From: a virus
Direction: 5' to 3' (one strand)
Virus record (IMG/VR): IMGVR_UViG_3300014879_000002
Location: 1-42,459 of that record
Length of the DNA stretch: 42,459 nt
Under the pieces are notes generated by a model. That model worked only from the letters and a program-made list of their open reading frames with translations. It was not told where the DNA came from and searched no databases. Position 1 is the first letter of the stretch. Each line of letters opens with the position of its first letter. The position numbers were made by a program, and so were the translations under genes. This document shows, one piece after another, positions 1 to 42,459 of this stretch.

Positions 1-123
1 GGAATGATATTGATAAAATGGAAGAGATTGTTGAAGATAGAAAGCAGCCATTAATTATCAAAGTGGTTGCAAGGGCTTTCATTAAAGCTTCAGAGAAAGG
101 TGATTTCAGGTACATCTCGGAAA
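1..123. repeat. Left copy of a 123-bp exact direct terminal repeat (circular-closure overlap or terminal redundancy)
   Basis: Bases 1-123 read identical to 42337-42459, so the unique length is 42336 bp. Confidence 0.95.
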
Positions 124-230
124 TACTTTCCCACGTAATAGGCAAGCCCAAAGAAACAGTTGAGGCAACAATCACAAAGAAGTCTTACAAGATTACGCTA
201 AACATAAACAAGAGTGATCGACCCGATTGA
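1..230 (+). CDS. terS: Small terminase subunit, 3' part (same ORF as 42195..42459 read across the junction)
   Basis: Frame continuity with 42195..42459. Stop at 228-230. Overlaps the terL start by 17 nt. Confidence 0.6.
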   Translation, partial: NDIDKMEEIVEDRKQPLIIKVVARAFIKASEKGDFRYISEILSHVIGKPKETVEATITKKSYKITLNINKSDRPD

Positions 231-1455
231 AATAGACTACAATAGGCCACACGTTTCGGATTATCAGCGCAAGATACTAGACAGCGAGGCAAGGTACACA
301 GTTGTAGAGGCTTCAACCAAAACAGGCAAAACGGCATCTCATATTGTTTGGTTATTAGAGCAAGCCTTAAATCCAGCGTTAAAAGAAAACGATTCGGTAT
401 GGTGGGTTGCTCCCGTTTACGCACAGGCAGAAATTGCCTACAAGCGTATGAAAACCCAGATGCCTGATAAGGACTTCTTTAAGACCAATGAAGGGAAATT
501 AACTCTTACTCTACCAACGGGGGTCCACATACAGTTCAAATCAGCAGACAAACCAGACAACCTTTATGGTGATGATGTTTACGCTGCTGTTTTTGATGAG
601 TTTACCAGGGCTAAAGAGGAAGCATGGTTCGCACTTAGAACTACCTTAACAGCAACGCAGGGGAAATGTAAGTTCATTGGCAATGTTAAAGGCAAAAAGA
701 ATTGGGGCTATAGGTTATCTCAGGAAGCCAAATCCGGCAAAGAGGGCTATGAGTATTTTAAAATAACAGCTTATGATGCAGCCGAGGCGGGGTTTATTAC
801 ATTTGAAGAAATAGAGTCCGCTAAAAGGGATTTGCCGGATTTAGTATTTAAAGAGCTGTACCTGGCTGAGGCTTCTGAAGATGGGACAAACCCATTTGGT
901 CAAAAGTTTATAAATATGTGTACGCAGCCAATGAGTTCATTGCCGCCAATATGCTACGGGATTGACCTGGCTAACTCAGTTGATTATGCCGTAATTATAG
1001 GGCTGGATGCTTTGGGGCAAACTTGTTATTTTGACAGGTTCAGAAAAATAGGGTGGGGTAATACAAAGGAAAGAATAATAAGACTTCCTAAATTGTCAAT
1101 GAGAATAGACTCTACAGGCGTTGGTGATCCTATCGTAGAAGATATTGAAGCTCTTAACCCACTAGCGAAAGGGTTTAAATTCACACCAATATCTAAACAG
1201 CAGATAATAGAAGCTCTGGCAATGGCTATTCAACAAAGAAAGACAACCTTCCCCGAGTATCCTAAAGGCACAATACCGGAAAATGATCCAGGCAATATAA
1301 AGTTTGAACTAGAGAACTTTGAGTTTGAATACACGAGAACAGGCGTAAGATACACCGCCCCTGCGGGTATGCACGATGACTGCGTATGTGCTTTAGCGTT
1401 AGCCTGGGACGTTCACAAGGGTGCTAGTCAGTCAGGGGCTTATTCGTGGGTGTGA
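214..1455 (+). CDS. terL: Large terminase subunit (ATPase plus RNase-H-fold nuclease)
   Basis: 413 aa with a GTG start. Walker A-like 'EASTKTGKT' near the N-terminus. C-terminal nuclease-type acidic motifs 'YGIDLANSVDYAVIIGLD', 'RIDSTGVGD' and 'GMHDDCVCALALA'. Sits directly after terS. Confidence 0.9.
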   Translation: MIDPIEIDYNRPHVSDYQRKILDSEARYTVVEASTKTGKTASHIVWLLEQALNPALKENDSVWWVAPVYAQAEIAYKRMKTQMPDKDFFKTNEGKLTLTLPTGVHIQFKSADKPDNLYGDDVYAAVFDEFTRAKEEAWFALRTTLTATQGKCKFIGNVKGKKNWGYRLSQEAKSGKEGYEYFKITAYDAAEAGFITFEEIESAKRDLPDLVFKELYLAEASEDGTNPFGQKFINMCTQPMSSLPPICYGIDLANSVDYAVIIGLDALGQTCYFDRFRKIGWGNTKERIIRLPKLSMRIDSTGVGDPIVEDIEALNPLAKGFKFTPISKQQIIEALAMAIQQRKTTFPEYPKGTIPENDPGNIKFELENFEFEYTRTGVRYTAPAGMHDDCVCALALAWDVHKGASQSGAYSWV

Positions 1456-1606
1456 GGGCTTCCCGTATTCTGACTAGAAAAATCATTTCCTCATTAGGTA
1501 TAAATCTTCCTTCTTGATAATCTGCGTCTGCTTTATCTTCAAAGTAATCTTCTAATTCTTCGAGAAGTTCTATTAGCTCAGTTGGGCGTAGATATATTTT
1601 ATCCAT
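1424..1606 (-). CDS. Small, strongly acidic hypothetical protein (60 aa); the only leftward ORF inside the ~27-kb rightward late block
   Basis: ATG-initiated ORF with 16 Asp/Glu against 7 Lys/Arg ('ELIELLEELEDYFEDKADADYQEG'). Its 3' end overlaps the terL 3' end by 32 nt. It has its own upstream intergenic region (1607-1777). Confidence 0.4.
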   Translation of the reverse strand: MDKIYLRPTELIELLEELEDYFEDKADADYQEGRFIPNEEMIFLVRIREALTPTNKPLTD

Positions 1607-1675
1607 TCGTTAAAATCTTTAGGGGGGTTATCGGGGTAAGTGGTTTTGACTGTCATAGTTGGTTATTTAATACAT

Positions 1676-1683
1676 CAAAAATA
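1676..1683 (-). promoter_or_regulatory. Candidate Bacteroidota -7 promoter box (TATTTTTG on the minus strand) for ORF 1424..1606
   Basis: Plus strand reads CAAAAATA, which is TAnnTTTG on the minus strand, ~70 nt upstream of the ATG at 1606. Confidence 0.3.
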
Positions 1684-1777
1684 TAAAAGGGTTCTGAATA
1701 CTGCAAACTTTTGGAGAACTTTCTTTACTAAGTAAAATTACGGTGCGGACAACGCTTCAAACGTGCCATATATAGTT

Positions 1778-2422
1778 ATGAAAACCTTCGAGAAGTTGAC
1801 CCTTTGGGAGTATCAGGAGCTTTATAAGATACACAATACTAAGGCCGAAACGGATGAAGAAATCTTAGACAGAGCTATTGAAACTCTTTCCATCCTGGAA
1901 GGGAAATCCCGTCAGGAGATTGAGGACCGACCTTATGCCGAGCTTTTGCAGAAGTCTAAGGATGTTTCCATTTTGTTCTCTGTTGCGCCCAATTTAGGCA
2001 AGCCAAGCCCTTATCTAAGGATCGGGGGGCAACTATACAAGGTTTGTTTAAACCCCCGCAAATTGACCACAGGGCAGTTCACAGACGTTCAGGGGTTCCT
2101 TAAACGTGGACGGGTAGAGAACCTTCACAAAGTCATTGCCTCAATCGTCAGGCCAGTAAGTGGGTTCTTTAGGAAGGAAGGAAAGTACGATGCAGAAAAC
2201 CACGAGGTCATTGCCGAAGAAATCTTAGACGTGAACATAATGAAGATTCTAGCCATCTCGGGTTTTTTTTTGCGTCTTTGGAACAGTTGTATAAAAGCTT
2301 TGGTTCCATATTTAGAAAAGCAGATCCGGGAGACGACGAGCCTATCGGAGACGGATTTACGGACAATTATGGATGGATATACACAGCTCACCAGGTTAGA
2401 GAATCACATGGGGTCGGAATAA
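1778..2422 (+). CDS. Hypothetical virion-assembly protein; candidate tail-assembly-chaperone-like zero-frame product
   Basis: ORF track 1763..2422 starts at a GTG; the first ATG is at 1778 ('MKTFEKLTLWEYQELYK'). Contains a T9 slippery tract at 2263-2271 and overlaps a long -1 frame ORF that has no ATG. Confidence 0.6.
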   Translation: MKTFEKLTLWEYQELYKIHNTKAETDEEILDRAIETLSILEGKSRQEIEDRPYAELLQKSKDVSILFSVAPNLGKPSPYLRIGGQLYKVCLNPRKLTTGQFTDVQGFLKRGRVENLHKVIASIVRPVSGFFRKEGKYDAENHEVIAEEILDVNIMKILAISGFFLRLWNSCIKALVPYLEKQIRETTSLSETDLRTIMDGYTQLTRLENHMGSE

Positions 2423-2535
2423 ATGAAGTCTATGAGATGCCGTGTATGGAGTTTTTGAATGAAGTGGTTTATTTAAAAGAATATGGGGATCACATAAAAC
2501 GAATAACAAAAAATGCCAGGAATACAGAATTCTAA
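2173..2535 (+). CDS. -1 frame extension ORF (candidate transframe C-terminal part of the 1778 gene product)
   Basis: 121 codons are open in the -1 frame relative to 1778..2422. There is no ATG before 2441, and the track needs a TTG at 2278 to start it. The sequence looks protein-like ('PIGDGFTDNYGWIYTAHQV...FLNEVVYLKEYGDHIKR'). Confidence 0.45.
   Translation, partial: EGRKVRCRKPRGHCRRNLRREHNEDSSHLGFFFASLEQLYKSFGSIFRKADPGDDEPIGDGFTDNYGWIYTAHQVRESHGVGINEVYEMPCMEFLNEVVYLKEYGDHIKRITKNARNTEF
2263..2269 (+). promoter_or_regulatory. Candidate -1 programmed ribosomal frameshift heptamer T_TTT_TTT (within GGG-T9-G)
   Basis: The zero frame reads GGT TTT TTT TTG, which fits X_XXY_YYZ. The -1 frame is open from 2173 to 2535. 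Confidence 0.4.
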
Positions 2536-3136
2536 AAGTACACTTGACTTCTTAGGGGCTTTAGGGACTAAGAGGGGTGATGTAGTTATTGAAAAGTCAG
2601 CACAAGGATTAGTCAAGCTGGCTGCATTCTTAATCGAGAAAGCTTCCAGTAACCTTGAACGTAAAAGGAATGTAGCTACCGGGGACACTATTTCTTCAAT
2701 GCAGATAGTCAACCTGGATTTCACCGGGGCTAAGTTAAGCGTAGATGTTCAGATACTTAGTACTTATAAATTTCTTGACAAGGGAGTTAAGGGGACAGAA
2801 GGGGGAACAGGTAAGTACAAGTTTAAAACCCCCCATCCTTCTAAAAGAATGGCTAATGCTATAGATAGTTGGTTAAGGACAAGAGGGATCAGGGGAACGC
2901 TGGCTAAGAAGTATAAGCCTTATGCAACAGCGAAAGCCGGGGTTGAACAAAAGGACGTTAGGATAGATCAGAATAAAAAAGGGTTGGCATATGCCGTAGC
3001 TACTTCCATCAAGAAAAAAGGAATAAGGCCTACTTTCTTTTTTACAAATGCAGTTAAGGACACTCAAAAGCAAGCCAAGAAGATAATTGGGCAAGGCTTT
3101 AAGCTGGATATTATTCAAAATCTCAAATTGAATTAA
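2513..3136 (+). CDS. Hypothetical virion protein (207 aa)
   Basis: ATG ORF in the late block, with tight packing to its neighbours. Basic and Lys-rich. Any resemblance to HK97 gp10-type tail-completion proteins is only an impression. Confidence 0.6.
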   Translation: MPGIQNSKSTLDFLGALGTKRGDVVIEKSAQGLVKLAAFLIEKASSNLERKRNVATGDTISSMQIVNLDFTGAKLSVDVQILSTYKFLDKGVKGTEGGTGKYKFKTPHPSKRMANAIDSWLRTRGIRGTLAKKYKPYATAKAGVEQKDVRIDQNKKGLAYAVATSIKKKGIRPTFFFTNAVKDTQKQAKKIIGQGFKLDIIQNLKLN

Positions 3137-4335
3137 TGGAAGTATTGTTTACGCCATCCAACGGAAGATACAGCGTTCACGACGATTTGATTTATACGGT
3201 CAGGGATTTAGTCAAAGCTAATGATCCGGGGACTTATCCTGATTACAGATATATCGCTGACGTTTACAATGGAGCTGACTTAGTGGCAAGATTAAAAGCC
3301 TACCCACAGCCAGACACTAAAGTAGGGGTTTTCAATATCTCAAATATATTGAGAAACTACCTTACCCCGGTTTTCAACCCTACTCCAAATACGTTTAATG
3401 CTCAAACACTGACCACAGGGGACTGGAACGTATCAGGGACGGTAATCTTCGGGGAAGAGTATGATTTTGTCCAGTACTTAAATGTTTCAGGAACCACAGG
3501 GCTTTTGTTTTATGGTCATTACAACGGCAGGAAGATAGGTGTGGTTACCAACTTAGAAGCGGAGGCAGATTTTGAAAGTGTCAGACCAAGAACAACGTTT
3601 GTATATAGGAATACAGATAACTGTTTTATTCCTTACTTAAATGTGAGCTTGTCAAATACGGTATCGGTCACAATCACTCTTTATAATTCAAGCGGGGGTG
3701 TTATAGCCACCAAAACAGCGAGTGAGACGATTCCGGTGGTTGCATCAATGGGGTTAATAAATATCGGGATCGCAGGGGTAAATGCGTTTATGAGTCCTGA
3801 CTTCGTTACCGAGGGTACAGCTTATTACACGGTGACTTTAGACAGTGTGGGAGAACCGGCACAAACTATCCTTATTAATGTTTTGTGTGAAGATAAACAC
3901 GACGTTTATACGTTGCACTTTATGAACCGTTTCGGAGGATTTGAAACAATGTCGTTTTCTAAGGTGTCCAGGCAAAGCGTGAATATAGAGAAGTCAGAAT
4001 TTGGCAAACTGCCATATACATTAAATGCAGGTGTCCCTGAGTACTACACTTCAAATAAAGTATATAACGAAACCCGGTCTGTTTTCGCTTCTCAGTTTAC
4101 TGAAAAGATGACGCTTAATACTGATCTATTAAACGATGATCATTATGTATGGTTGAGGGATTTGGTTCTTTCCCCGATGGTGTTTATGGAATTTGAAAGT
4201 GGGAGTGATGTGTATTTCGTTCCGGTGAATATCATAGCAACGGATTATGAGATGAAGAAAAGTGTGAATGATAAGGTAAGCAACCTGACTTTAGAAGTAG
4301 AATTCGGGGATAGATTCGCAGCACAATTTAGATAA
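3136..4335 (+). CDS. Virion structural protein (399 aa), tail or baseplate candidate
   Basis: The start shares A3136 with the previous stop. Long ORF with a beta-rich composition. Confidence 0.65.
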   Translation: MEVLFTPSNGRYSVHDDLIYTVRDLVKANDPGTYPDYRYIADVYNGADLVARLKAYPQPDTKVGVFNISNILRNYLTPVFNPTPNTFNAQTLTTGDWNVSGTVIFGEEYDFVQYLNVSGTTGLLFYGHYNGRKIGVVTNLEAEADFESVRPRTTFVYRNTDNCFIPYLNVSLSNTVSVTITLYNSSGGVIATKTASETIPVVASMGLINIGIAGVNAFMSPDFVTEGTAYYTVTLDSVGEPAQTILINVLCEDKHDVYTLHFMNRFGGFETMSFSKVSRQSVNIEKSEFGKLPYTLNAGVPEYYTSNKVYNETRSVFASQFTEKMTLNTDLLNDDHYVWLRDLVLSPMVFMEFESGSDVYFVPVNIIATDYEMKKSVNDKVSNLTLEVEFGDRFAAQFR

Positions 4336-4344
4336 GTTCACTAA

Positions 4345-6357
4345 ATGAGGACACAGCTATTCATAGAAAATTACGAGGCAGATGTAAGTGAGGATATTTC
4401 TACTCTGCTCACATTTGAATTAGACGACGTTAAAGACTTCTCTTCAAGGTCAACAACGTGGAGCAAAACTGTTGTCCTTCCGGGTACAGCAAGAAACAAT
4501 GATTTATTTGGGAACATCTTTCAAGTAGGGCAAAGCAACGAACATAATCCGGGTTTGGATAATATCGGGTATAATTATAACGCAAGTAAAGCTGCGGATT
4601 GTATAATCTTTCAGGATCAACTTCAGACTTTCAAAGGTTTTTTAAGGTTAATGCAGATCAACTCTTTTAAGGGAAAGATCGAATATGAGGTAGCAATGTT
4701 TGGTGAAATTCACGGCTTAAATGTTGCTTTATCAGGTTCTCTATTAGAAAACCTGGATTTCTCAGCTTATGACCATGCATGGAACGAAACCAATATTGTG
4801 AACAGTTGGGATAATGTTTCTGGGGTTAGTTACTACTATCCTTTAATAGATCACGGGAATTATTCTTTGCTTAAAGCAGACTGGGATTTCAGAACGTTCA
4901 GACCTGCCCTGTATGCCAAAGAATATATTGATAAGATGTTTACCGAAGCGGGGTTCAGGTATGAGTGTGATCTTTTTGATACAGCCAGGTTCAAGAGTCT
5001 TATAATTCCTTACAACAGAAAGCAATTACTTAGTTCTAATTCTAACATCTACAACGCAAGCGGTACAACATCTCAACCAAGTTTAGGTTTTTTGCTACTC
5101 GAGTTTGAGGATCAGGCTGGCAGTGGGTTTACTACTTCAGACGAGCATATTTTCACATTTGCAGCGGTAAGCCCTGGTACGATCACAATAGACTGGAGTA
5201 TCCTGGCAAGCACAGGAAACGGAACGGGTTACCAGCTTTTATTTAAAGTAAATAACATAACACATACCACTCAAACGATTTTTGGGGCATTTGAAGGGGA
5301 CCCGGCGGTTAATTCTGTTTCTGTTACTCTAAGCCCGGGTGATAATATAAGGTGGATTTTAGACTCAATTTTACCAACTACTTTAACAGCTACAGAGGTT
5401 TCATTTAGCGCGACAGCAGCAGCCGGATTACTTGTAGAGCTGGGTTATGGGGAGACCGTTCAAATGAATGACTGCATTCCTAAGAATATAAGGCAGGTAG
5501 ATTTCTTTTTGTCAATTATCAAGTTGTTCAATCTTTACGTTTACGAGCACCGTCAAGACCCACGATTAATTTTAATTACTCCTTATGTAGATTTTTATTC
5601 AACGGACTCAGCGGATTCAGTGGACTGGACTTATAAATTAAACAGGGATAAGACAGTTAAAGTAAGGCCAATGAGTGAATTAAACTCTAAAAAGTATGAA
5701 TTCAAATATAAGCCAGATACAGACTATTACAATGATTTATACCGCAAAAGATACGGTCAGGGGTATGGTGATTATATCTTTGATTCTGCCTTTGAATTTG
5801 CTGAACAGACAAACTCTCTTGAATTAATCTTCAGTGCTACTGTTTTAGTTGGATGGGGCGGGGAAGATAAAATATTTTCTACAATCTTCAAGTTATCTAA
5901 CCAGCAGGAAGAAAGCATTGATTATAATATCAGAATCTTACAGGCAAAGAAGATAGAAGGTGTTACAAGTTGGGATTTGTTAGATGATGTTACTGTTCTT
6001 ACCTCTTTAACGAAATATGGCTATGCAGGACACTTAAATGATCCCGATGCACCGAGTAATGATTTAAACTTTGGCGTATTGGCGGAGTTGTTCTTTACGC
6101 TTGTGAGTGGTGATTTAACGGTTACTCAATTCAATGTTTATTGGAGTGCTTACATGGCTGAGATTACGGACAAGGACTCTAAGTTGTTAGAAGCTTTCTT
6201 TTATCTGACCAATTTAGATATTATGAATTTAGACTTTTCAAAAAAGATATTTATTGATAGTGTTTTGTTTAGATTGAACAAGATTAAAGATTTTAATGTA
6301 TCAAATCCGACTGATAGTGAGATAGAGTTACTGAAGGTGAATTTTTTGGTTTATTAA
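4345..6357 (+). CDS. Large virion structural protein (670 aa), tail hub or baseplate candidate
   Basis: Long ATG ORF. The N-terminus 'LTFELDDVKDFSSRSTTWSKTVVLPGTARNNDLFGNIF' is of the type seen in phage tail proteins. Placement is within the virion module. Confidence 0.65.
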   Translation: MRTQLFIENYEADVSEDISTLLTFELDDVKDFSSRSTTWSKTVVLPGTARNNDLFGNIFQVGQSNEHNPGLDNIGYNYNASKAADCIIFQDQLQTFKGFLRLMQINSFKGKIEYEVAMFGEIHGLNVALSGSLLENLDFSAYDHAWNETNIVNSWDNVSGVSYYYPLIDHGNYSLLKADWDFRTFRPALYAKEYIDKMFTEAGFRYECDLFDTARFKSLIIPYNRKQLLSSNSNIYNASGTTSQPSLGFLLLEFEDQAGSGFTTSDEHIFTFAAVSPGTITIDWSILASTGNGTGYQLLFKVNNITHTTQTIFGAFEGDPAVNSVSVTLSPGDNIRWILDSILPTTLTATEVSFSATAAAGLLVELGYGETVQMNDCIPKNIRQVDFFLSIIKLFNLYVYEHRQDPRLILITPYVDFYSTDSADSVDWTYKLNRDKTVKVRPMSELNSKKYEFKYKPDTDYYNDLYRKRYGQGYGDYIFDSAFEFAEQTNSLELIFSATVLVGWGGEDKIFSTIFKLSNQQEESIDYNIRILQAKKIEGVTSWDLLDDVTVLTSLTKYGYAGHLNDPDAPSNDLNFGVLAELFFTLVSGDLTVTQFNVYWSAYMAEITDKDSKLLEAFFYLTNLDIMNLDFSKKIFIDSVLFRLNKIKDFNVSNPTDSEIELLKVNFLVY

Positions 6358-6376
6358 AAAAGAAAAAATATCTATT

Positions 6377-6589
6377 ATGGCAAGGGAATTAAAAGAAAGA
6401 ATAAAACTTTATGTTTTTGGGAGGCCAAAAGATACCTTGAAGTATATGCACGTTCAAGAGATGGTGATTGCTGCTTCGTCTGAAGATCAGGCATTAGAAA
6501 TAGTTAGTTGCAGAGATGATAATGAGGATTGTCGTTTAAAAAAGGTAATCGAAATATCACAATTAACTGACGGATATATTATTCTTTGA
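6377..6589 (+). CDS. Hypothetical protein (70 aa)
   Basis: ATG ORF that fills the gap between two large late genes. Confidence 0.45.
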   Translation: MARELKERIKLYVFGRPKDTLKYMHVQEMVIAASSEDQALEIVSCRDDNEDCRLKKVIEISQLTDGYIIL

Positions 6590-6613
6590 TTGTGAACTAC
6601 CTAATTTATTAGA

Positions 6614-8368
6614 ATGAACTATATAAGATTATTTTATGCAGATGTTACAATAGGGGCTAAACTAACTCTTGACGCAGGTCAGGCGACTACCTCTGTTAAG
6701 AGTTTTAAGAGTGAACTTAAAGACGCTTCACAGGAGTTATTGAAAATTTCTGCTCAATTCGGTGCAACGTCAAAAGAAGCAGCCGCAGCAGCTAAAAGGG
6801 TTGCCGAAATGAGGGATGCTGTTGGTGATGCAAAAAGTTTGGTCGATGCGTTTAACCCAGATACAAAGTTTCGTGCATTTGGTGCGTCGATAAATACAGT
6901 TGTTGGGGGATTCACGGCTTTACAAGGTGTGTTAGGGTTGGTAGGTGTAGAAAGTGAGGAGGTTCAAAAGACTTTATTAAAGGTTCAGTCTGCTTTAGCG
7001 TTTAGTCAAGGCATCTCACAACTTCAGGAAGGGGTACAAACATTTAAAAACCTTTCGGCAGTCATTCAGCAGACGGCTATTTTCCAGAAAGCGAATGCAG
7101 CAGCAACGGCACTTGCTGCGGGCGCAATGCGTCTTTTGGGGATCAGCACCACGCAAACGGGTGTGGCATTTAATGTTTTAAAGGGTGCTATTATTGCCAC
7201 AGGTATAGGTGCATTGGTTGTTGCTATTGGTTTTGTAGTTTCTAAGGTGATTGAGTGGACGGATGCTACAAATAAACAAGCGAAAGCGCAGGAAAAATTA
7301 AAAGAGCAAACAGATTTTCTCAATGCTTCATTAAACAGGCAATTAGATTTTTTAGACAGAAGGGCAAAGTTAGAAAGATTAAGGGCGGAGGCTCGTGGCG
7401 ATTCTGAGGAACAACTTGCTAAACTAGATGAAGCGGCATCTAAGCGTAGAGTAAAAGCTGCTGAATCGGAATTACGGTTTGCCAGAGAATCCGGGGCTGA
7501 TACAAAAGCATTACAAGCAACTTTCAATCAAGAGACTGAACGGGAAGAAATAAGATTTTTAGAAGATAAAATAAAAAGAAACAAAGAAGCGGAAGAGCAG
7601 CGACTTAAGGATGCAGAAAAGAATAGGCGGGATCTTGAAAGAATTGAAAAGGAGCATCAGCAAAAGATGGAAGAACTCAGGCGAATTGGTCTTGTTAATC
7701 TTGCTGAAGGAATAAAAGAATTTGATAAAAACAGAATTGAGCAGGAAGATGCAGCCAGAAAACAAAGGGAAGCCACAGATACAAGTTTATTAGTAAATGC
7801 GGGTGCTATTGCAGCACATTTGCAAAACTTACAGAAAGACACAACGCTAACGCAAAAAGAACAAAGTGAACTAAGACAAGCAATAGACCAAGCTGAATTT
7901 GACAACAAACAAAAATTAGCACAGGCAACCGCTTCTATACTTAGTGCTTTGTCTCAGTTAATAGGGCAACAAACTGTTGCCGGCAAAGTTCTGGCTGTAG
8001 CCGGTGCAACTATTGACACTTACGCAGCCGTTGCCGCAGTTCTTAAAAATGCTGCTAAAACTCCAGCAGGGGGAATACCAGGTTATGCGATTGCGCAAGC
8101 TGTTTCAGTGGGTTTGTTTGGGTTGCTTAATGTTAAAAAGATAATAGCTACAAAAGTTCCCGGTGCGGGGGGTGGTGGCCAGGCTCCAAACTTAGCGGTT
8201 CAATCTCCACTTACGCCGCAACGTCCACAAAACACAACTACACAATTAGACCAAACTTCTTTAAATGCTATTGGCAACGCAACCACAAGGGCTTATGTTT
8301 TGGAGTCAGATGTAAGCGGTAACCAGGAAAGAGTTAGACGGTTGAACAGAGCTGCACGAATCGGGTAA
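6614..8368 (+). CDS. Tape-measure-like or internal virion protein (584 aa)
   Basis: Ala/Gly-rich helical N-terminal part with hydrophobic segments ('GAIIATGIGALVVAIGFVV'). Central highly charged coiled coil ('EREEIRFLEDKIKRNKEAEEQRLKDAEKNRRDLERIEKEHQQKMEEL'). Gly-rich tract 'PGAGGGGQAP' near the C-terminus. Confidence 0.6.
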   Translation: MNYIRLFYADVTIGAKLTLDAGQATTSVKSFKSELKDASQELLKISAQFGATSKEAAAAAKRVAEMRDAVGDAKSLVDAFNPDTKFRAFGASINTVVGGFTALQGVLGLVGVESEEVQKTLLKVQSALAFSQGISQLQEGVQTFKNLSAVIQQTAIFQKANAAATALAAGAMRLLGISTTQTGVAFNVLKGAIIATGIGALVVAIGFVVSKVIEWTDATNKQAKAQEKLKEQTDFLNASLNRQLDFLDRRAKLERLRAEARGDSEEQLAKLDEAASKRRVKAAESELRFARESGADTKALQATFNQETEREEIRFLEDKIKRNKEAEEQRLKDAEKNRRDLERIEKEHQQKMEELRRIGLVNLAEGIKEFDKNRIEQEDAARKQREATDTSLLVNAGAIAAHLQNLQKDTTLTQKEQSELRQAIDQAEFDNKQKLAQATASILSALSQLIGQQTVAGKVLAVAGATIDTYAAVAAVLKNAAKTPAGGIPGYAIAQAVSVGLFGLLNVKKIIATKVPGAGGGGQAPNLAVQSPLTPQRPQNTTTQLDQTSLNAIGNATTRAYVLESDVSGNQERVRRLNRAARIG

Positions 8369-8405
8369 ACCGGACAAACAGGGCAAACAAGGCATTTATC
8401 CTTGT

Positions 8406-9623
8406 ATGAACAAATTGCCCGTTTTTGAAATGGTGATCGAAGACGATCTCGCAAGTGATGTAGAAGTACAGCAAATCGCATTTGTGGACAAACCAGCAAT
8501 TGAAAAGAACTTTCTGGCTTTTGGTGTTAAGCTTCATTTCGCCACTGATCCACAAAGACAAATAGTAAGTGGTCCCGCAATGGTTCCTGATACACTTATC
8601 TACAGAAAGGATCAGGCCGGGGAGTACAATGTTTTTTTCTCCAAAGAAACGATAGAAAAGATTGCTTTGAAATTCTTCAAAAAGGATTATCAAAAGAATC
8701 TAAATCTCTTCCATGACCCCAATCTCCCAATTCAAGGTGTAACCATTTTTGAAAGTTTTGTTTCCGACAAGGCAAGGGGAATTCAGCCAATGAAAGGTTT
8801 TGAGGATTTACCCGATGGGACGTGGTTTATTTCAGCCAAAGTAGAAAATCCAGATGTGTGGGCTAAGATCCAAACCGGAGAGGTAAAAGGTTTCTCTGTT
8901 GAGGGAATTTTTTCTTACGTCAAAAAGCCTAAGAAACCCAAAGGGATGTATGAGGTAAACCGGACAGAGGACGATAATGAACATTTCCAACTGGACGACG
9001 CAAAATCATTGATAATGAAAGTAACTGAATTTTTAGCAGATATAAAGAAAAAATACTTTGACGGCACCCCGCTCGTAAACACAGATCACGGCGTAGCTCC
9101 GGTTCAAAATGTACCGGCTCCTCCTCAAACTTTACAACAGGACTACACAACTAAGGATGGCCAAGTGGTTCAAATTGACAAATTGGAAGTAGGTGGCATT
9201 GCGTTGATGGGTGGCGTTCCGGCTCCTGCTGGAGAACTCCAATTACAAGACGGCACTTCTTTAATGATCGGCGAAGGTGGAGTGATAACAATGGTTACTC
9301 CGGCAATGTCTCCTTCAGCAGCGCCGGCGCTTACAATGGCGCAAGTTGATTTAGCGATTAACGCTGCCCTGACAAGGTACAAAGAGGAATTAGCTGCTGA
9401 AAAGTTAGCTGCTCAGGCTGCACAAGGTGTTTTCAATGCTGAAATGAAAAAGAGGGACAACCAGATTGCTGCTCTTTTTTCAGCTATTGAAAAGCTTGCA
9501 GAAATGCCAACAGCAGACCCGGTGAATGAAGTTCCGGTTTCATTTTCTCAAACCAAAGTTCAGGACAAAGCAGAAAAGAGAAATCTTCTCATTAAATATT
9601 TAAAAGACAAAAAAACCGCATAA
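8406..9623 (+). CDS. XkdF-like prohead protease domain fused to a coiled-coil scaffold-like C-terminal region
   Basis: The N-terminal half matches the XkdF / Peptidase_S78_2 pattern ('FFKKDYQKNLNLFHD...TIFESFVSD...DGTWFISAKVENPDVWAKIQTGEVKGFSVEGIF'). The C-terminal ~200 aa are Ala/Pro/Gln-rich and helical ('ELAAEKLAAQAAQGVFNAEMKKRDNQIAALFSAIEKLAE'). Lies directly upstream of the capsid gene. Confidence 0.7.
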   Translation: MNKLPVFEMVIEDDLASDVEVQQIAFVDKPAIEKNFLAFGVKLHFATDPQRQIVSGPAMVPDTLIYRKDQAGEYNVFFSKETIEKIALKFFKKDYQKNLNLFHDPNLPIQGVTIFESFVSDKARGIQPMKGFEDLPDGTWFISAKVENPDVWAKIQTGEVKGFSVEGIFSYVKKPKKPKGMYEVNRTEDDNEHFQLDDAKSLIMKVTEFLADIKKKYFDGTPLVNTDHGVAPVQNVPAPPQTLQQDYTTKDGQVVQIDKLEVGGIALMGGVPAPAGELQLQDGTSLMIGEGGVITMVTPAMSPSAAPALTMAQVDLAINAALTRYKEELAAEKLAAQAAQGVFNAEMKKRDNQIAALFSAIEKLAEMPTADPVNEVPVSFSQTKVQDKAEKRNLLIKYLKDKKTA

Positions 9624-9624
9624 G

Positions 9625-10572
9625 ATGGGATTTACAGTATCAAGTTTAACAAACTACGTAAACGAGCAATCCACGGACTTGCTTTTTGCGCTTCAGTTTG
9701 AAGGTGAGACCGCAAAATTCGCAAATGTTCAGACTGGAATTAAGAGTGCTGAAGCTTTGCAGATTGTGACAAGTACTCCGGTTCCCCAGGATGGAGCCTC
9801 ATGCGGTTTTAACGCTTCCGGTGATACAGCTTTCACGCAAAGGATTATCACCACTGCTTCAGTAAAATATCAGGATCAATACTGTCCCCGGACACTTGAA
9901 ACAAAGTGGACGCAGCTTCTTTTAAAAGCCGGTCAGCATTACGACGACAGCGATATACCTAAAAAGATAATGGATGATTTGGTAGATCAGATCAACCGGA
10001 TAAACGAAACATCAGACTGGCAGGGTGACACCACGAGTGTAAGTTCATTCCTTAACAAATACGATGGATTAATTAAGATCATCAAAGCCGCTACTGTAAC
10101 AGCAGCTACTGCGGTGGCTGGTCCTGTTACGACTTCCAATGTCAGAACTATAGTAGGAAATATTGTTGCAGCAATCGGGACTAAGGCGGTTCTGGTTGGG
10201 AATCCGAATGTGAAAATCTTCATGGGTTACGACATAGCCGAATTGTACAGACAAAAAATATTTGCGGATAACTTGTTCCACGTAACTGGACAAGGAGATC
10301 AAAAAGGATTGAGTGCAGAAGGTTCTGTACATACAATAGTCCCGGTTCACGGTTTAGATGGGCTTGGTTCTTCTTCTGGTGATAATCCGTTCATTTTCGC
10401 TCTTGACCCAGACAGAAATCTTTACCTCGGTGTGGATCTCGAGAATGAACATGAGCAAGCAAAAATGTGGGTTGATGGTTCCGATGGGGAAACGGTTAAA
10501 TATTCATTCCGGTTCAAGAGGGGTTGGCAGATTGCGTTTCCTTCAGAAATAGTAGAATACAGTAACGTATAA
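9625..10572 (+). CDS. Major capsid protein (315 aa)
   Basis: Position immediately after the protease/scaffold gene, plus size and composition. Two genes further on comes the clearest intrinsic terminator of the late block. Confidence 0.65.
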   Translation: MGFTVSSLTNYVNEQSTDLLFALQFEGETAKFANVQTGIKSAEALQIVTSTPVPQDGASCGFNASGDTAFTQRIITTASVKYQDQYCPRTLETKWTQLLLKAGQHYDDSDIPKKIMDDLVDQINRINETSDWQGDTTSVSSFLNKYDGLIKIIKAATVTAATAVAGPVTTSNVRTIVGNIVAAIGTKAVLVGNPNVKIFMGYDIAELYRQKIFADNLFHVTGQGDQKGLSAEGSVHTIVPVHGLDGLGSSSGDNPFIFALDPDRNLYLGVDLENEHEQAKMWVDGSDGETVKYSFRFKRGWQIAFPSEIVEYSNV

Positions 10573-10594
10573 CAGTAACACTTAATAATTTACA

Positions 10595-11110
10595 ATGGCT
10601 TGTGCTTTAACGCAAGGATATACTTTAGATTGTCGGGATGGAACCGGGGGCGCAAAGAACGTTTGGTTAGGCAACTATTCAAACGTTTCAGGAGTAACGG
10701 CTGCCTCGGGAATAATTACAGCGATCAGCAAAGCAAATAACGGAAGGTTCTATAAATATGAGCAATATCGGGACACAGCAGAAGCATTTGAGGACATCAC
10801 AGGTGATTCAATAAATGGTACTATATTCTACGCTCAGACCGTTAATATCGCACTCAGGAAAATGCAGGCTTCTCTGAGAAACGAAGTTAAGCTTTTAGGG
10901 AGTGCTTTAGTGGTTGCAGTAGTTGAAGACCGTCAAGGAAAATACTGGTACTATGGCGAAACAAATGGCCTTGAATTGAACACAGGAAAGATCAGCACAG
11001 GAAAGGCCACAGGCGATAAGAATGGTTATGATCTGACCTTTACAGGGGCGGAACCTTCGCCGGCGCAAGAGGTTGACTCAGCAGTAATATCGACGTTAAT
11101 AATTCCGTAA
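10595..11110 (+). CDS. Abundant virion protein candidate (171 aa); major tail/tube or capsid-decoration protein
   Basis: Follows the capsid gene and is followed by the terminator at 11164-11192. The N-terminus is 'MACALTQGYTLDCRDGTGGAKNVWLGNY'. The specific role is not resolved. Confidence 0.55.
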   Translation: MACALTQGYTLDCRDGTGGAKNVWLGNYSNVSGVTAASGIITAISKANNGRFYKYEQYRDTAEAFEDITGDSINGTIFYAQTVNIALRKMQASLRNEVKLLGSALVVAVVEDRQGKYWYYGETNGLELNTGKISTGKATGDKNGYDLTFTGAEPSPAQEVDSAVISTLIIP

Positions 11111-11114
11111 GCAG

Positions 11115-11140
11115 GTAACGTAAGTAAGTAACGTAAGTAG
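11115..11140. repeat. Two tandem 13-bp units GTAACGTAAGTA(A/G)
   Basis: Read directly. Starts 5 nt after the stop at 11108-11110. Shares the core AACGTWAGTA with the 12-bp array at 17792-17863. Confidence 0.85.
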
Positions 11141-11163
11141 GTTTTGGCAGTAGTTAATATACA

Positions 11164-11192
11164 GGGGTCTCTTTTGGGACCCTTTCGTTTTT
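11164..11192 (+). terminator. Intrinsic terminator (GGGTC-loop-GACCC followed by TTTCGTTTTT)
   Basis: Stem 11165-11169 / 11178-11182, an 8-nt loop, and a T-rich tail to 11192, downstream of the capsid / 171-aa gene pair. Confidence 0.65.
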
Positions 11193-11227
11193 CGGACAAA
11201 TGAGCGCAAAAGCCATATAGACTTAGA

Positions 11228-11608
11228 ATGATTCTACTCACTCCCGGAAATACGGATTTAATGGTTGTCACTCTAAATGAGTTCAGAACGCTGGATGCCG
11301 GGTCGTTCTTATTCGTGTTTACGCATATTGAGACCCGGGACGAGGTAAAAGTTCTATACAATATGCTTGCTGACCAAAGCGATTTTCAGGACAGGTACAA
11401 TCAATTTGAGATCGACACATCGACAATTTTTTCAGGCTATCATCCGGGGTTTTGGAACTATGACATTTATGAACAGGCAAGTTTAGTGAACACGGATGAA
11501 ACTGGTTTGACAAGGTTAGAGAATGGGATCATGAAGCTTTTAAGGGTCCCGGAGTTTGAGTTTACCAAATACCAGGAGGCTACATCATTTAAAGTTTACA
11601 ACGGTTAA
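11228..11608 (+). CDS. Hypothetical virion protein (126 aa)
   Basis: ATG ORF. Its stop overlaps the next start (TAATG). Confidence 0.6.
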   Translation: MILLTPGNTDLMVVTLNEFRTLDAGSFLFVFTHIETRDEVKVLYNMLADQSDFQDRYNQFEIDTSTIFSGYHPGFWNYDIYEQASLVNTDETGLTRLENGIMKLLRVPEFEFTKYQEATSFKVYNG

Positions 11609-12729
11609 TGGCACAGAATTTCAGACAAACGATTTCAGTTCAGGGTGATGGTGCACCCACCAACGGGGACGGGCTTTGCACTAACTTGGCGATCTTCCCA
11701 ATAGGAAGAATTTATATTGATTCCGAAACAGCTACTTTATATGTAAGAAATACCGATGTAGGTGTTGCGGCAGATTGGGTAGAAGGTGGCGGGGGCCCGG
11801 GTAGTAGTTCTCTTTTACCAACAACCGGAACGGGGACAGCTACAGGAGCGGTTATAGGTTCATTAGATGGCAATACGTTAAACATCGCACAGGGTGCAAA
11901 TTCTTTTCTGGCATTAGACCCAACGGCAAATGCAGAATCTGCAACATTACAAGCGTATAATACAACAGGTAGCGATAATAGTGCCGTATTCCAGGCGGTA
12001 ACAACTAACCTAATTGCAGAAGCGGATATTTCAGTGTTCTTTAATGGAGGCGCAAAAGCAGCAACTATTGAATTGCTAACCGATACCACAACGTCAACAA
12101 TAGACTATACAGCAGATGAACACATCTTTACTGGCATAGTCACAGCAGGAATAAAGGATAATCACGTTACCGGATTCCAGGCAATGAGTTCAGCCATTAA
12201 AGCCGAACTAATAGGCACTACATTTTCGCAGATGAACAGCTCTACTGCGAACTTGTTATTGGCCGATGGTGATATAAGATGGTTAGCGGCGTTTCTTCCA
12301 ACAGATGCCACTTTAACGGGAATAAAATTCTGGCTAATGGTTGCCTGTGTTTCTTCTGGTAATACTATGTCTAAGGTTGGGTTATATACTTCCGATGGAA
12401 CTACTTTAACAAGGGTAGCACAGTCCAATAACAACGCAAACCTTTTCAAAGGGACTACAGATATAATGCACGATGAACCATTTTCAGGGACGTATGCAGC
12501 AACAAGGGGATTATATTATATAGCTTATTTACACAATCCAACAGGTGAAACGACAATACCAGAGATTCTAAAATTTGAAAACATGAGTACAGTGGCTACT
12601 AGTGGTATGGATTTTACTACAGGGGATATGCATAGCGGGGTAACGACAGGCAATACGGATTTACCAGCGACACAATTACTTTCAGGAATTACAAAATCAA
12701 ACATCAGACCATATGTTGCGGCTTATTAA
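11608..12729 (+). CDS. Tail-fibre-like protein (373 aa)
   Basis: Gly/Thr/Ala-rich N-terminal half ('GGGGPGSSSLLPTTGTGTATGAVIGSLDGN'). Lies directly upstream of the beta-helix enzyme. Confidence 0.55.
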   Translation: MAQNFRQTISVQGDGAPTNGDGLCTNLAIFPIGRIYIDSETATLYVRNTDVGVAADWVEGGGGPGSSSLLPTTGTGTATGAVIGSLDGNTLNIAQGANSFLALDPTANAESATLQAYNTTGSDNSAVFQAVTTNLIAEADISVFFNGGAKAATIELLTDTTTSTIDYTADEHIFTGIVTAGIKDNHVTGFQAMSSAIKAELIGTTFSQMNSSTANLLLADGDIRWLAAFLPTDATLTGIKFWLMVACVSSGNTMSKVGLYTSDGTTLTRVAQSNNNANLFKGTTDIMHDEPFSGTYAATRGLYYIAYLHNPTGETTIPEILKFENMSTVATSGMDFTTGDMHSGVTTGNTDLPATQLLSGITKSNIRPYVAAY

Positions 12730-14836
12730 AATATTACCTATTATTTTTTGCCTCAATGCCGGGGCTATAAACTATTATGTTTCGTCAAGTGGTTGTGATG
12801 GGTCTGCTGGGACAACCCCTGCGACAGCGTGGAAAACAATAACAAAAGTAAATAGTTATTTTTCTCTTATGGTTCCCGGTGATTCTATTTTGTTTAAGAG
12901 AGGTGAAACGTTTTTTGGTTCTCTTGTTATATCAAGGTCAGGAACGTCGGCGTTACCTATGATAATAGGTGCTTACGGGACAGGGGCGAAGCCAATTATA
13001 ACTGGATTTACTGCTGTTGCGTTATGGACAAGTAATGGAGATGGAACTTATACCAGCAATTTAGCAGTTACGCCATTAACCACAATGAACATGGTTTCGT
13101 TTCAGGATACCTTGCAACCAATGGGACGATGGCCTAAAGTTTCCGGCGGTGGGTATTTGACGTATCAGTCCCATTCAGGCAGCACATCAATAACAAGTGA
13201 TGCGGTTTCAAGTGCATTAAATTATGTGGGGGGAGAGATAGTTACAAGAAAGAAGGCGTGGATAATTGATAGGGCAAGAGTAACAGCACAAACTTCAACA
13301 ACAGTAACATTTGCTCCGTTCACAGATGCAGCAATCTGGCCGCTTACAGATGGGTATGGTTTCTTTTTTCAGAACCATGTAAATGCCTGTACACAACTTG
13401 GCGAATGGGCTTATGATTCGGTAAGCAGAAAAATTAAAATGTACTTTGGTGCGGTCAATCCTTTAAACTATTCAGTTAAGATAACTAATCTTGAATCACT
13501 GGTAACTATAACTTCAAAAATTTATATCACATTTGATAATATTCAATTTTCGGGTTCCAATTCAAAGACGTTCAATATTTCCACATCTAATAATCTTGAA
13601 ATTAAAAACTGTGTTATAGAATTTTCTGGTATAGATGCTATTTGGTGCAATGGTAATGCCCAAACAGATAATATAAACATACATGACAACATCATAAGAT
13701 ATACAAATAACAACGCAATAGATGCCGGCGAAGGTTCTTTTTGGACGATAAGAAATAACGAAATTTTAAATACAGGCGTTAATGCAGGGATGGGAGTTTC
13801 TGCGGACAAAACTTACATAGCCATCAGGGAGACAGAAGATGATATTATAATAGAGCGCAATCGTATAATTAAGACCGGCTATACAGGTATTTACTTTTCT
13901 GGCAATAACAATCTTATAAGAAAGAATTTTATAGACAGTTTTTGCTTAGTTAAATCAGATGGCTCAGCTATTTATACTTATGCAGAAACTACAAAAACAA
14001 ACAGAAGGGTTATAAGTAATATCGTCACAAACGGAGTAGGGAACAATTATGGGCATGGGTGGACTAATCCTTACGACGGCGGGGCATTGGGTATTTATAC
14101 AGATGGAGGCGCAAGAAATGTGGAAATAGATAGTAATTCAGTAAGCTCGTGCAGTTATTCGGGGTTTTTGCTGCAAAGCCCAATAGGGGTAACATTAAGA
14201 CAGAACACTTCTTTTAATAGCATCGTAGCGCAGATTGACCACGCAACAGACAACAACGCAATTTCAACTCTTACTGAAACAGGTAATATTTGGTTTGCTA
14301 AACAAGCAAGTCAATTAGTAGTTAAAATGAGACTTTCATCCAACTACCTTTCTACATTAGGCGTACTTGATAGTAATTTTTATTGCCGCCCAATAAATGA
14401 ACCACAAGGGATAAACACTAATGAAGATAACGGTCAAGGTATTAATAGAATTTACTTAGGCTCTGAATGGCGTTGGTATTCACTTGATACATGGAAAACA
14501 GTAAGCAGCCAGGATGCAAATACGGTTAAAACTCCCATAGCTATTACAGATGTAAATGATATAAGATTTGAGTATAATGTTACACAAGTTCCAGTAACAA
14601 TACCACTGCCGTTTAGTTATATTGATGTGAAGGGGAATATTTTTAATGGCTCAATAACACTGCAACCATATACGTCTGCTGTGTTAATAAAAAACGGGGC
14701 ATCTACAGATCAAACGGCTATAGTAAATCAGCTAAACAATGCTTTAATTAGGATAGCCATTTTAGAGGCAGAAGTGAATTTGTTAAAAACTAAAAATTTA
14801 AAAGCCACATCAACTACTATTACTATAATTCAATAA
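12713..14836 (+). CDS. Right-handed parallel beta-helix (pectate-lyase fold) protein; tailspike or polysaccharide depolymerase candidate with a hydrophobic N-terminus
   Basis: After the hydrophobic leader 'MLRLIKILPIIFCLNAGA' comes 'INYYVSSSGCDGSAGTTPATAWKTI'. Repeated PbH1-like turns follow ('NAIDAGEGSFWTIRNNEILNTG', 'IIIERNRIIKTGYTGIYFSGNNNLIRKNFI', 'ALGIYTDGGARNVEIDSNSV'). Confidence 0.7.
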   Translation: MLRLIKILPIIFCLNAGAINYYVSSSGCDGSAGTTPATAWKTITKVNSYFSLMVPGDSILFKRGETFFGSLVISRSGTSALPMIIGAYGTGAKPIITGFTAVALWTSNGDGTYTSNLAVTPLTTMNMVSFQDTLQPMGRWPKVSGGGYLTYQSHSGSTSITSDAVSSALNYVGGEIVTRKKAWIIDRARVTAQTSTTVTFAPFTDAAIWPLTDGYGFFFQNHVNACTQLGEWAYDSVSRKIKMYFGAVNPLNYSVKITNLESLVTITSKIYITFDNIQFSGSNSKTFNISTSNNLEIKNCVIEFSGIDAIWCNGNAQTDNINIHDNIIRYTNNNAIDAGEGSFWTIRNNEILNTGVNAGMGVSADKTYIAIRETEDDIIIERNRIIKTGYTGIYFSGNNNLIRKNFIDSFCLVKSDGSAIYTYAETTKTNRRVISNIVTNGVGNNYGHGWTNPYDGGALGIYTDGGARNVEIDSNSVSSCSYSGFLLQSPIGVTLRQNTSFNSIVAQIDHATDNNAISTLTETGNIWFAKQASQLVVKMRLSSNYLSTLGVLDSNFYCRPINEPQGINTNEDNGQGINRIYLGSEWRWYSLDTWKTVSSQDANTVKTPIAITDVNDIRFEYNVTQVPVTIPLPFSYIDVKGNIFNGSITLQPYTSAVLIKNGASTDQTAIVNQLNNALIRIAILEAEVNLLKTKNLKATSTTITIIQ

Positions 14837-14837
14837 T

Positions 14838-14996
14838 ATGTATAGCCAGGACCAGGTAAATATTATAATAAATTCTTACTCTCAGGAGATAGTAAGATTA
14901 CTTGATAAGGTAGTTGCCAAAGATCTAAAGATAGCTGAATTAACTAAACAAGTAACTGAGTTAAAAAATCAGGATGGAGCAAAAGAACGAGTTTAA
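14838..14996 (+). CDS. Small coiled-coil hypothetical protein (52 aa; below the ORF-track cutoff)
   Basis: ATG 2 nt after the previous stop. Sequence 'MYSQDQVNIIINSYSQEIVRLLDKVVAKDLKIAELTKQVTELKNQDGAKERV'. Overlaps the portal start by 23 nt. Confidence 0.35.
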   Translation: MYSQDQVNIIINSYSQEIVRLLDKVVAKDLKIAELTKQVTELKNQDGAKERV

Positions 14997-16992
14997 AGAA
15001 CCAGACATATTATTTCTAAACTTCGCCGACAATAAAAGGCCGGAGTTCAAAGAAGTTAAATCTAAAGACTGGATTTTATTCGGTGAGGATAATTTATTTC
15101 CTTTTCATCTTTTGTACTTATACGACAAATCTTCCAATCATGGGGCTATCGTAAATGGGAAAACTAAATACATCTATGGTCAGGGTTTCCCGGTAAATGA
15201 AATTGTAAATCTTAAAGGTGAAAAACTGAACCAAGTCTTTAAAAGAGCCATTAAAGAAATTGAGATTTTTGGTGGGTTTTATTTTGAAGTTATATGGAAT
15301 TTCGGAGGTAAAGCGCAGATTTGCAATATACCTTTTGAGACAATCAGAAAAGCAAAAGATAAAGACGGTTACTGGTATAAAAAAGACTGGAGGTGTACTG
15401 ACCGTAAAGAACCTCCCAGATACATTCCCCCATTTGACCAAAATAATAAAATAGGCGCACAATTATTTTGTTATCGGGAATACCGACCAGGGTGTGATGT
15501 TTACCCTTTACCGGAATACTTTCCAGCACTAAATGACATTGAAACCGATGTAGAGATTTCAAAGTATAATCTAAGTGTGATTAAGAATGGAATGTTCGGA
15601 AGTAAAATGATTAGCTTTTTTGACGGGACACCACCGGATGAAATAAAGAAAAAGTTAGAAAAAGACTTTAGAAACAAATTCGCCGGATCGGAAAACTCAG
15701 GACGGTTCATGTTGGTTTTTAACAACGACCCTACTAAAGCCCCGCAAGTTCAGGATTTGTCCACTAGTCAATTGCCAGACCTTATGAAGCAATTAAACAC
15801 TGACATTCAAGCTGAGATTTTCACAGGCCACCAGGTTACTTCACCAATGCTCTTTGGGGTGAAGACAGAAGGCCAGCTCGGTGGGAGAACAGAAATGGTT
15901 GACTCGTATGAAATCTTTAAGAATACTTACGTCAACGATAAACAACAGGCAGTTGAGGAAGTGTATGATTTTCTTTCCCCCTTTATCGGCCAGCCTCCTG
16001 CCCAAAAGTTAATTCCTGTAGAACCTATTGAACCATTAGAAGTGCAAGCTCCAATAAACACAGCTCTTCCGGTAAATGAGAACATGAAAAATCTTACAGG
16101 GAGGCAGTATCAGAATGTCGAAAGGATAATTAAGAAATACAAAACAGGAAAGTTACCTAAACCGCAAGCCGAAACTATGCTTCGGGCTGGGCTGGGATTG
16201 ACAGACGACGAAATAAACACATTTTTAAGTTTCGCTCAAAGCGAACGGGAAGAAGAAGTAGCTGAAATGTTTTCTTTCGTAGGCAAACAAAAAGAAGATT
16301 ACGTTATTCTAAAAACAAAACACGGGTTTAAAGATTTAAGAGAAAATGATTCTTCTATCGTGAATTTAATAGGAAAAGATAAAAGGATCACTCCCGAAGT
16401 AATTGCAAATACAATTAACGAATCGGTTGCTTATGTACGTGGAAGGATAGAAGTTCTTAAAGATGCCGGTGTTCTAACTGAGAGCATCCAAACAATCGGA
16501 GTAGATACAATCATAGAACATTCGATAAATCCCGAACAAATTGATTCCAGGGTTCCGCCTGAAACTGCGGATGTGTTTATAAGATATTCATACGAACCAA
16601 AACCAGGCTTAGAACCTATCATCGAAACTACACGACCTTTTTGTAAAAGGCTTATAGAATTGGACAGACTTTATACAAGGTCAGAAATAGAAAGTATTTC
16701 ACAAAGGGTAGGGTTTTCGGTTTGGGATCGTAAAGGCGGGTTCTGGGGGGATAAAGAAGAGTGCAGACATAGGTGGGTTTCGAATATAGTAATCAAAAAA
16801 GGAAAGTTTGCATCACAACCAAATGGAGTTCATGTGACGAAACCCGAATTAGAATTAGCTGATTTAAGTAATAGTGATTTTGAAAAAGCGGACTCATTCG
16901 CAATAGAAGAAGCTCTTTACGGGAGGGAAAAGGTTTTGGATGATCTTAATAGTTTAAAACAATTAAGTGATTTAATATGGAAACAAGCGTAG
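14974..16992 (+). CDS. Portal protein with a C-terminal Mu F / SPP1 gp7-like minor-head-protein region (fusion)
   Basis: The N-terminus 'DWILFGEDNLFPFHLLYLYDKSSNHGAIVNGKTKYIYGQGF' matches the portal pattern of Bacteroidota-type phages. The C-terminal part 'TTRPFCKRLIELDRLYTRSEI...GGFWGDKEECRHRWVSNIV' resembles the Cys...CRH motif of head-morphogenesis (Mu F-like) domains. Confidence 0.65.
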   Translation: MEQKNEFKEPDILFLNFADNKRPEFKEVKSKDWILFGEDNLFPFHLLYLYDKSSNHGAIVNGKTKYIYGQGFPVNEIVNLKGEKLNQVFKRAIKEIEIFGGFYFEVIWNFGGKAQICNIPFETIRKAKDKDGYWYKKDWRCTDRKEPPRYIPPFDQNNKIGAQLFCYREYRPGCDVYPLPEYFPALNDIETDVEISKYNLSVIKNGMFGSKMISFFDGTPPDEIKKKLEKDFRNKFAGSENSGRFMLVFNNDPTKAPQVQDLSTSQLPDLMKQLNTDIQAEIFTGHQVTSPMLFGVKTEGQLGGRTEMVDSYEIFKNTYVNDKQQAVEEVYDFLSPFIGQPPAQKLIPVEPIEPLEVQAPINTALPVNENMKNLTGRQYQNVERIIKKYKTGKLPKPQAETMLRAGLGLTDDEINTFLSFAQSEREEEVAEMFSFVGKQKEDYVILKTKHGFKDLRENDSSIVNLIGKDKRITPEVIANTINESVAYVRGRIEVLKDAGVLTESIQTIGVDTIIEHSINPEQIDSRVPPETADVFIRYSYEPKPGLEPIIETTRPFCKRLIELDRLYTRSEIESISQRVGFSVWDRKGGFWGDKEECRHRWVSNIVIKKGKFASQPNGVHVTKPELELADLSNSDFEKADSFAIEEALYGREKVLDDLNSLKQLSDLIWKQA

Positions 16993-17372
16993 CAATGAAC
17001 GGGGTACTTCAATCGAAAAGGCACAAAGAATTATTAGAGGCATTTAATAAAATAGCTCCGGTAAATGGTACGCCAGAGATGGTAAAGGCTATTTCTGAGC
17101 TACGAAATGATATAAGAAGCGGATTCGATAAAAAGATTGAATCATTTGTCGCTGCGGTTAGGAGTATTCCTCAACCTAGTGTGAACGTAGCTGCACCTAA
17201 TGTAAAAGTAGAACCAGCTAAGTTATTTTTTAGTCAGGAGAAATTAGAACGATTAGCACAAGAGATTTTGGATACATTAAATGAGATTAAAAAACCAGTT
17301 GAATGGGTGCATCAGGTAACAAGAGACAGGGACGGGATGATAAGTAAAATAACTTCTAAAGTAAAAAAATAA
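16977..17372 (+). CDS. Hypothetical virion-associated protein (131 aa)
   Basis: ATG ORF overlapping the portal end by 16 nt. Helical and charged. Confidence 0.55.
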   Translation: METSVAMNGVLQSKRHKELLEAFNKIAPVNGTPEMVKAISELRNDIRSGFDKKIESFVAAVRSIPQPSVNVAAPNVKVEPAKLFFSQEKLERLAQEILDTLNEIKKPVEWVHQVTRDRDGMISKITSKVKK

Positions 17373-17375
17373 ATT

Positions 17376-17804
17376 ATGGCGGCATTTAACAAATTTCAGC
17401 AGTTCGTAGAAGATTTAGGTAAAGGTGTTCACAATTTCACCTCAGATGCTACCTGTACTGTAACGGTTGCTTTAACTAATGCAGCCAACCCACCAGTGGC
17501 GACCAATTCGGTATTGGCAAATCTTACACAGATTTCTTATACTAATTTAAGTTCAAGGGTGGTTACTGGGATTACATCGGAGCACACGACGGGAACTGTG
17601 ACGTTTACTGCGACTGACCTTATATTAACCGCAGGTGGCGGGTCGGTGGCTCCTTTCAGGTATGTCATTATTTATAATGACGATCCAACATCACCGGCAG
17701 ACCCGCTAATAGGTTGGTGGGATTATTTAAGTGATCTGACATTGGCGGATGGAGAAACATTAACTATAGACTTTGGGGCAAGTGGATTCGGAACGTTAGT
17801 ATAA
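17376..17804 (+). CDS. Hypothetical virion protein (142 aa)
   Basis: ATG ORF, Thr/Ala-rich and beta-like ('TVTVALTNAANPP...TGTVTFTATDLILTAGGGSVAPFRYVIIYND'). Its last 4 codons plus stop form the first unit of the 12-bp array. Confidence 0.65.
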   Translation: MAAFNKFQQFVEDLGKGVHNFTSDATCTVTVALTNAANPPVATNSVLANLTQISYTNLSSRVVTGITSEHTTGTVTFTATDLILTAGGGSVAPFRYVIIYNDDPTSPADPLIGWWDYLSDLTLADGETLTIDFGASGFGTLV

Positions 17805-17863
17805 ACGTTAGTATAAACGTTAGTATAAACGTTAGTATAAACGTTAGTATAAACGTTAATATA
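17792..17863. repeat. Tandem array of six 12-bp units AACGTTAGTATA (5 exact, with the last AACGTTAATATA)
   Basis: Read directly. Each unit contains the palindrome AACGTT and a TAA in frame with both flanking genes. The array ends 1 nt before the ATG at 17865. Confidence 0.95.
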
Positions 17864-17864
17864 A

Positions 17865-19127
17865 ATGGCAGCACCGACTTACATAACAGCTAGTACAGGT
17901 ACAACCGATGCAGGTGGGGCGTGGTCGCATACTTCGGCCGCTCCAGGAGCAGCCGGGCGTATTTATATTGTCCAGGTTGTTCAAGATGGCACAGGGGCGA
18001 ATACAATATCTGTTGATTCCGTTACCAATGCAGAAAATCTTGCTGGTACTGATGGTGTTCTTACTTCAATAGGTGAATTTAATATAGGCAGTGCCGTAGC
18101 TGCTTCTCAACATTTATGGATAGGACGTTCGCTGAACACATCAGCAATGGTAATCACAGGGGGGAATACTGGTACTGATGATTTATATATTAGAGTTTAT
18201 GAGTTTTCAGGAGTTAGTACAGGGACAACACTTGCAACTGTTATAGAAAACGCAACTGCTGGTTCAACTACAACAGGTGCGGGAACAAGTACAACGGTGG
18301 CGGATGCTTCAGTACAAACACTTGGTACTAACAGGTTGGCTTTAAATTTTATTGGAACAAATGACGATCTAACGATTGGGGGGTCGTTCACAGGGGAAAC
18401 TGGTGGGGATTGGGCTTCAGTTGCTTCTTATGGCACATCTACTGGAACAGATGCTGCTCTAAACTTAAACACGGCAACCATTGCAAGTGCCGGAACAATA
18501 GATGGAGGTACGTACACTATCACCTCAATGGCATGGGGAGTGGTTGGGTTTGCTTTAATACCTGTTGCACTTTCATTAACTGTGGATGCTGCAACATTTA
18601 ATTTAACTGGTGCAGCGGTAACATTAACTAAGCAAAGTAAATTAACATCAAATGAAGGTTCGTTTAATTTCACCGGAAGTAGCGTAGGATTAATTAAAGG
18701 GTATAGGTTAATAGCTGAAGCCGGTGTATTTAATTTAACCGGGTCATCGGTAACGCTAACTAAACAAAGCAAGATTACGGCAGAAGCAGGTGTATTTGTT
18801 TTTACAGGATCAAGTGCAAGCTTAACAGCACAAAGAACCATAACGACAGACCCAGGGTCATTCTTGTTTACAGGATCAGATGCTAATTTGATATATACTC
18901 CAAGTGGTGATTCCACTATTTCTGTTAATCCAGGTTCGTTCATATTTACAGGTAGTGATGTTAATTTAATAGTTGGGGGGACTCCGGTTATCGCTCAGCC
19001 CGGTGGTAGTGGTTGGTTTGTTAGAGATAAAAAAGAAGAAAAAAAGAAACGTATAAGTAAGGATGACGATGAATGTTTAATGATAGTAAAATTATTTATG
19101 GTATGCGAATCAGAGAACACTTTTTAA
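17865..19127 (+). CDS. Repeat-containing virion protein (420 aa), fibre or decoration candidate
   Basis: About seven ~22-aa repeats of the form 'aGvFnlTGSsVtLTkqSKIt' ('ATFNLTGAAVTLTKQSKLTS', 'GSFNFTGSSVGLIKGYRLIA', 'GVFNLTGSSVTLTKQSKITA', 'GVFVFTGSSASLTAQRTITT', 'GSFLFTGSDANLIY', 'GSFIFTGSDVNLIV'). Lys-rich C-terminal tail. Confidence 0.7.
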   Translation: MAAPTYITASTGTTDAGGAWSHTSAAPGAAGRIYIVQVVQDGTGANTISVDSVTNAENLAGTDGVLTSIGEFNIGSAVAASQHLWIGRSLNTSAMVITGGNTGTDDLYIRVYEFSGVSTGTTLATVIENATAGSTTTGAGTSTTVADASVQTLGTNRLALNFIGTNDDLTIGGSFTGETGGDWASVASYGTSTGTDAALNLNTATIASAGTIDGGTYTITSMAWGVVGFALIPVALSLTVDAATFNLTGAAVTLTKQSKLTSNEGSFNFTGSSVGLIKGYRLIAEAGVFNLTGSSVTLTKQSKITAEAGVFVFTGSSASLTAQRTITTDPGSFLFTGSDANLIYTPSGDSTISVNPGSFIFTGSDVNLIVGGTPVIAQPGGSGWFVRDKKEEKKKRISKDDDECLMIVKLFMVCESENTF

Positions 19128-19288
19128 ACACCGAATTATTAAAGGAATTTGATAAGAAGGTAAATGATGGCAAAAACGAATATGAGGCAGCTAAGGAAGT
19201 TATCATTTCGCAGCATCAAATTTTACATAATAAGATGAACGAAATAAGGAAAAAATTACAGGTTAAAGAGGTAAAATATGAGTCTTAA
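19073..19288 (+). CDS. Hypothetical protein (71 aa)
   Basis: ATG ORF overlapping the previous gene by 55 nt (an internal ATG at 19103 would reduce this). Helical and charged. Confidence 0.4.
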   Translation: MFNDSKIIYGMRIREHFLNTELLKEFDKKVNDGKNEYEAAKEVIISQHQILHNKMNEIRKKLQVKEVKYES

Positions 19289-19868
19289 CATACTTCTTAT
19301 CAGCGACACGATGATTAAAGAAAGGACGGCTATACATGGTAATATAGATCCTAAACTTTTATACCCTGAAATTAAGACTTCGCAGGATATGTACATACAC
19401 CCTATTTTAGGGACAGCCCTTTATAACAGATTACTGGCAGATGTAAACGTGAGTGGAATTACAGGTGATTACAAAACTCTTTTAGATTCTTATATCGTAG
19501 ATCCGTTGATGTACTATACACTTGCTTCTCTTCCTATACCAATTTCTTACCAGTTCTGGAATAAAGGAGTCATAAGGAAACAAGGAACCGAAACCGAGCT
19601 CCCTTCAATGAGTGAACTAATTGATTTGGCTAATCATTATCGTATAAGAGCAGAATGGTATGGTGAAAGACTAACGAAATATTTGAAGCAATATGCAAGC
19701 GAATCCTTTCTTCCTGAGTACTTAGACCCCGGAAGTGGAATAGATACTATCATTCCTGAAAATTCGGCGTTTACGATGCCTATTTATTTAGGAGATCACG
19801 ACTATTGTCCACACCCTGATAAAAATAATTGTAACTGTAACGACAAATATGGCGAAAAATATTACTAA
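19278..19868 (+). CDS. Hypothetical virion protein (196 aa), head-tail connector/adaptor candidate
   Basis: ATG ORF. 'ISDTMIKERTAIHGNIDPKLLYPEIKTSQDMYIHPILGTALYNRL' resembles gp6-like adaptor N-termini, but this is an impression only. Confidence 0.5.
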   Translation: MSLNILLISDTMIKERTAIHGNIDPKLLYPEIKTSQDMYIHPILGTALYNRLLADVNVSGITGDYKTLLDSYIVDPLMYYTLASLPIPISYQFWNKGVIRKQGTETELPSMSELIDLANHYRIRAEWYGERLTKYLKQYASESFLPEYLDPGSGIDTIIPENSAFTMPIYLGDHDYCPHPDKNNCNCNDKYGEKYY

Positions 19869-19918
19869 AAAAAATTTAGAAAAGCTAAAGATATATTTAA
19901 AAGAGCAATCAAAACTAA

Positions 19919-20671
19919 ATGACCCTAAACACAATACAAAGCAGATTAAGAAGCCTCGCCCTCGCTCACAGGCAGATTAATCATTTCTACTTTGGGGATG
20001 AGCCTGAATTTGACGCTCAGACAGACATTACTTTTCCGGGGTGTTTTTGTGTCATTTTACCTGGGAGCATTGATAGAATTAACCATTTACAGAATTACAT
20101 TTTCCGTATCTACTTCTTAGACTTAGTTCATGTAGCTGAAAGGACAGAAGAAAATGAGACTGAGGTTTTGAGTGACATGGATTCAGTCGCAAGTGATTTC
20201 GTTTCGATGCTTTTAAATCCTCTTTATCAGGATGACTGGATTGTGGGTGATGTAACTCCGACCAATCCGGTCACAGAAAGTTTAGGGGACATGGTTGCAG
20301 GGGTTTTTATTGACATAACACTTTCTACTGAATTTAACGGGGATTCATGTTTGGTCCCTGCTGATGATGTAGAATTTCCTCAAACTATAGACATGGCACG
20401 AACTAAAATTTATAAATACACAGCTACCGGATTGGAAGGAAATACTATTTCTATTCCTTCTCTTTCTGGTAAATACATTCTTGCCCTCTGGAGGGCAATG
20501 GCTTATAAAAGAGCAATAGCAGTTGCACCGACTGACAGCGAAAAGATCCAAGTGGGGACGGTTGATGCCGGAAGCGGGCAGGGAATTGTGGGTGATGGAA
20601 GTTTTATTTTACAAACAGGGGATGCTTTGATCGTTGACGAGCAGCTCGACATTTTATATTACGGAACATGA
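19919..20671 (+). CDS. Hypothetical virion protein (250 aa)
   Basis: ATG ORF. Its stop overlaps the next start (ATGA). Confidence 0.6.
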   Translation: MTLNTIQSRLRSLALAHRQINHFYFGDEPEFDAQTDITFPGCFCVILPGSIDRINHLQNYIFRIYFLDLVHVAERTEENETEVLSDMDSVASDFVSMLLNPLYQDDWIVGDVTPTNPVTESLGDMVAGVFIDITLSTEFNGDSCLVPADDVEFPQTIDMARTKIYKYTATGLEGNTISIPSLSGKYILALWRAMAYKRAIAVAPTDSEKIQVGTVDAGSGQGIVGDGSFILQTGDALIVDEQLDILYYGT

Positions 20672-22665
20672 AAAAAATATTTTTATTATTATTTCTTTTA
20701 ATTGGGTTTTTGGGGTATGGGCAAACGTTACAATATGTCAATACTTATGGCTATGATTTTAATAAACTTAAAGTAAGGGATTTGATGGGGTTACCTACGG
20801 ATACCTTCACGGTTCCTTCCAATTTACAGACTGTACCGTTTATAGCCCGTAAAAGTAATGTTACATACTTCTGGCACACAGTGAATCTTGTTTGGGAGCA
20901 GGATGCAGGCGGCTCAGGAACGGCAGGTGAAGGAATAACCATAACAGGGGGGGCGGTTAATTTAGGCGGTTTAATTGCATCCCCTGCCACTGGATTTACT
21001 TCAGATAGAACGGTAAATACTAACCGAAAAGGAATGATTTGGGTTAATGGTACTATTTCTGATTTAGTTGACCCTGGCGGGGCTTCATGGGATTTTGGGC
21101 AGGAGGTTTTTTCGCCTTCACAGTTTTTAAGTGCAGACACTTTAACCGCAAATGATGTTGACCCTCCAACAGCGGCAATGCCCTGGAGTGGGATATTCGC
21201 ACGAAGGGAGATTTATTTGAATAGTGGAATATTAAGAACTCAAAAAGTTTTTGGACATAGCTTTTGGTTAAGATGGAATTGGTTAGATACAATGTCTTTT
21301 AGAACAGAAAGCGGGGATTATAATAATTCGTTTCAAGTCGTAAATGAACTTTCTCCCAGAGGAACGGGCCGACAAGGTGCAAGGGCTTCACATGGAACGG
21401 GTCAGAATCTTTCCAGGGCTTACGGAGAGTATGCGACACTATCAACAACATATTTAAATAACACAGGAAGCAATTATGTTTATATTAATGGGCATCTTGG
21501 TGGGTTCAATTCTTACTTAGCAATGGGTGCCGATAGTATCATGGGCGGCTTTGTTTATTACGGCACAGGAAGTGTAACAAGTGCCTCCAGTTATATTGCT
21601 AAAAGCTATGTATTGGCTCCATCTAATCAGAGTTTTACTCCACGCATCGATTCAGCTTTCTTTTTGTTTGATACCACAAGAGTTGAAAGGAGTTATCATG
21701 CGGGGAATATGGTTATCGGTCCTTCTGTGGGTTCAGCAAATACATGGTCGTCTTCGGACCAATTAAAAATATTAGGAAACGTAGTTACTACTGACACGGT
21801 TAATATCGGTGCTGCTAACTCAATGACTGATACATTAGGTGTAGATATTTTATTAAGAAGACGGGCTAATGGTGGAGTAGAGATTATAAGAGCAGACCAG
21901 TTATCTGCATTTTTAGGCGCGCCAAGTCTTACTAAAGGCTTTATGACTGATGCTTTAACCGTTGCAGGTTCTACGACAATTATACCACGTTATTTCTGGT
22001 ATGATGAATTTCAGGGATCTCAAACAAATACAGTCGGGACAACTTTTATGTTTGAACTGGTCTCGGGAACAGGTGCTAATGCTTCAGCAACTACAAATGC
22101 TTCGACGATTTCAGGGGCTACTGGTTACGGTTATGCAGAATTAACTACAGGAACAACATCTACGGGTAAAGCGGTTTTAAGCGGAGGTTATGGTGCAACC
22201 AACCAGAATCAAATGGGCAAGGTTGATAACGATTATTATTATAGATGCGAATTTAAAAACGTAATCATAAATGACCTTAGCGATGGTTCAGAAACTTATA
22301 AAATATTTATAGGCTTCCAGATAGATAATACGGTATCAAATGCTATTTACTTTACTTATACTGATACTGAAAATTCAGGTGTTTGGAATTGTACTTCTCA
22401 CAATAATGTAACTCCGCAAACAACTTCAACGATAACAACTGTAGCAGCAGATACCGAATATGATTTGGCTATTGAATATTATAACCAGACCGCAAAGTTT
22501 TATTTGAATGGCACTTTAGTAGCAACACACAGCACACAAGTACCGGCGGCTGCTTCTATAATGTATGCACCATCAGCTAAGATATTAAAGAGTTTAGGAA
22601 GCCTTGCGCGAATAATTTATATTGATGCAGCAGGTTTAAGAATTACTCACGAAAACGATTTATAA
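20668..22665 (+). CDS. Exported large protein (665 aa) with a cleavable signal peptide and a C-terminal ConA/LamG-like jelly-roll region; receptor-binding or adhesin-like
   Basis: 'MKKIFLLLFLLIGFLGYG|QTLQY' is a classic Sec signal with Gln at +1. The C-terminal part 'YKIFIGFQIDNTVSNAIYFTY...YDLAIEYYNQTAKFYLNGTLVATH' is lectin/LamG-like. Confidence 0.65.
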   Translation: MKKIFLLLFLLIGFLGYGQTLQYVNTYGYDFNKLKVRDLMGLPTDTFTVPSNLQTVPFIARKSNVTYFWHTVNLVWEQDAGGSGTAGEGITITGGAVNLGGLIASPATGFTSDRTVNTNRKGMIWVNGTISDLVDPGGASWDFGQEVFSPSQFLSADTLTANDVDPPTAAMPWSGIFARREIYLNSGILRTQKVFGHSFWLRWNWLDTMSFRTESGDYNNSFQVVNELSPRGTGRQGARASHGTGQNLSRAYGEYATLSTTYLNNTGSNYVYINGHLGGFNSYLAMGADSIMGGFVYYGTGSVTSASSYIAKSYVLAPSNQSFTPRIDSAFFLFDTTRVERSYHAGNMVIGPSVGSANTWSSSDQLKILGNVVTTDTVNIGAANSMTDTLGVDILLRRRANGGVEIIRADQLSAFLGAPSLTKGFMTDALTVAGSTTIIPRYFWYDEFQGSQTNTVGTTFMFELVSGTGANASATTNASTISGATGYGYAELTTGTTSTGKAVLSGGYGATNQNQMGKVDNDYYYRCEFKNVIINDLSDGSETYKIFIGFQIDNTVSNAIYFTYTDTENSGVWNCTSHNNVTPQTTSTITTVAADTEYDLAIEYYNQTAKFYLNGTLVATHSTQVPAAASIMYAPSAKILKSLGSLARIIYIDAAGLRITHENDL

Positions 22666-22892
22666 TGGCAATAAGAGCAATCCAAAGCGCAAACACATTT
22701 GTAACATACGATGATACAGTATATACACTTATTGATACATACGGCACACCTTCGGGACATTTTACAATAAAGAAAATCAGCGATGAAGTGGAGTATTGTA
22801 CTATATATTCAGAAGGAATAATCAGGTGGAATTTAATACAAATTGGATGGATTACAGCACAGGGGCAACATTTAAGAGTAGCATTACCATAG
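22665..22892 (+). CDS. Hypothetical protein (75 aa)
   Basis: ATG overlapping the previous stop (TAATG). Fills the gap before the ATG at 22901. Confidence 0.45.
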   Translation: MAIRAIQSANTFVTYDDTVYTLIDTYGTPSGHFTIKKISDEVEYCTIYSEGIIRWNLIQIGWITAQGQHLRVALP

Positions 22893-22900
22893 TGAATTTT

Positions 22901-24382
22901 ATGAATTATATTCTATTCATAGCTTTTTTTTTATTATTCCATACCTTATCCATAGGGCAAACAGACACAATTAGATTCGGCTCAGATAGTGCGGTAATAA
23001 TTAAACATCAATACACGTTTACCCAGACAAGGGTTAAACTTCCACCCAAATCTTCTGCGGGAACGTCATTTTTTATCCCTAAAAGCTTTTCGTACAGGCA
23101 AAGGAATTTCGCCGGGTTTGAGGCATGGAACTATCAGAATTACACAAACTTCGGCGGTGGGTTTAAGGACGCTTATTTCCGTTTTGTGTGGCTGGACATT
23201 GAAAAAAGTAAAGGTGTTTATGATTGGACTCGGTTTGACCAGGAAGCCAACAAAGCCTTTTCCGTAGGCGCAAAGTTCTCATTCGGGATAATGATTCTTT
23301 GTGATTCAGATGATTTCCTTTCTGAAGAGTTTATAAATGGGTCATCGTCCCGTTATCCTAAATATTTACACGATTCCATGCAAAAGGCAAGTGTCAAAGA
23401 TTTTGCGACAAATGGCCAATGGGTTCCTAATTGGAACTCTAATTACTTGCTGGACAGGTTTGACAGTTTACTGTTTACTGTAAACAGACACTTACATGAA
23501 AAAGGGTGGGGTGATAGAATTAATTACATTGATATTAGGGGATATGGTCAATGGGGTGAATGGCACATGGCTAATATTGCAGATGATATTAACTTCCTTC
23601 CTGTTAAGCCAACTGTTTATACTTATAAACGATTTATTGACTCTCATATTAAAGCTTTCCCAGATATTCAATTAGTAATGCTTTTAGGGGTTTTAGATGC
23701 TGACTGGCTTCAAAACACACGTACACCTTCTGAAGTTACTTATTACGCTGTTACTGCAAGAAACAACAAAGGGCTTTTAGGAATACGAAGGGATCAATGG
23801 GGTGCGACTGATGGATATATTAAGGACTATTTAGAGAATAACAATAGATCGTGGGGGACTTCAGGACCATTCAAAAGTATCATCATGGAGCGTTGGAAGT
23901 TTGCTCCCTGGGTCGGGGAACCAATGGGACCGGGGTCTAATCTTTCCGACCTGACAAGGCAAATAACTTTTTATCACGCCGCTTCAATAGGTAATGGTAA
24001 TTACACCCCGGATGCCACTTCAATGAGTTATTTACGTCAGGCAGAAGCATTGGCGGGGTATAAGATTTCCATTGATTCAGGGAAAGTAAAGTTTAATTCA
24101 GACGGAATAAGCATTTCTCTTTCCTTAACGAATTTCGGCAATGCCCCATGTTATGAGTCTTACCAACTTGTTTATTCGTTAAAAGGGTCGCAGGTATTCA
24201 CGTTTACGTCAAACTGGAGTCCGTATTTGAAACTTCCCGGGGTACATAATGTCTCAGAAACATGGTTAAAAACTATTCCATCTGGGACATACACACTAAC
24301 CGCAACGATAAAAAACAACTACAGAACAATGCCAATTTACAACAGCTCTAATGAAGTAACATTAACAACTTTAACCAAATGA
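22901..24382 (+). CDS. Exported TIM-barrel glycoside-hydrolase-like enzyme (493 aa from ATG 22901)
   Basis: Track ORF 22796..24382, but the in-frame ATG at 22901 gives a signal peptide 'MNYILFIAFFLLFHTLSIG|QTDT'. 'YFRFVWLDIEKSKGVYDWTRFD' and 'IDIRGYGQWGEWH' resemble GH42 / DUF4832-type hydrolases. Confidence 0.55.
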   Translation: MNYILFIAFFLLFHTLSIGQTDTIRFGSDSAVIIKHQYTFTQTRVKLPPKSSAGTSFFIPKSFSYRQRNFAGFEAWNYQNYTNFGGGFKDAYFRFVWLDIEKSKGVYDWTRFDQEANKAFSVGAKFSFGIMILCDSDDFLSEEFINGSSSRYPKYLHDSMQKASVKDFATNGQWVPNWNSNYLLDRFDSLLFTVNRHLHEKGWGDRINYIDIRGYGQWGEWHMANIADDINFLPVKPTVYTYKRFIDSHIKAFPDIQLVMLLGVLDADWLQNTRTPSEVTYYAVTARNNKGLLGIRRDQWGATDGYIKDYLENNNRSWGTSGPFKSIIMERWKFAPWVGEPMGPGSNLSDLTRQITFYHAASIGNGNYTPDATSMSYLRQAEALAGYKISIDSGKVKFNSDGISISLSLTNFGNAPCYESYQLVYSLKGSQVFTFTSNWSPYLKLPGVHNVSETWLKTIPSGTYTLTATIKNNYRTMPIYNSSNEVTLTTLTK

Positions 24383-24552
24383 ACTTAGATACCATGAGTT
24401 TTAAGTTAAACGGGATTTCGGTGTTCTTATCGGTTATCACTGGCAATGAGATTCTAATGATATTAGCCGGGATGGCTACAGGAACGACATTTATTTATAA
24501 CGGAATAAAAATTTATAAAGAACTAAAAAACAAAAAAAATGCCCAAAAGTAA
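24379..24552 (+). CDS. Holin candidate (57 aa; below the ORF-track cutoff)
   Basis: ATGA overlap with the previous stop. Sequence 'MNLDTMSFKLNGISVFLSVITGNEILMILAGMATGTTFIYNGIKIYKELKNKKNAQK': hydrophobic core plus a basic C-terminal tail, upstream of the endolysin. Confidence 0.5.
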   Translation: MNLDTMSFKLNGISVFLSVITGNEILMILAGMATGTTFIYNGIKIYKELKNKKNAQK

Positions 24553-24769
24553 ATTTCTAGGTTTGAATTTAAACGACGCATGGAAGGGTATATTAACGGC
24601 TCTTGCAACTGCGGTAGTTGCTAACCTTACTAACATATTGGGGAACGGTTGGCCTACTTCTGCTGAACTATTAGATACATTAAGAATTGGTTTATATGCA
24701 GCAGGCGGGTACATTCTCAAAAATCTATTAACTAATAGTGACGGCGAAATTCTTAAAAAAGAAAACTAA
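24539..24769 (+). CDS. Small membrane protein (76 aa), second holin/antiholin candidate
   Basis: Hydrophobic segments 'GILTALATAVVANLTNILG' and 'LRIGLYAAGGYILKNLL'. Part of the lysis cluster. Confidence 0.5.
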   Translation: MPKSKFLGLNLNDAWKGILTALATAVVANLTNILGNGWPTSAELLDTLRIGLYAAGGYILKNLLTNSDGEILKKEN

Positions 24770-24774
24770 AAATA

Positions 24775-25032
24775 ATGTCAAATATAATTGCTGAATTATT
24801 TATGAGTGCCGCTAAGGGAGCGGGTAAGGCTAAGATCACAGAATTATTAGCAAAGATCAAATCTAATAATAGCCCTGAAGTTTACGAACAGTTTTTAAAA
24901 GCAGGTAGTTCGTTTTTTCTATTGATTAGCGATTTAGCCAAAAAGACTAAAACAAAGTTGGATGATTATTCAATAGGAATCTTTTTAGAGCCAATTCAGG
25001 AGGCAGCAGAAGCGGACGGAATTGAATTATGA
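24775..25032 (+). CDS. Hypothetical lysis-cluster protein (85 aa)
   Basis: ATG ORF. Hydrophobic stretch 'AGSSFFLLISDLA'. Its stop overlaps the endolysin start (ATGA). Confidence 0.5.
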   Translation: MSNIIAELFMSAAKGAGKAKITELLAKIKSNNSPEVYEQFLKAGSSFFLLISDLAKKTKTKLDDYSIGIFLEPIQEAAEADGIEL

Positions 25033-25490
25033 TGACTGATTCCCAAATATTATATAAATACGGAGAACCGGGGGACGTAGCCAATTTAAAGGTTATTACC
25101 CTCCCTTACCCTATGAGGATTGCATGGGATTTATCCAAGTCAGTAACAAAAATGCAATGCCATAAGCTTGTAGCTTCGAATTTCATAAATGTTTTTAACG
25201 ACCTTTTAGAAATTTACGGACTTGACGAGATCCAAAGGCTGGGGATTGACCTTTTTGGTGGGTGTTACAATTTTAGAAAAATGCGAGGCGGGACAAGATG
25301 GTCCCGGCACTCATGGGGAATTGCGATTGACCTGGACCCTGAACGAAACGGCTTAAAAGTAAAAAAACCCATTGCTCAATTTAGTAAACCCGAGTACAAG
25401 AAAATGGTTAGTATTTTTTATAAGCATGGATTTATAGGTTATGGACCGGAGAAAGATTACGATTGGATGCACTTTGAAATTTCTGTTTAA
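25029..25490 (+). CDS. Endolysin, peptidase M15 (VanY / L-alanyl-D-glutamate peptidase-type zinc peptidase)
   Basis: 'SRHSWGIAIDLD' is the SxHxxGxAxD zinc motif, and 'DWMHFE' is the second His motif. 153 aa. Confidence 0.85.
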   Translation: MMTDSQILYKYGEPGDVANLKVITLPYPMRIAWDLSKSVTKMQCHKLVASNFINVFNDLLEIYGLDEIQRLGIDLFGGCYNFRKMRGGTRWSRHSWGIAIDLDPERNGLKVKKPIAQFSKPEYKKMVSIFYKHGFIGYGPEKDYDWMHFEISV

Positions 25491-25498
25491 AATCATAT

Positions 25499-26308
25499 AT
25501 GCCAAAAAATTCTATTGACGAATTATTCAGGCTGAAGATATTAATTATTGACATTGAAACTGCCCCCATTTTAGGGTTTGTTTGGGACGTATGGAACCAG
25601 AATATAAATCCGGCTCAGGTAATTTCTGAATGGTTTTGCTTAACGTGGTCAGCTAAATGGCTCTTTGAAAACAAGGTTTATTCCGGGCGGCTCACAGGCA
25701 AGGAGGCGTTAAGGCAGGACGACAAAAGAATAATGAAAGGCATCTGGGCTTTATTAAATGAAGCCGATGTAGTCATTGCTCACAACGGGGACAAATTCGA
25801 CCTTCCCCGCCTTAACACAAGGTTTATAGTTCACAAGTTAGACCCTCCCCTCCCGTATCAATCCATAGACACTTTAAAGACCATCAGGAAGCAGTTTGCC
25901 TTCTCGCATAACAAACTGGACTTCGTGAATCAGATCCTCAATTTGCCCCGTAAACAGCCTAATGACGGTCAGGAAATGTGGAACAAATGTTATCAAGGGG
26001 ATGAGAAAGCTCTTAAAGAAATGGAGAAATATAACATCCAGGACGTTCGAATATTAGAAGACACTTATTTAAGGCTCCGCCCCTGGATTAAGCCACACCC
26101 TAATATTGGGCTTTTTATACTTGACGAACACAATCACCGGTGTCCTTCGTGCGGGTCCAAAGAGTTGAAGGAAGAGGGGAAGTTATATTATACCACAGTA
26201 AACGCTTATGAGCAATTCAGGTGTAAGTGCGGGGCTGTGGGGAGGAAAAGAAAATCAGCTTTAACAATTGATCAACGACGGTTCATATTATCTAGTTCGC
26301 CAAAATAA
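25499..26308 (+). CDS. RNase-H-fold 3'-5' exonuclease (DnaQ / PolB-exo-like) with a C-terminal zinc ribbon
   Basis: 'ILIIDIETAP' (Exo I D-x-E) and 'AHNGDKFDLPRLNTRF' (Exo II/III-like). C-terminal 'HRCPSCGS...FRCKCG' provides four Cys. Confidence 0.7.
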   Translation: MPKNSIDELFRLKILIIDIETAPILGFVWDVWNQNINPAQVISEWFCLTWSAKWLFENKVYSGRLTGKEALRQDDKRIMKGIWALLNEADVVIAHNGDKFDLPRLNTRFIVHKLDPPLPYQSIDTLKTIRKQFAFSHNKLDFVNQILNLPRKQPNDGQEMWNKCYQGDEKALKEMEKYNIQDVRILEDTYLRLRPWIKPHPNIGLFILDEHNHRCPSCGSKELKEEGKLYYTTVNAYEQFRCKCGAVGRKRKSALTIDQRRFILSSSPK

Positions 26309-26312
26309 TTTT

Positions 26313-26537
26313 ATGAATAAAATGAGTAAGAAAGCAAGTGAATTTATTAGTAAAAACTTTGTGATCTATCAGGAAAAGCCGGAAAATGCATTTACGGTTG
26401 AGGATGTGGCTAAACAAACAGGGCTTTCGCTGAGCCAGGCAAGCAGTAGGCTTAATGAAATGGCAAGGGTAGGTAAAGTAAAATCAGGGAAATTCAAACG
26501 AAATGGTAAAGTACTTAATTATTATATTCCTTCTTAG
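26313..26537 (+). CDS. Small winged-helix/HTH DNA-binding protein (74 aa from ATG 26313)
   Basis: 'FTVEDVAKQTGLSLSQASSRLNEMARVGKVKS' is HTH-like. The track start at 26268 is non-ATG and overlaps the previous gene. Confidence 0.55.
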   Translation: MNKMSKKASEFISKNFVIYQEKPENAFTVEDVAKQTGLSLSQASSRLNEMARVGKVKSGKFKRNGKVLNYYIPS

Positions 26538-26748
26538 CTGTGCTATTGAAAGATCAATCCAGGTTGATATGGTTATTGCAGAAATAATTGCAATGGAGCC
26601 GTATTATAGAAATAGCGAGGAAGCTGGGTGTAAAATAACATGGAGAGATACTTATAATAACGTAAAGTACACTTCATTTAGTCATGCCCCTGAATATTGT
26701 GATAATTATATAGTCGGAGTTAGATATAGACTTTTAATTCATAAATAA
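26503..26748 (+). CDS. Small putative lipoprotein (81 aa)
   Basis: N-terminus 'MVKYLIIIFLLSCAI' has a hydrophobic leader plus a lipobox-like LLSC. Confidence 0.5.
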   Translation: MVKYLIIIFLLSCAIERSIQVDMVIAEIIAMEPYYRNSEEAGCKITWRDTYNNVKYTSFSHAPEYCDNYIVGVRYRLLIHK

Positions 26749-26948
26749 TGCCTATAAGTATAAAAACAGATTTGGAGTGGGGTGAGATATTTTACATCAA
26801 AACAGACCCTGAACAGATACCGGGAATGTTAGTGGGGATTGTTTATTTGCCTGGCAAGGTTTTAAAGTTCAGATTAAGCTACGAAGGTGAGGTGTTTGAG
26901 GTTTACGATTTTGAGGTTTCTAAAGAAAAAGATATACTAAAAGATTAA
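26748..26948 (+). CDS. Hypothetical protein (66 aa)
   Basis: The ATG overlaps the previous stop (TAATG). Confidence 0.5.
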   Translation: MPISIKTDLEWGEIFYIKTDPEQIPGMLVGIVYLPGKVLKFRLSYEGEVFEVYDFEVSKEKDILKD

Positions 26949-26951
26949 ACT

Positions 26952-27134
26952 ATGAAAATAACTGCGTTAGCATTAATATTAATCCTTTTATTACCACTCG
27001 GGTTAAGCTCCCAAAGGGTCCCCGACGGCAATGTCGTAGAAATTAAAATATCTATTCAAATATCTAAATCCGTAAGCTGTGGCGAATATATTGAAATTCC
27101 TTATTCTGTGTTTAGTCCTACTAAGCTGCAGTAA
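26952..27134 (+). CDS. Small exported protein (60 aa)
   Basis: 'MKITALALILILLLPLGLSS|QRVP' is a signal peptide with Gln at +1. Its 3' end overlaps the next ORF by 56 nt. Confidence 0.45.
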   Translation: MKITALALILILLLPLGLSSQRVPDGNVVEIKISIQISKSVSCGEYIEIPYSVFSPTKLQ

Positions 27135-27381
27135 GGCTCCGTGTGGGATTAAGGTTCCTGTGATTTTTACTTGCGAAAATCCTGGAGATTTGAAATCTAT
27201 TAATCTTAACTTTTATCAAGGAGATAGAGTGATCTTAGCTGATATTATTCACGGTTATGATTTCACTAATGGTAAATTTTCCCTTACTTATTACTTTTTA
27301 GATACAAACCCCGACCGTTTGGTCTGGACTGTGTACGATCAGGGGTGGAACCCAAAAGTTTTTGAGACTGCGATAAGGTAA
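27079..27381 (+). CDS. Small putative lipoprotein (100 aa, GTG start)
   Basis: 'MANILKFLILCLVLLSCSKA' has a lipobox-like LLSC. It is the last gene of the rightward block and converges on and overlaps the leftward gene 27284..27799 by 98 nt. Confidence 0.45.
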   Translation: MANILKFLILCLVLLSCSKAPCGIKVPVIFTCENPGDLKSINLNFYQGDRVILADIIHGYDFTNGKFSLTYYFLDTNPDRLVWTVYDQGWNPKVFETAIR

Positions 27382-27799
27382 GCTTCTCAATTATCCGGCA
27401 TGTGTGTGCGGATCTGGGTGGACCTATTAGCCAGTCTTCATGCTCCCATTCCTGGAAAAATTCGCCTTTCATTATTTCGGTTTTTGGGGCTGAAACTACT
27501 TTGGAGTTAAAACACTTAAGACCCATTCGTAACGCTTTATGTTGGACGAACGCATAAGATACCCCGGCTAGTTTAGCTATCTCGTATATGGGCTTTTGTT
27601 TGTGATGCTCTATGATTAGACTTTCGACAAGATTCTTTTTTTCTAACCATTCCGGCATTTCTAAATCAATGCCTTCCTTTGTGGCGTATCGCCAGACGGT
27701 ATTTATGTGAATGTCTAAATCTATAGAAATTTCTTTGGCTGTTTTTTTGCCAGCCCATTTTTTCAAATAGCTTACTAAATCAACTTTTAATACTTTCAT
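27284..27799 (-). CDS. DNA-binding protein with two HTH motifs (171 aa)
   Basis: 'KTAKEISIDLDIHINTVWRYATKEG' and 'PIYEIAKLAGVSYAFVQHKALRMG'. Last gene of the leftward block. Confidence 0.6.
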   Translation of the reverse strand: MKVLKVDLVSYLKKWAGKKTAKEISIDLDIHINTVWRYATKEGIDLEMPEWLEKKNLVESLIIEHHKQKPIYEIAKLAGVSYAFVQHKALRMGLKCFNSKVVSAPKTEIMKGEFFQEWEHEDWLIGPPRSAHTCRIIEKLTLSQSQKLLGSTPDRTQSRPNGRGLYLKSNK

Positions 27800-28116
27800 G
27801 GCGTTTGGTTAGGTTGTTCGTCGAGCCATTCTATTTCTTCTATGGGATATTTCTCTTTTAACTCTCCAACAATAAACATTCCACAGCTATCATAGATACC
27901 ATAATTCGGTTCAGACATCCACTTTAGGTTAAGACGTTTATTCTGCTCTGGCAATCTTTCACTTGCTTTCACCCAAGATGGGGCAAGCTGTTGTTGAGCG
28001 TGTTCTTCCATTGCTTTAAGAATTGAAATATAAATCAACGGATATTTATTCCATAACCCATCACCGCTGCCAATAACATGGCAATGATCTTCTAATATTT
28101 CCTCTTTACTTTTCAT
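27796..28116 (-). CDS. Hypothetical protein (106 aa), DUF551-like
   Basis: 'WVKASERLPEQNKRLNLKW...EIEWLDE' resembles DUF551 phage proteins. ATGA coupling to the downstream gene. Confidence 0.5.
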   Translation of the reverse strand: MKSKEEILEDHCHVIGSGDGLWNKYPLIYISILKAMEEHAQQQLAPSWVKASERLPEQNKRLNLKWMSEPNYGIYDSCGMFIVGELKEKYPIEEIEWLDEQPNQTP

Positions 28117-28129
28117 GTTGATAGTTGTT

Positions 28130-28252
28130 TCATTTCTTTTTTAATTTCTCCTGCCATCGTGAAATAGACTCCCAATGGGTAATTTTTTCTCTTTTAATTT
28201 CATAACCAAAAAACTTCAAGATACTACGTAGTATAATATGAATTAGTTTCAT
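28130..28252 (-). CDS. Very small hypothetical ORF (40 aa; below the track cutoff)
   Basis: The ATG overlaps the upstream stop in an ATGA arrangement. Sequence 'MKLIHIILRSILKFFGYEIKREKITHWESISRWQEKLKKK'. Fills an otherwise empty 132-nt gap. Confidence 0.3.
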   Translation of the reverse strand: MKLIHIILRSILKFFGYEIKREKITHWESISRWQEKLKKK

Positions 28253-28506
28253 GGGTATAAACTTTCATAAGTGTAAATTGCCTGGCACAGAGAAATTCTC
28301 TTCCATTGTTCCCCTTCGGTCATATTCCAGTATTTTTCTTTTTCATCATAAGTTAAATCGCTTAAAGGAACTAAATCTTTATTTCTTACCAGTTCAACAT
28401 AAAGCAGCTGTAATGGAATCCAGTATGCTGAACTTCTTAAAATATCACTTATTGGATCAGGTGAACTTTGTAACAGGGATAAGGTGAGGTCAAAGGGGAT
28501 CATCAT
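28249..28506 (-). CDS. Hypothetical protein (85 aa)
   Basis: ATG ORF co-oriented with the leftward operon. Confidence 0.55.
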   Translation of the reverse strand: MMIPFDLTLSLLQSSPDPISDILRSSAYWIPLQLLYVELVRNKDLVPLSDLTYDEKEKYWNMTEGEQWKRISLCQAIYTYESLYP

Positions 28507-28525
28507 AAGGGAATTATACTTTTAA

Positions 28526-29047
28526 TTACTGCGTTAGCTTTTGCCTTACTTCAAAAACCTTACTGAACGTAAACCCTGAGTCCACATACCCCTGTATGGT
28601 CAACTGAACGCACGCACACCTGCACAAAAATTTATCTTCACCATAGGCTCCCTGGATGTCACTAACCTCCATTTTCGAGAAAGGCTTTAATAGTTTTTGT
28701 GTTTTTAGGAAGTCGTAATATTTACCAAACTCCCTGAACGGAACCGAAGTTGGATGCTGAGAATATTTCTCTAGTAATTCGTCTAATTCTCTGACCTCCT
28801 TAATACTGCTTTTTTCTTCCATTTTGGGCTTAATTATAATATTTGACTTTTTATTAAAACCGTTGTTAACCCACCTATGAAGTCTGCGGGATAAATCCCA
28901 TGTCTTTTCCATCTCGAACCTCATTTTCTTTCCTCCTGGAGTTGGTTCTGTCCAGTACTCAATAAATTCTTTTCTTATTTCGTAAGGAAAAGAAATCATC
29001 CTGTTCGCTTTATCCATGAAATCCCTTTCCCGTTCTTCTATATTCAT
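28526..29047 (-). CDS. Conserved-looking early hypothetical protein (173 aa)
   Basis: 'FIEYWTEPTPGGKKMRFEMEKTWDLSRRLHRWVNNGF' is an N-terminal motif seen in phage and mobile-element proteins of unknown role. I could not assign a function. Confidence 0.6.
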   Translation of the reverse strand: MNIEERERDFMDKANRMISFPYEIRKEFIEYWTEPTPGGKKMRFEMEKTWDLSRRLHRWVNNGFNKKSNIIIKPKMEEKSSIKEVRELDELLEKYSQHPTSVPFREFGKYYDFLKTQKLLKPFSKMEVSDIQGAYGEDKFLCRCACVQLTIQGYVDSGFTFSKVFEVRQKLTQ

Positions 29048-29436
29048 AAGGTATTTTTCAGTAAATCCGTAACCAACTAAAAACTTTATATTAAACTCAA
29101 AAAATTATAGGAAGGCCCCGCCGACCAAAAACGACTCTTTTAGATTAATATAAAAACTTGGTGCTTTGCCGTCCGCCATGGCTTTGCCAACCCCTTCACC
29201 TACACAGCATTTACCGGAATCATTACCGGCTATTCCCCCTCCGTTTTAGCCTGACAATAAAGGCAAGTCAGGTGATCACGTAATTATGCAATGCTGCCCA
29301 AAGACCTTGTTTAAATATCAGTTTCGCAACTATCGGGGACATTTCAGAAACTATGTTTGATCCGTCTCCTATAACCCAACTTCTGGGCTGCTGTAATCTT
29401 GCCAGATCCCGAGGCAGCCGTGCTGTTTCCAGGTTG

Positions 29437-29796
29437 CTATTTATAAATCCTAATAATTTGCTCTAATTCAAACCTTGTCCACTTTTTCATCGGCTTAACA
29501 TTTTCCAGCCACAACACTTTTTCTTCTCCATACCGGCTAACAAGTCCCTTCCTGTATTCAATAAGGTTGCCGTGCTTGTGGTAGTTGCAGGGCAAGCATT
29601 GCCCCTGGCAATTCATTTCGTTAAACCTTAAAGAACTAAAATTACCTTGCGCCCTGTAGTGCCCGGCATGATGAATCTCACCACCACACGAAACACACCC
29701 TTTATCCTTGTCCCTATTCCTGATCCATTTATTAAAAACAATCTGAGCTTTTTTAAGTAGTTTCGGTAGGGTAATGGATTTTTTTGTTTTAATCAT
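29437..29796 (-). CDS. ninG: NinG/Rap-like recombination endonuclease (119 aa from ATG 29796)
   Basis: 'KGCVSCGGEIHHAGHYRAQGNFSSLRFNEMNCQGQCLPCNYHKHGNLIEYRKGLVSRYGEEKV' matches the lambda NinG Cys/His pattern. The ATG at 29796 forms an ATGA overlap with the upstream stop. Confidence 0.7.
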   Translation of the reverse strand: MIKTKKSITLPKLLKKAQIVFNKWIRNRDKDKGCVSCGGEIHHAGHYRAQGNFSSLRFNEMNCQGQCLPCNYHKHGNLIEYRKGLVSRYGEEKVLWLENVKPMKKWTRFELEQIIRIYK

Positions 29797-30362
29797 GCTC
29801 TCTCCTCTTTTAATAATCCCCATTGTTCAGCCATTGCCTGCGCTATCCCGGGGAAAGTTTTAGACCTCAGTTTCCCTCTGTCCGGGCCGGGTGCCATTTT
29901 CCAAACCTTTCCTTCTCTCCCATCAACTATATTTGTAGGAACCAAAAGAGGCAAATCTTTAAGCCATAAACAAGTTGCTTTTGTTTCTCCGTGTCCGAAT
30001 TGCCAGGGCTGTATGATCTGATCCGGCTTTCGGTAAATAGTGGACATTATGCCTATCGGGTTTTCAACACAATCGCACAATTCAACCATTTCTAAAAAAA
30101 ACTCAATACCTTTTTGCTGTCTGCCGTCCTTCCTTTTTTCTTCAAACCATCTCGCCCCACTCACAGCCAAATGATCACAAGGGGGAAAGCCTATTTTTAA
30201 ATCCCAATCACCTTTAAGAACTTCTAAGCAATCTCCGATTATATGCCACTCAGGGTGTCCCCCGGAACAATCCTGTAAATCGCAGGAATAAGCTTCATGG
30301 CCTAAATCCCTAAAGGCTTTTGTAACAACCTGACTTTCCTCACAAGCGACTAATACTTTCAT
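29793..30362 (-). CDS. Miniature C5-cytosine-methyltransferase-like protein (189 aa from ATG 30362) lacking a canonical motif I and a target-recognition domain
   Basis: 'GFPPCDHLAVSG' resembles motif IV (PCQxFSxAG) and 'VENPIG' resembles motif VI (ENV). The N-terminus 'MKVLVACEESQ' stands where FxGxG would be. The ATG at 30362 forms an ATGA overlap with the upstream gene. Confidence 0.55.
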   Translation of the reverse strand: MKVLVACEESQVVTKAFRDLGHEAYSCDLQDCSGGHPEWHIIGDCLEVLKGDWDLKIGFPPCDHLAVSGARWFEEKRKDGRQQKGIEFFLEMVELCDCVENPIGIMSTIYRKPDQIIQPWQFGHGETKATCLWLKDLPLLVPTNIVDGREGKVWKMAPGPDRGKLRSKTFPGIAQAMAEQWGLLKEERA

Positions 30363-30781
30363 ACTATCTCCATTTGCTGTCCAGGGTCCGGGATCACAAT
30401 ATTTAAAAACTGCGCCGCCCAAATCTGAATCTTTTCTATATACTCGGAAAACTGTTCTTTGTTTAATCCTGTGGTTGTTTTGGGTATCGTTATAAATTCG
30501 CCGGTTTCGTCGTTCACAATTTCCAAATAGTTAAACTTTCCTTTCAAAAAATCATGTGTTTCTTCTTTGGTTAGTTGATGGCCGTAATCCTTAAAAGCGT
30601 TCTGAAGGACAGGAACCACGATCCCGAAATAATACCTATTTTGTTCGTTACTCCTTTTGTCGGCTTTCTCAACTTCAAGGGTGTATCTTCCGTCCTTTAA
30701 TTCTGCGAACAGTTTTTTTACCTGAGACTTGTTTTGAATCTCCCCGTTTCGTATAGTAAGTAAACACCAATTCTTACTCAT
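30359..30781 (-). CDS. ninB: NinB/Orf-like recombination mediator (140 aa)
   Basis: 'KRSNEQNRYYFGIVVPVLQ...TTTGLNKEQFSEYIEKIQIWAAQ' parallels lambda NinB 'RSLDQNRKLWACLGDV...STSRMRVGEFAELLELIQAFG'. Confidence 0.6.
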   Translation of the reverse strand: MSKNWCLLTIRNGEIQNKSQVKKLFAELKDGRYTLEVEKADKRSNEQNRYYFGIVVPVLQNAFKDYGHQLTKEETHDFLKGKFNYLEIVNDETGEFITIPKTTTGLNKEQFSEYIEKIQIWAAQFLNIVIPDPGQQMEIV

Positions 30782-31037
30782 TCCCTGCGGCTTTTTTACA
30801 TGCTATATTCAATTCCCGTACTTTAAGTAGCTCACCATTCTTCAGTCTTTCAAGTGGCGAAAGCTGACGGTCAAGTAAAGTTTTATGTAATTCGTTCCAT
30901 TCAGCCTCACTTATTGATGGTAGTCTGTATTCGATCTCTTCGATCTGTTCAGGAGACAGGGAGGCTGTTCTCATTAAATATTGAGCCTCTTGTATCATTT
31001 CCTGTTCCATTATAAATATGTCTTTTGCTGTTATCAT
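30774..31037 (-). CDS. Hypothetical acidic early protein (87 aa)
   Basis: ATG ORF with overlaps at both ends, typical of the operon. Confidence 0.55.
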   Translation of the reverse strand: MITAKDIFIMEQEMIQEAQYLMRTASLSPEQIEEIEYRLPSISEAEWNELHKTLLDRQLSPLERLKNGELLKVRELNIACKKAAGNE

Positions 31038-31591
31038 ACTTTTGAAATAAACATTTCAAACTCTTCAATCCATTCCAAAGCAAGCTTACTAAATTGTGAA
31101 TTTCTTGGTTTATCGCCGATTTTAATTCCCAAAAAGAATCGCTCAATGGGCCGTGATGAATCTCTGCAATCCATAATTTTTTTTATTACTTCCTTCTCTT
31201 GTTTGCCATTAGTAATTTTTGCCCCCTTTATTAATGTTCCTGATAAACAAGCACACTCCCCCTCGTATGTTGATCCATCTATATTACCGTCAATTATATT
31301 TTGTTTTAAAAATTTTAATTCGGGAAGTGAATTTAGGAGGACATAAAACATATCTGCTTTTATTACCGATAAGTTCGCCCCCGATAAGTCCGCCTCCCAT
31401 AAGTTCGCCTTCGATAAGTTCGCCCATGATAAGTTCGCCTTCGATAAGTCCGCCTCCGATAAGTCCGCCCATGATAAGTTCGCCCCCGATTTTATAGCTT
31501 CCGCAACAGTATGTTTTATGGTGTTATTTTCTTTTTCATACTCAAAAAGTATTTTTGACGTAAATTTGTTTTTTATTTCAATTACTGACAT
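31034..31591 (-). CDS. Pentapeptide-repeat protein (185 aa)
   Basis: 'GANLSWADLSEADLSKANLSWANLSKANLWEADLSGANLS' is eight consecutive A(D/N)LSx pentapeptides, followed by a ~100-aa Cys-containing C-terminal domain. Confidence 0.85.
   Translation of the reverse strand: MSVIEIKNKFTSKILFEYEKENNTIKHTVAEAIKSGANLSWADLSEADLSKANLSWANLSKANLWEADLSGANLSVIKADMFYVLLNSLPELKFLKQNIIDGNIDGSTYEGECACLSGTLIKGAKITNGKQEKEVIKKIMDCRDSSRPIERFFLGIKIGDKPRNSQFSKLALEWIEEFEMFISKV
31368..31487. repeat. Eight tandem 15-bp units (GATAAGTYCGCCNNN) encoding the pentapeptide repeats
   Basis: Read directly. The units are near-identical at DNA level, and several are exact duplicates of each other. Confidence 0.9.
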
Positions 31592-31608
31592 ATATTTTGA
31601 TTTATTAA

Positions 31609-32232
31609 TTAGAAAGGAAGGTCGTCTAAGGGTTCAGTAATTTCGTTTGCGTAAGACCTTTCAGCAGGGTTCTTTAATGCCTTATACTCATCAGACCCCT
31701 GCATTTTGACTTTAATGAAATCCGGAAGAGAATTGAACTTTACTTCATCCCATTCATCATAACTCAAAACAAATAATTTATTCATTGCTTTAGGAACCTG
31801 GACACCTTTTGGAATCGCTGTGATACCGGCAATATTGTCGTAAACCCTCAATCCATCTGATGATGGGCGGTGAATGATGTTTAACATACACGCAGCACCT
31901 AAGAGTTTCGTAATATCAAATGCTTTGGCTTCATCTTCGGTGAAGTCTTTGCCACGCCAGCTTTTTAAATCCTTCCGTAAATTGCTTTTCTCATTCATTG
32001 ATAAAGTGTACTCTTTGCTTATGGCTAAAGGCTGTTCACCTTTTGACGGGTCGAAAATCTTTAGTTCGGTGGGCAGCTCCCACCCTATTCTCACTTTATG
32101 TAACGTTTTTTGTTTACCCATAATAAACTCGGTTACTGTTCCGATTTCGATCATTTGATAACACCGGGCGATGTAATTCCCTGCTGGAATTGGGTCCCGT
32201 GTTGTCCCGGTTGATGTTGCTGTAATTGGCAT
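31609..32232 (-). CDS. ssb: Phage single-stranded DNA-binding protein (207 aa)
   Basis: The C-terminal acidic tip '...EPLDDLPF' is equivalent to the bacterial SSB 'DDDIPF' interaction tail. The N-terminal 'PIPAGNYIARCYQMIEIGT' is of the kind seen in DUF669-like phage SSBs. Confidence 0.6.
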   Translation of the reverse strand: MPITATSTGTTRDPIPAGNYIARCYQMIEIGTVTEFIMGKQKTLHKVRIGWELPTELKIFDPSKGEQPLAISKEYTLSMNEKSNLRKDLKSWRGKDFTEDEAKAFDITKLLGAACMLNIIHRPSSDGLRVYDNIAGITAIPKGVQVPKAMNKLFVLSYDEWDEVKFNSLPDFIKVKMQGSDEYKALKNPAERSYANEITEPLDDLPF

Positions 32233-32366
32233 ATAGTTAATTTTAATTCTTTATCGAGATATATATAAAGACAATCTTCCTTACATTCTGTACAAACCCC
32301 GCAGCCGTTTATTTCAGCGTATCGCTGTGACCAGGGAGTAGAACCGCAACAATCTGATACTAGCAT
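32151..32366 (-). CDS. Small Cys-rich hypothetical protein (71 aa)
   Basis: 'CCGSTPW...CGVCTECKEDC' is zinc-ribbon-like. It overlaps the SSB start by 82 nt in another frame, so the extent is uncertain. Confidence 0.3.
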   Translation of the reverse strand: MLVSDCCGSTPWSQRYAEINGCGVCTECKEDCLYIYLDKELKLTICQLQQHQPGQHGTQFQQGITSPGVIK

Positions 32367-32379
32367 AATTTTTAAAATT

Positions 32380-32403
32380 GGTCCCGATAATTAAACCGGG
32401 ACC
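32380..32403 (-). promoter_or_regulatory. Perfect 7-bp GC-rich stem-loop (GGTCCCG-N10-CGGGACC) 14 nt upstream of the ATG at 32366
   Basis: Read directly. On the minus strand it is followed by AATTTTAAAAATT. It could be a weak terminator or a 5'-UTR structure. Confidence 0.35.
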
Positions 32404-32570
32404 GTTTATCCACCAATCCTCTCCACCAAGAGCAAATTCTTAAAAAGTGGGTGAGAGTTTCCCGGCTCCCACCCTATACTTACAATCCAGAACTTTCTAA
32501 TTAAAGGGAGAAAGTAGAAACAATCTCCCGTCGATGCTTGCCTATGAAAAAAACCAATAAAGAACTTTTT

Positions 32571-32596
32571 AAAAGTCAGGGGTAGAAACCCCCGAC
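32571..32596 (-). terminator. Intrinsic terminator of the first leftward transcription unit
   Basis: The minus strand reads GTCGGGGG-TTTCTA-CCCCTGAC (8 bp including one G-U) followed by TTTTAAAAAG. It starts 65 nt downstream of the stop at 32661. Confidence 0.55.
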
Positions 32597-32660
32597 GCCT
32601 TAGTAAACCAACAAAAACAACTGTTTCAAAGAATACGTTTATGTTTGGTTTTTCTTAATC

Positions 32661-32831
32661 TCATTCTGAAATCTTAATTTCAGTTTCATCCAGACTCAAC
32701 AGCCGGTCCACTTCTGTATTGTAGTTGGGTTTAGTATCTTCAAACTTCAAAGGTGTAAGCAGCAGTCTCATAATACAAAAGGCTATAAGTAAGATGCTTA
32801 CCGCTAAAATGATTTTAAGAATTGTTTCCAT
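32661..32831 (-). CDS. Small membrane protein (56 aa; below the track cutoff)
   Basis: 'METILKIILAVSILLIAFCIMRLLLTPLKFEDTKPNYNTEVDRLLSLDETEIKISE' has one clear TM helix. Its ATG lies inside the end of the upstream small ORF. Confidence 0.45.
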   Translation of the reverse strand: METILKIILAVSILLIAFCIMRLLLTPLKFEDTKPNYNTEVDRLLSLDETEIKISE

Positions 32832-32976
32832 TGGGTTGGGTTTTTTCGTTTATATAATCGGTAATTCGGTTTAACTCTTCGATGCCGCAATTTTCAAGCT
32901 CTTCGTCCGGGGTGTCCCTTACATCAGGCAGAACATTGCCGTATTTTTCAAGTTGCCAGAGTTCGTAGTTTGTCAT
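32815..32976 (-). CDS. Small acidic hypothetical protein (53 aa; below the track cutoff), first leftward gene
   Basis: 'MTNYELWQLEKYGNVLPDVRDTPDEELENCGIEELNRITDYINEKTQPNGNNS'. Starts at the edge of the divergent control region. Confidence 0.4.
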   Translation of the reverse strand: MTNYELWQLEKYGNVLPDVRDTPDEELENCGIEELNRITDYINEKTQPNGNNS

Positions 32977-33026
32977 CGGGTGCTAAGGTAAAATTCTTTG
33001 TTTAAGCCAGCAAACATGGGCAAGGG

Positions 33027-33048
33027 TATTTTTGCAACACTGTTGCAA
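33027..33048 (+). promoter_or_regulatory. Candidate -7 box TATTTTTG overlapping an operator-like inverted repeat TTGCAAC-ACT-GTTGCAA
   Basis: Read directly in the 249-bp divergent intergenic region. TAnnTTTG is the Bacteroidota -7 consensus. Confidence 0.35.
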
Positions 33049-33096
33049 ATATGGAAGATCGAGTAAAAGTACTCAAAAATGGTAGAATTTTAATAT

Positions 33097-33104
33097 TACT
33101 TTTG
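33097..33104 (+). promoter_or_regulatory. Second candidate -7 box (TACTTTTG) for the rightward block
   Basis: Exact TAnnTTTG match ~120 nt upstream of the start at 33226. A 5-bp inverted repeat GAGTA-AAAG-TACTC lies at 33061-33074. Confidence 0.3.
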
Positions 33105-33225
33105 TAACAAGCTGAACAGCTCCGGTCTCGTAGGATTGCATCAGCAGCCGGGGCCGGATTTTTTAACACAGAGCCTTTCCAGGTTTATTATTTTTTTTTT
33201 ATTTAAAATAATACTAATTTAGGGT

Positions 33226-33777
33226 GTGACTGTGGCGCAGATAATTGAGCAGTTGTATCGATCCAAAGACTTAGACGAGTGTATCAGAAAAACAGTGCGT
33301 CTCGATTTACAGTCCGATTTCAAACACGAATTAATATTGATTTTATATGATAAGTCCCCTGAGTTAATCCAAAGACTGCACGAGGCCAAGCAGCTTACTT
33401 TTTACGTGGTAAGAATAATTTTAAACTTGGTCAATCAGTCCAGGAATATTTATCATAAGACTTATATAAACCCGGCGATTACTTACGACAATGACAAGTT
33501 AAAAGATAAGTACGAAATAGAAGAAAACTTTGAAGAACGATTAAGAAAGGAGAATAGGGAGGTTGCATTAATAAATGAGTTCAACAATTTAGATTCGACG
33601 TTCAATACTTTTTATTACAGAAGATTGATTCAGGAAGTAGCAAAGACGGGCGGGGTTCGGAAAGCATCAAGAGCAACGGGGATACCCCGATCAAGTATTT
33701 CAGATTCGATTAAGAAAGTAAGGGAGCATTTAAACAAGATTTATAACGATTCAGAAAATATTGAGGGCATATACTGA
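33226..33777 (+). CDS. Sigma-factor-like / HTH transcription regulator (183 aa, GTG start)
   Basis: The N-terminal region resembles sigma region 2 ('DFKHELILILYDK...LTFYVVRIILNLVNQ'). The C-terminal 'VAKTGGVRKASRATGIPRSSISDSIKKVREHL' resembles a region-4 HTH. First gene of the rightward block. Confidence 0.5.
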   Translation: MTVAQIIEQLYRSKDLDECIRKTVRLDLQSDFKHELILILYDKSPELIQRLHEAKQLTFYVVRIILNLVNQSRNIYHKTYINPAITYDNDKLKDKYEIEENFEERLRKENREVALINEFNNLDSTFNTFYYRRLIQEVAKTGGVRKASRATGIPRSSISDSIKKVREHLNKIYNDSENIEGIY

Positions 33778-34355
33778 TGGACAACCAGGAAATCTTAGTC
33801 TTGCGAGACAACGCAAAAAATCAGCTACTGCAAATTAAAACAGTAGAGGACGGTATCAGCTACATGAATAAGCTCAAAACAATTGACGTTTGGATCAGGG
33901 CTGAAAAGAAAGACGCTGAACTGCAAAACATTATTGCTGAGCAGAAGATCAGAACCCAAAGGATATTGGGCGAGTTGATCGAAGATGGTCAGCGAAATGG
34001 GGAAATAAGAAAACAAAATGACGGGCCGGTATTAAGTACCGGTAAGGAACTTAATGAGATTGGGGTAAACAAAAAGCAGTCCTCAAGCTGGCAGCAAATA
34101 GCCTCTATCCCTGAACAAACCTTCGAAGAGTTCATCCTTCAGGGCAAGGATAAGGTAAACGAAGCTGTAAGAGAATTAACTACGGCGGGCGCTGTGCGTC
34201 TAGCCAAATCCTTAACAAATAAAAATAAACATCATGAATGTGCTAAAACAAACGACGACCTCGAACGGGAGGTTAAAGAACTCCTTTGTAAAATTAATAG
34301 CCTCCCTCCCTATTACAGATTTAAAATTAAACAAGGAATCAGGAGAGGCAAATAA
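33777..34355 (+). CDS. Hypothetical DNA-binding-type protein (192 aa)
   Basis: 'IIAEQKIRTQRILGELIEDGQ...LNEIGVNKKQSSSWQQIASIPEQTFEEFI' follows the AErrxGELL...SSxWQxxAxxP pattern often found next to ParB-like genes in phages and plasmids. Confidence 0.55.
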   Translation: MDNQEILVLRDNAKNQLLQIKTVEDGISYMNKLKTIDVWIRAEKKDAELQNIIAEQKIRTQRILGELIEDGQRNGEIRKQNDGPVLSTGKELNEIGVNKKQSSSWQQIASIPEQTFEEFILQGKDKVNEAVRELTTAGAVRLAKSLTNKNKHHECAKTNDDLEREVKELLCKINSLPPYYRFKIKQGIRRGK

Positions 34356-35169
34356 GCGGTATAACGAAGAGGTGCTTATTACGCCCGAAATTGCTAAACA
34401 ATTTCTTGAAAATGGCAAAAGTAATAATAGGGCAATGCGGGTAAATAAAATAGATCAGTTTGCCAGAGACATGAGGGAAGGAAAATGGAAGCGGCACACG
34501 GGCGAAACTATGAAAATAGGTATAAGCGGTACATTATTAGACGCCCATCACCGATTGAGGGCTATTATTAAATCAGGCGTTTCCGTTTGGATGGAGGTCG
34601 CCTATAATATACCTGATGAAAATTTTGATGTTTTAGATACCGGATCATCCAGGTCAGCGGGAGATAATTTTAAGATACTTGAAATACCAAACGCTAATAT
34701 AACACCATCCATTATTCAGCAATATGTTGCATTAGTGAAAGGTGTTGTTCGTGGTAATGGAGGCAGTAACAAGGGTAAGGTTTTAACAAACTCAGACCTA
34801 ATAAAGACATATTATCAGAATGAGGACTATTGGCTGAATACCACTAAACAGGTATTGGTTTGGTATAGTTCATTTGGCAGGCTATTAACTCCTAGTGTTA
34901 TTGGCGGGTTCTTTGCCTACTTTGAAGGCTTCGATGAAGAAAAAGCTTTTAGCTTCTTTGAACAACTTTGCAAGCCGATTCAAGTTGATAACGATGTTAT
35001 ACTGAAGTTAAAGAATATGCTTCTAAATGACAGGACTGGAGTTAAGAAAATAACTCAATTGCATAAGTTCGGATTGATATTGAAATCGTGGAATTATTAC
35101 AGATCGGGTGCGGTATGTAAGATATTGAAATTCGATCCTGAAAAAGAAAGCTTACCGATAGCGAAATGA
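34234..35169 (+). CDS. ParB/Srx-fold N-terminal-domain protein (ParB-like nuclease family)
   Basis: 'ITPEIAKQFLENGKSNNRAMRVNKIDQFARDMREGKWKRHTGETMKIGISGTLLDAHHRLRAIIKSG' matches the 'NRpl...dM..G.W...G.L.DGQHRL.Ai' family pattern. The ATG at 34234 overlaps the upstream gene by 122 nt; a GTG at 34371 is an alternative start. Confidence 0.6.
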   Translation: MNVLKQTTTSNGRLKNSFVKLIASLPITDLKLNKESGEANKRYNEEVLITPEIAKQFLENGKSNNRAMRVNKIDQFARDMREGKWKRHTGETMKIGISGTLLDAHHRLRAIIKSGVSVWMEVAYNIPDENFDVLDTGSSRSAGDNFKILEIPNANITPSIIQQYVALVKGVVRGNGGSNKGKVLTNSDLIKTYYQNEDYWLNTTKQVLVWYSSFGRLLTPSVIGGFFAYFEGFDEEKAFSFFEQLCKPIQVDNDVILKLKNMLLNDRTGVKKITQLHKFGLILKSWNYYRSGAVCKILKFDPEKESLPIAK

Positions 35170-35387
35170 AAGAAATCATTTATTCTAGTTGTTTGGCGTG
35201 GACATGGGTTTATATTTTAGGCTTTATCAGGTTTAAGTATAAGCCCATTAATTGCGCTAAATGTATGTCAGCCTGGATTTGTTTGGCCTTGTGCGTAGGA
35301 AGGTTCCCGATTTGGGAGGTCCCGTTTTTAATCTGCATAGCTATGATCTGTACCATTATTCTAACTGCAATGATGAATAAACTATGA
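35166..35387 (+). CDS. Small polytopic membrane protein (73 aa)
   Basis: Two to three hydrophobic helices plus a 'KPINCAKCMSAW' motif. ATGA-type overlaps at both ends. Confidence 0.55.
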   Translation: MKEIIYSSCLAWTWVYILGFIRFKYKPINCAKCMSAWICLALCVGRFPIWEVPFLICIAMICTIILTAMMNKL

Positions 35388-36442
35388 AGATTCTGTGTGT
35401 GTACGATGGTTCCGGTCCCAAACTGCATCGTTGCTTACTTCCTTGCGCCGGGATGGAAAAGACTTACAAGGTAGAAATAAAGGTAGTAAATCATTTACCA
35501 AGTTATTCAGAAGATGACATTTTTAACGGCATTGATATTGTTCTTTTCAACAGGATGATAGCCGGGGTAAACAGGGAAAGGCTTTTGATGTGGCGTGAAA
35601 AGTATGGGTTCAAATTAGTGTGTGATTTAGACGATCACTGGGTATTAGATAGGGACCATTTGCTTTACGAAGGTTACAGACAGCACATGATTACCACAAT
35701 TATAGAATGGTACATCAAACACTCAGATTTGATTTTGGTCACTCACGAGCGATTGCATCGGGATGTAATTGAAATAAATAAGAACTGTTACATCTTGCCA
35801 AATGCAATTCCTAAGTTCGACCAGTTCTTAGTAAAGAAGATACCCGATGATTATGTAAGGTTATTCTGGGCGGGCGGGGTGACACATAGGAAAGATTTAG
35901 AGTTATTAAGACGACCACTAAAGCTAATCAAACGGGACGGGGTAAAGTTAATCATGGGTGGCTATGAGGATAATCCGGAATGGAAGGAGATGGCTAAGAT
36001 ATTTACAACAGATTCGACATACAACACGCAGGTGATACGGTCAGAGCCGCCAACAAGTTACTATTGCGTTTATTCCCTTTGTGACATTTCGCTTGTCCCG
36101 TTGGTTCAAAGCAAATTCAATGAGCATAAAAGCAATCTTAAAATACTCGAGGCGGCTAATATTGAAGCTCCTGTCGTGGTCAGTCGTGTACATCCCTATG
36201 TCGGTTTTCCTGATAGTATTGTGTCGTACGTTGATTCTCATAGGCCGTGGTATTCGCAAATTACGAAGCTTATTAAAGATCCAATCCTAAGAAAAGAGCA
36301 GGGCATCGAGTTAAGAAACTACTGTGACATTCACTATTCGTTCAATAAGATAAACCAAATGCGTTATGAATTACTACAGCATGAAACCGGACAACGTCGA
36401 GAAGTTAGAGAAGCACCGGCCAAAGCTGAACCTGTGGATTAA
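35384..36442 (+). CDS. GT-B fold glycosyltransferase (352 aa)
   Basis: The C-terminal half has the GT1/GT4-type signature ('VRLFWAGGVTHRKDLELL...', 'KSNLKILEAANIEAPVVVS'). Confidence 0.55.
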   Translation: MKILCVYDGSGPKLHRCLLPCAGMEKTYKVEIKVVNHLPSYSEDDIFNGIDIVLFNRMIAGVNRERLLMWREKYGFKLVCDLDDHWVLDRDHLLYEGYRQHMITTIIEWYIKHSDLILVTHERLHRDVIEINKNCYILPNAIPKFDQFLVKKIPDDYVRLFWAGGVTHRKDLELLRRPLKLIKRDGVKLIMGGYEDNPEWKEMAKIFTTDSTYNTQVIRSEPPTSYYCVYSLCDISLVPLVQSKFNEHKSNLKILEAANIEAPVVVSRVHPYVGFPDSIVSYVDSHRPWYSQITKLIKDPILRKEQGIELRNYCDIHYSFNKINQMRYELLQHETGQRREVREAPAKAEPVD

Positions 36443-36695
36443 TGACAAAACGTGTCACTTAGATTCAGGGGAGAAAGCTGAGATTCTAAACGTGATTAGA
36501 GAGGAGTTTAACTCAGGGTATCATGTGGATTTATGGTGTCATGCGTGTGTAGTAAGAATGTTGGAATATGCTTTTAATGAAATGGACAAACGAAAAATAG
36601 ATACAATAACCATACCTCTGGGGGCTAATGACGTAAAGATAACAGACCTGAACATAAGACCTGATACAAACTATACAATAAATACGAAAGACTAA
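36366..36695 (+). CDS. Hypothetical Cys/His-containing protein (109 aa)
   Basis: ATG ORF overlapping the previous gene by 77 nt. 'KTCHLDSG...DLWCHACVVRM'. Its stop overlaps the next start (TAATG). Confidence 0.4.
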   Translation: MNYYSMKPDNVEKLEKHRPKLNLWINDKTCHLDSGEKAEILNVIREEFNSGYHVDLWCHACVVRMLEYAFNEMDKRKIDTITIPLGANDVKITDLNIRPDTNYTINTKD

Positions 36696-37456
36696 TGGCA
36701 TTGATCGCAATGGCTGTATATGATACCGAAGAGAACAAACGAACGGAACTAACCGAGCGAACAATTAATTCTTTGTATGAAACTGTGGACTTTGACAAGC
36801 ATAGAATAATTGTTGTCGATAACGCAAGCTGTACAGCTACCAAGAATTTATTAGAAGCTACGTTTTGGCCAGATGAAATCATTACCCTTCCTGAGAATGT
36901 AGGCACAGCTAAAGCAATCAATCAGGCGTGGAAGTTAAGGCAACCCGGGGAAAATTGTGTAAAGATGGACAACGATGTAGAAATAGGTTTCGTGGGGTGG
37001 GTCGACGAAATGGAACGGGCGATAGAAAGAGATCCAACTATTGGGCAGGTAGGATTGAAAAGGAAAGACTGTTGGGAATATCCCACCCACGAAAACCCAG
37101 AGTTCAGGAGCGAGTTAATAATGCTAAACCACAAACCCGGCGAAGCGTGGATCGTAGTTGAAAGGTCAAAGCATATCATTGGAACGTGTGTAATGCACTC
37201 AGCAGCCCTATTAGACAAGGTGGGTTACTTGTATCAACCTGGATTATACGGCTACGACGATGTGCTAATGAGCTGGAGAAGTTCAATAGCTGGCTTTAAG
37301 AATGTATTCCTTTCTTATATTCCGATAGATCACATCGACCCCGGTGATACACCTTACCAGGGGTGGAAGGAAAGGCACTCAGGGGAGTACACAAGATTAG
37401 TGAGCGATATTGTGGACGGGTATTTAAAAGGTAAATCAATTTACTATGAGGCTTAA
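36695..37456 (+). CDS. Family-2-type (GT-A fold) glycosyltransferase (253 aa)
   Basis: 'RIIVVDNASCTATKNLL', 'LPENVGTAKAINQAWK' and the DxD-like 'VKMDNDV'. Confidence 0.7.
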   Translation: MALIAMAVYDTEENKRTELTERTINSLYETVDFDKHRIIVVDNASCTATKNLLEATFWPDEIITLPENVGTAKAINQAWKLRQPGENCVKMDNDVEIGFVGWVDEMERAIERDPTIGQVGLKRKDCWEYPTHENPEFRSELIMLNHKPGEAWIVVERSKHIIGTCVMHSAALLDKVGYLYQPGLYGYDDVLMSWRSSIAGFKNVFLSYIPIDHIDPGDTPYQGWKERHSGEYTRLVSDIVDGYLKGKSIYYEA

Positions 37457-37592
37457 GGCATTTATTAATATTGGGCTAATAGCAATGATAGTGAACATAA
37501 TTATAGCTTGTTTGAATCCGCAGATGTGGCACGAGATATTAGGATGGGTTGCGGCACTTATTCTTTTATGGGCAATTAAAGATATTAAATGA
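37446..37592 (+). CDS. Small membrane protein (48 aa; below the track cutoff)
   Basis: 'MRLKAFINIGLIAMIVNIIIACLNPQMWHEILGWVAALILLWAIKDIK' has two hydrophobic helices. ATGA overlap with the next gene. Confidence 0.4.
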   Translation: MRLKAFINIGLIAMIVNIIIACLNPQMWHEILGWVAALILLWAIKDIK

Positions 37593-38419
37593 ACTACTAC
37601 GTAACAGGAGCTAATGGATTTATAGGGCAGAATGTAATCAGGTATCTGAGAGATAAAGGGCTTAAAGCTACTGGGGTTCCCAGACACTTCGAGGAGTCGA
37701 TCTTTGACATTGAATTTGAGGAACCGTTTACGTTCATCCACTTATCAGCTTACGGGAATCACTATAACCAAAAGGATACAAGCCAGATCATCAAGGCTAA
37801 CATCCAGGATTTAAAACTTCTTTTGGCTTACTTCAAGAACTTTAAACAACCAGAAAAGTTTATCAATGTTTCCACCTCTTCCATCACCCTGACTTGCCAG
37901 ACGATGTATTCACTCTCTAAGCACTTTGGGGAGTTAATGGTGGACAGTATGAATAACAAAAGGTTTATAAATGTCAGACCATACTCAGTTTACGGTCCAC
38001 TTGAAGCGGGTCACAGATTTATACCTACGGTAATTCGCGCATTGGAAAACAGAGAAACAATAGAGCTGGACCCGTATTCTAAACACGATTGGATTTATGT
38101 GGATGATTTTATTGAGGCAATGTTACAAGGAATCCCCAACGTGGGGACAGGGATTTCAACGTCTAATTTGGAAGTAGTTAGAATACTTGAACATCTTTCA
38201 TTTAGGGAATTAAAATACACCCCTGGTAAGATGAGAGATTACGACACTCAGAACTGGGTATGTCCAGTTGGGGTGAAACACATACCTATTTATGAAGGCT
38301 TAAAACGTACTTATGAATCCGTTACAAAACAGAATAAAAGCAATCAGCAAGAAGTTAAACCTGTCTCACCTGGGGTCAAACCTAACTGCAGTGGGAATAA
38401 TAGACAGGGTTTATCATAA
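37589..38419 (+). CDS. NAD(P)-dependent sugar epimerase/dehydratase (SDR family, 276 aa)
   Basis: Rossmann motif 'YVTGANGFIGQNV' at the N-terminus and a catalytic YxxxK at 'YSLSK'. The 3' ~107 nt overlap the next gene in another frame. Confidence 0.7.
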   Translation: MNYYVTGANGFIGQNVIRYLRDKGLKATGVPRHFEESIFDIEFEEPFTFIHLSAYGNHYNQKDTSQIIKANIQDLKLLLAYFKNFKQPEKFINVSTSSITLTCQTMYSLSKHFGELMVDSMNNKRFINVRPYSVYGPLEAGHRFIPTVIRALENRETIELDPYSKHDWIYVDDFIEAMLQGIPNVGTGISTSNLEVVRILEHLSFRELKYTPGKMRDYDTQNWVCPVGVKHIPIYEGLKRTYESVTKQNKSNQQEVKPVSPGVKPNCSGNNRQGLS

Positions 38420-38891
38420 GAGAAAGCCGCATGAACCTTTTGTTCTTTCGTGTGGTCATGCTGGTTTAGCTCTATACGTTGTACTTGAAAAGTATTTAGG
38501 AGTGAACGCTGAAGAGTTATATAAAAAACACGGGACTCACCCGAACAGGGATATTGAAAATGGTATTTATTGTTCAACTGGTTCTTTAGGTTGGGGTATT
38601 ACGATAGCCGCAGGGATGGCATTTGCTGACCGGGATAAGAATGTCTGGTGTTTGATTTCAGACGGTGAAGCGTTTGAAGGTTCAATCTGGGAGGTGGCTA
38701 ATGTGATGCACAGGTACAAGTTAGACAACCTTAAAGTGTGTTTGAATTGGAACGGTTGGAGTGCTTATCATTCAGTAAGCAGGAATTTCGTGGAGAGGGT
38801 TAAAGCTATCTTCCCTTCTATTTCGGTATGCGAAACGAGTGTAAAAGATTACGGGTTCAAAGGTTTGGAAGCACATTATGTAAAACTATGA
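38313..38891 (+). CDS. Transketolase-like ThDP enzyme, N-terminal (PP-domain) subunit, short form (192 aa)
   Basis: 'HLGSNLTAVGIIDRVY...FVLSCGHAGLALYVVLEKYLG' and 'GSLGWGITIAAGMAFADRDKNVWCLISDGEAFEGSIWEVAN...LNWNG' give a ThDP-binding GDG-x27-N-like motif, here SDG. Confidence 0.7.
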   Translation: MNPLQNRIKAISKKLNLSHLGSNLTAVGIIDRVYHKRKPHEPFVLSCGHAGLALYVVLEKYLGVNAEELYKKHGTHPNRDIENGIYCSTGSLGWGITIAAGMAFADRDKNVWCLISDGEAFEGSIWEVANVMHRYKLDNLKVCLNWNGWSAYHSVSRNFVERVKAIFPSISVCETSVKDYGFKGLEAHYVKL

Positions 38892-39343
38892 GACAACAAT
38901 TCTTTAGAGACTTACACAAGTTAATGTTTGACAACTGGAATGTTTATTTCATTACCGGGGATTTAGGGTTTGGGCTCGCTGACAAGATCAGAGATGACTT
39001 CCCTGATCGGTTTATCAATGTGGGTGCAGCAGAAGTAACGATGCTAGGTGTAGGAATCGGCCTGGCATTAGAAGGCAAAGTTCCAATATGTTACTCAATC
39101 ACTCCGTTCCTTTTGTTTCGCCCTTATGAGGGGATAAGAAATTATTTACATCATGAACAGATCCCGGTGATTCTAGTGGGGAGTGGAAGGGGAAAAGACT
39201 ACGAGCACGACGGCTTCAGTCATTGGGCTGAGGATGATGCAGAAGCACTCAGACATTTGAACATAGAAATATATTATGACTATGAAAATTTAAATGATAT
39301 TGTAGCTAAAAATAAACCAGTTTACATAAATTTATCAAGATGA
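38888..39343 (+). CDS. Transketolase-like ThDP enzyme, Pyr-domain subunit, short form (151 aa from ATG 38888)
   Basis: 'FITGDLGFGLADKIRDDFPDRFINVGAAEVTMLGVGIGLALEGKVPICYSITPFLLFRPYEGIRN' and 'GSGRGKDYEHDGFSHWAEDDAEALRHL' match the transketolase pyrimidine-binding domain. No Transketolase_C region follows. ATGA overlap with the previous gene. Confidence 0.7.
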   Translation: MRQQFFRDLHKLMFDNWNVYFITGDLGFGLADKIRDDFPDRFINVGAAEVTMLGVGIGLALEGKVPICYSITPFLLFRPYEGIRNYLHHEQIPVILVGSGRGKDYEHDGFSHWAEDDAEALRHLNIEIYYDYENLNDIVAKNKPVYINLSR

Positions 39344-39525
39344 AATTAAGGTTAGAAATAGAAATCGAATGTGGAGACACACTTATAGACACGTCCAATA
39401 TAGTTGAAGTAAATTGGTTATTAAAGGACATTCTAATACCATCCGACTTACGTGTCTATAGCAATGAGATAGGGGGTGAGTTTGGCGATGTTATATCTGT
39501 CGCTAATATAAAAATATTACAGTAA
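39340..39525 (+). CDS. Hypothetical protein (61 aa)
   Basis: ATGA overlap upstream and TAATG overlap downstream. Confidence 0.45.
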   Translation: MKLRLEIEIECGDTLIDTSNIVEVNWLLKDILIPSDLRVYSNEIGGEFGDVISVANIKILQ

Positions 39526-40166
39526 TGAAACATCTCAATGATACAAACGGCGCAAGCAAGCTAACATTAAAGATAGCTGAAAAATGCTTATCAGAGTTTG
39601 AAGGCACGTTAATTGGTGTTGAGTTTGGTGTGGCTTACGGTGGAGGAATAGAGGCTATCGGGAAGTTGTGGGGAGTAAGGGGCAAGATATACGGCTTTGA
39701 CACATTTGAAGGACACCCCAAACAAATAGGGGAGATTTGCCAGGATAGTAAAAGGGCGGGCGGGGTTCATTCGTTCGCTGCTACTTGTATGGATAGTTGG
39801 TATCAAAGAGAAGATTACGGAACCGAAGCTATTAAGTACGATTACATCAGGAAGAACCTCGACGATCAGGGCGTAATAAATGCTATTCTTGTTAAGGGAT
39901 TGGTCACGGATAAGACAGATGTTTCGTTCCTTAATGCTATTCACTACGCTTTTATTGATCTGGATTTCCCGCTTTCAAACAGGCAAGCATTTGAATTGAT
40001 TAAAGACAAGATTGTAAAGGGCGGGTACTTGATGTTACACGACTGTGTGCCTAAAGGTCATATATCAGGCTGCTATGAAGTGTACCAGGATATTTTAAAG
40101 ACAGGAATGTTTGAGTTGATGGGAGAATTTAACCCAGAGTATTTAGTAATAATGATAAGAAAATGA
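39525..40166 (+). CDS. Class I SAM-dependent methyltransferase, TylF (macrocin O-methyltransferase)-like (213 aa)
   Basis: 'LIGVEFGVAYGGG' (SAM motif I), 'IYGFDTFEGHP' (TylF-type DxFeG) and 'YAFIDLDFPLS...GGYLMLHD'. Confidence 0.65.
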   Translation: MKHLNDTNGASKLTLKIAEKCLSEFEGTLIGVEFGVAYGGGIEAIGKLWGVRGKIYGFDTFEGHPKQIGEICQDSKRAGGVHSFAATCMDSWYQREDYGTEAIKYDYIRKNLDDQGVINAILVKGLVTDKTDVSFLNAIHYAFIDLDFPLSNRQAFELIKDKIVKGGYLMLHDCVPKGHISGCYEVYQDILKTGMFELMGEFNPEYLVIMIRK

Positions 40167-40336
40167 ATGATAAACTATTAATTAAAAAAGAGGTCGCTAA
40201 GTTACTTAGAGTCACGGAACGATCCATAGACGAGTATAGAAGGCGGGGCGTATTACCATCCTATAAGCTAGGAGGCAAAATACTATTCGATGAAAAAGAA
40301 GTTAGAGAAGCCATTAAAATGCACAGGAGAAAATGA
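40163..40336 (+). CDS. Small MerR/excisionase-type HTH protein (57 aa; below the track cutoff)
   Basis: 'LIKKEVAKLLRVTERSIDEYRRRGVLPSYKLGGKILFDEKEVREAI' matches the HTH_17 pattern. ATGA overlaps on both sides. Confidence 0.6.
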   Translation: MNDKLLIKKEVAKLLRVTERSIDEYRRRGVLPSYKLGGKILFDEKEVREAIKMHRRK

Positions 40337-40491
40337 AACTAGTGGCTTACATAGAAGAAGAGAAAAGATACATAGAAATTTGGACTTTACAAGTTGGTAA
40401 GGATTGTTATTTCGTTCAGGAGTTTACAATCGAATACGAAAAGGCACCCATATACACAGTCAGACTTATATCATTTACAACCAGAAAATGA
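40333..40491 (+). CDS. Small hypothetical protein (52 aa; below the track cutoff)
   Basis: 'MKLVAYIEEEKRYIEIWTLQVGKDCYFVQEFTIEYEKAPIYTVRLISFTTRK'. ATGA overlaps on both sides. Confidence 0.4.
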   Translation: MKLVAYIEEEKRYIEIWTLQVGKDCYFVQEFTIEYEKAPIYTVRLISFTTRK

Positions 40492-40754
40492 AACTACTAA
40501 TTATCTTTTTGCTGACTTCAGCAGTATGTTATGGGCAATCAGATTCAACAGCAATAACGCAGGAGGTTTTCTTTTCCCCGTTAATTAATAAATACGGTTT
40601 AGTAACAAACAATGGGAGTAGTTATGATAATGTGGTACATGGTACTTTAGAGTTTGTTGAACAGCAAAAGGAAATTGAATATCAAAAAGCATGGTTAAGA
40701 AGAAAACCTATTAGGATTGTAACTGTAAAATGTAAATCACCCTTTAAGAAATGA
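40488..40754 (+). CDS. Small exported protein (88 aa from ATG 40488)
   Basis: 'MKLLIIFLLTSAVCYG|QSDS' is a signal peptide with Gln at +1. The track ORF 40404..40754 starts at an upstream non-ATG codon in the same frame. Confidence 0.55.
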   Translation: MKLLIIFLLTSAVCYGQSDSTAITQEVFFSPLINKYGLVTNNGSSYDNVVHGTLEFVEQQKEIEYQKAWLRRKPIRIVTVKCKSPFKK

Positions 40755-41398
40755 AGCTAATCAACGGTAATACAATGGAGTTAAACTTGCTCTCAGATCA
40801 GGCAAGGAATCATTTTGATAACCCCAGAAACTACACAGACTTTATCATAGCAGAATGGGATGAGTTACCTTATTCCGGATACCTCAAACCTAATTCAATT
40901 ATACTGGACATAGGGGCTAACATAGGATTATTTGGATTGCACGTGAAACCATTTGCCAAAAGACTAATTTGCGTTGAGCCTACACCTGAACACATGAAGA
41001 TCCAAAAAGAACTCTTAGATGCAGAACATGAACAAGCTGCGTTAAATTCATACACAGGCAAAGCAAGGTTCAGAAACGAGCCGGTGAATACCACAATGAA
41101 CACTTTACGGGAAAGCTCAGACGCTTACGAAGTGGATTGTATTACACTTAAAGACTTGTGCATCAAATACGAATTAGACAAAGTTGATTTCTGCAAAGTG
41201 GATATAGAGGGAAGCGAATGGCAAGCATTGACAGTAGAAAGACTCAAAGAAGTCAAAGGGATTATTAAATCCTTTTTCGTTGAGCTGCACCCCAGGACAG
41301 GGGTATCACAGTTTGAGATGGGTAAAAGATTCGAAGAGGCCGGCTATAAAGTAAAAGTAATTGATTACAACGGCTCAATTTATTGTTATGAAACTTAG
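40751..41398 (+). CDS. FkbM-family SAM-dependent methyltransferase (215 aa)
   Basis: 'ILDIGANIGLFGLHV', 'ICVEPTPEH', 'FCKVDIEGSEWQAL' and 'FFVELHP' match FkbM family motifs. Confidence 0.7.
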   Translation: MKLINGNTMELNLLSDQARNHFDNPRNYTDFIIAEWDELPYSGYLKPNSIILDIGANIGLFGLHVKPFAKRLICVEPTPEHMKIQKELLDAEHEQAALNSYTGKARFRNEPVNTTMNTLRESSDAYEVDCITLKDLCIKYELDKVDFCKVDIEGSEWQALTVERLKEVKGIIKSFFVELHPRTGVSQFEMGKRFEEAGYKVKVIDYNGSIYCYET

Positions 41399-42071
41399 AG
41401 TATTAACTACATCCCACACCACAGATAACCAGGGCTGGCGCAAGCTGGAAGAGAGTTTAAAAAAATTCAACTATGAATACACCCACATCCTACACCCGTT
41501 CTCATTCGGTCATCAGTTGCCTGTTATCCGTGATTGGTGTCTTAATAATCGCGGTAGCTGTACTCATATTTTATATACTGACTGCTTCGATACTATTGCT
41601 TATTCGGGTCCCGAAGAGGTTGAAGGCAAGTTCCCGGAATGTAAAATGCTTATCTCAGCAGAAAAGGCGTGCTATCCCCATCCCTCCCGAGCTACAGACT
41701 ATCCGGAAACAAGTACACCCTGGAAGTATGTCAATGGAGGAGGCTGGATGGTTGAACTAGAATACTTCCTTCACCTGTGCCAAAAAGAAAGATTAGACCA
41801 TAACTCCCACGACCAGGTATGGCTAATGGATTCATTCTTAAGGAATCAGGACGAAATAAATATTGATAACAACTGTGAAATATTTCAAACGATAGCGTTT
41901 AGTCATAAGGAAGAATGGGTAAAGGGCGGACAAACAACAAGGTATGGTTCACAGGATGATAGGGGGAGTTATTTAGAAGTAACTATACCAAGGTTCCAAA
42001 ACATTGGCACACAATCGTTTCCGGTATTTTTTCACGGCAATGGTCACACAGATATGCAATGGCTATATTAA
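41388..42071 (+). CDS. Glycosyltransferase-like protein (227 aa from ATG 41388), PLOD/LH3-GT-like
   Basis: 'ILYTDCFDTIA', 'LISAEKACYPHP' and 'KYVNGGGWMVELEYF' resemble the 'fsAEkncWP ... yLNSGgfiG' pattern of lysyl-hydroxylase-type GT domains. This rests on memory of the pattern only. Confidence 0.4.
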   Translation: MKLRVLTTSHTTDNQGWRKLEESLKKFNYEYTHILHPFSFGHQLPVIRDWCLNNRGSCTHILYTDCFDTIAYSGPEEVEGKFPECKMLISAEKACYPHPSRATDYPETSTPWKYVNGGGWMVELEYFLHLCQKERLDHNSHDQVWLMDSFLRNQDEINIDNNCEIFQTIAFSHKEEWVKGGQTTRYGSQDDRGSYLEVTIPRFQNIGTQSFPVFFHGNGHTDMQWLY

Positions 42072-42194
42072 TTTTATGAAGATAGTTATTCAAATACAGA
42101 TAATATGTGGGTAAAGGTGTACGCTGAAAATCAATTAGTTGCCACCGAATTAAGTTGTTATAAGCAAAATCCGACAGATACAGCACAATTACAG

Positions 42195-42459
42195 ATGAAA
42201 GATGATATACAACCATATAAGTTTCAGCCGGGGCAATCAGGCAATCCAAACGGGAGGCCGCTAAAGATTCACACCATACTGAAGGCATCGGGATACACCT
42301 TAGACGATATACGGGAAGCGTTCAAAGAAATAGGCTGGAATGATATTGATAAAATGGAAGAGATTGTTGAAGATAGAAAGCAGCCATTAATTATCAAAGT
42401 GGTTGCAAGGGCTTTCATTAAAGCTTCAGAGAAAGGTGATTTCAGGTACATCTCGGAAA
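42195..42459 (+). CDS. terS: Small terminase subunit, 5' part (open at the window end; continues at 124..230 through the repeat)
   Basis: ATG at 42195, with an alternative in-frame ATG at 42105. The N-terminus 'MKDDIQPYKFQPGQSGNPNGRP' carries the PGQSGNPxGRP motif typical of DUF5681-type phage small terminases. The offset 42336 is divisible by 3, so it shares a frame with ORF 18..230. The joined product is 123 aa, or 153 aa from 42105. Confidence 0.6.
   Translation, partial: MKDDIQPYKFQPGQSGNPNGRPLKIHTILKASGYTLDDIREAFKEIGWNDIDKMEEIVEDRKQPLIIKVVARAFIKASEKGDFRYISE
42337..42459. repeat. Right copy of the 123-bp exact direct terminal repeat
   Basis: Identical to bases 1-123. Confidence 0.95.

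What the first reader, a model, noticed from the sequence alone, without database searches (positions are those of the whole stretch)
35384..42071. Phage-borne 6.7-kb sugar-modification / glycosylation island with no obvious acceptor
Thirteen co-oriented genes, many linked by ATGA/TAATG stop-start overlaps, sit between the ParB-like gene and terS. They encode a GT-B glycosyltransferase (35384), a GT2-type glycosyltransferase (36695), a PLOD-like glycosyltransferase (41388), an SDR sugar epimerase/dehydratase (37589), a split transketolase-like ThDP enzyme (38313 and 38888), a TylF-like methyltransferase (39525) and an FkbM methyltransferase (40751). Small membrane, HTH and exported proteins are interspersed. 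Together this could tailor a nucleotide-sugar (keto-sugar formation, C-C branching or chain extension, O-methylation) and transfer up to three sugars. The parts expected for the known roles of phage glycosyltransferases are missing. There is no Wzx/Wzy/Gtr-type flippase or priming transferase, as O-antigen seroconversion would need. There is no dCMP/dUMP hydroxymethylase, as T4-type DNA glycosylation would need. There is no sugar nucleotidyltransferase. The enzymes look cytoplasmic, so the acceptor could be a virion protein, phage DNA carrying a non-classical handle, or a host cytoplasmic target. Self-encoded glycan machinery with methyltransferases is established for chloroviruses, and virion glycosylation for some mycobacteriophages. 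I do not know of a described equivalent with a ThDP enzyme in a Bacteroidota phage.
Basis: partly seen in the sequence, partly recalled or inferred. Interest (0 to 1): 0.8.

Follow-up and report, generated by a model that had tools for sequence, protein, structure and literature searches.

The report
Phage glycan island with mini-transketolase
An uncultured 42-kb phage carries a tightly packed 6.9-kb operon of eight sugar enzymes, including a miniature two-piece transketolase found in hundreds of uncultured phages but no cultured one; it most likely builds an unusual sugar coat for the virus particle.

Summary
Positions 35166-42071 hold 15 co-oriented, overlapping ORFs. Eight are sugar enzymes: GT-B/GT4-like, GT2, GalE-like SDR, split ThDP enzyme, TylF-like methyltransferase (weak), FkbM methyltransferase and PLOD-type GT-A. 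The window is a complete 42,336-bp circular phage genome. It has no integrase, DNA polymerase, thymidylate-synthase homologue, TET/JBP dioxygenase, flippase or priming transferase.

New findings:
- The ThDP enzyme is a miniature split transketolase (192 + 151 aa). It belongs to a tight clade with more than 1,600 protein clusters and 498 IMG/VR contigs, and no cultured phage carries it.
- It nearly always sits beside a mini-SDR or a DegT aminotransferase, and often next to an FkbM methyltransferase.
- Cellular relatives lie among large membrane glycosyltransferases. Phage copies do not.
- In several phage lineages the cassette lies between portal and capsid genes.
- In this phage's own lineage, a constant GT-B anchors a hypervariable island just upstream of terL.

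Best reading (confidence 0.45): a virus-encoded pathway oxidises a host UDP-sugar, adds a two-carbon unit, methylates it and glycosylates virion proteins. Rivals are DNA hypermodification (no hydroxylase found) and host-envelope modification. It is a new variant of a known kind. Interest 0.68.

The parts
35166..35387 (+). 73-aa membrane ORF, translationally coupled on both sides (ParB-like gene upstream, GT-B downstream)
   Evidence: ATGA overlaps on both sides. One predicted TM segment. A 70-aa homologue sits directly upstream of the GT-B in L004. No Pfam hit.
35384..36442 (+). GT-B glycosyltransferase (GT4-like, retaining type). It is the constant 'anchor' gene of the island and the probable initiating transferase.
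   Evidence: Pfam Glyco_trans_1_4 1.9e-6. PHROG 7162 7.5e-58. AF2 pLDDT 93. Best PDB folds are GlgM, MshA, BshA, PglA, SenB, Gtf3 and TarM. It is the first gene of every island variant in related phages.
36366..36695 (+). 109-aa ORF of unknown function
   Evidence: No Pfam, PHROG or NCBIfam hit. Found only in the same phage's contigs.
36695..37456 (+). GT2 (GT-A fold) glycosyltransferase, soluble
   Evidence: PF00535 4e-8. Conserved next to the GT-B in L004, L170, L180 and L181. No TM segment.
37446..37592 (+). 48-aa hydrophobic ORF (two hydrophobic stretches by eye; one scored)
   Evidence: Not conserved in L004.
37589..38419 (+). Miniature extended-SDR (family length about 240-255 aa). GalE-like, predicted to oxidise C4 of a UDP-sugar.
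   Evidence: PF01370 2e-21. Invariant GxxGFxG, S95/S97 and Y107xxxK111, with no dehydratase Asp-Glu pair. AF2 pLDDT 90. Best PDB folds are UDP-Glc/GlcNAc/GlcA 4-epimerases, Pcryo_0617 and TunA. An SDR is the gene directly upstream of TktN in 32 loci.
38313..38891 (+). Mini-transketolase, ThDP/PP-domain subunit (192 aa)
   Evidence: Transketolase_N 4.8e-10. Best PDB match is the split TK 6yak, 2e-14. H19/H49/H76/D117/N147 align to E. coli TktA H26/H66/H100/D155/N185. 1,623 homologues, most of them 192 aa. 498 IMG/VR stretches.
38888..39343 (+). Mini-transketolase, pyrimidine-binding subunit (151 aa), with no Transketolase_C domain
   Evidence: Transket_pyr 2.7e-12. PDB 6yaj 1.7e-13. The cofactor Glu and the D/H of the 'EDG..H' motif are kept. 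The His at E. coli 461 is not kept, and the chain ends before R520. Co-occurs with TktN in 85 of 87 loci.
39340..39525 (+). 61-aa ORF of unknown function
   Evidence: No family hit. Present only in contigs of the same phage.
39525..40166 (+). Class-I SAM methyltransferase, TylF/Methyltransf_24-like (probable sugar O-methyltransferase). Weakest assignment in the island.
   Evidence: Pfam hits below cut-off. Family motifs GxExGxAYGG, DTFEGHP, DLDxP and HD. No PDB sequence hit, even with a profile. Conserved in L004 and in four genome-bin loci next to the mini-TK.
40163..40336 (+). 57-aa HTH_17 (MerR/excisionase-like) DNA-binding protein
   Evidence: PF12728 1.8e-10. Not conserved in related islands.
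40333..40491 (+). 52-aa ORF of unknown function
   Evidence: No hit.
40488..40754 (+). 88-aa ORF with an N-terminal signal-peptide-like segment (MKLLIIFLLTSAVCYGQ)
   Evidence: Sequence. ATG at 40488 overlaps the upstream stop. No Pfam hit.
40751..41398 (+). FkbM-family methyltransferase
   Evidence: PF05050 1.5e-11. TIGR01444 2.3e-19. An FkbM gene lies two genes after TktN in 30 loci.
41388..42071 (+). PLOD-type GT-A glycosyltransferase, probably a chain-extending (sugar-to-sugar) transferase
   Evidence: PF25342 2.2e-24. Best PDB matches are mimivirus R699 (8e-13) and the human LH3 GT domain. R699 is a Gal-Hyl glucosyltransferase (PMC9546862). Conserved in L004, L005, L027 and L029.

Best explanation
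The island is a late-operon, virus-encoded glycosylation pathway that works in the host cytoplasm.

Inferred steps:
1. The mini-SDR, a GalE-like enzyme, oxidises C4 of a host UDP-hexose or UDP-HexNAc to a keto-sugar. The phage encodes no nucleotidyltransferase, so it must draw on host pools.
2. The miniature TktN/TktC ThDP enzyme adds a two-carbon unit (hydroxyacetyl or acetyl) to that carbonyl. The product is a C-branched or chain-extended sugar.
3. The TylF-like and FkbM methyltransferases methylate it.
4. The GT4-like GT-B places the first sugar on the acceptor. The GT2 and PLOD-type GT-A enzymes extend a short glycan.

The acceptor I commit to is one or more virion structural proteins (capsid, decoration or tail). 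The result is a variable glycan coat, analogous to mycobacteriophage, chlorovirus and mimivirus particle glycans.

Shown here: the enzyme families, intact cofactor and catalytic motifs, operon structure, conservation, the phage-specific clade, and the lack of membrane machinery. Inferred: substrate, reaction order, product and acceptor.
For: The enzymes are real and intact.

The SDR folds like C4-oxidising UDP-sugar epimerases and lacks the dehydratase acid pair.

An SDR (32 loci) or a DegT aminotransferase (42 loci) is the gene directly before TktN. TktC follows TktN in 85 of 87 loci, and an FkbM gene follows in 30.

Residues that bind the substrate phosphate in canonical TK are replaced or lie outside the mini-enzyme. 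This argues against a pentose-phosphate role.

Cellular relatives of the SDR+mini-TK module sit among polytopic membrane proteins: 36 of 317 ORFs, in 13 of 17 loci, next to an ArnC-like GT2 and a DUF2142 protein. In 87 viral loci only 5 of 1,817 ORFs have 4 or more TM segments. The phage GTs have no counterpart in the cellular loci. This points to a cytoplasmic acceptor.

In lineage A phages the order is portal, MuF, then [GT2, DegT, formyltransferase, GNAT, DegT, TktN, TktC], then scaffold, MCP, then [GT11, FkbM, MT_24, GT10, GT2]. The capsid genes are embedded in the glycan cluster.

At least 29 of 84 viral loci have a recognised head or packaging gene within 6.1 kb of TktN, median 1.6 kb.

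In this phage's own lineage, a constant GT-B is followed by interchangeable tailoring sets at one locus just upstream of terL. That is the pattern expected of an exposed, diversifying glycan.

No base-hydroxylating enzyme is present. No Pfam hit turned up anywhere in the complete genome. There were 0 ThyA-like hits among 5,587 ORFs of 92 viral loci plus the window.

The window has no integrase, and the island is contiguous with the terS/terL operon.
Against: No glycan has been observed, so the acceptor rests on gene position alone.

Accessory genes often collect next to packaging genes for reasons unrelated to function. DNA-modification clusters also co-occur with terminases (19%) and ParB (27%) (PMC13229309).

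In other lineages the cassette lies in a metabolic island with QueD/QueE-like, NAD synthase and UDP-Glc dehydrogenase genes, not among head genes.

The candidate major capsid protein (9625-10572) has no Ser/Thr-rich C-terminal tail of the kind glycosylated in mycobacteriophages.

The GT-B fold matches are generic GT4 enzymes. Their acceptors include lipids, small molecules and polymers as well as protein-linked glycans.

A temperate relative (L171) carries the GT-B next to its integrase.

Transfer by a transketolase to a ketone acceptor has never been demonstrated in vitro.
Confidence: 0.45

Rival explanations
1. Post-replicative DNA hypermodification. The GTs attach the tailored sugar or sugars to a hydroxylated base in phage DNA shortly before packaging, which protects the DNA from restriction and other DNA-targeting defences.
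For: Known phage DNA-glycan clusters combine GT-A/GT-B enzymes with a partner sugar epimerase. They co-occur with ParB (27%), terminases (19%), O-methyltransferases and epimerases (bioRxiv 10.1101/2023.12.21.572611; PMC13229309).

Here a ParB-like gene is translationally coupled to the island, and terS/terL follow it.

A Bcep1-gp12-type DNA methyltransferase is encoded at 29793-30422.

Phage SP-15 GTs and proteins annotated as 'DNA alpha-GT' appear among the weaker BFVD fold matches.

The authors of PMC13229309 note thousands of contigs retrieved by their 5mYOX profiles that lack a TET/JBP annotation.
Against: Every known route needs a hydroxyl handle made by a 5mYOX/TET-JBP dioxygenase or a thymidylate-synthase homologue. 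Neither is detectable in this complete 42.3-kb genome. PF12851 finds 83-95% of phage 5mYOX contigs.

Neither enzyme appears in the Pfam-annotated related loci. ThyA-like hits were 0 in 92 loci.

The phage has no DNA polymerase or nucleotide-metabolism genes.

ParB is not conserved next to the GT-B in relatives.

T4 beta-GT is not among the top 50 PDB fold matches of the GT-B.

In lineage A the sugar genes flank the scaffold and capsid genes.
Confidence: 0.15
2. Modification of a host envelope glycan (LPS/O-antigen, capsule, the general O-glycan of Bacteroidota, or a wall polymer). The soluble phage GTs would act on lipid-linked intermediates at the cytoplasmic face and rely on host flippases and ligases. 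The benefit would be superinfection exclusion, or preventing progeny from adsorbing to debris.
For: Cellular homologues of the SDR+mini-TK(+MT) module are clearly in envelope-glycan loci, with an ArnC-like GT2 and GT-C-like membrane proteins. SAR11 hypervariable-region transketolase fragments are reported among GT, MT and epimerase genes (PMC6811365).

GT4 relatives such as PglA, WaaG and TarM act on lipid- or polymer-linked acceptors.

A temperate relative has the GT-B close to its integrase.

The island contains small membrane and signal-peptide ORFs.
Against: No priming phosphoglycosyl transferase, flippase, polymerase, ligase or GT-C occurs in the window or in 87 viral loci (and the Pfam-annotated loci).

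The window phage has no integrase or recognisable lysogeny module.

The island is fused to the packaging operon. In other lineages it lies between portal and capsid genes, so it would be expressed late, when remodelling the envelope brings little benefit.

The small membrane ORFs are not conserved.
Confidence: 0.2
3. Central-carbon auxiliary metabolic genes. The 'transketolase' and 'UDP-glucose 4-epimerase' would boost pentose-phosphate flux for nucleotide synthesis, as viral tkt genes are usually interpreted in virome surveys.
For: This is the usual reading of viral tkt and epimerase genes (PMC4053976; PMC8319345). The ThDP and catalytic His/Glu residues are conserved.
Against: The enzyme is 192 + 151 aa and lacks the C-terminal domain and the H261 region. 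The residues that bind the substrate phosphate are not conserved.

It is never seen with tal, zwf or gnd in the loci examined. It is always seen with SDR or aminotransferase, methyltransferases and GTs.
Confidence: 0.03

Closest known systems
Mycobacteriophage virion O-glycosylation (Freeman et al. 2023, Cell Host Microbe; cited in PMC12619734; the paper itself is not held)
   Same: Phage-encoded cytoplasmic glycosyltransferases, and in some phages methyltransferases, encoded near structural genes. They decorate capsid and tail-tube subunits.
   Different: As far as I know (own knowledge, paper not readable here), those systems use host nucleotide-sugars directly. They have no SDR, ThDP enzyme or aminotransferase. 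The hosts are Actinobacteria. Here no glycan has been observed, and the candidate capsid protein lacks a Ser/Thr-rich C-terminus.
Giant-virus autonomous glycosylation (chlorovirus PBCV-1 capsid N-glycans; mimivirus fibril glycans; R699 collagen glucosyltransferase, PMC9546862 and PMC12279948)
   Same: Virus-encoded nucleotide-sugar tailoring (SDR, aminotransferase, acetyltransferase and methyltransferase types) plus several soluble GTs, acting without host membrane glycosylation machinery. The PLOD-type GT is most similar to mimivirus R699. A chlorovirus GT appears among the GT-B fold matches.
   Different: Those are eukaryotic viruses with genomes of 300 kb or more. To my knowledge no ThDP enzyme is described in their glycan clusters. 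Here everything is compressed into 6.9 kb of a 42-kb phage.
Phage post-replicative DNA glycan clusters (5mYOX/TET + GT + epimerase; bioRxiv 10.1101/2023.12.21.572611; PMC13229309) and the 5hoC-arabinosylation clusters of RB69/DLP3 (PMC13326640)
   Same: GT-A/GT-B enzymes with a partner sugar epimerase. Neighbourhood includes ParB, O-methyltransferases and terminase. Glycan diversity between related phages.
   Different: The defining base-hydroxylating enzyme (5mYOX or ThyA homologue) is absent here and in the related loci examined.
Split-gene transketolases of miharamycin/amipurimycin-type Streptomyces clusters (PMC12247030, section 2.3)
   Same: A two-gene transketolase next to an oxidoreductase in a sugar-tailoring cluster. 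[quoted passage not shown]
   Different: Those are actinomycete secondary-metabolite enzymes, described only as split-gene TKs; their subunit sizes were not checked here, and their activity is itself unproven. The phage enzyme is about half the usual split-TK size (192 + 151 aa) and lacks domain III.
Cellular mini-TK envelope-glycan modules (CPR/Patescibacteria, Omnitrophota, Planctomycetes and proteobacterial MAGs; L098-L114)
   Same: The same SDR, mini-TktN, mini-TktC core, often with FkbM or class-I methyltransferases and DegT. 40-52% identity to the phage TktN.
   Different: These are embedded among an ArnC-like GT2 and GT-C-like polytopic membrane proteins. The subunits are slightly longer (about 212 + 165 aa). 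All are uncharacterised.

Membership tests
Canonical transketolase (pentose-phosphate pathway; 'tkt' AMG) | ThDP-binding GDG...N motif and catalytic His/Glu residues | tested here: met
   SDG(117)...NWN(147). H19/H49/H76 align to E. coli H26/H66/H100. The cofactor Glu is kept in TktC.
Canonical transketolase (pentose-phosphate pathway; 'tkt' AMG) | Three-domain architecture (about 620-680 aa, or split about 280 + 310 aa) including the Transketolase_C domain | tested here: not met
   192 + 151 aa. There is no Transketolase_C hit. The TktN chain ends before the region that holds E. coli H261, judged from its length and the alignment, which reaches only E. coli residue 188. The mini length is constant across the family.
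Canonical transketolase (pentose-phosphate pathway; 'tkt' AMG) | Residues binding the substrate phosphate (E. coli R358, S385, H461, R520) | tested here: not met
   Alignment to human TK and to 6yaj: the His position is Gly/Arg, the Ser position is Gly, and the two Arg positions lie outside the chain. The alignment is at low identity, so reliability is moderate.
Canonical transketolase (pentose-phosphate pathway; 'tkt' AMG) | Genomic association with other central-carbon genes | tested here: not met
   Neighbours are SDR, DegT, methyltransferases and GTs in all loci examined.
Sugar-branching split transketolase (miharamycin/amipurimycin type) | Two-gene TK adjacent to an oxidoreductase inside a sugar-tailoring cluster | tested here: met
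   SDR, TktN and TktC overlap one another. The arrangement is conserved.
Sugar-branching split transketolase (miharamycin/amipurimycin type) | Transfer of a hydroxyacetyl unit to a keto-sugar | not testable with these tools
   This needs enzyme assays. It is unproven even for the reference systems.
Phage virion glycosylation system | Phage-encoded soluble glycosyltransferases | tested here: met
   Three GTs, none with a predicted TM segment.
Phage virion glycosylation system | Encoded within or beside the structural or packaging module and co-oriented with it | tested here: met
   The island abuts terS/terL. In related lineages it lies between portal and capsid genes.
Phage virion glycosylation system | Glycan demonstrably attached to capsid or tail proteins | not testable with these tools
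   This requires virions. In silico, the candidate MCP lacks a Ser/Thr-rich tail, while three other presumed structural ORFs are 22-25% Ser/Thr.
Phage DNA glycan hypermodification cluster | Enzyme creating a hydroxylated base (5mYOX/TET-JBP or thymidylate-synthase homologue) | tested here: not met
   No PF12851, 2OG-oxygenase or PF00303 hit in any window ORF of 100 aa or more. jackhmmer with E. coli ThyA gave 0 hits in 92 viral loci plus the window. No 5mYOX-specific profile was available, so a very divergent one cannot be excluded.
Phage DNA glycan hypermodification cluster | GT with partner epimerase; ParB and terminase in the neighbourhood | tested here: met
   However, ParB adjacency is not conserved in relatives.
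O-antigen / seroconversion modules (Gtr, Wzx/Wzy-dependent) | GtrA/Wzx flippase, GtrB-type or priming transferase, GT-C/Wzy/ligase | tested here: not met
   No such Pfam hits were found. No ORF in the window has 4 or more TM segments, and only 5 of 1,817 ORFs in viral loci do.
O-antigen / seroconversion modules (Gtr, Wzx/Wzy-dependent) | Carried by a temperate phage, typically near int/att | tested here: not met
   No integrase in the complete genome. One relative (L171) does have an integrase beside a minimal GT-B island.
TylF/NovP-type sugar O-methyltransferase (ORF 39525-40166) | Significant match to the family model, or a solved relative | tested here: inconclusive
   Pfam TylF 1.2e-3 and Methyltransf_24 3.8e-4, both below cut-off. 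A profile search of the PDB found nothing. The motif layout is compatible.

The most novel reading that the evidence does not exclude
The phage-specific miniature transketolase, together with its mini-SDR partner, is a sugar-branching or chain-extending enzyme. It makes a previously undescribed C2-modified, methylated sugar that is displayed on phage particles. It marks a widespread, entirely uncultured 'phage glycocalyx' system: at least 498 viral contigs across several unrelated head and packaging types. Its genes have been read as pentose-phosphate AMGs in virome surveys. A still more radical variant is that the same cassette glycosylates DNA through a handle made by an unrecognised enzyme.
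Probability: 0.3. Interest if true: 0.85.

Novelty: new variant of a known kind. Interest (0 to 1): 0.68.

Why it matters
Three consequences follow if the reading is right.

1. It would extend virus-encoded particle glycosylation, which my literature searches found described for mycobacteriophages and giant viruses only, to a broad set of environmental phages. It would also show that small phages can carry a full sugar-tailoring pathway, not just transferases.

2. The mini-transketolase would be the first ThDP-dependent sugar-modifying enzyme assigned to a virus. At 343 aa in two chains, it would be a compact model for the still-unproven ketone-accepting transketolase reaction, which biocatalysis researchers want for making tertiary alcohols.

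3. It changes how 'viral transketolase' and 'viral UDP-glucose epimerase' genes should be read in virome AMG surveys. At least for this clade they would be glycan genes, not carbon-flux genes.

The hypervariable island anchored by the GT-B also gives a testable handle on what selects for glycan diversity in phages: defence evasion, immune or grazer recognition, or particle stability.

Tried and rejected
- Nucleotide searches of the island and of 25 kb of the genome against 50,697 GenBank phage records found nothing.
- Single-protein scans of IMG/VR with TktN and with the PLOD GT found nothing. Only the TktN alignment worked.
- PDB sequence searches gave no usable hit for the GT2, the GT-B or the 213-aa methyltransferase, even with a family profile.
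- I tested whether the GT2 plus the 48-aa two-helix ORF could be a split GtrB/ArnC-type polyprenol-phosphate transferase. The 48-aa ORF is not conserved in L004, and the GT2 has no BLAST similarity to the ArnC-like GT2 of the cellular loci. Rejected.
- I considered that the ParB-like gene marks a ParB-dependent thymine dioxygenase pathway (PMC13229309). No dioxygenase was found, ParB is not conserved next to the GT-B in relatives, and its cultured-phage homologues are unannotated. Kept only as a rival.
- The PLOD-type GT suggested collagen-like acceptors. No window ORF has a run of four or more G-X-Y repeats of collagen type, and there is no 2OG oxygenase.
- The fusion protein P0460 (TktN plus a C-terminal methyltransferase-like domain) looked like a Rosetta-stone link to the 213-aa methyltransferase. 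hhalign gave no significant match.
- The sigma-70 promoter and terminator scan was at chance level.
- The fold matches of the GT-B (PDB and BFVD) are generic and do not identify the acceptor.
- The Freeman 2023 paper and the Cell Reports version of Pyle et al. are not held. The bioRxiv version of Pyle et al. was used.

Full report
**What is there.** The window is a complete, circularly assembled phage genome. Its first 123 nt are repeated at the end, which leaves 42,336 unique bp. PHROGs identify terL (214-1455), a head protease (8406-9623), a virion protein (9625-10572) and a portal (14974-16992). There is no nucleotide similarity to any of 50,697 GenBank phage records. From 33226 onward a single + strand gene string runs into terS/terL. 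From the ParB-like ORF (34234) to the end of the last glycosyltransferase (42071) there is no intergenic base. Of 15 junctions, 10 are ATGA overlaps, 2 are TAATG, and 3 are longer overlaps. A 123-nt gap separates the island from a 123-aa DUF5681 protein, the positional terS, which crosses the circular junction and overlaps terL.

**Check of the observation.**
- GT-B (Glyco_trans_1_4; PHROG 7162, 7.5e-58)
- GT2
- NAD-dependent epimerase/dehydratase SDR (2e-21)
- Transketolase_N and Transket_pyr on two adjacent ORFs
- FkbM methyltransferase
- PLOD-type GT (2.2e-24)
- HTH_17

The TylF-like call is the weakest. Both Pfam hits fall below the gathering cut-off, and no PDB relative was found even with a family profile. 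An alignment of nine family members does show a class-I SAM-binding motif and a TylF-like DTFEGHP / DxD / HD layout.

The listed absences are real. I scanned every window ORF of 100 aa or more, and several smaller ones, against Pfam. None matched a nucleotidyltransferase, flippase, priming transferase, thymidylate-synthase homologue, TET/JBP or other 2OG oxygenase, DNA polymerase or integrase. Within the island, only the 73-aa and 48-aa ORFs have a predicted membrane helix.

**The ThDP enzyme is the key to the wider picture.** The N subunit is 192 aa and the C subunit 151 aa. That is roughly half the size of known split transketolases, and the C-terminal domain is missing.
- TktN aligns to E. 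coli TktA residues 7-188. The catalytic and cofactor residues are conserved: H26/H66/H100/D155/N185 correspond to H19/H49/H76/D117/N147. These residues are invariant in a 30-sequence alignment.
- TktC keeps the cofactor-activating Glu and the Asp/His of the 'EDG..H' motif. The positions that bind the substrate phosphate in canonical enzymes are replaced or fall outside the chain.
- A search of 5.8 billion protein clusters returned 1,623 homologues. Most of the 120 listed are 192 aa long (190-211), and all share 58-74% identity or more with the query.
- A profile search of 1.84 billion 50%-identity representatives found 163 clusters at E<=1e-30, most of them 190-235 aa.
- IMG/VR holds 498 confirmed stretches on contigs from 5 to 320 kb.
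- No record in the GenBank phage collection has a copy above 38% identity.
- In 185,579 species genomes the best matches are 52% or lower and come only from MAGs and SAGs.

This is a large, tightly conserved, phage-associated clade with no cultured member.

**What travels with it.** I called and clustered ORFs in 87 loci.
- TktC follows TktN in 85 loci.
- The gene directly upstream is an SDR in 32 loci and a DegT/DnrJ/EryC1 aminotransferase in 42.
- An FkbM methyltransferase lies two genes downstream in 30 loci.
- Further SDRs of the 4,6-dehydratase type, GNAT and N-formyl transferases, and GT2/GT10/GT11-type transferases are frequent.

The eight enzymes of the window recur together in L004 (same order, ending at terL) and, rearranged, in L005, L027 and L029. 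The small non-enzymatic ORFs are not conserved.

**The SDR.** The family is itself miniaturised, at about 240-255 aa. It has invariant GxxGFxG, S95/S97 and Y107xxxK111, and it lacks the Asp-Glu pair of the 4,6-dehydratases. A confident model (pLDDT 90) is closest to UDP-glucose, UDP-GlcNAc and UDP-GlcA 4-epimerases, the Pcryo_0617 oxidoreductase/decarboxylase and TunA. To my knowledge (not checked here), all of these work through C4 oxidation of a UDP-sugar.

[quoted passage not shown] That proposal is still unproven in vitro (PMC12247030).

**Cellular versus viral context.** Slightly longer mini-TKs (about 212 + 165 aa, 40-52% identity), with the same SDR partner, occur on large contigs of CPR, Omnitrophota, Planctomycetes and proteobacterial MAGs. 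In L111 the block is FkbM, SDR, DegT, SDR, class-I MT, TktN, TktC, a 310-aa GT2, then a DUF2142 membrane protein. Across 17 such loci, 36 of 317 ORFs have four or more predicted membrane helices. In the 87 viral loci the figure is 5 of 1,817. The phage GT-B, GT2 and PLOD GT have no BLAST counterpart in the cellular loci. The tailoring core is therefore shared, but the phages have swapped the membrane-bound delivery machinery for soluble transferases. This is the strongest in-silico argument for a cytoplasmic acceptor.

**Where the cassette sits.**
- Lineage A (L173, L175-177, and L008/L015/L019-L026 by clustering). The order is portal, Mu-F-like head protein, then [GT2, DegT, (N-formyltransferase), GNAT, DegT, TktN, TktC], then scaffold/protease, a 162-aa ORF, an HK97-type major capsid protein and two small ORFs, then [GT11-like, FkbM, Methyltransf_24, GT10-like, GT2...]. 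The capsid genes are embedded in the glycan cluster.
- A second lineage. The cassette follows portal and major head protein.
- A third lineage. The cassette lies between terL/portal and a Phage_cap_E capsid gene.
- At least 29 of 84 viral loci have a recognised head or packaging gene within 6.1 kb of TktN, median 1.6 kb. This is a lower bound, because only the clusters I annotated were counted. Of genes within 5 kb, 91% are co-oriented with TktN.
- Large and jumbo phages. The cassette sits instead in a metabolic island with PTPS/QueD, QueE-like, NAD synthase, a phosphoribosyltransferase and UDP-glucose dehydrogenase genes.

**This phage's own lineage.** GT-B homologues (45-88% identity) are all metagenomic. 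Six relatives share the window's structural gene order (terL of about 400 aa, then ORFs of about 210, 210, 396 and 690 aa). Each carries an island just upstream of terL that begins with the GT-B, but the content differs:
- GT2 + two Methyltransf_24 + an unknown 375-aa protein (L170, L180, L181)
- DUF8361 + HNH + FkbM (L179)
- hexapeptide acetyltransferase + a GT7C-like GT (L172)
- a single 279-aa protein, in a temperate member with an integrase (L171)

. The window and L004 carry the SDR/TK/MT/PLOD version. The GT-B is thus a constant anchor, probably the initiating transferase, and the rest is a swappable tailoring set. This pattern resembles O-antigen or capsule serotype loci and implies diversifying selection on an exposed product.

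The GT-B model (pLDDT 93) matches retaining GT4 enzymes: GlgM, MshA, BshA, PglA, SenB, Gtf3, TarM and a chlorovirus GT. T4 beta-glucosyltransferase is not in the top 50. BFVD matches are uncultured phage and giant-virus GTs. These matches confirm the fold but do not identify the acceptor. The PLOD-type GT is closest to mimivirus R699 and the LH3 GT domain. R699 and LH3 are collagen (galactosylhydroxylysyl) glucosyltransferases; R699 adds glucose to galactosyl-hydroxylysine (PMC9546862, PMC12279948). This suggests a chain-extending role here.

**The DNA alternative.** Recent work shows that phages glycosylate DNA post-replicatively with diverse glycans. The clusters comprise a 5-methylpyrimidine dioxygenase (TET/JBP type), sometimes a C5-methyltransferase, GT-A/GT-B enzymes and a partner sugar epimerase. 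ParB (27%), terminases (19%), O-methyltransferases and epimerases are frequent neighbours (bioRxiv 10.1101/2023.12.21.572611; PMC13229309). A second route starts from 5-hydroxycytosine made by a thymidylate-synthase homologue (PMC13326640).

The window resembles such neighbourhoods. It has a ParB-like gene coupled to the island, an epimerase-like SDR, methyltransferases, terS/terL, and a Bcep1-gp12-type DNA methyltransferase 5 kb away. But the defining hydroxylase is missing from this complete genome. It is also missing from all Pfam-annotated related loci. A jackhmmer search with E. coli ThyA found nothing in 5,587 ORFs from 92 viral loci plus the window. PF12851 is reported to detect 83-95% of contigs retrieved with phage-5mYOX profiles. 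ParB is not conserved next to the GT-B in relatives. I therefore keep DNA modification as a rival at about 0.15.

**The host-envelope alternative.** Points in favour:
- The cellular homologues are envelope-glycan modules.
- Some GT4 relatives act on lipid-linked acceptors.
- One temperate relative has the GT-B near its integrase.

Points against:
- There is no priming transferase, flippase, polymerase, ligase or GT-C in any viral locus.
- The window has no lysogeny module.
- The island is fused to the packaging and head operon.

I put this rival at about 0.2.

**The AMG alternative.** Virome surveys usually read viral tkt and epimerase genes as central-carbon AMGs (PMC4053976, PMC8319345). For this clade, the architecture, the active site and the gene context all contradict that reading.

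**Mechanism proposed.** Shown here: enzyme families, motifs, operon structure, conservation and context. Inferred: everything about substrates, product and acceptor.
1. The host supplies a UDP-sugar.
2. The mini-SDR makes the 4-keto intermediate.
3. The mini-TK adds a C2 unit.
4. Two methyltransferases methylate the sugar.
5. The GT-B initiates on virion proteins in the cytoplasm, and the GT2 and PLOD GT extend the glycan.

Confidence in the full statement, including the acceptor, is 0.45. I would put about 0.85 on the narrower claim that this is a nucleotide-sugar tailoring and transfer operon rather than carbon metabolism.

**Host.** The only cultured relatives of the portal are Nonlabens (Flavobacteriaceae) phages, at 27% identity. 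TerL is 32% or less identical to anything cultured. The Bacteroidota -7 box TAnnTTTG is depleted genome-wide (27 observed, 52 expected). It does occur three times on the + strand in the 1-kb gap upstream of the 33226 operon, and never on the + strand inside that operon. A Bacteroidota host is plausible but not shown.

**Novelty and score.** Phage-encoded glycosylation of particles, DNA and host surfaces is known. A nucleotide-sugar tailoring pathway with a ThDP enzyme in a phage is not described in the literature I could search. I found no description of the mini-transketolase clade either. I rate the finding a new variant of a known kind, with interest 0.68.

Noticed in passing
window 17800-17865: A near-perfect tandem array, 5.5 copies of the 12-bp unit TATAAACGTTAG (98% match), which contains the palindrome AACGTT. 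It fills the short gap between two presumed structural ORFs (17376-17804 and 17865-19127). It could be a protein-binding array or a regulatory or packaging signal.
   Followed up: partly
window 17865-19127: A 420-aa presumed structural protein with 25% Ser/Thr. It has about six degenerate 20-aa repeats of the form GxF(N/V)(L/F)TGSxVxLT, several containing N-x-T sequons. Together with 11608-12729 (22% S/T) and 17376-17804 (23% S/T), it is a candidate glycan acceptor.
   Followed up: no
window 32232-33226 and genome-wide: The Bacteroidota promoter -7 motif TAnnTTTG is depleted genome-wide (27 matches, 52 +/- 7 expected). Three + strand copies (32640, 33027, 33097) cluster in the 1-kb non-coding gap between the divergent early (- strand) genes and the 33226-onward (+ strand) operon.
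   Followed up: partly
window 29793-30422 (- strand): A 209-aa protein with no Pfam hit, 52-70% identical to Bcep1 gp12-type 'DNA (cytosine) methyltransferases'. Homologues occur in 887 GenBank phage records from very diverse hosts.
   Followed up: partly
window 31034-31591 (- strand): A pentapeptide-repeat protein (PF00805, 5e-15) among the early genes. It may be a DNA mimic or anti-defence protein.
   Followed up: no
window 38313-38419: The SDR carries a C-terminal tail of about 30 aa that overlaps the start of TktN by 107 nt in another frame. Only the closest relatives (P0241, P0242) share the tail. Other family members end at about residue 245-255.
   Followed up: partly
proteins P0390, P0411, P0436, P0410, P0460 (50%-identity library): Mini-TktN occurs fused to three kinds of partner, judged by reading the sequences; no family search was run on these fusions. 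HNH-type endonuclease-like domains sit at the N-terminus in three cases. A class-I-methyltransferase-like domain sits at the N-terminus in P0410. A C-terminal domain that looks like a Methyltransf_24-type methyltransferase by motif is fused in P0460. hhalign of P0460 against the window's MT213 family was not significant.
   Followed up: partly
L036-L048, L072 (e.g. L040:3776-17526): In large and jumbo phages the SDR/DegT/mini-TK/FkbM cassette lies in an auxiliary-gene island. The island also holds PTPS/QueD, a QueE-like radical-SAM enzyme, a phosphoribosyltransferase, NAD synthase, UDP-glucose dehydrogenase and a cytidylyltransferase-like protein.
   Followed up: partly
window 12713-14836, 20668-22665, 22796-24382: Three large late proteins begin with hydrophobic, signal-peptide-like N-termini. 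One example is MKKIFLLLFLLIGFLGYGQ. The protein at 12713-14836 has a right-handed beta-helix tailspike-like domain (PF13229). Such N-termini are unusual for virion proteins.
   Followed up: no
L168 (Escherichia phage PaulScherrer) and 141 GenBank phage records: Distant homologues (about 29% identity) of the island's GT-B occur in phi92-like and Justusliebigvirus, Klebsiella and Campylobacter phages. There they form four-gene GT clusters next to the DNA primase/helicase and polymerase genes, annotated 'putative disaccharide synthase'. The annotations give no characterised function for them.
   Followed up: partly

What the first reader, a model, noticed from the sequence alone, without database searches (positions are those of the whole stretch)
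38313..39343. Truncated two-subunit transketolase-like ThDP enzyme in a phage
The two ORFs reproduce the PP domain (a ThDP-binding GDG-x27-N-type motif, here 'SDGEAFEG...LNWN') and the Pyr domain ('FINVGAAEVTMLGVGIGLA') of transketolase. They are only 192 and 151 aa, whereas split bacterial transketolase sections are clearly larger, and the Transketolase_C domain is absent. They are translationally coupled (ATGA at 38888-38891) and lie immediately downstream of an SDR epimerase/dehydratase whose 3' end they overlap. That order suggests a keto-sugar intermediate being handed to a ThDP-dependent C2-transfer step, which would give a branched-chain or chain-extended sugar. ThDP-dependent branching is established for yersiniose (YerE), though that enzyme has a different ThDP fold. 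A minimal heterodimeric transketolase core used for glycan tailoring by a virus would be new enzymology.
Basis: partly seen in the sequence, partly recalled or inferred. Interest (0 to 1): 0.65.

Follow-up and report, generated by a model that had tools for sequence, protein, structure and literature searches.

The report
Minimal two-subunit transketolase in phage sugar operon
This phage carries a conserved, stripped-down two-protein version of the vitamin-B1 enzyme transketolase inside a sugar-tailoring operon, and its relatives sit beside enzymes that make keto-sugars, so it probably builds an unusual branched sugar rather than serving central metabolism.

Summary
ORF A (38313-38891, 192 aa) is a transketolase-type PP (ThDP-diphosphate) domain. 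ORF B (38888-39343, 151 aa) is a transketolase Pyr domain. The two are joined by an ATGA overlap, and there is no TKC domain. They are not decayed fragments: more than 1,600 and more than 1,200 homologues of the same small size exist, at least 537 viral contigs encode a relative, and longer TKC-less forms (about 240 + 166 aa) occur in glycan loci of Patescibacteria and other uncultured cells. AlphaFold models are confident (pLDDT 93.5 and 90.9) and match the split transketolase 6YAK/6YAJ best. The cofactor ligands and the transketolase catalytic residues are conserved, and ORF B ends exactly at the Arg520 equivalent. In 85 distinct relatives the gene directly upstream is an SDR (29, some true 4,6-dehydratases), an RfbH/E1-type 3-dehydrase (20) or a sugar aminotransferase (11). 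Two kinds of methyltransferase fusion also exist. The best explanation is a ThDP carboligase that adds a C2 unit to an NDP-4-keto-deoxyhexose, working like YerE but on a transketolase fold. The function is inferred, not shown. In this window the SDR is not a dehydratase and more likely acts after the transketolase. I rate it a new variant of a known kind.

The parts
35384..36442 (+). Glycosyltransferase (GT1/GT4-like), first gene of the glycan cassette
   Evidence: Pfam Glyco_trans_1_4 at 28.6 bits. PHROG phrog_7162 glycosyltransferase, E 7.5e-58. Syntenic in relatives L091 and L137 (cluster c13).
36695..37456 (+). Family-2 glycosyltransferase
   Evidence: Pfam Glycos_transf_2 at 33.8 bits. 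Found directly upstream of the SDR in relative L091 as well (cluster c223).
37589..38419 (+). Short extended-SDR nucleotide-sugar oxidoreductase of the non-dehydratase type. It has a roughly 30-aa unconserved C-terminal extension that overlaps ORF A.
   Evidence: Pfam Epimerase at 76.9 bits. GxxGxxG and YxxxK motifs are present. It has 'STSS' where 4,6-dehydratases have 'STDE'. Relatives end at ...TYEHxTK/R, 20 nt into ORF A, whereas this copy reads on for 107 nt.
38313..38891 (+). Minimal transketolase PP (ThDP-diphosphate/metal-binding) subunit, 192 aa
   Evidence: Pfam Transketolase_N. Best PDB sequence match is 6yak_AAA, E 2.2e-14. AF2 pLDDT 93.5. Foldseek best hit is 6yak_AAA, TMq 0.69. 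Residues H19, H49, D117-G118-E119, N147 and H188 are invariant and H76 is nearly invariant. These were mapped to E. coli TK residues H26, H66, H100, D155, N185 and H261.
38888..39343 (+). Minimal transketolase Pyr (aminopyrimidine-binding) subunit, 151 aa, ending at the Arg520 equivalent. No TKC domain.
   Evidence: Pfam Transket_pyr at 47.1 bits. Best PDB sequence match is 6yaj, E 1.7e-13. AF2 pLDDT 90.9. Foldseek best hit is 6yaj, TMq 0.85. E49, F74 and H112 are invariant. R2, D108 and R151 are conserved in at least 90% of sequences. The protein ends at the ...LSR motif.
39340..39525 (+). 61-aa ORF of unknown function, coupled to ORF B by an ATGA overlap
   Evidence: Sequence reading. No Pfam hit. 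It was too short for my 70-aa ORF cut-off, so its conservation in relatives was not examined.
39525..40166 (+). Class-I SAM methyltransferase (Methyltransf_24 / TylF-like)
   Evidence: Weak Pfam hits: Methyltransf_24 at 21.7 bits and TylF at 18.6 bits, both below cutoff. The same family (c44) lies between the N and P genes in L013, L141 and L149. A Methyltransf_24 domain is fused to the C-terminus of a mini TK-N in P0339.
40751..41398 (+). FkbM-family methyltransferase
   Evidence: Pfam Methyltransf_21 at 45.2 bits. NCBIfam fkbM_fam at 70.3 bits, cutoff 37.7. This is the commonest gene directly downstream of the Pyr subunit in viral relatives, 23 of 66.
41361..42071 (+). Glycosyltransferase with a PLOD-type GT domain
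   Evidence: Pfam GT_PLOD at 86.5 bits. Syntenic with cluster c140 in relatives L091 and L093.

Best explanation
ORFs A and B encode the two halves of a minimal transketolase-superfamily ThDP enzyme. By analogy with split transketolases it is probably an (alpha-beta)2 assembly, with ThDP and Mg2+ bound between the PP subunit (A) and the Pyr subunit (B). The enzyme would form a ThDP-bound C2 carbanion. The donor is most likely activated glycolaldehyde from hydroxypyruvate or a ketose phosphate, because the transketolase histidines that hold the donor C1 and C3 hydroxyls are kept. An acetyl unit from pyruvate is less likely. The enzyme would add this unit to the carbonyl of an NDP-4-keto-(6-deoxy or 3,6-dideoxy)hexose and so make a C-branched sugar. 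That is the reaction YerE performs for yersiniose, but on a transketolase fold instead of an acetolactate-synthase fold. The translationally coupled short SDR would then reduce a carbonyl of the product, as YerF does. The Methyltransf_24 and FkbM enzymes would methylate it. The three glycosyltransferases would install it on a phage or host glycoconjugate.

Shown here: domain identity, completeness of the cofactor and catalytic residues, strong conservation, and the gene neighbourhood and fusion statistics.

Inferred: the quaternary structure, the donor, the acceptor, the order of steps and the final glycan.
For: 1. Identity. Pfam, PDB sequence and fold matches all point to the transketolase PP and Pyr domains. 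The AF2 models are confident.

2. Active site. Residues were mapped with the HMMER alignments to 6YAK/6YAJ, the residue list in PMC7661550 and MAFFT alignments to classical split and full-length TKs.
- Subunit A keeps H19 (Ec H26), H49 (H66), H76 (H100), G90/L92, D117-G118-E119, N147 and H188 (H261).
- Subunit B keeps R2 (R358), L26, E49 (E411), F74, D108 (D469), H112 (H473) and R151 (R520).
- All are invariant or conserved in at least 90% of family alignments.

3. Selection. There are 1,623 and 1,208 homologues of the same size. There are 166 clusters at 50% identity with E<=1e-30, mostly 190-250 aa. At least 537 viral contigs encode a relative. The 4-nt stop/start overlap is present in 42 of 76 distinct gene pairs.

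4. Context. In 85 distinct relatives the gene directly upstream of TK-N falls into three main classes.
- An SDR in 29. Six of these are TDE-motif NDP-hexose 4,6-dehydratases.
- An RfbH/E1-type 3-dehydrase in 20. One of these, L096:6685-8004, scores 446 bits against the NCBIfam RfbH equivalog cutoff of 423.
- A Lys-type sugar aminotransferase in 11.
- All of these enzymes make or use NDP-4-keto-hexoses.
- Loci L134 and L109 hold a 4,6-dehydratase, RfbH, TK-N, TK-Pyr, an FkbM methyltransferase and further SDRs. This matches the yersiniose logic DdhB, DdhC, YerE, YerF.

5. Fusions. A Methyltransf_23/11 domain is fused to TK-N in P0293, and TK-N is fused to Methyltransf_24 in P0339.

6. Cellular relatives. 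They sit in a cassette of SDR, methyltransferase, TK-N, TK-Pyr and GT2, with PMT_2/GT-C enzymes nearby.

7. Precedent. Split TKs have been proposed to add a hydroxyacetyl branch to a keto-sugar (PMC12247030).
Against: - There is no biochemical evidence for any member of the family.
- The window itself has no 4,6-dehydratase or RfbH. The keto-sugar would have to come from the host pool or from the short SDR.
- Ketone acceptors are unproven for any transketolase.
- Two phosphate-binding residues of classical TK are replaced: the S385 and H461 equivalents are G29 and G100.
- Gene order alone cannot fix the order of reactions or the donor.
- The B model resembles DXS almost as well as TK (TMq about 0.8), so pyruvate as donor is not excluded.
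Confidence: 0.55

Rival explanations
1. Same enzyme and same kind of acceptor, but the donor is pyruvate as in DXS or YerE. An acetyl or 1-hydroxyethyl branch is made instead of a glycolyl branch.
For: Foldseek places B almost as close to DXS as to TK (TMq 0.76-0.82). There are weak DXP_synthase_N hits for A and many relatives. All biochemically proven sugar-branching ThDP enzymes use 2-oxo acids.
Against: DXP_synthase_N is below its gathering score (20.0 against 21.2). The sequence is nearer to TK in every search. The 'HP' histidine (H76, the E. coli TK H100 equivalent, which holds the donor C1-OH) is kept in at least 90% of members. That DXS lacks this histidine is from my own knowledge and was not tested here. 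The characterised split TK does not accept pyruvate.
Confidence: 0.17
2. A ThDP ketol-transfer enzyme that acts on a different acceptor. It might extend the chain of an aldehyde-bearing sugar, or transfer a glycolyl group to an amine or hydroxyl as Rif15 does. The neighbouring SDR or aminotransferase would then process the new ketol carbonyl.
For: An SDR and an aminotransferase alternate at the position directly upstream. That pattern would fit two alternative fates, reduction or amination, of a TK-made ketone. Aldehydes are the normal TK acceptors. Rif15 is a two-subunit TK that forms a C-O bond (PMC6002545, listed).
Against: No enzyme that would make a sugar aldehyde is seen in the loci. The upstream genes include true 4,6-dehydratases and RfbH, whose products are 4-ketones and not aldehydes.
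Confidence: 0.15
3. An ordinary pentose-phosphate transketolase carried as an auxiliary metabolic gene to boost host nucleotide or NADPH supply.
For: Sources name relatives 'transketolase'. The TK catalytic histidines and both phosphate-binding arginines are retained.
Against: 57 of 66 distinct viral copies have an SDR or a DegT-family gene directly upstream, and 65 of 66 have one nearby. The pair lies in glycan cassettes in both viruses and cells. It is fused to methyltransferases. Scores are far below every NCBIfam transketolase equivalog cutoff (74 against 488). The S385 and H461 equivalents are lost. No other pentose-phosphate genes are nearby.
Confidence: 0.05
4. Decayed fragments (pseudogenes) of a full-length or split transketolase.
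For: The two proteins are much shorter than known split transketolases (309 + 341 aa chains in 6YAK/6YAJ).
Against: Thousands of homologues have the same length, with invariant catalytic residues. The reading frames are intact and coupled. The models are confident and compact. The deletions remove whole surface elements, not random pieces.
Confidence: 0.01

Closest known systems
Split-gene transketolase (Carboxydothermus hydrogenoformans ChTK-N/ChTK-C, PDB 6YAK/6YAJ; also archaeal split TKs)
   Same: [quoted passage not shown] It is the best sequence and fold match. The ThDP and metal ligands and the catalytic residues are shared.
   Different: ChTK chains are about 280 + 312 aa, and ChTK-C carries the TKC domain (residues 164-312). 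The phage pair is 192 + 151 aa with no TKC, and it lacks one beta-alpha unit and the terminal helices of the PP domain. Its context is glycan tailoring, not central metabolism.
YerE and YerE-like carboligases (yersiniose, erwiniose, caryophyllose pathways)
   Same: The proposed job is the same: ThDP-dependent addition of a small carbon unit to the C4 ketone of an NDP-3,6-dideoxy-4-keto-hexose, followed by an SDR reductase. The partner genes are the same in relatives: a 4,6-dehydratase and an RfbH/DdhC 3-dehydrase.
   Different: YerE belongs to the decarboxylase (acetolactate-synthase-like) superfamily. It is a single chain with the Pyr domain before the PP domain. Here the fold and domain order are those of a transketolase. 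It works like YerE but is not a member.
Split-gene transketolases proposed for miharamycin and amipurimycin, and 13 predicted Streptomyces split TKs (Krug et al., cited in PMC12247030)
   Same: A TK-superfamily two-gene enzyme proposed to add a hydroxyacetyl branch to a keto-sugar.
   Different: Those come from actinomycete antibiotic clusters. According to the review they are unproven in vitro. I could not compare sequences. The present family is viral or from uncultured cells, and it is TKC-less.
E1 alpha/beta-type (alpha-KADH2) sugar-branching enzymes (KbDH-alpha/beta in the review; AviB1/B2 of eurekanate from my own knowledge)
   Same: A heteromeric PP + Pyr enzyme that adds a two-carbon branch to a keto-sugar.
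   Different: There is no E1_dh hit for the window protein. The E1 beta subunit has a TKC-like domain. The donor is pyruvate.
Small two-subunit ThDP decarboxylases (sulfopyruvate decarboxylase ComDE from my own knowledge; phosphonopyruvate decarboxylase RhiEF, PDB 9IZ3)
   Same: Similar size (about 170-190 aa per chain) and a two-chain PP + Pyr minimal architecture. Weak fold match, TMq about 0.5.
   Different: These belong to the decarboxylase superfamily. ORF B matches Transket_pyr and not TPP_enzyme_N. The transketolase histidines are present here.

Membership tests
Transketolase superfamily (Pfam Transketolase_N + Transket_pyr) | PP domain scoring above the Pfam gathering threshold, with the ThDP motif GDG-X(~27)-N | tested here: met
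   Transketolase_N at 39.4 bits against cutoff 22. The motif is SDGE...NWN (S116-D117-G118...N147), with Ser replacing the first Gly. The Ser is invariant in the family.
Transketolase superfamily (Pfam Transketolase_N + Transket_pyr) | Pyr domain above the gathering threshold, with the cofactor-activating Glu | tested here: met
   Transket_pyr at 47.1 bits against cutoff 27. E49 is invariant and aligns with ChTK-C Glu55 / Ec E411.
Transketolase (EC 2.2.1.1, canonical enzyme) | C-terminal TKC domain | tested here: not met
   No Transketolase_C hit. ORF B and all mini homologues end at the ...LSR motif that precedes TKC.
Transketolase (EC 2.2.1.1, canonical enzyme) | Catalytic histidines and Asp (Ec H26, H66, H100, H261, H473, D469) | tested here: met
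   In A: H19, H49, H76 and H188. In B: H112 and D108. All are invariant or conserved in at least 90% of sequences and aligned. The E. coli numbering is from my own knowledge.
Transketolase (EC 2.2.1.1, canonical enzyme) | Full substrate-phosphate site (Ec R358, S385, H461, R520) | tested here: inconclusive
   The R358 and R520 equivalents (R2 and R151) are kept. The S385 and H461 equivalents are Gly (G29 and G100).
Transketolase (EC 2.2.1.1, canonical enzyme) | Score above the NCBIfam transketolase equivalog cutoff | tested here: not met
   The best model is NF004559, at 74 bits (A) and 43 bits (B) against a cutoff of 488.
Transketolase (EC 2.2.1.1, canonical enzyme) | Ketol transfer between sugar phosphates | not testable with these tools
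   This needs an enzyme assay.
Split-gene transketolase (ChTK type) | alpha2beta2 assembly with ThDP at the N/C subunit interface | not testable with these tools
   Only single chains could be modelled. The adjacent, coupled genes are consistent with such an assembly.
YerE-like carboligases (decarboxylase superfamily) | Single chain with TPP_enzyme_N, a middle domain and TPP_enzyme_C (Pyr before PP) | tested here: not met
   Only a local TPP_enzyme_C motif hit in A (residues 88-150). No TPP_enzyme_N or TPP_enzyme_M hit. The order is PP then Pyr, on two chains.
YerE-like carboligases (decarboxylase superfamily) | Genomic association with the NDP-hexose 4,6-dehydratase and the E1/RfbH 3-dehydrase that make the keto-sugar acceptor | tested here: met
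   This holds for relatives and not for the window itself. RfbH-type genes lie directly upstream in 20 of 85 relatives and within +-7 genes in 41 of 85. TDE-type dehydratases lie directly upstream in at least 6.
[quoted passage not shown] | DXP_synthase_N above the gathering score, single chain with a TKC domain | tested here: not met
   DXP_synthase_N at 20.0 bits against cutoff 21.2. NCBIfam dxs at 15.8 and 21.1 bits against 466. No TKC domain.
2-oxo-acid dehydrogenase E1 alpha/beta (alpha-KADH2) | E1_dh domain in the alpha subunit; Pyr + TKC domains in the beta subunit | tested here: not met
   No E1_dh hit for ORF A at E<=0.01. The PDH E1-alpha fold match is weaker than the TK match (TMq 0.57 against 0.69). 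No TKC domain.

The most novel reading that the evidence does not exclude
Phages, together with the Patescibacteria and other uncultured lineages that share these genes, use the smallest known transketolase-superfamily catalyst (343 residues over two chains, no TKC domain) to make glycolyl-branched deoxysugars. These sugars have not yet been described in any viral or bacterial glycan. The enzyme would be the first transketolase shown to accept a ketone (an NDP-4-ketohexose) and form a tertiary alcohol.
Probability: 0.4. Interest if true: 0.75.

Novelty: new variant of a known kind. Interest (0 to 1): 0.62.

Why it matters
- It would give a natural, very small and apparently complete transketolase core. 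That bears on the old question of what the TKC domain is for, and it offers a compact scaffold for biocatalysis.
- It would give an abundant, testable candidate for the still unproven idea that transketolases can branch keto-sugars.
- It implies that many uncultured phages build unusual branched, methylated deoxysugars. These sugars could affect virion properties or host-surface recognition.
- Virome surveys that count these genes as 'transketolase' pentose-phosphate auxiliary genes are probably misreading them.

Tried and rejected
The interface and the ThDP site geometry could therefore not be checked.
- A tblastn search of ORF A against 50,697 deposited phage records gave only matches below 38% identity, mostly over about two thirds of the query. 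The few annotated ones are ordinary transketolase genes and most of the rest lie in unannotated records. No cultured phage with this pair was found.
- PHROGs gave only weak hits to two families of unknown function, though of matching length (192 and 153 positions).
- Six literature searches found no description of a TKC-less transketolase pair in phages or in Patescibacteria. They found only the general proposal that split TKs branch sugars.
- I considered phosphonopyruvate or sulfopyruvate-decarboxylase-type enzymes. I rejected them on domain order, Pfam family and the weaker fold match.
- I considered a DNA-hypermodification role. I set it aside because the partner genes are nucleotide-sugar enzymes and GT1/GT2/GT10/GT11-type glycosyltransferases.
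- Single-linkage clustering merged the SDRs with some GT2 proteins. I re-split the cluster before counting.
Full report
**What is in the sequence**

The window is a phage genome or genome fragment. It has a large terminase at 214-1455, a head protease at 8406-9623 and a portal at 14974-16992. The terminase is at most 32% identical to that of any deposited phage. G+C is an even 0.37-0.43 throughout, including the region of interest.

At the right end a run of same-strand genes forms a glycan cassette:
- a GT1/4-like glycosyltransferase, 35384-36442;
- a GT2 glycosyltransferase, 36695-37456;
- a short extended SDR, 37589-38419;
- ORF A, 38313-38891;
- ORF B, 38888-39343;
- a 61-aa ORF, 39340-39525;
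- a Methyltransf_24/TylF-like methyltransferase, 39525-40166;
- an FkbM methyltransferase, 40751-41398;
- a PLOD-type glycosyltransferase, 41361-42071.

The genes from the SDR to the first methyltransferase are joined by overlaps: 107 nt between the SDR and A, ATGA between A and B, ATGA between B and the 61-aa ORF, and TAATG between that ORF and the methyltransferase.

**Checking the observation**

ORF A is 192 aa and matches Pfam Transketolase_N at 39.4 bits (cutoff 22), covering only profile positions 56-205 of 334. ORF B is 151 aa and matches Transket_pyr at 47.1 bits (cutoff 27). There is no Transketolase_C hit. Both quoted motifs are present.

The nearest solved structures by sequence are the two chains of the split transketolase of Carboxydothermus hydrogenoformans, 6YAK and 6YAJ. 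Human and bacterial transketolases come next.

**Not a decayed gene**

ORF A has 1,623 database homologues and ORF B has 1,208. Nearly all the listed ones are 190-200 aa and 150-170 aa respectively, at 55-75% identity.

A profile search of 1.84 billion cluster representatives found 166 clusters at E<=1e-30. Most are 190-250 aa long.

IMG/VR holds at least 537 viral contigs that encode a relative. Several show the pair between portal or Mu-F genes and capsid genes.

A longer but still TKC-less form (236-248 aa plus 165-170 aa) occurs on large cellular contigs of Patescibacteria, Omnitrophota, Thaumarchaeota and others.

The stop of the first gene overlaps the start of the second by 4 nt in 42 of 76 distinct pairs.

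**Structure and active site**

AlphaFold2 models are confident: pLDDT 93.5 for A and 90.9 for B. Foldseek ranks 6yak_AAA first for A (TMq 0.69). It ranks 6yaj first for B (TMq 0.85), with DXS close behind.

I mapped residues using the HMMER alignments, the published ligand list for ChTK and MAFFT alignments with classical split and full-length enzymes taken from the fetched loci.

| Role | ORF A or B residue | Equivalent |
|---|---|---|
| Diphosphate and metal site | A: H49, D117-G118-E119, N147 | ChTK H70, D148-G149-E150, N178 |
| Pyrimidine pocket | A: G90, L92; B: L26, E49, F74 | ChTK G117, L119; L31C, E55C, F80C |
| Transketolase catalytic residues | A: H19, H76, H188; B: D108, H112 | E. 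coli H26, H100, H261; D469, H473 |
| Phosphate-binding arginines | B: R2, R151 | E. coli R358, R520 |

All of these are invariant or conserved in at least 90% of sequences in alignments of 16-42 family members. The E. coli numbering is from my own knowledge of that enzyme.

Two things are lost. The equivalents of S385 and H461 are glycines, and Cys47 stands where ChTK has Lys68.

ORF B ends on the arginine that precedes the TKC domain. Relative to classical enzymes, ORF A lacks the N-terminal helix, a loop before the 'HP' motif, one beta-alpha unit (which the cellular 236-248 aa form keeps) and the C-terminal helices.

The pair is therefore a trimmed but catalytically complete transketolase core.

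**What the neighbours say**

I called ORFs in 150 fetched loci plus the window and clustered them. Among 85 distinct mini TK-N proteins, the gene directly upstream falls into these classes:

| Gene directly upstream | Count of 85 |
|---|---|
| SDR | 29 |
| DegT-family protein with His in place of the PLP lysine (SFYPAHHMTMGEGG) | 20 |
| Lys-type sugar aminotransferase (LegC/PseC-like) | 11 |
| DegT-family protein whose lysine/histidine motif could not be read | 1 |
| Other | 24 |

The His-type proteins are RfbH/E1-type PMP-dependent 3-dehydrases. One of them, L096:6685-8004, scores 446 bits against the NCBIfam RfbH equivalog cutoff of 423. Two others reach 335-348 bits. A protein of this type lies within seven genes in 41 of 85 cases.

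The upstream SDRs fall into two kinds:
- True NDP-hexose 4,6-dehydratases with the Thr-Asp-Glu motif. There are six of these, 317-328 aa long.
- Short SDRs of 240-289 aa with 'STSS' or 'SSSE' at that position. The window's SDR belongs to this second kind.

Exemplar loci L134 and L109 carry, in order or close by, a 4,6-dehydratase-like SDR (E 1e-87 to 1e-91), RfbH, TK-N, TK-Pyr, an FkbM methyltransferase, a second SDR, an RmlD-like reductase and a GalE.

Two independent fusions join the PP subunit to a methyltransferase: Methyltransf_23/11 at the N-terminus in P0293, and Methyltransf_24 at the C-terminus in P0339. In some phages a Methyltransf_24 gene sits between the two TK genes.

In cells the usual cassette is SDR, methyltransferase, TK-N, TK-Pyr and a roughly 315-aa GT2, with PMT_2/GT-C enzymes nearby. 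I read this, by analogy with the Arn pathway, as a sugar modified at the nucleotide level and then passed through a lipid carrier. That reading is an inference.

**Most likely mechanism**

Every recurrent partner makes or consumes an NDP-4-keto-hexose. The arrangement 4,6-dehydratase, RfbH, ThDP enzyme, SDR is the logic of the yersiniose pathway. There, YerE adds a C2 unit from pyruvate to CDP-3,6-dideoxy-4-keto-glucose, and a reductase (YerF, from my own knowledge) follows.

I therefore propose that the A/B enzyme forms a ThDP-bound C2 carbanion and adds it to the C4 carbonyl of an NDP-4-keto-deoxyhexose.

The donor is more likely hydroxypyruvate or a ketose phosphate than pyruvate, because the transketolase histidines that bind the donor C1 and C3 hydroxyls are retained. 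That would give a glycolyl branch. This step is inferred. The retained arginines could bind the nucleotide diphosphate, which is also an inference.

In this window no dehydratase or RfbH is present. The keto-sugar must therefore come from the host pool (for example the RmlB or Gmd product) or from the short SDR. That SDR lacks the dehydratase motif and is coupled to ORF A, so it more probably reduces the product. The two methyltransferases and three glycosyltransferases would finish and install the sugar. I put confidence in this overall reading at about 0.55.

**Rivals**

- Pyruvate as donor, giving a YerE- or DXS-like acetyl branch, remains possible (0.17).
- A different acceptor or bond type is possible (0.15). 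Examples are chain extension of an aldehyde, or Rif15-like glycolyl transfer, with the SDR or aminotransferase acting on the new ketol.
- A plain pentose-phosphate auxiliary gene is unlikely (0.05). The context argues against it, as do the methyltransferase fusions, scores far below the equivalog cutoffs and the lost S385 and H461 equivalents.
- Pseudogenes are excluded by conservation (0.01).

**Comparison with what is known**

The pair belongs to the transketolase superfamily by domain content and catalytic residues. It fails the canonical definition on the TKC domain and on the curated equivalog scores.

It works like YerE but is not a member of that family, because the fold, the domain order and the chain number all differ.

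The idea that split transketolases branch keto-sugars exists for miharamycin, amipurimycin and 13 predicted Streptomyces enzymes. According to a 2025 review, none has been shown to do so in vitro, and no structure of a ketone-accepting TK exists.

I found no paper describing a TKC-less transketolase pair or its presence in phages. PHROGs lists the nearest viral families as unknown. I recall that a TKC-deleted E. coli transketolase was reported to remain active (Costelloe et al. 2008). That is from memory. The paper is cited in PMC7661550 but I did not read it.

**Verdict**

The pair is a conserved minimal transketolase family and not a truncation. It is common in uncultured phages and in Patescibacteria-type cells. 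The role of the window's SDR is probably downstream of the transketolase and not upstream. I rate it a new variant of a known kind, with interest 0.62. The decisive work is a multimer model and an in vitro assay with NDP-4-keto sugars.

Noticed in passing
window 38313-38419: The SDR reads about 30 codons further than its relatives. They stop at ...TYEHxTK/R, 20 nt into the TK-N gene. Here the overlap with ORF A is 107 nt, and the extra tail (QNKSNQQEVKPVSPGVKPNCSGNNRQGLS) is unconserved. This looks like a lost stop codon.
   Followed up: yes
L071, L073, L079-L081, L084 (between TK-N and TK-Pyr); proteins P0273, P0290, P0317: Cys-rich genes of about 190 aa (cluster c33, no Pfam hit) are inserted between the two transketolase genes in some phages. 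In other contigs an HNH domain, once with NUMOD4, is fused in frame to the N-terminus of the mini TK-N. This gene pair appears to be a target for mobile endonucleases.
   Followed up: partly
L008, L010, L020-L031 (cellular contigs, mostly Patescibacteria): There is a conserved five-gene cassette: an SDR of about 315 aa, a Zn-ribbon SAM methyltransferase of about 297 aa, TK-N of 236-248 aa, TK-Pyr of about 166 aa and a GT2 of about 315 aa. PMT_2/GT-C membrane glycosyltransferases lie nearby, and L010 also has a TylC3-like sugar C-methyltransferase. This suggests a lipid-carrier route for an unknown modified sugar on the cell surface.
   Followed up: partly
window 41361-42071: This glycosyltransferase matches the PLOD (collagen lysyl hydroxylase) GT domain at 86.5 bits. 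That is an animal-type domain and unusual in a phage. It also matches part of a PHROG annotated as 2OG-Fe(II) oxygenase.
   Followed up: no
window 12713-14836: This 707-aa protein has a right-handed beta-helix region. It is a likely tailspike or depolymerase and so a hint that the host surface is polysaccharide-rich.
   Followed up: no
window 27284-32232: A block of minus-strand genes shows inverted GC and AT skew (about -0.14 against +0.12 to +0.18 elsewhere). It is probably a divergently transcribed early or regulatory module.
   Followed up: no
(source names of homologues): JGI names many of these mini proteins simply 'transketolase'. Virome studies that count pentose-phosphate auxiliary genes by such labels may be including this glycan-tailoring family.
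   Followed up: partly
L097, L100, L101, L104, L105, L111, L135 (downstream of the TK pair): A type-I phosphoribosyltransferase-like gene of about 177 aa (Pfam Pribosyltran) recurs in the RfbH-containing cassettes. Its role next to deoxysugar genes is unexplained.
   Followed up: no
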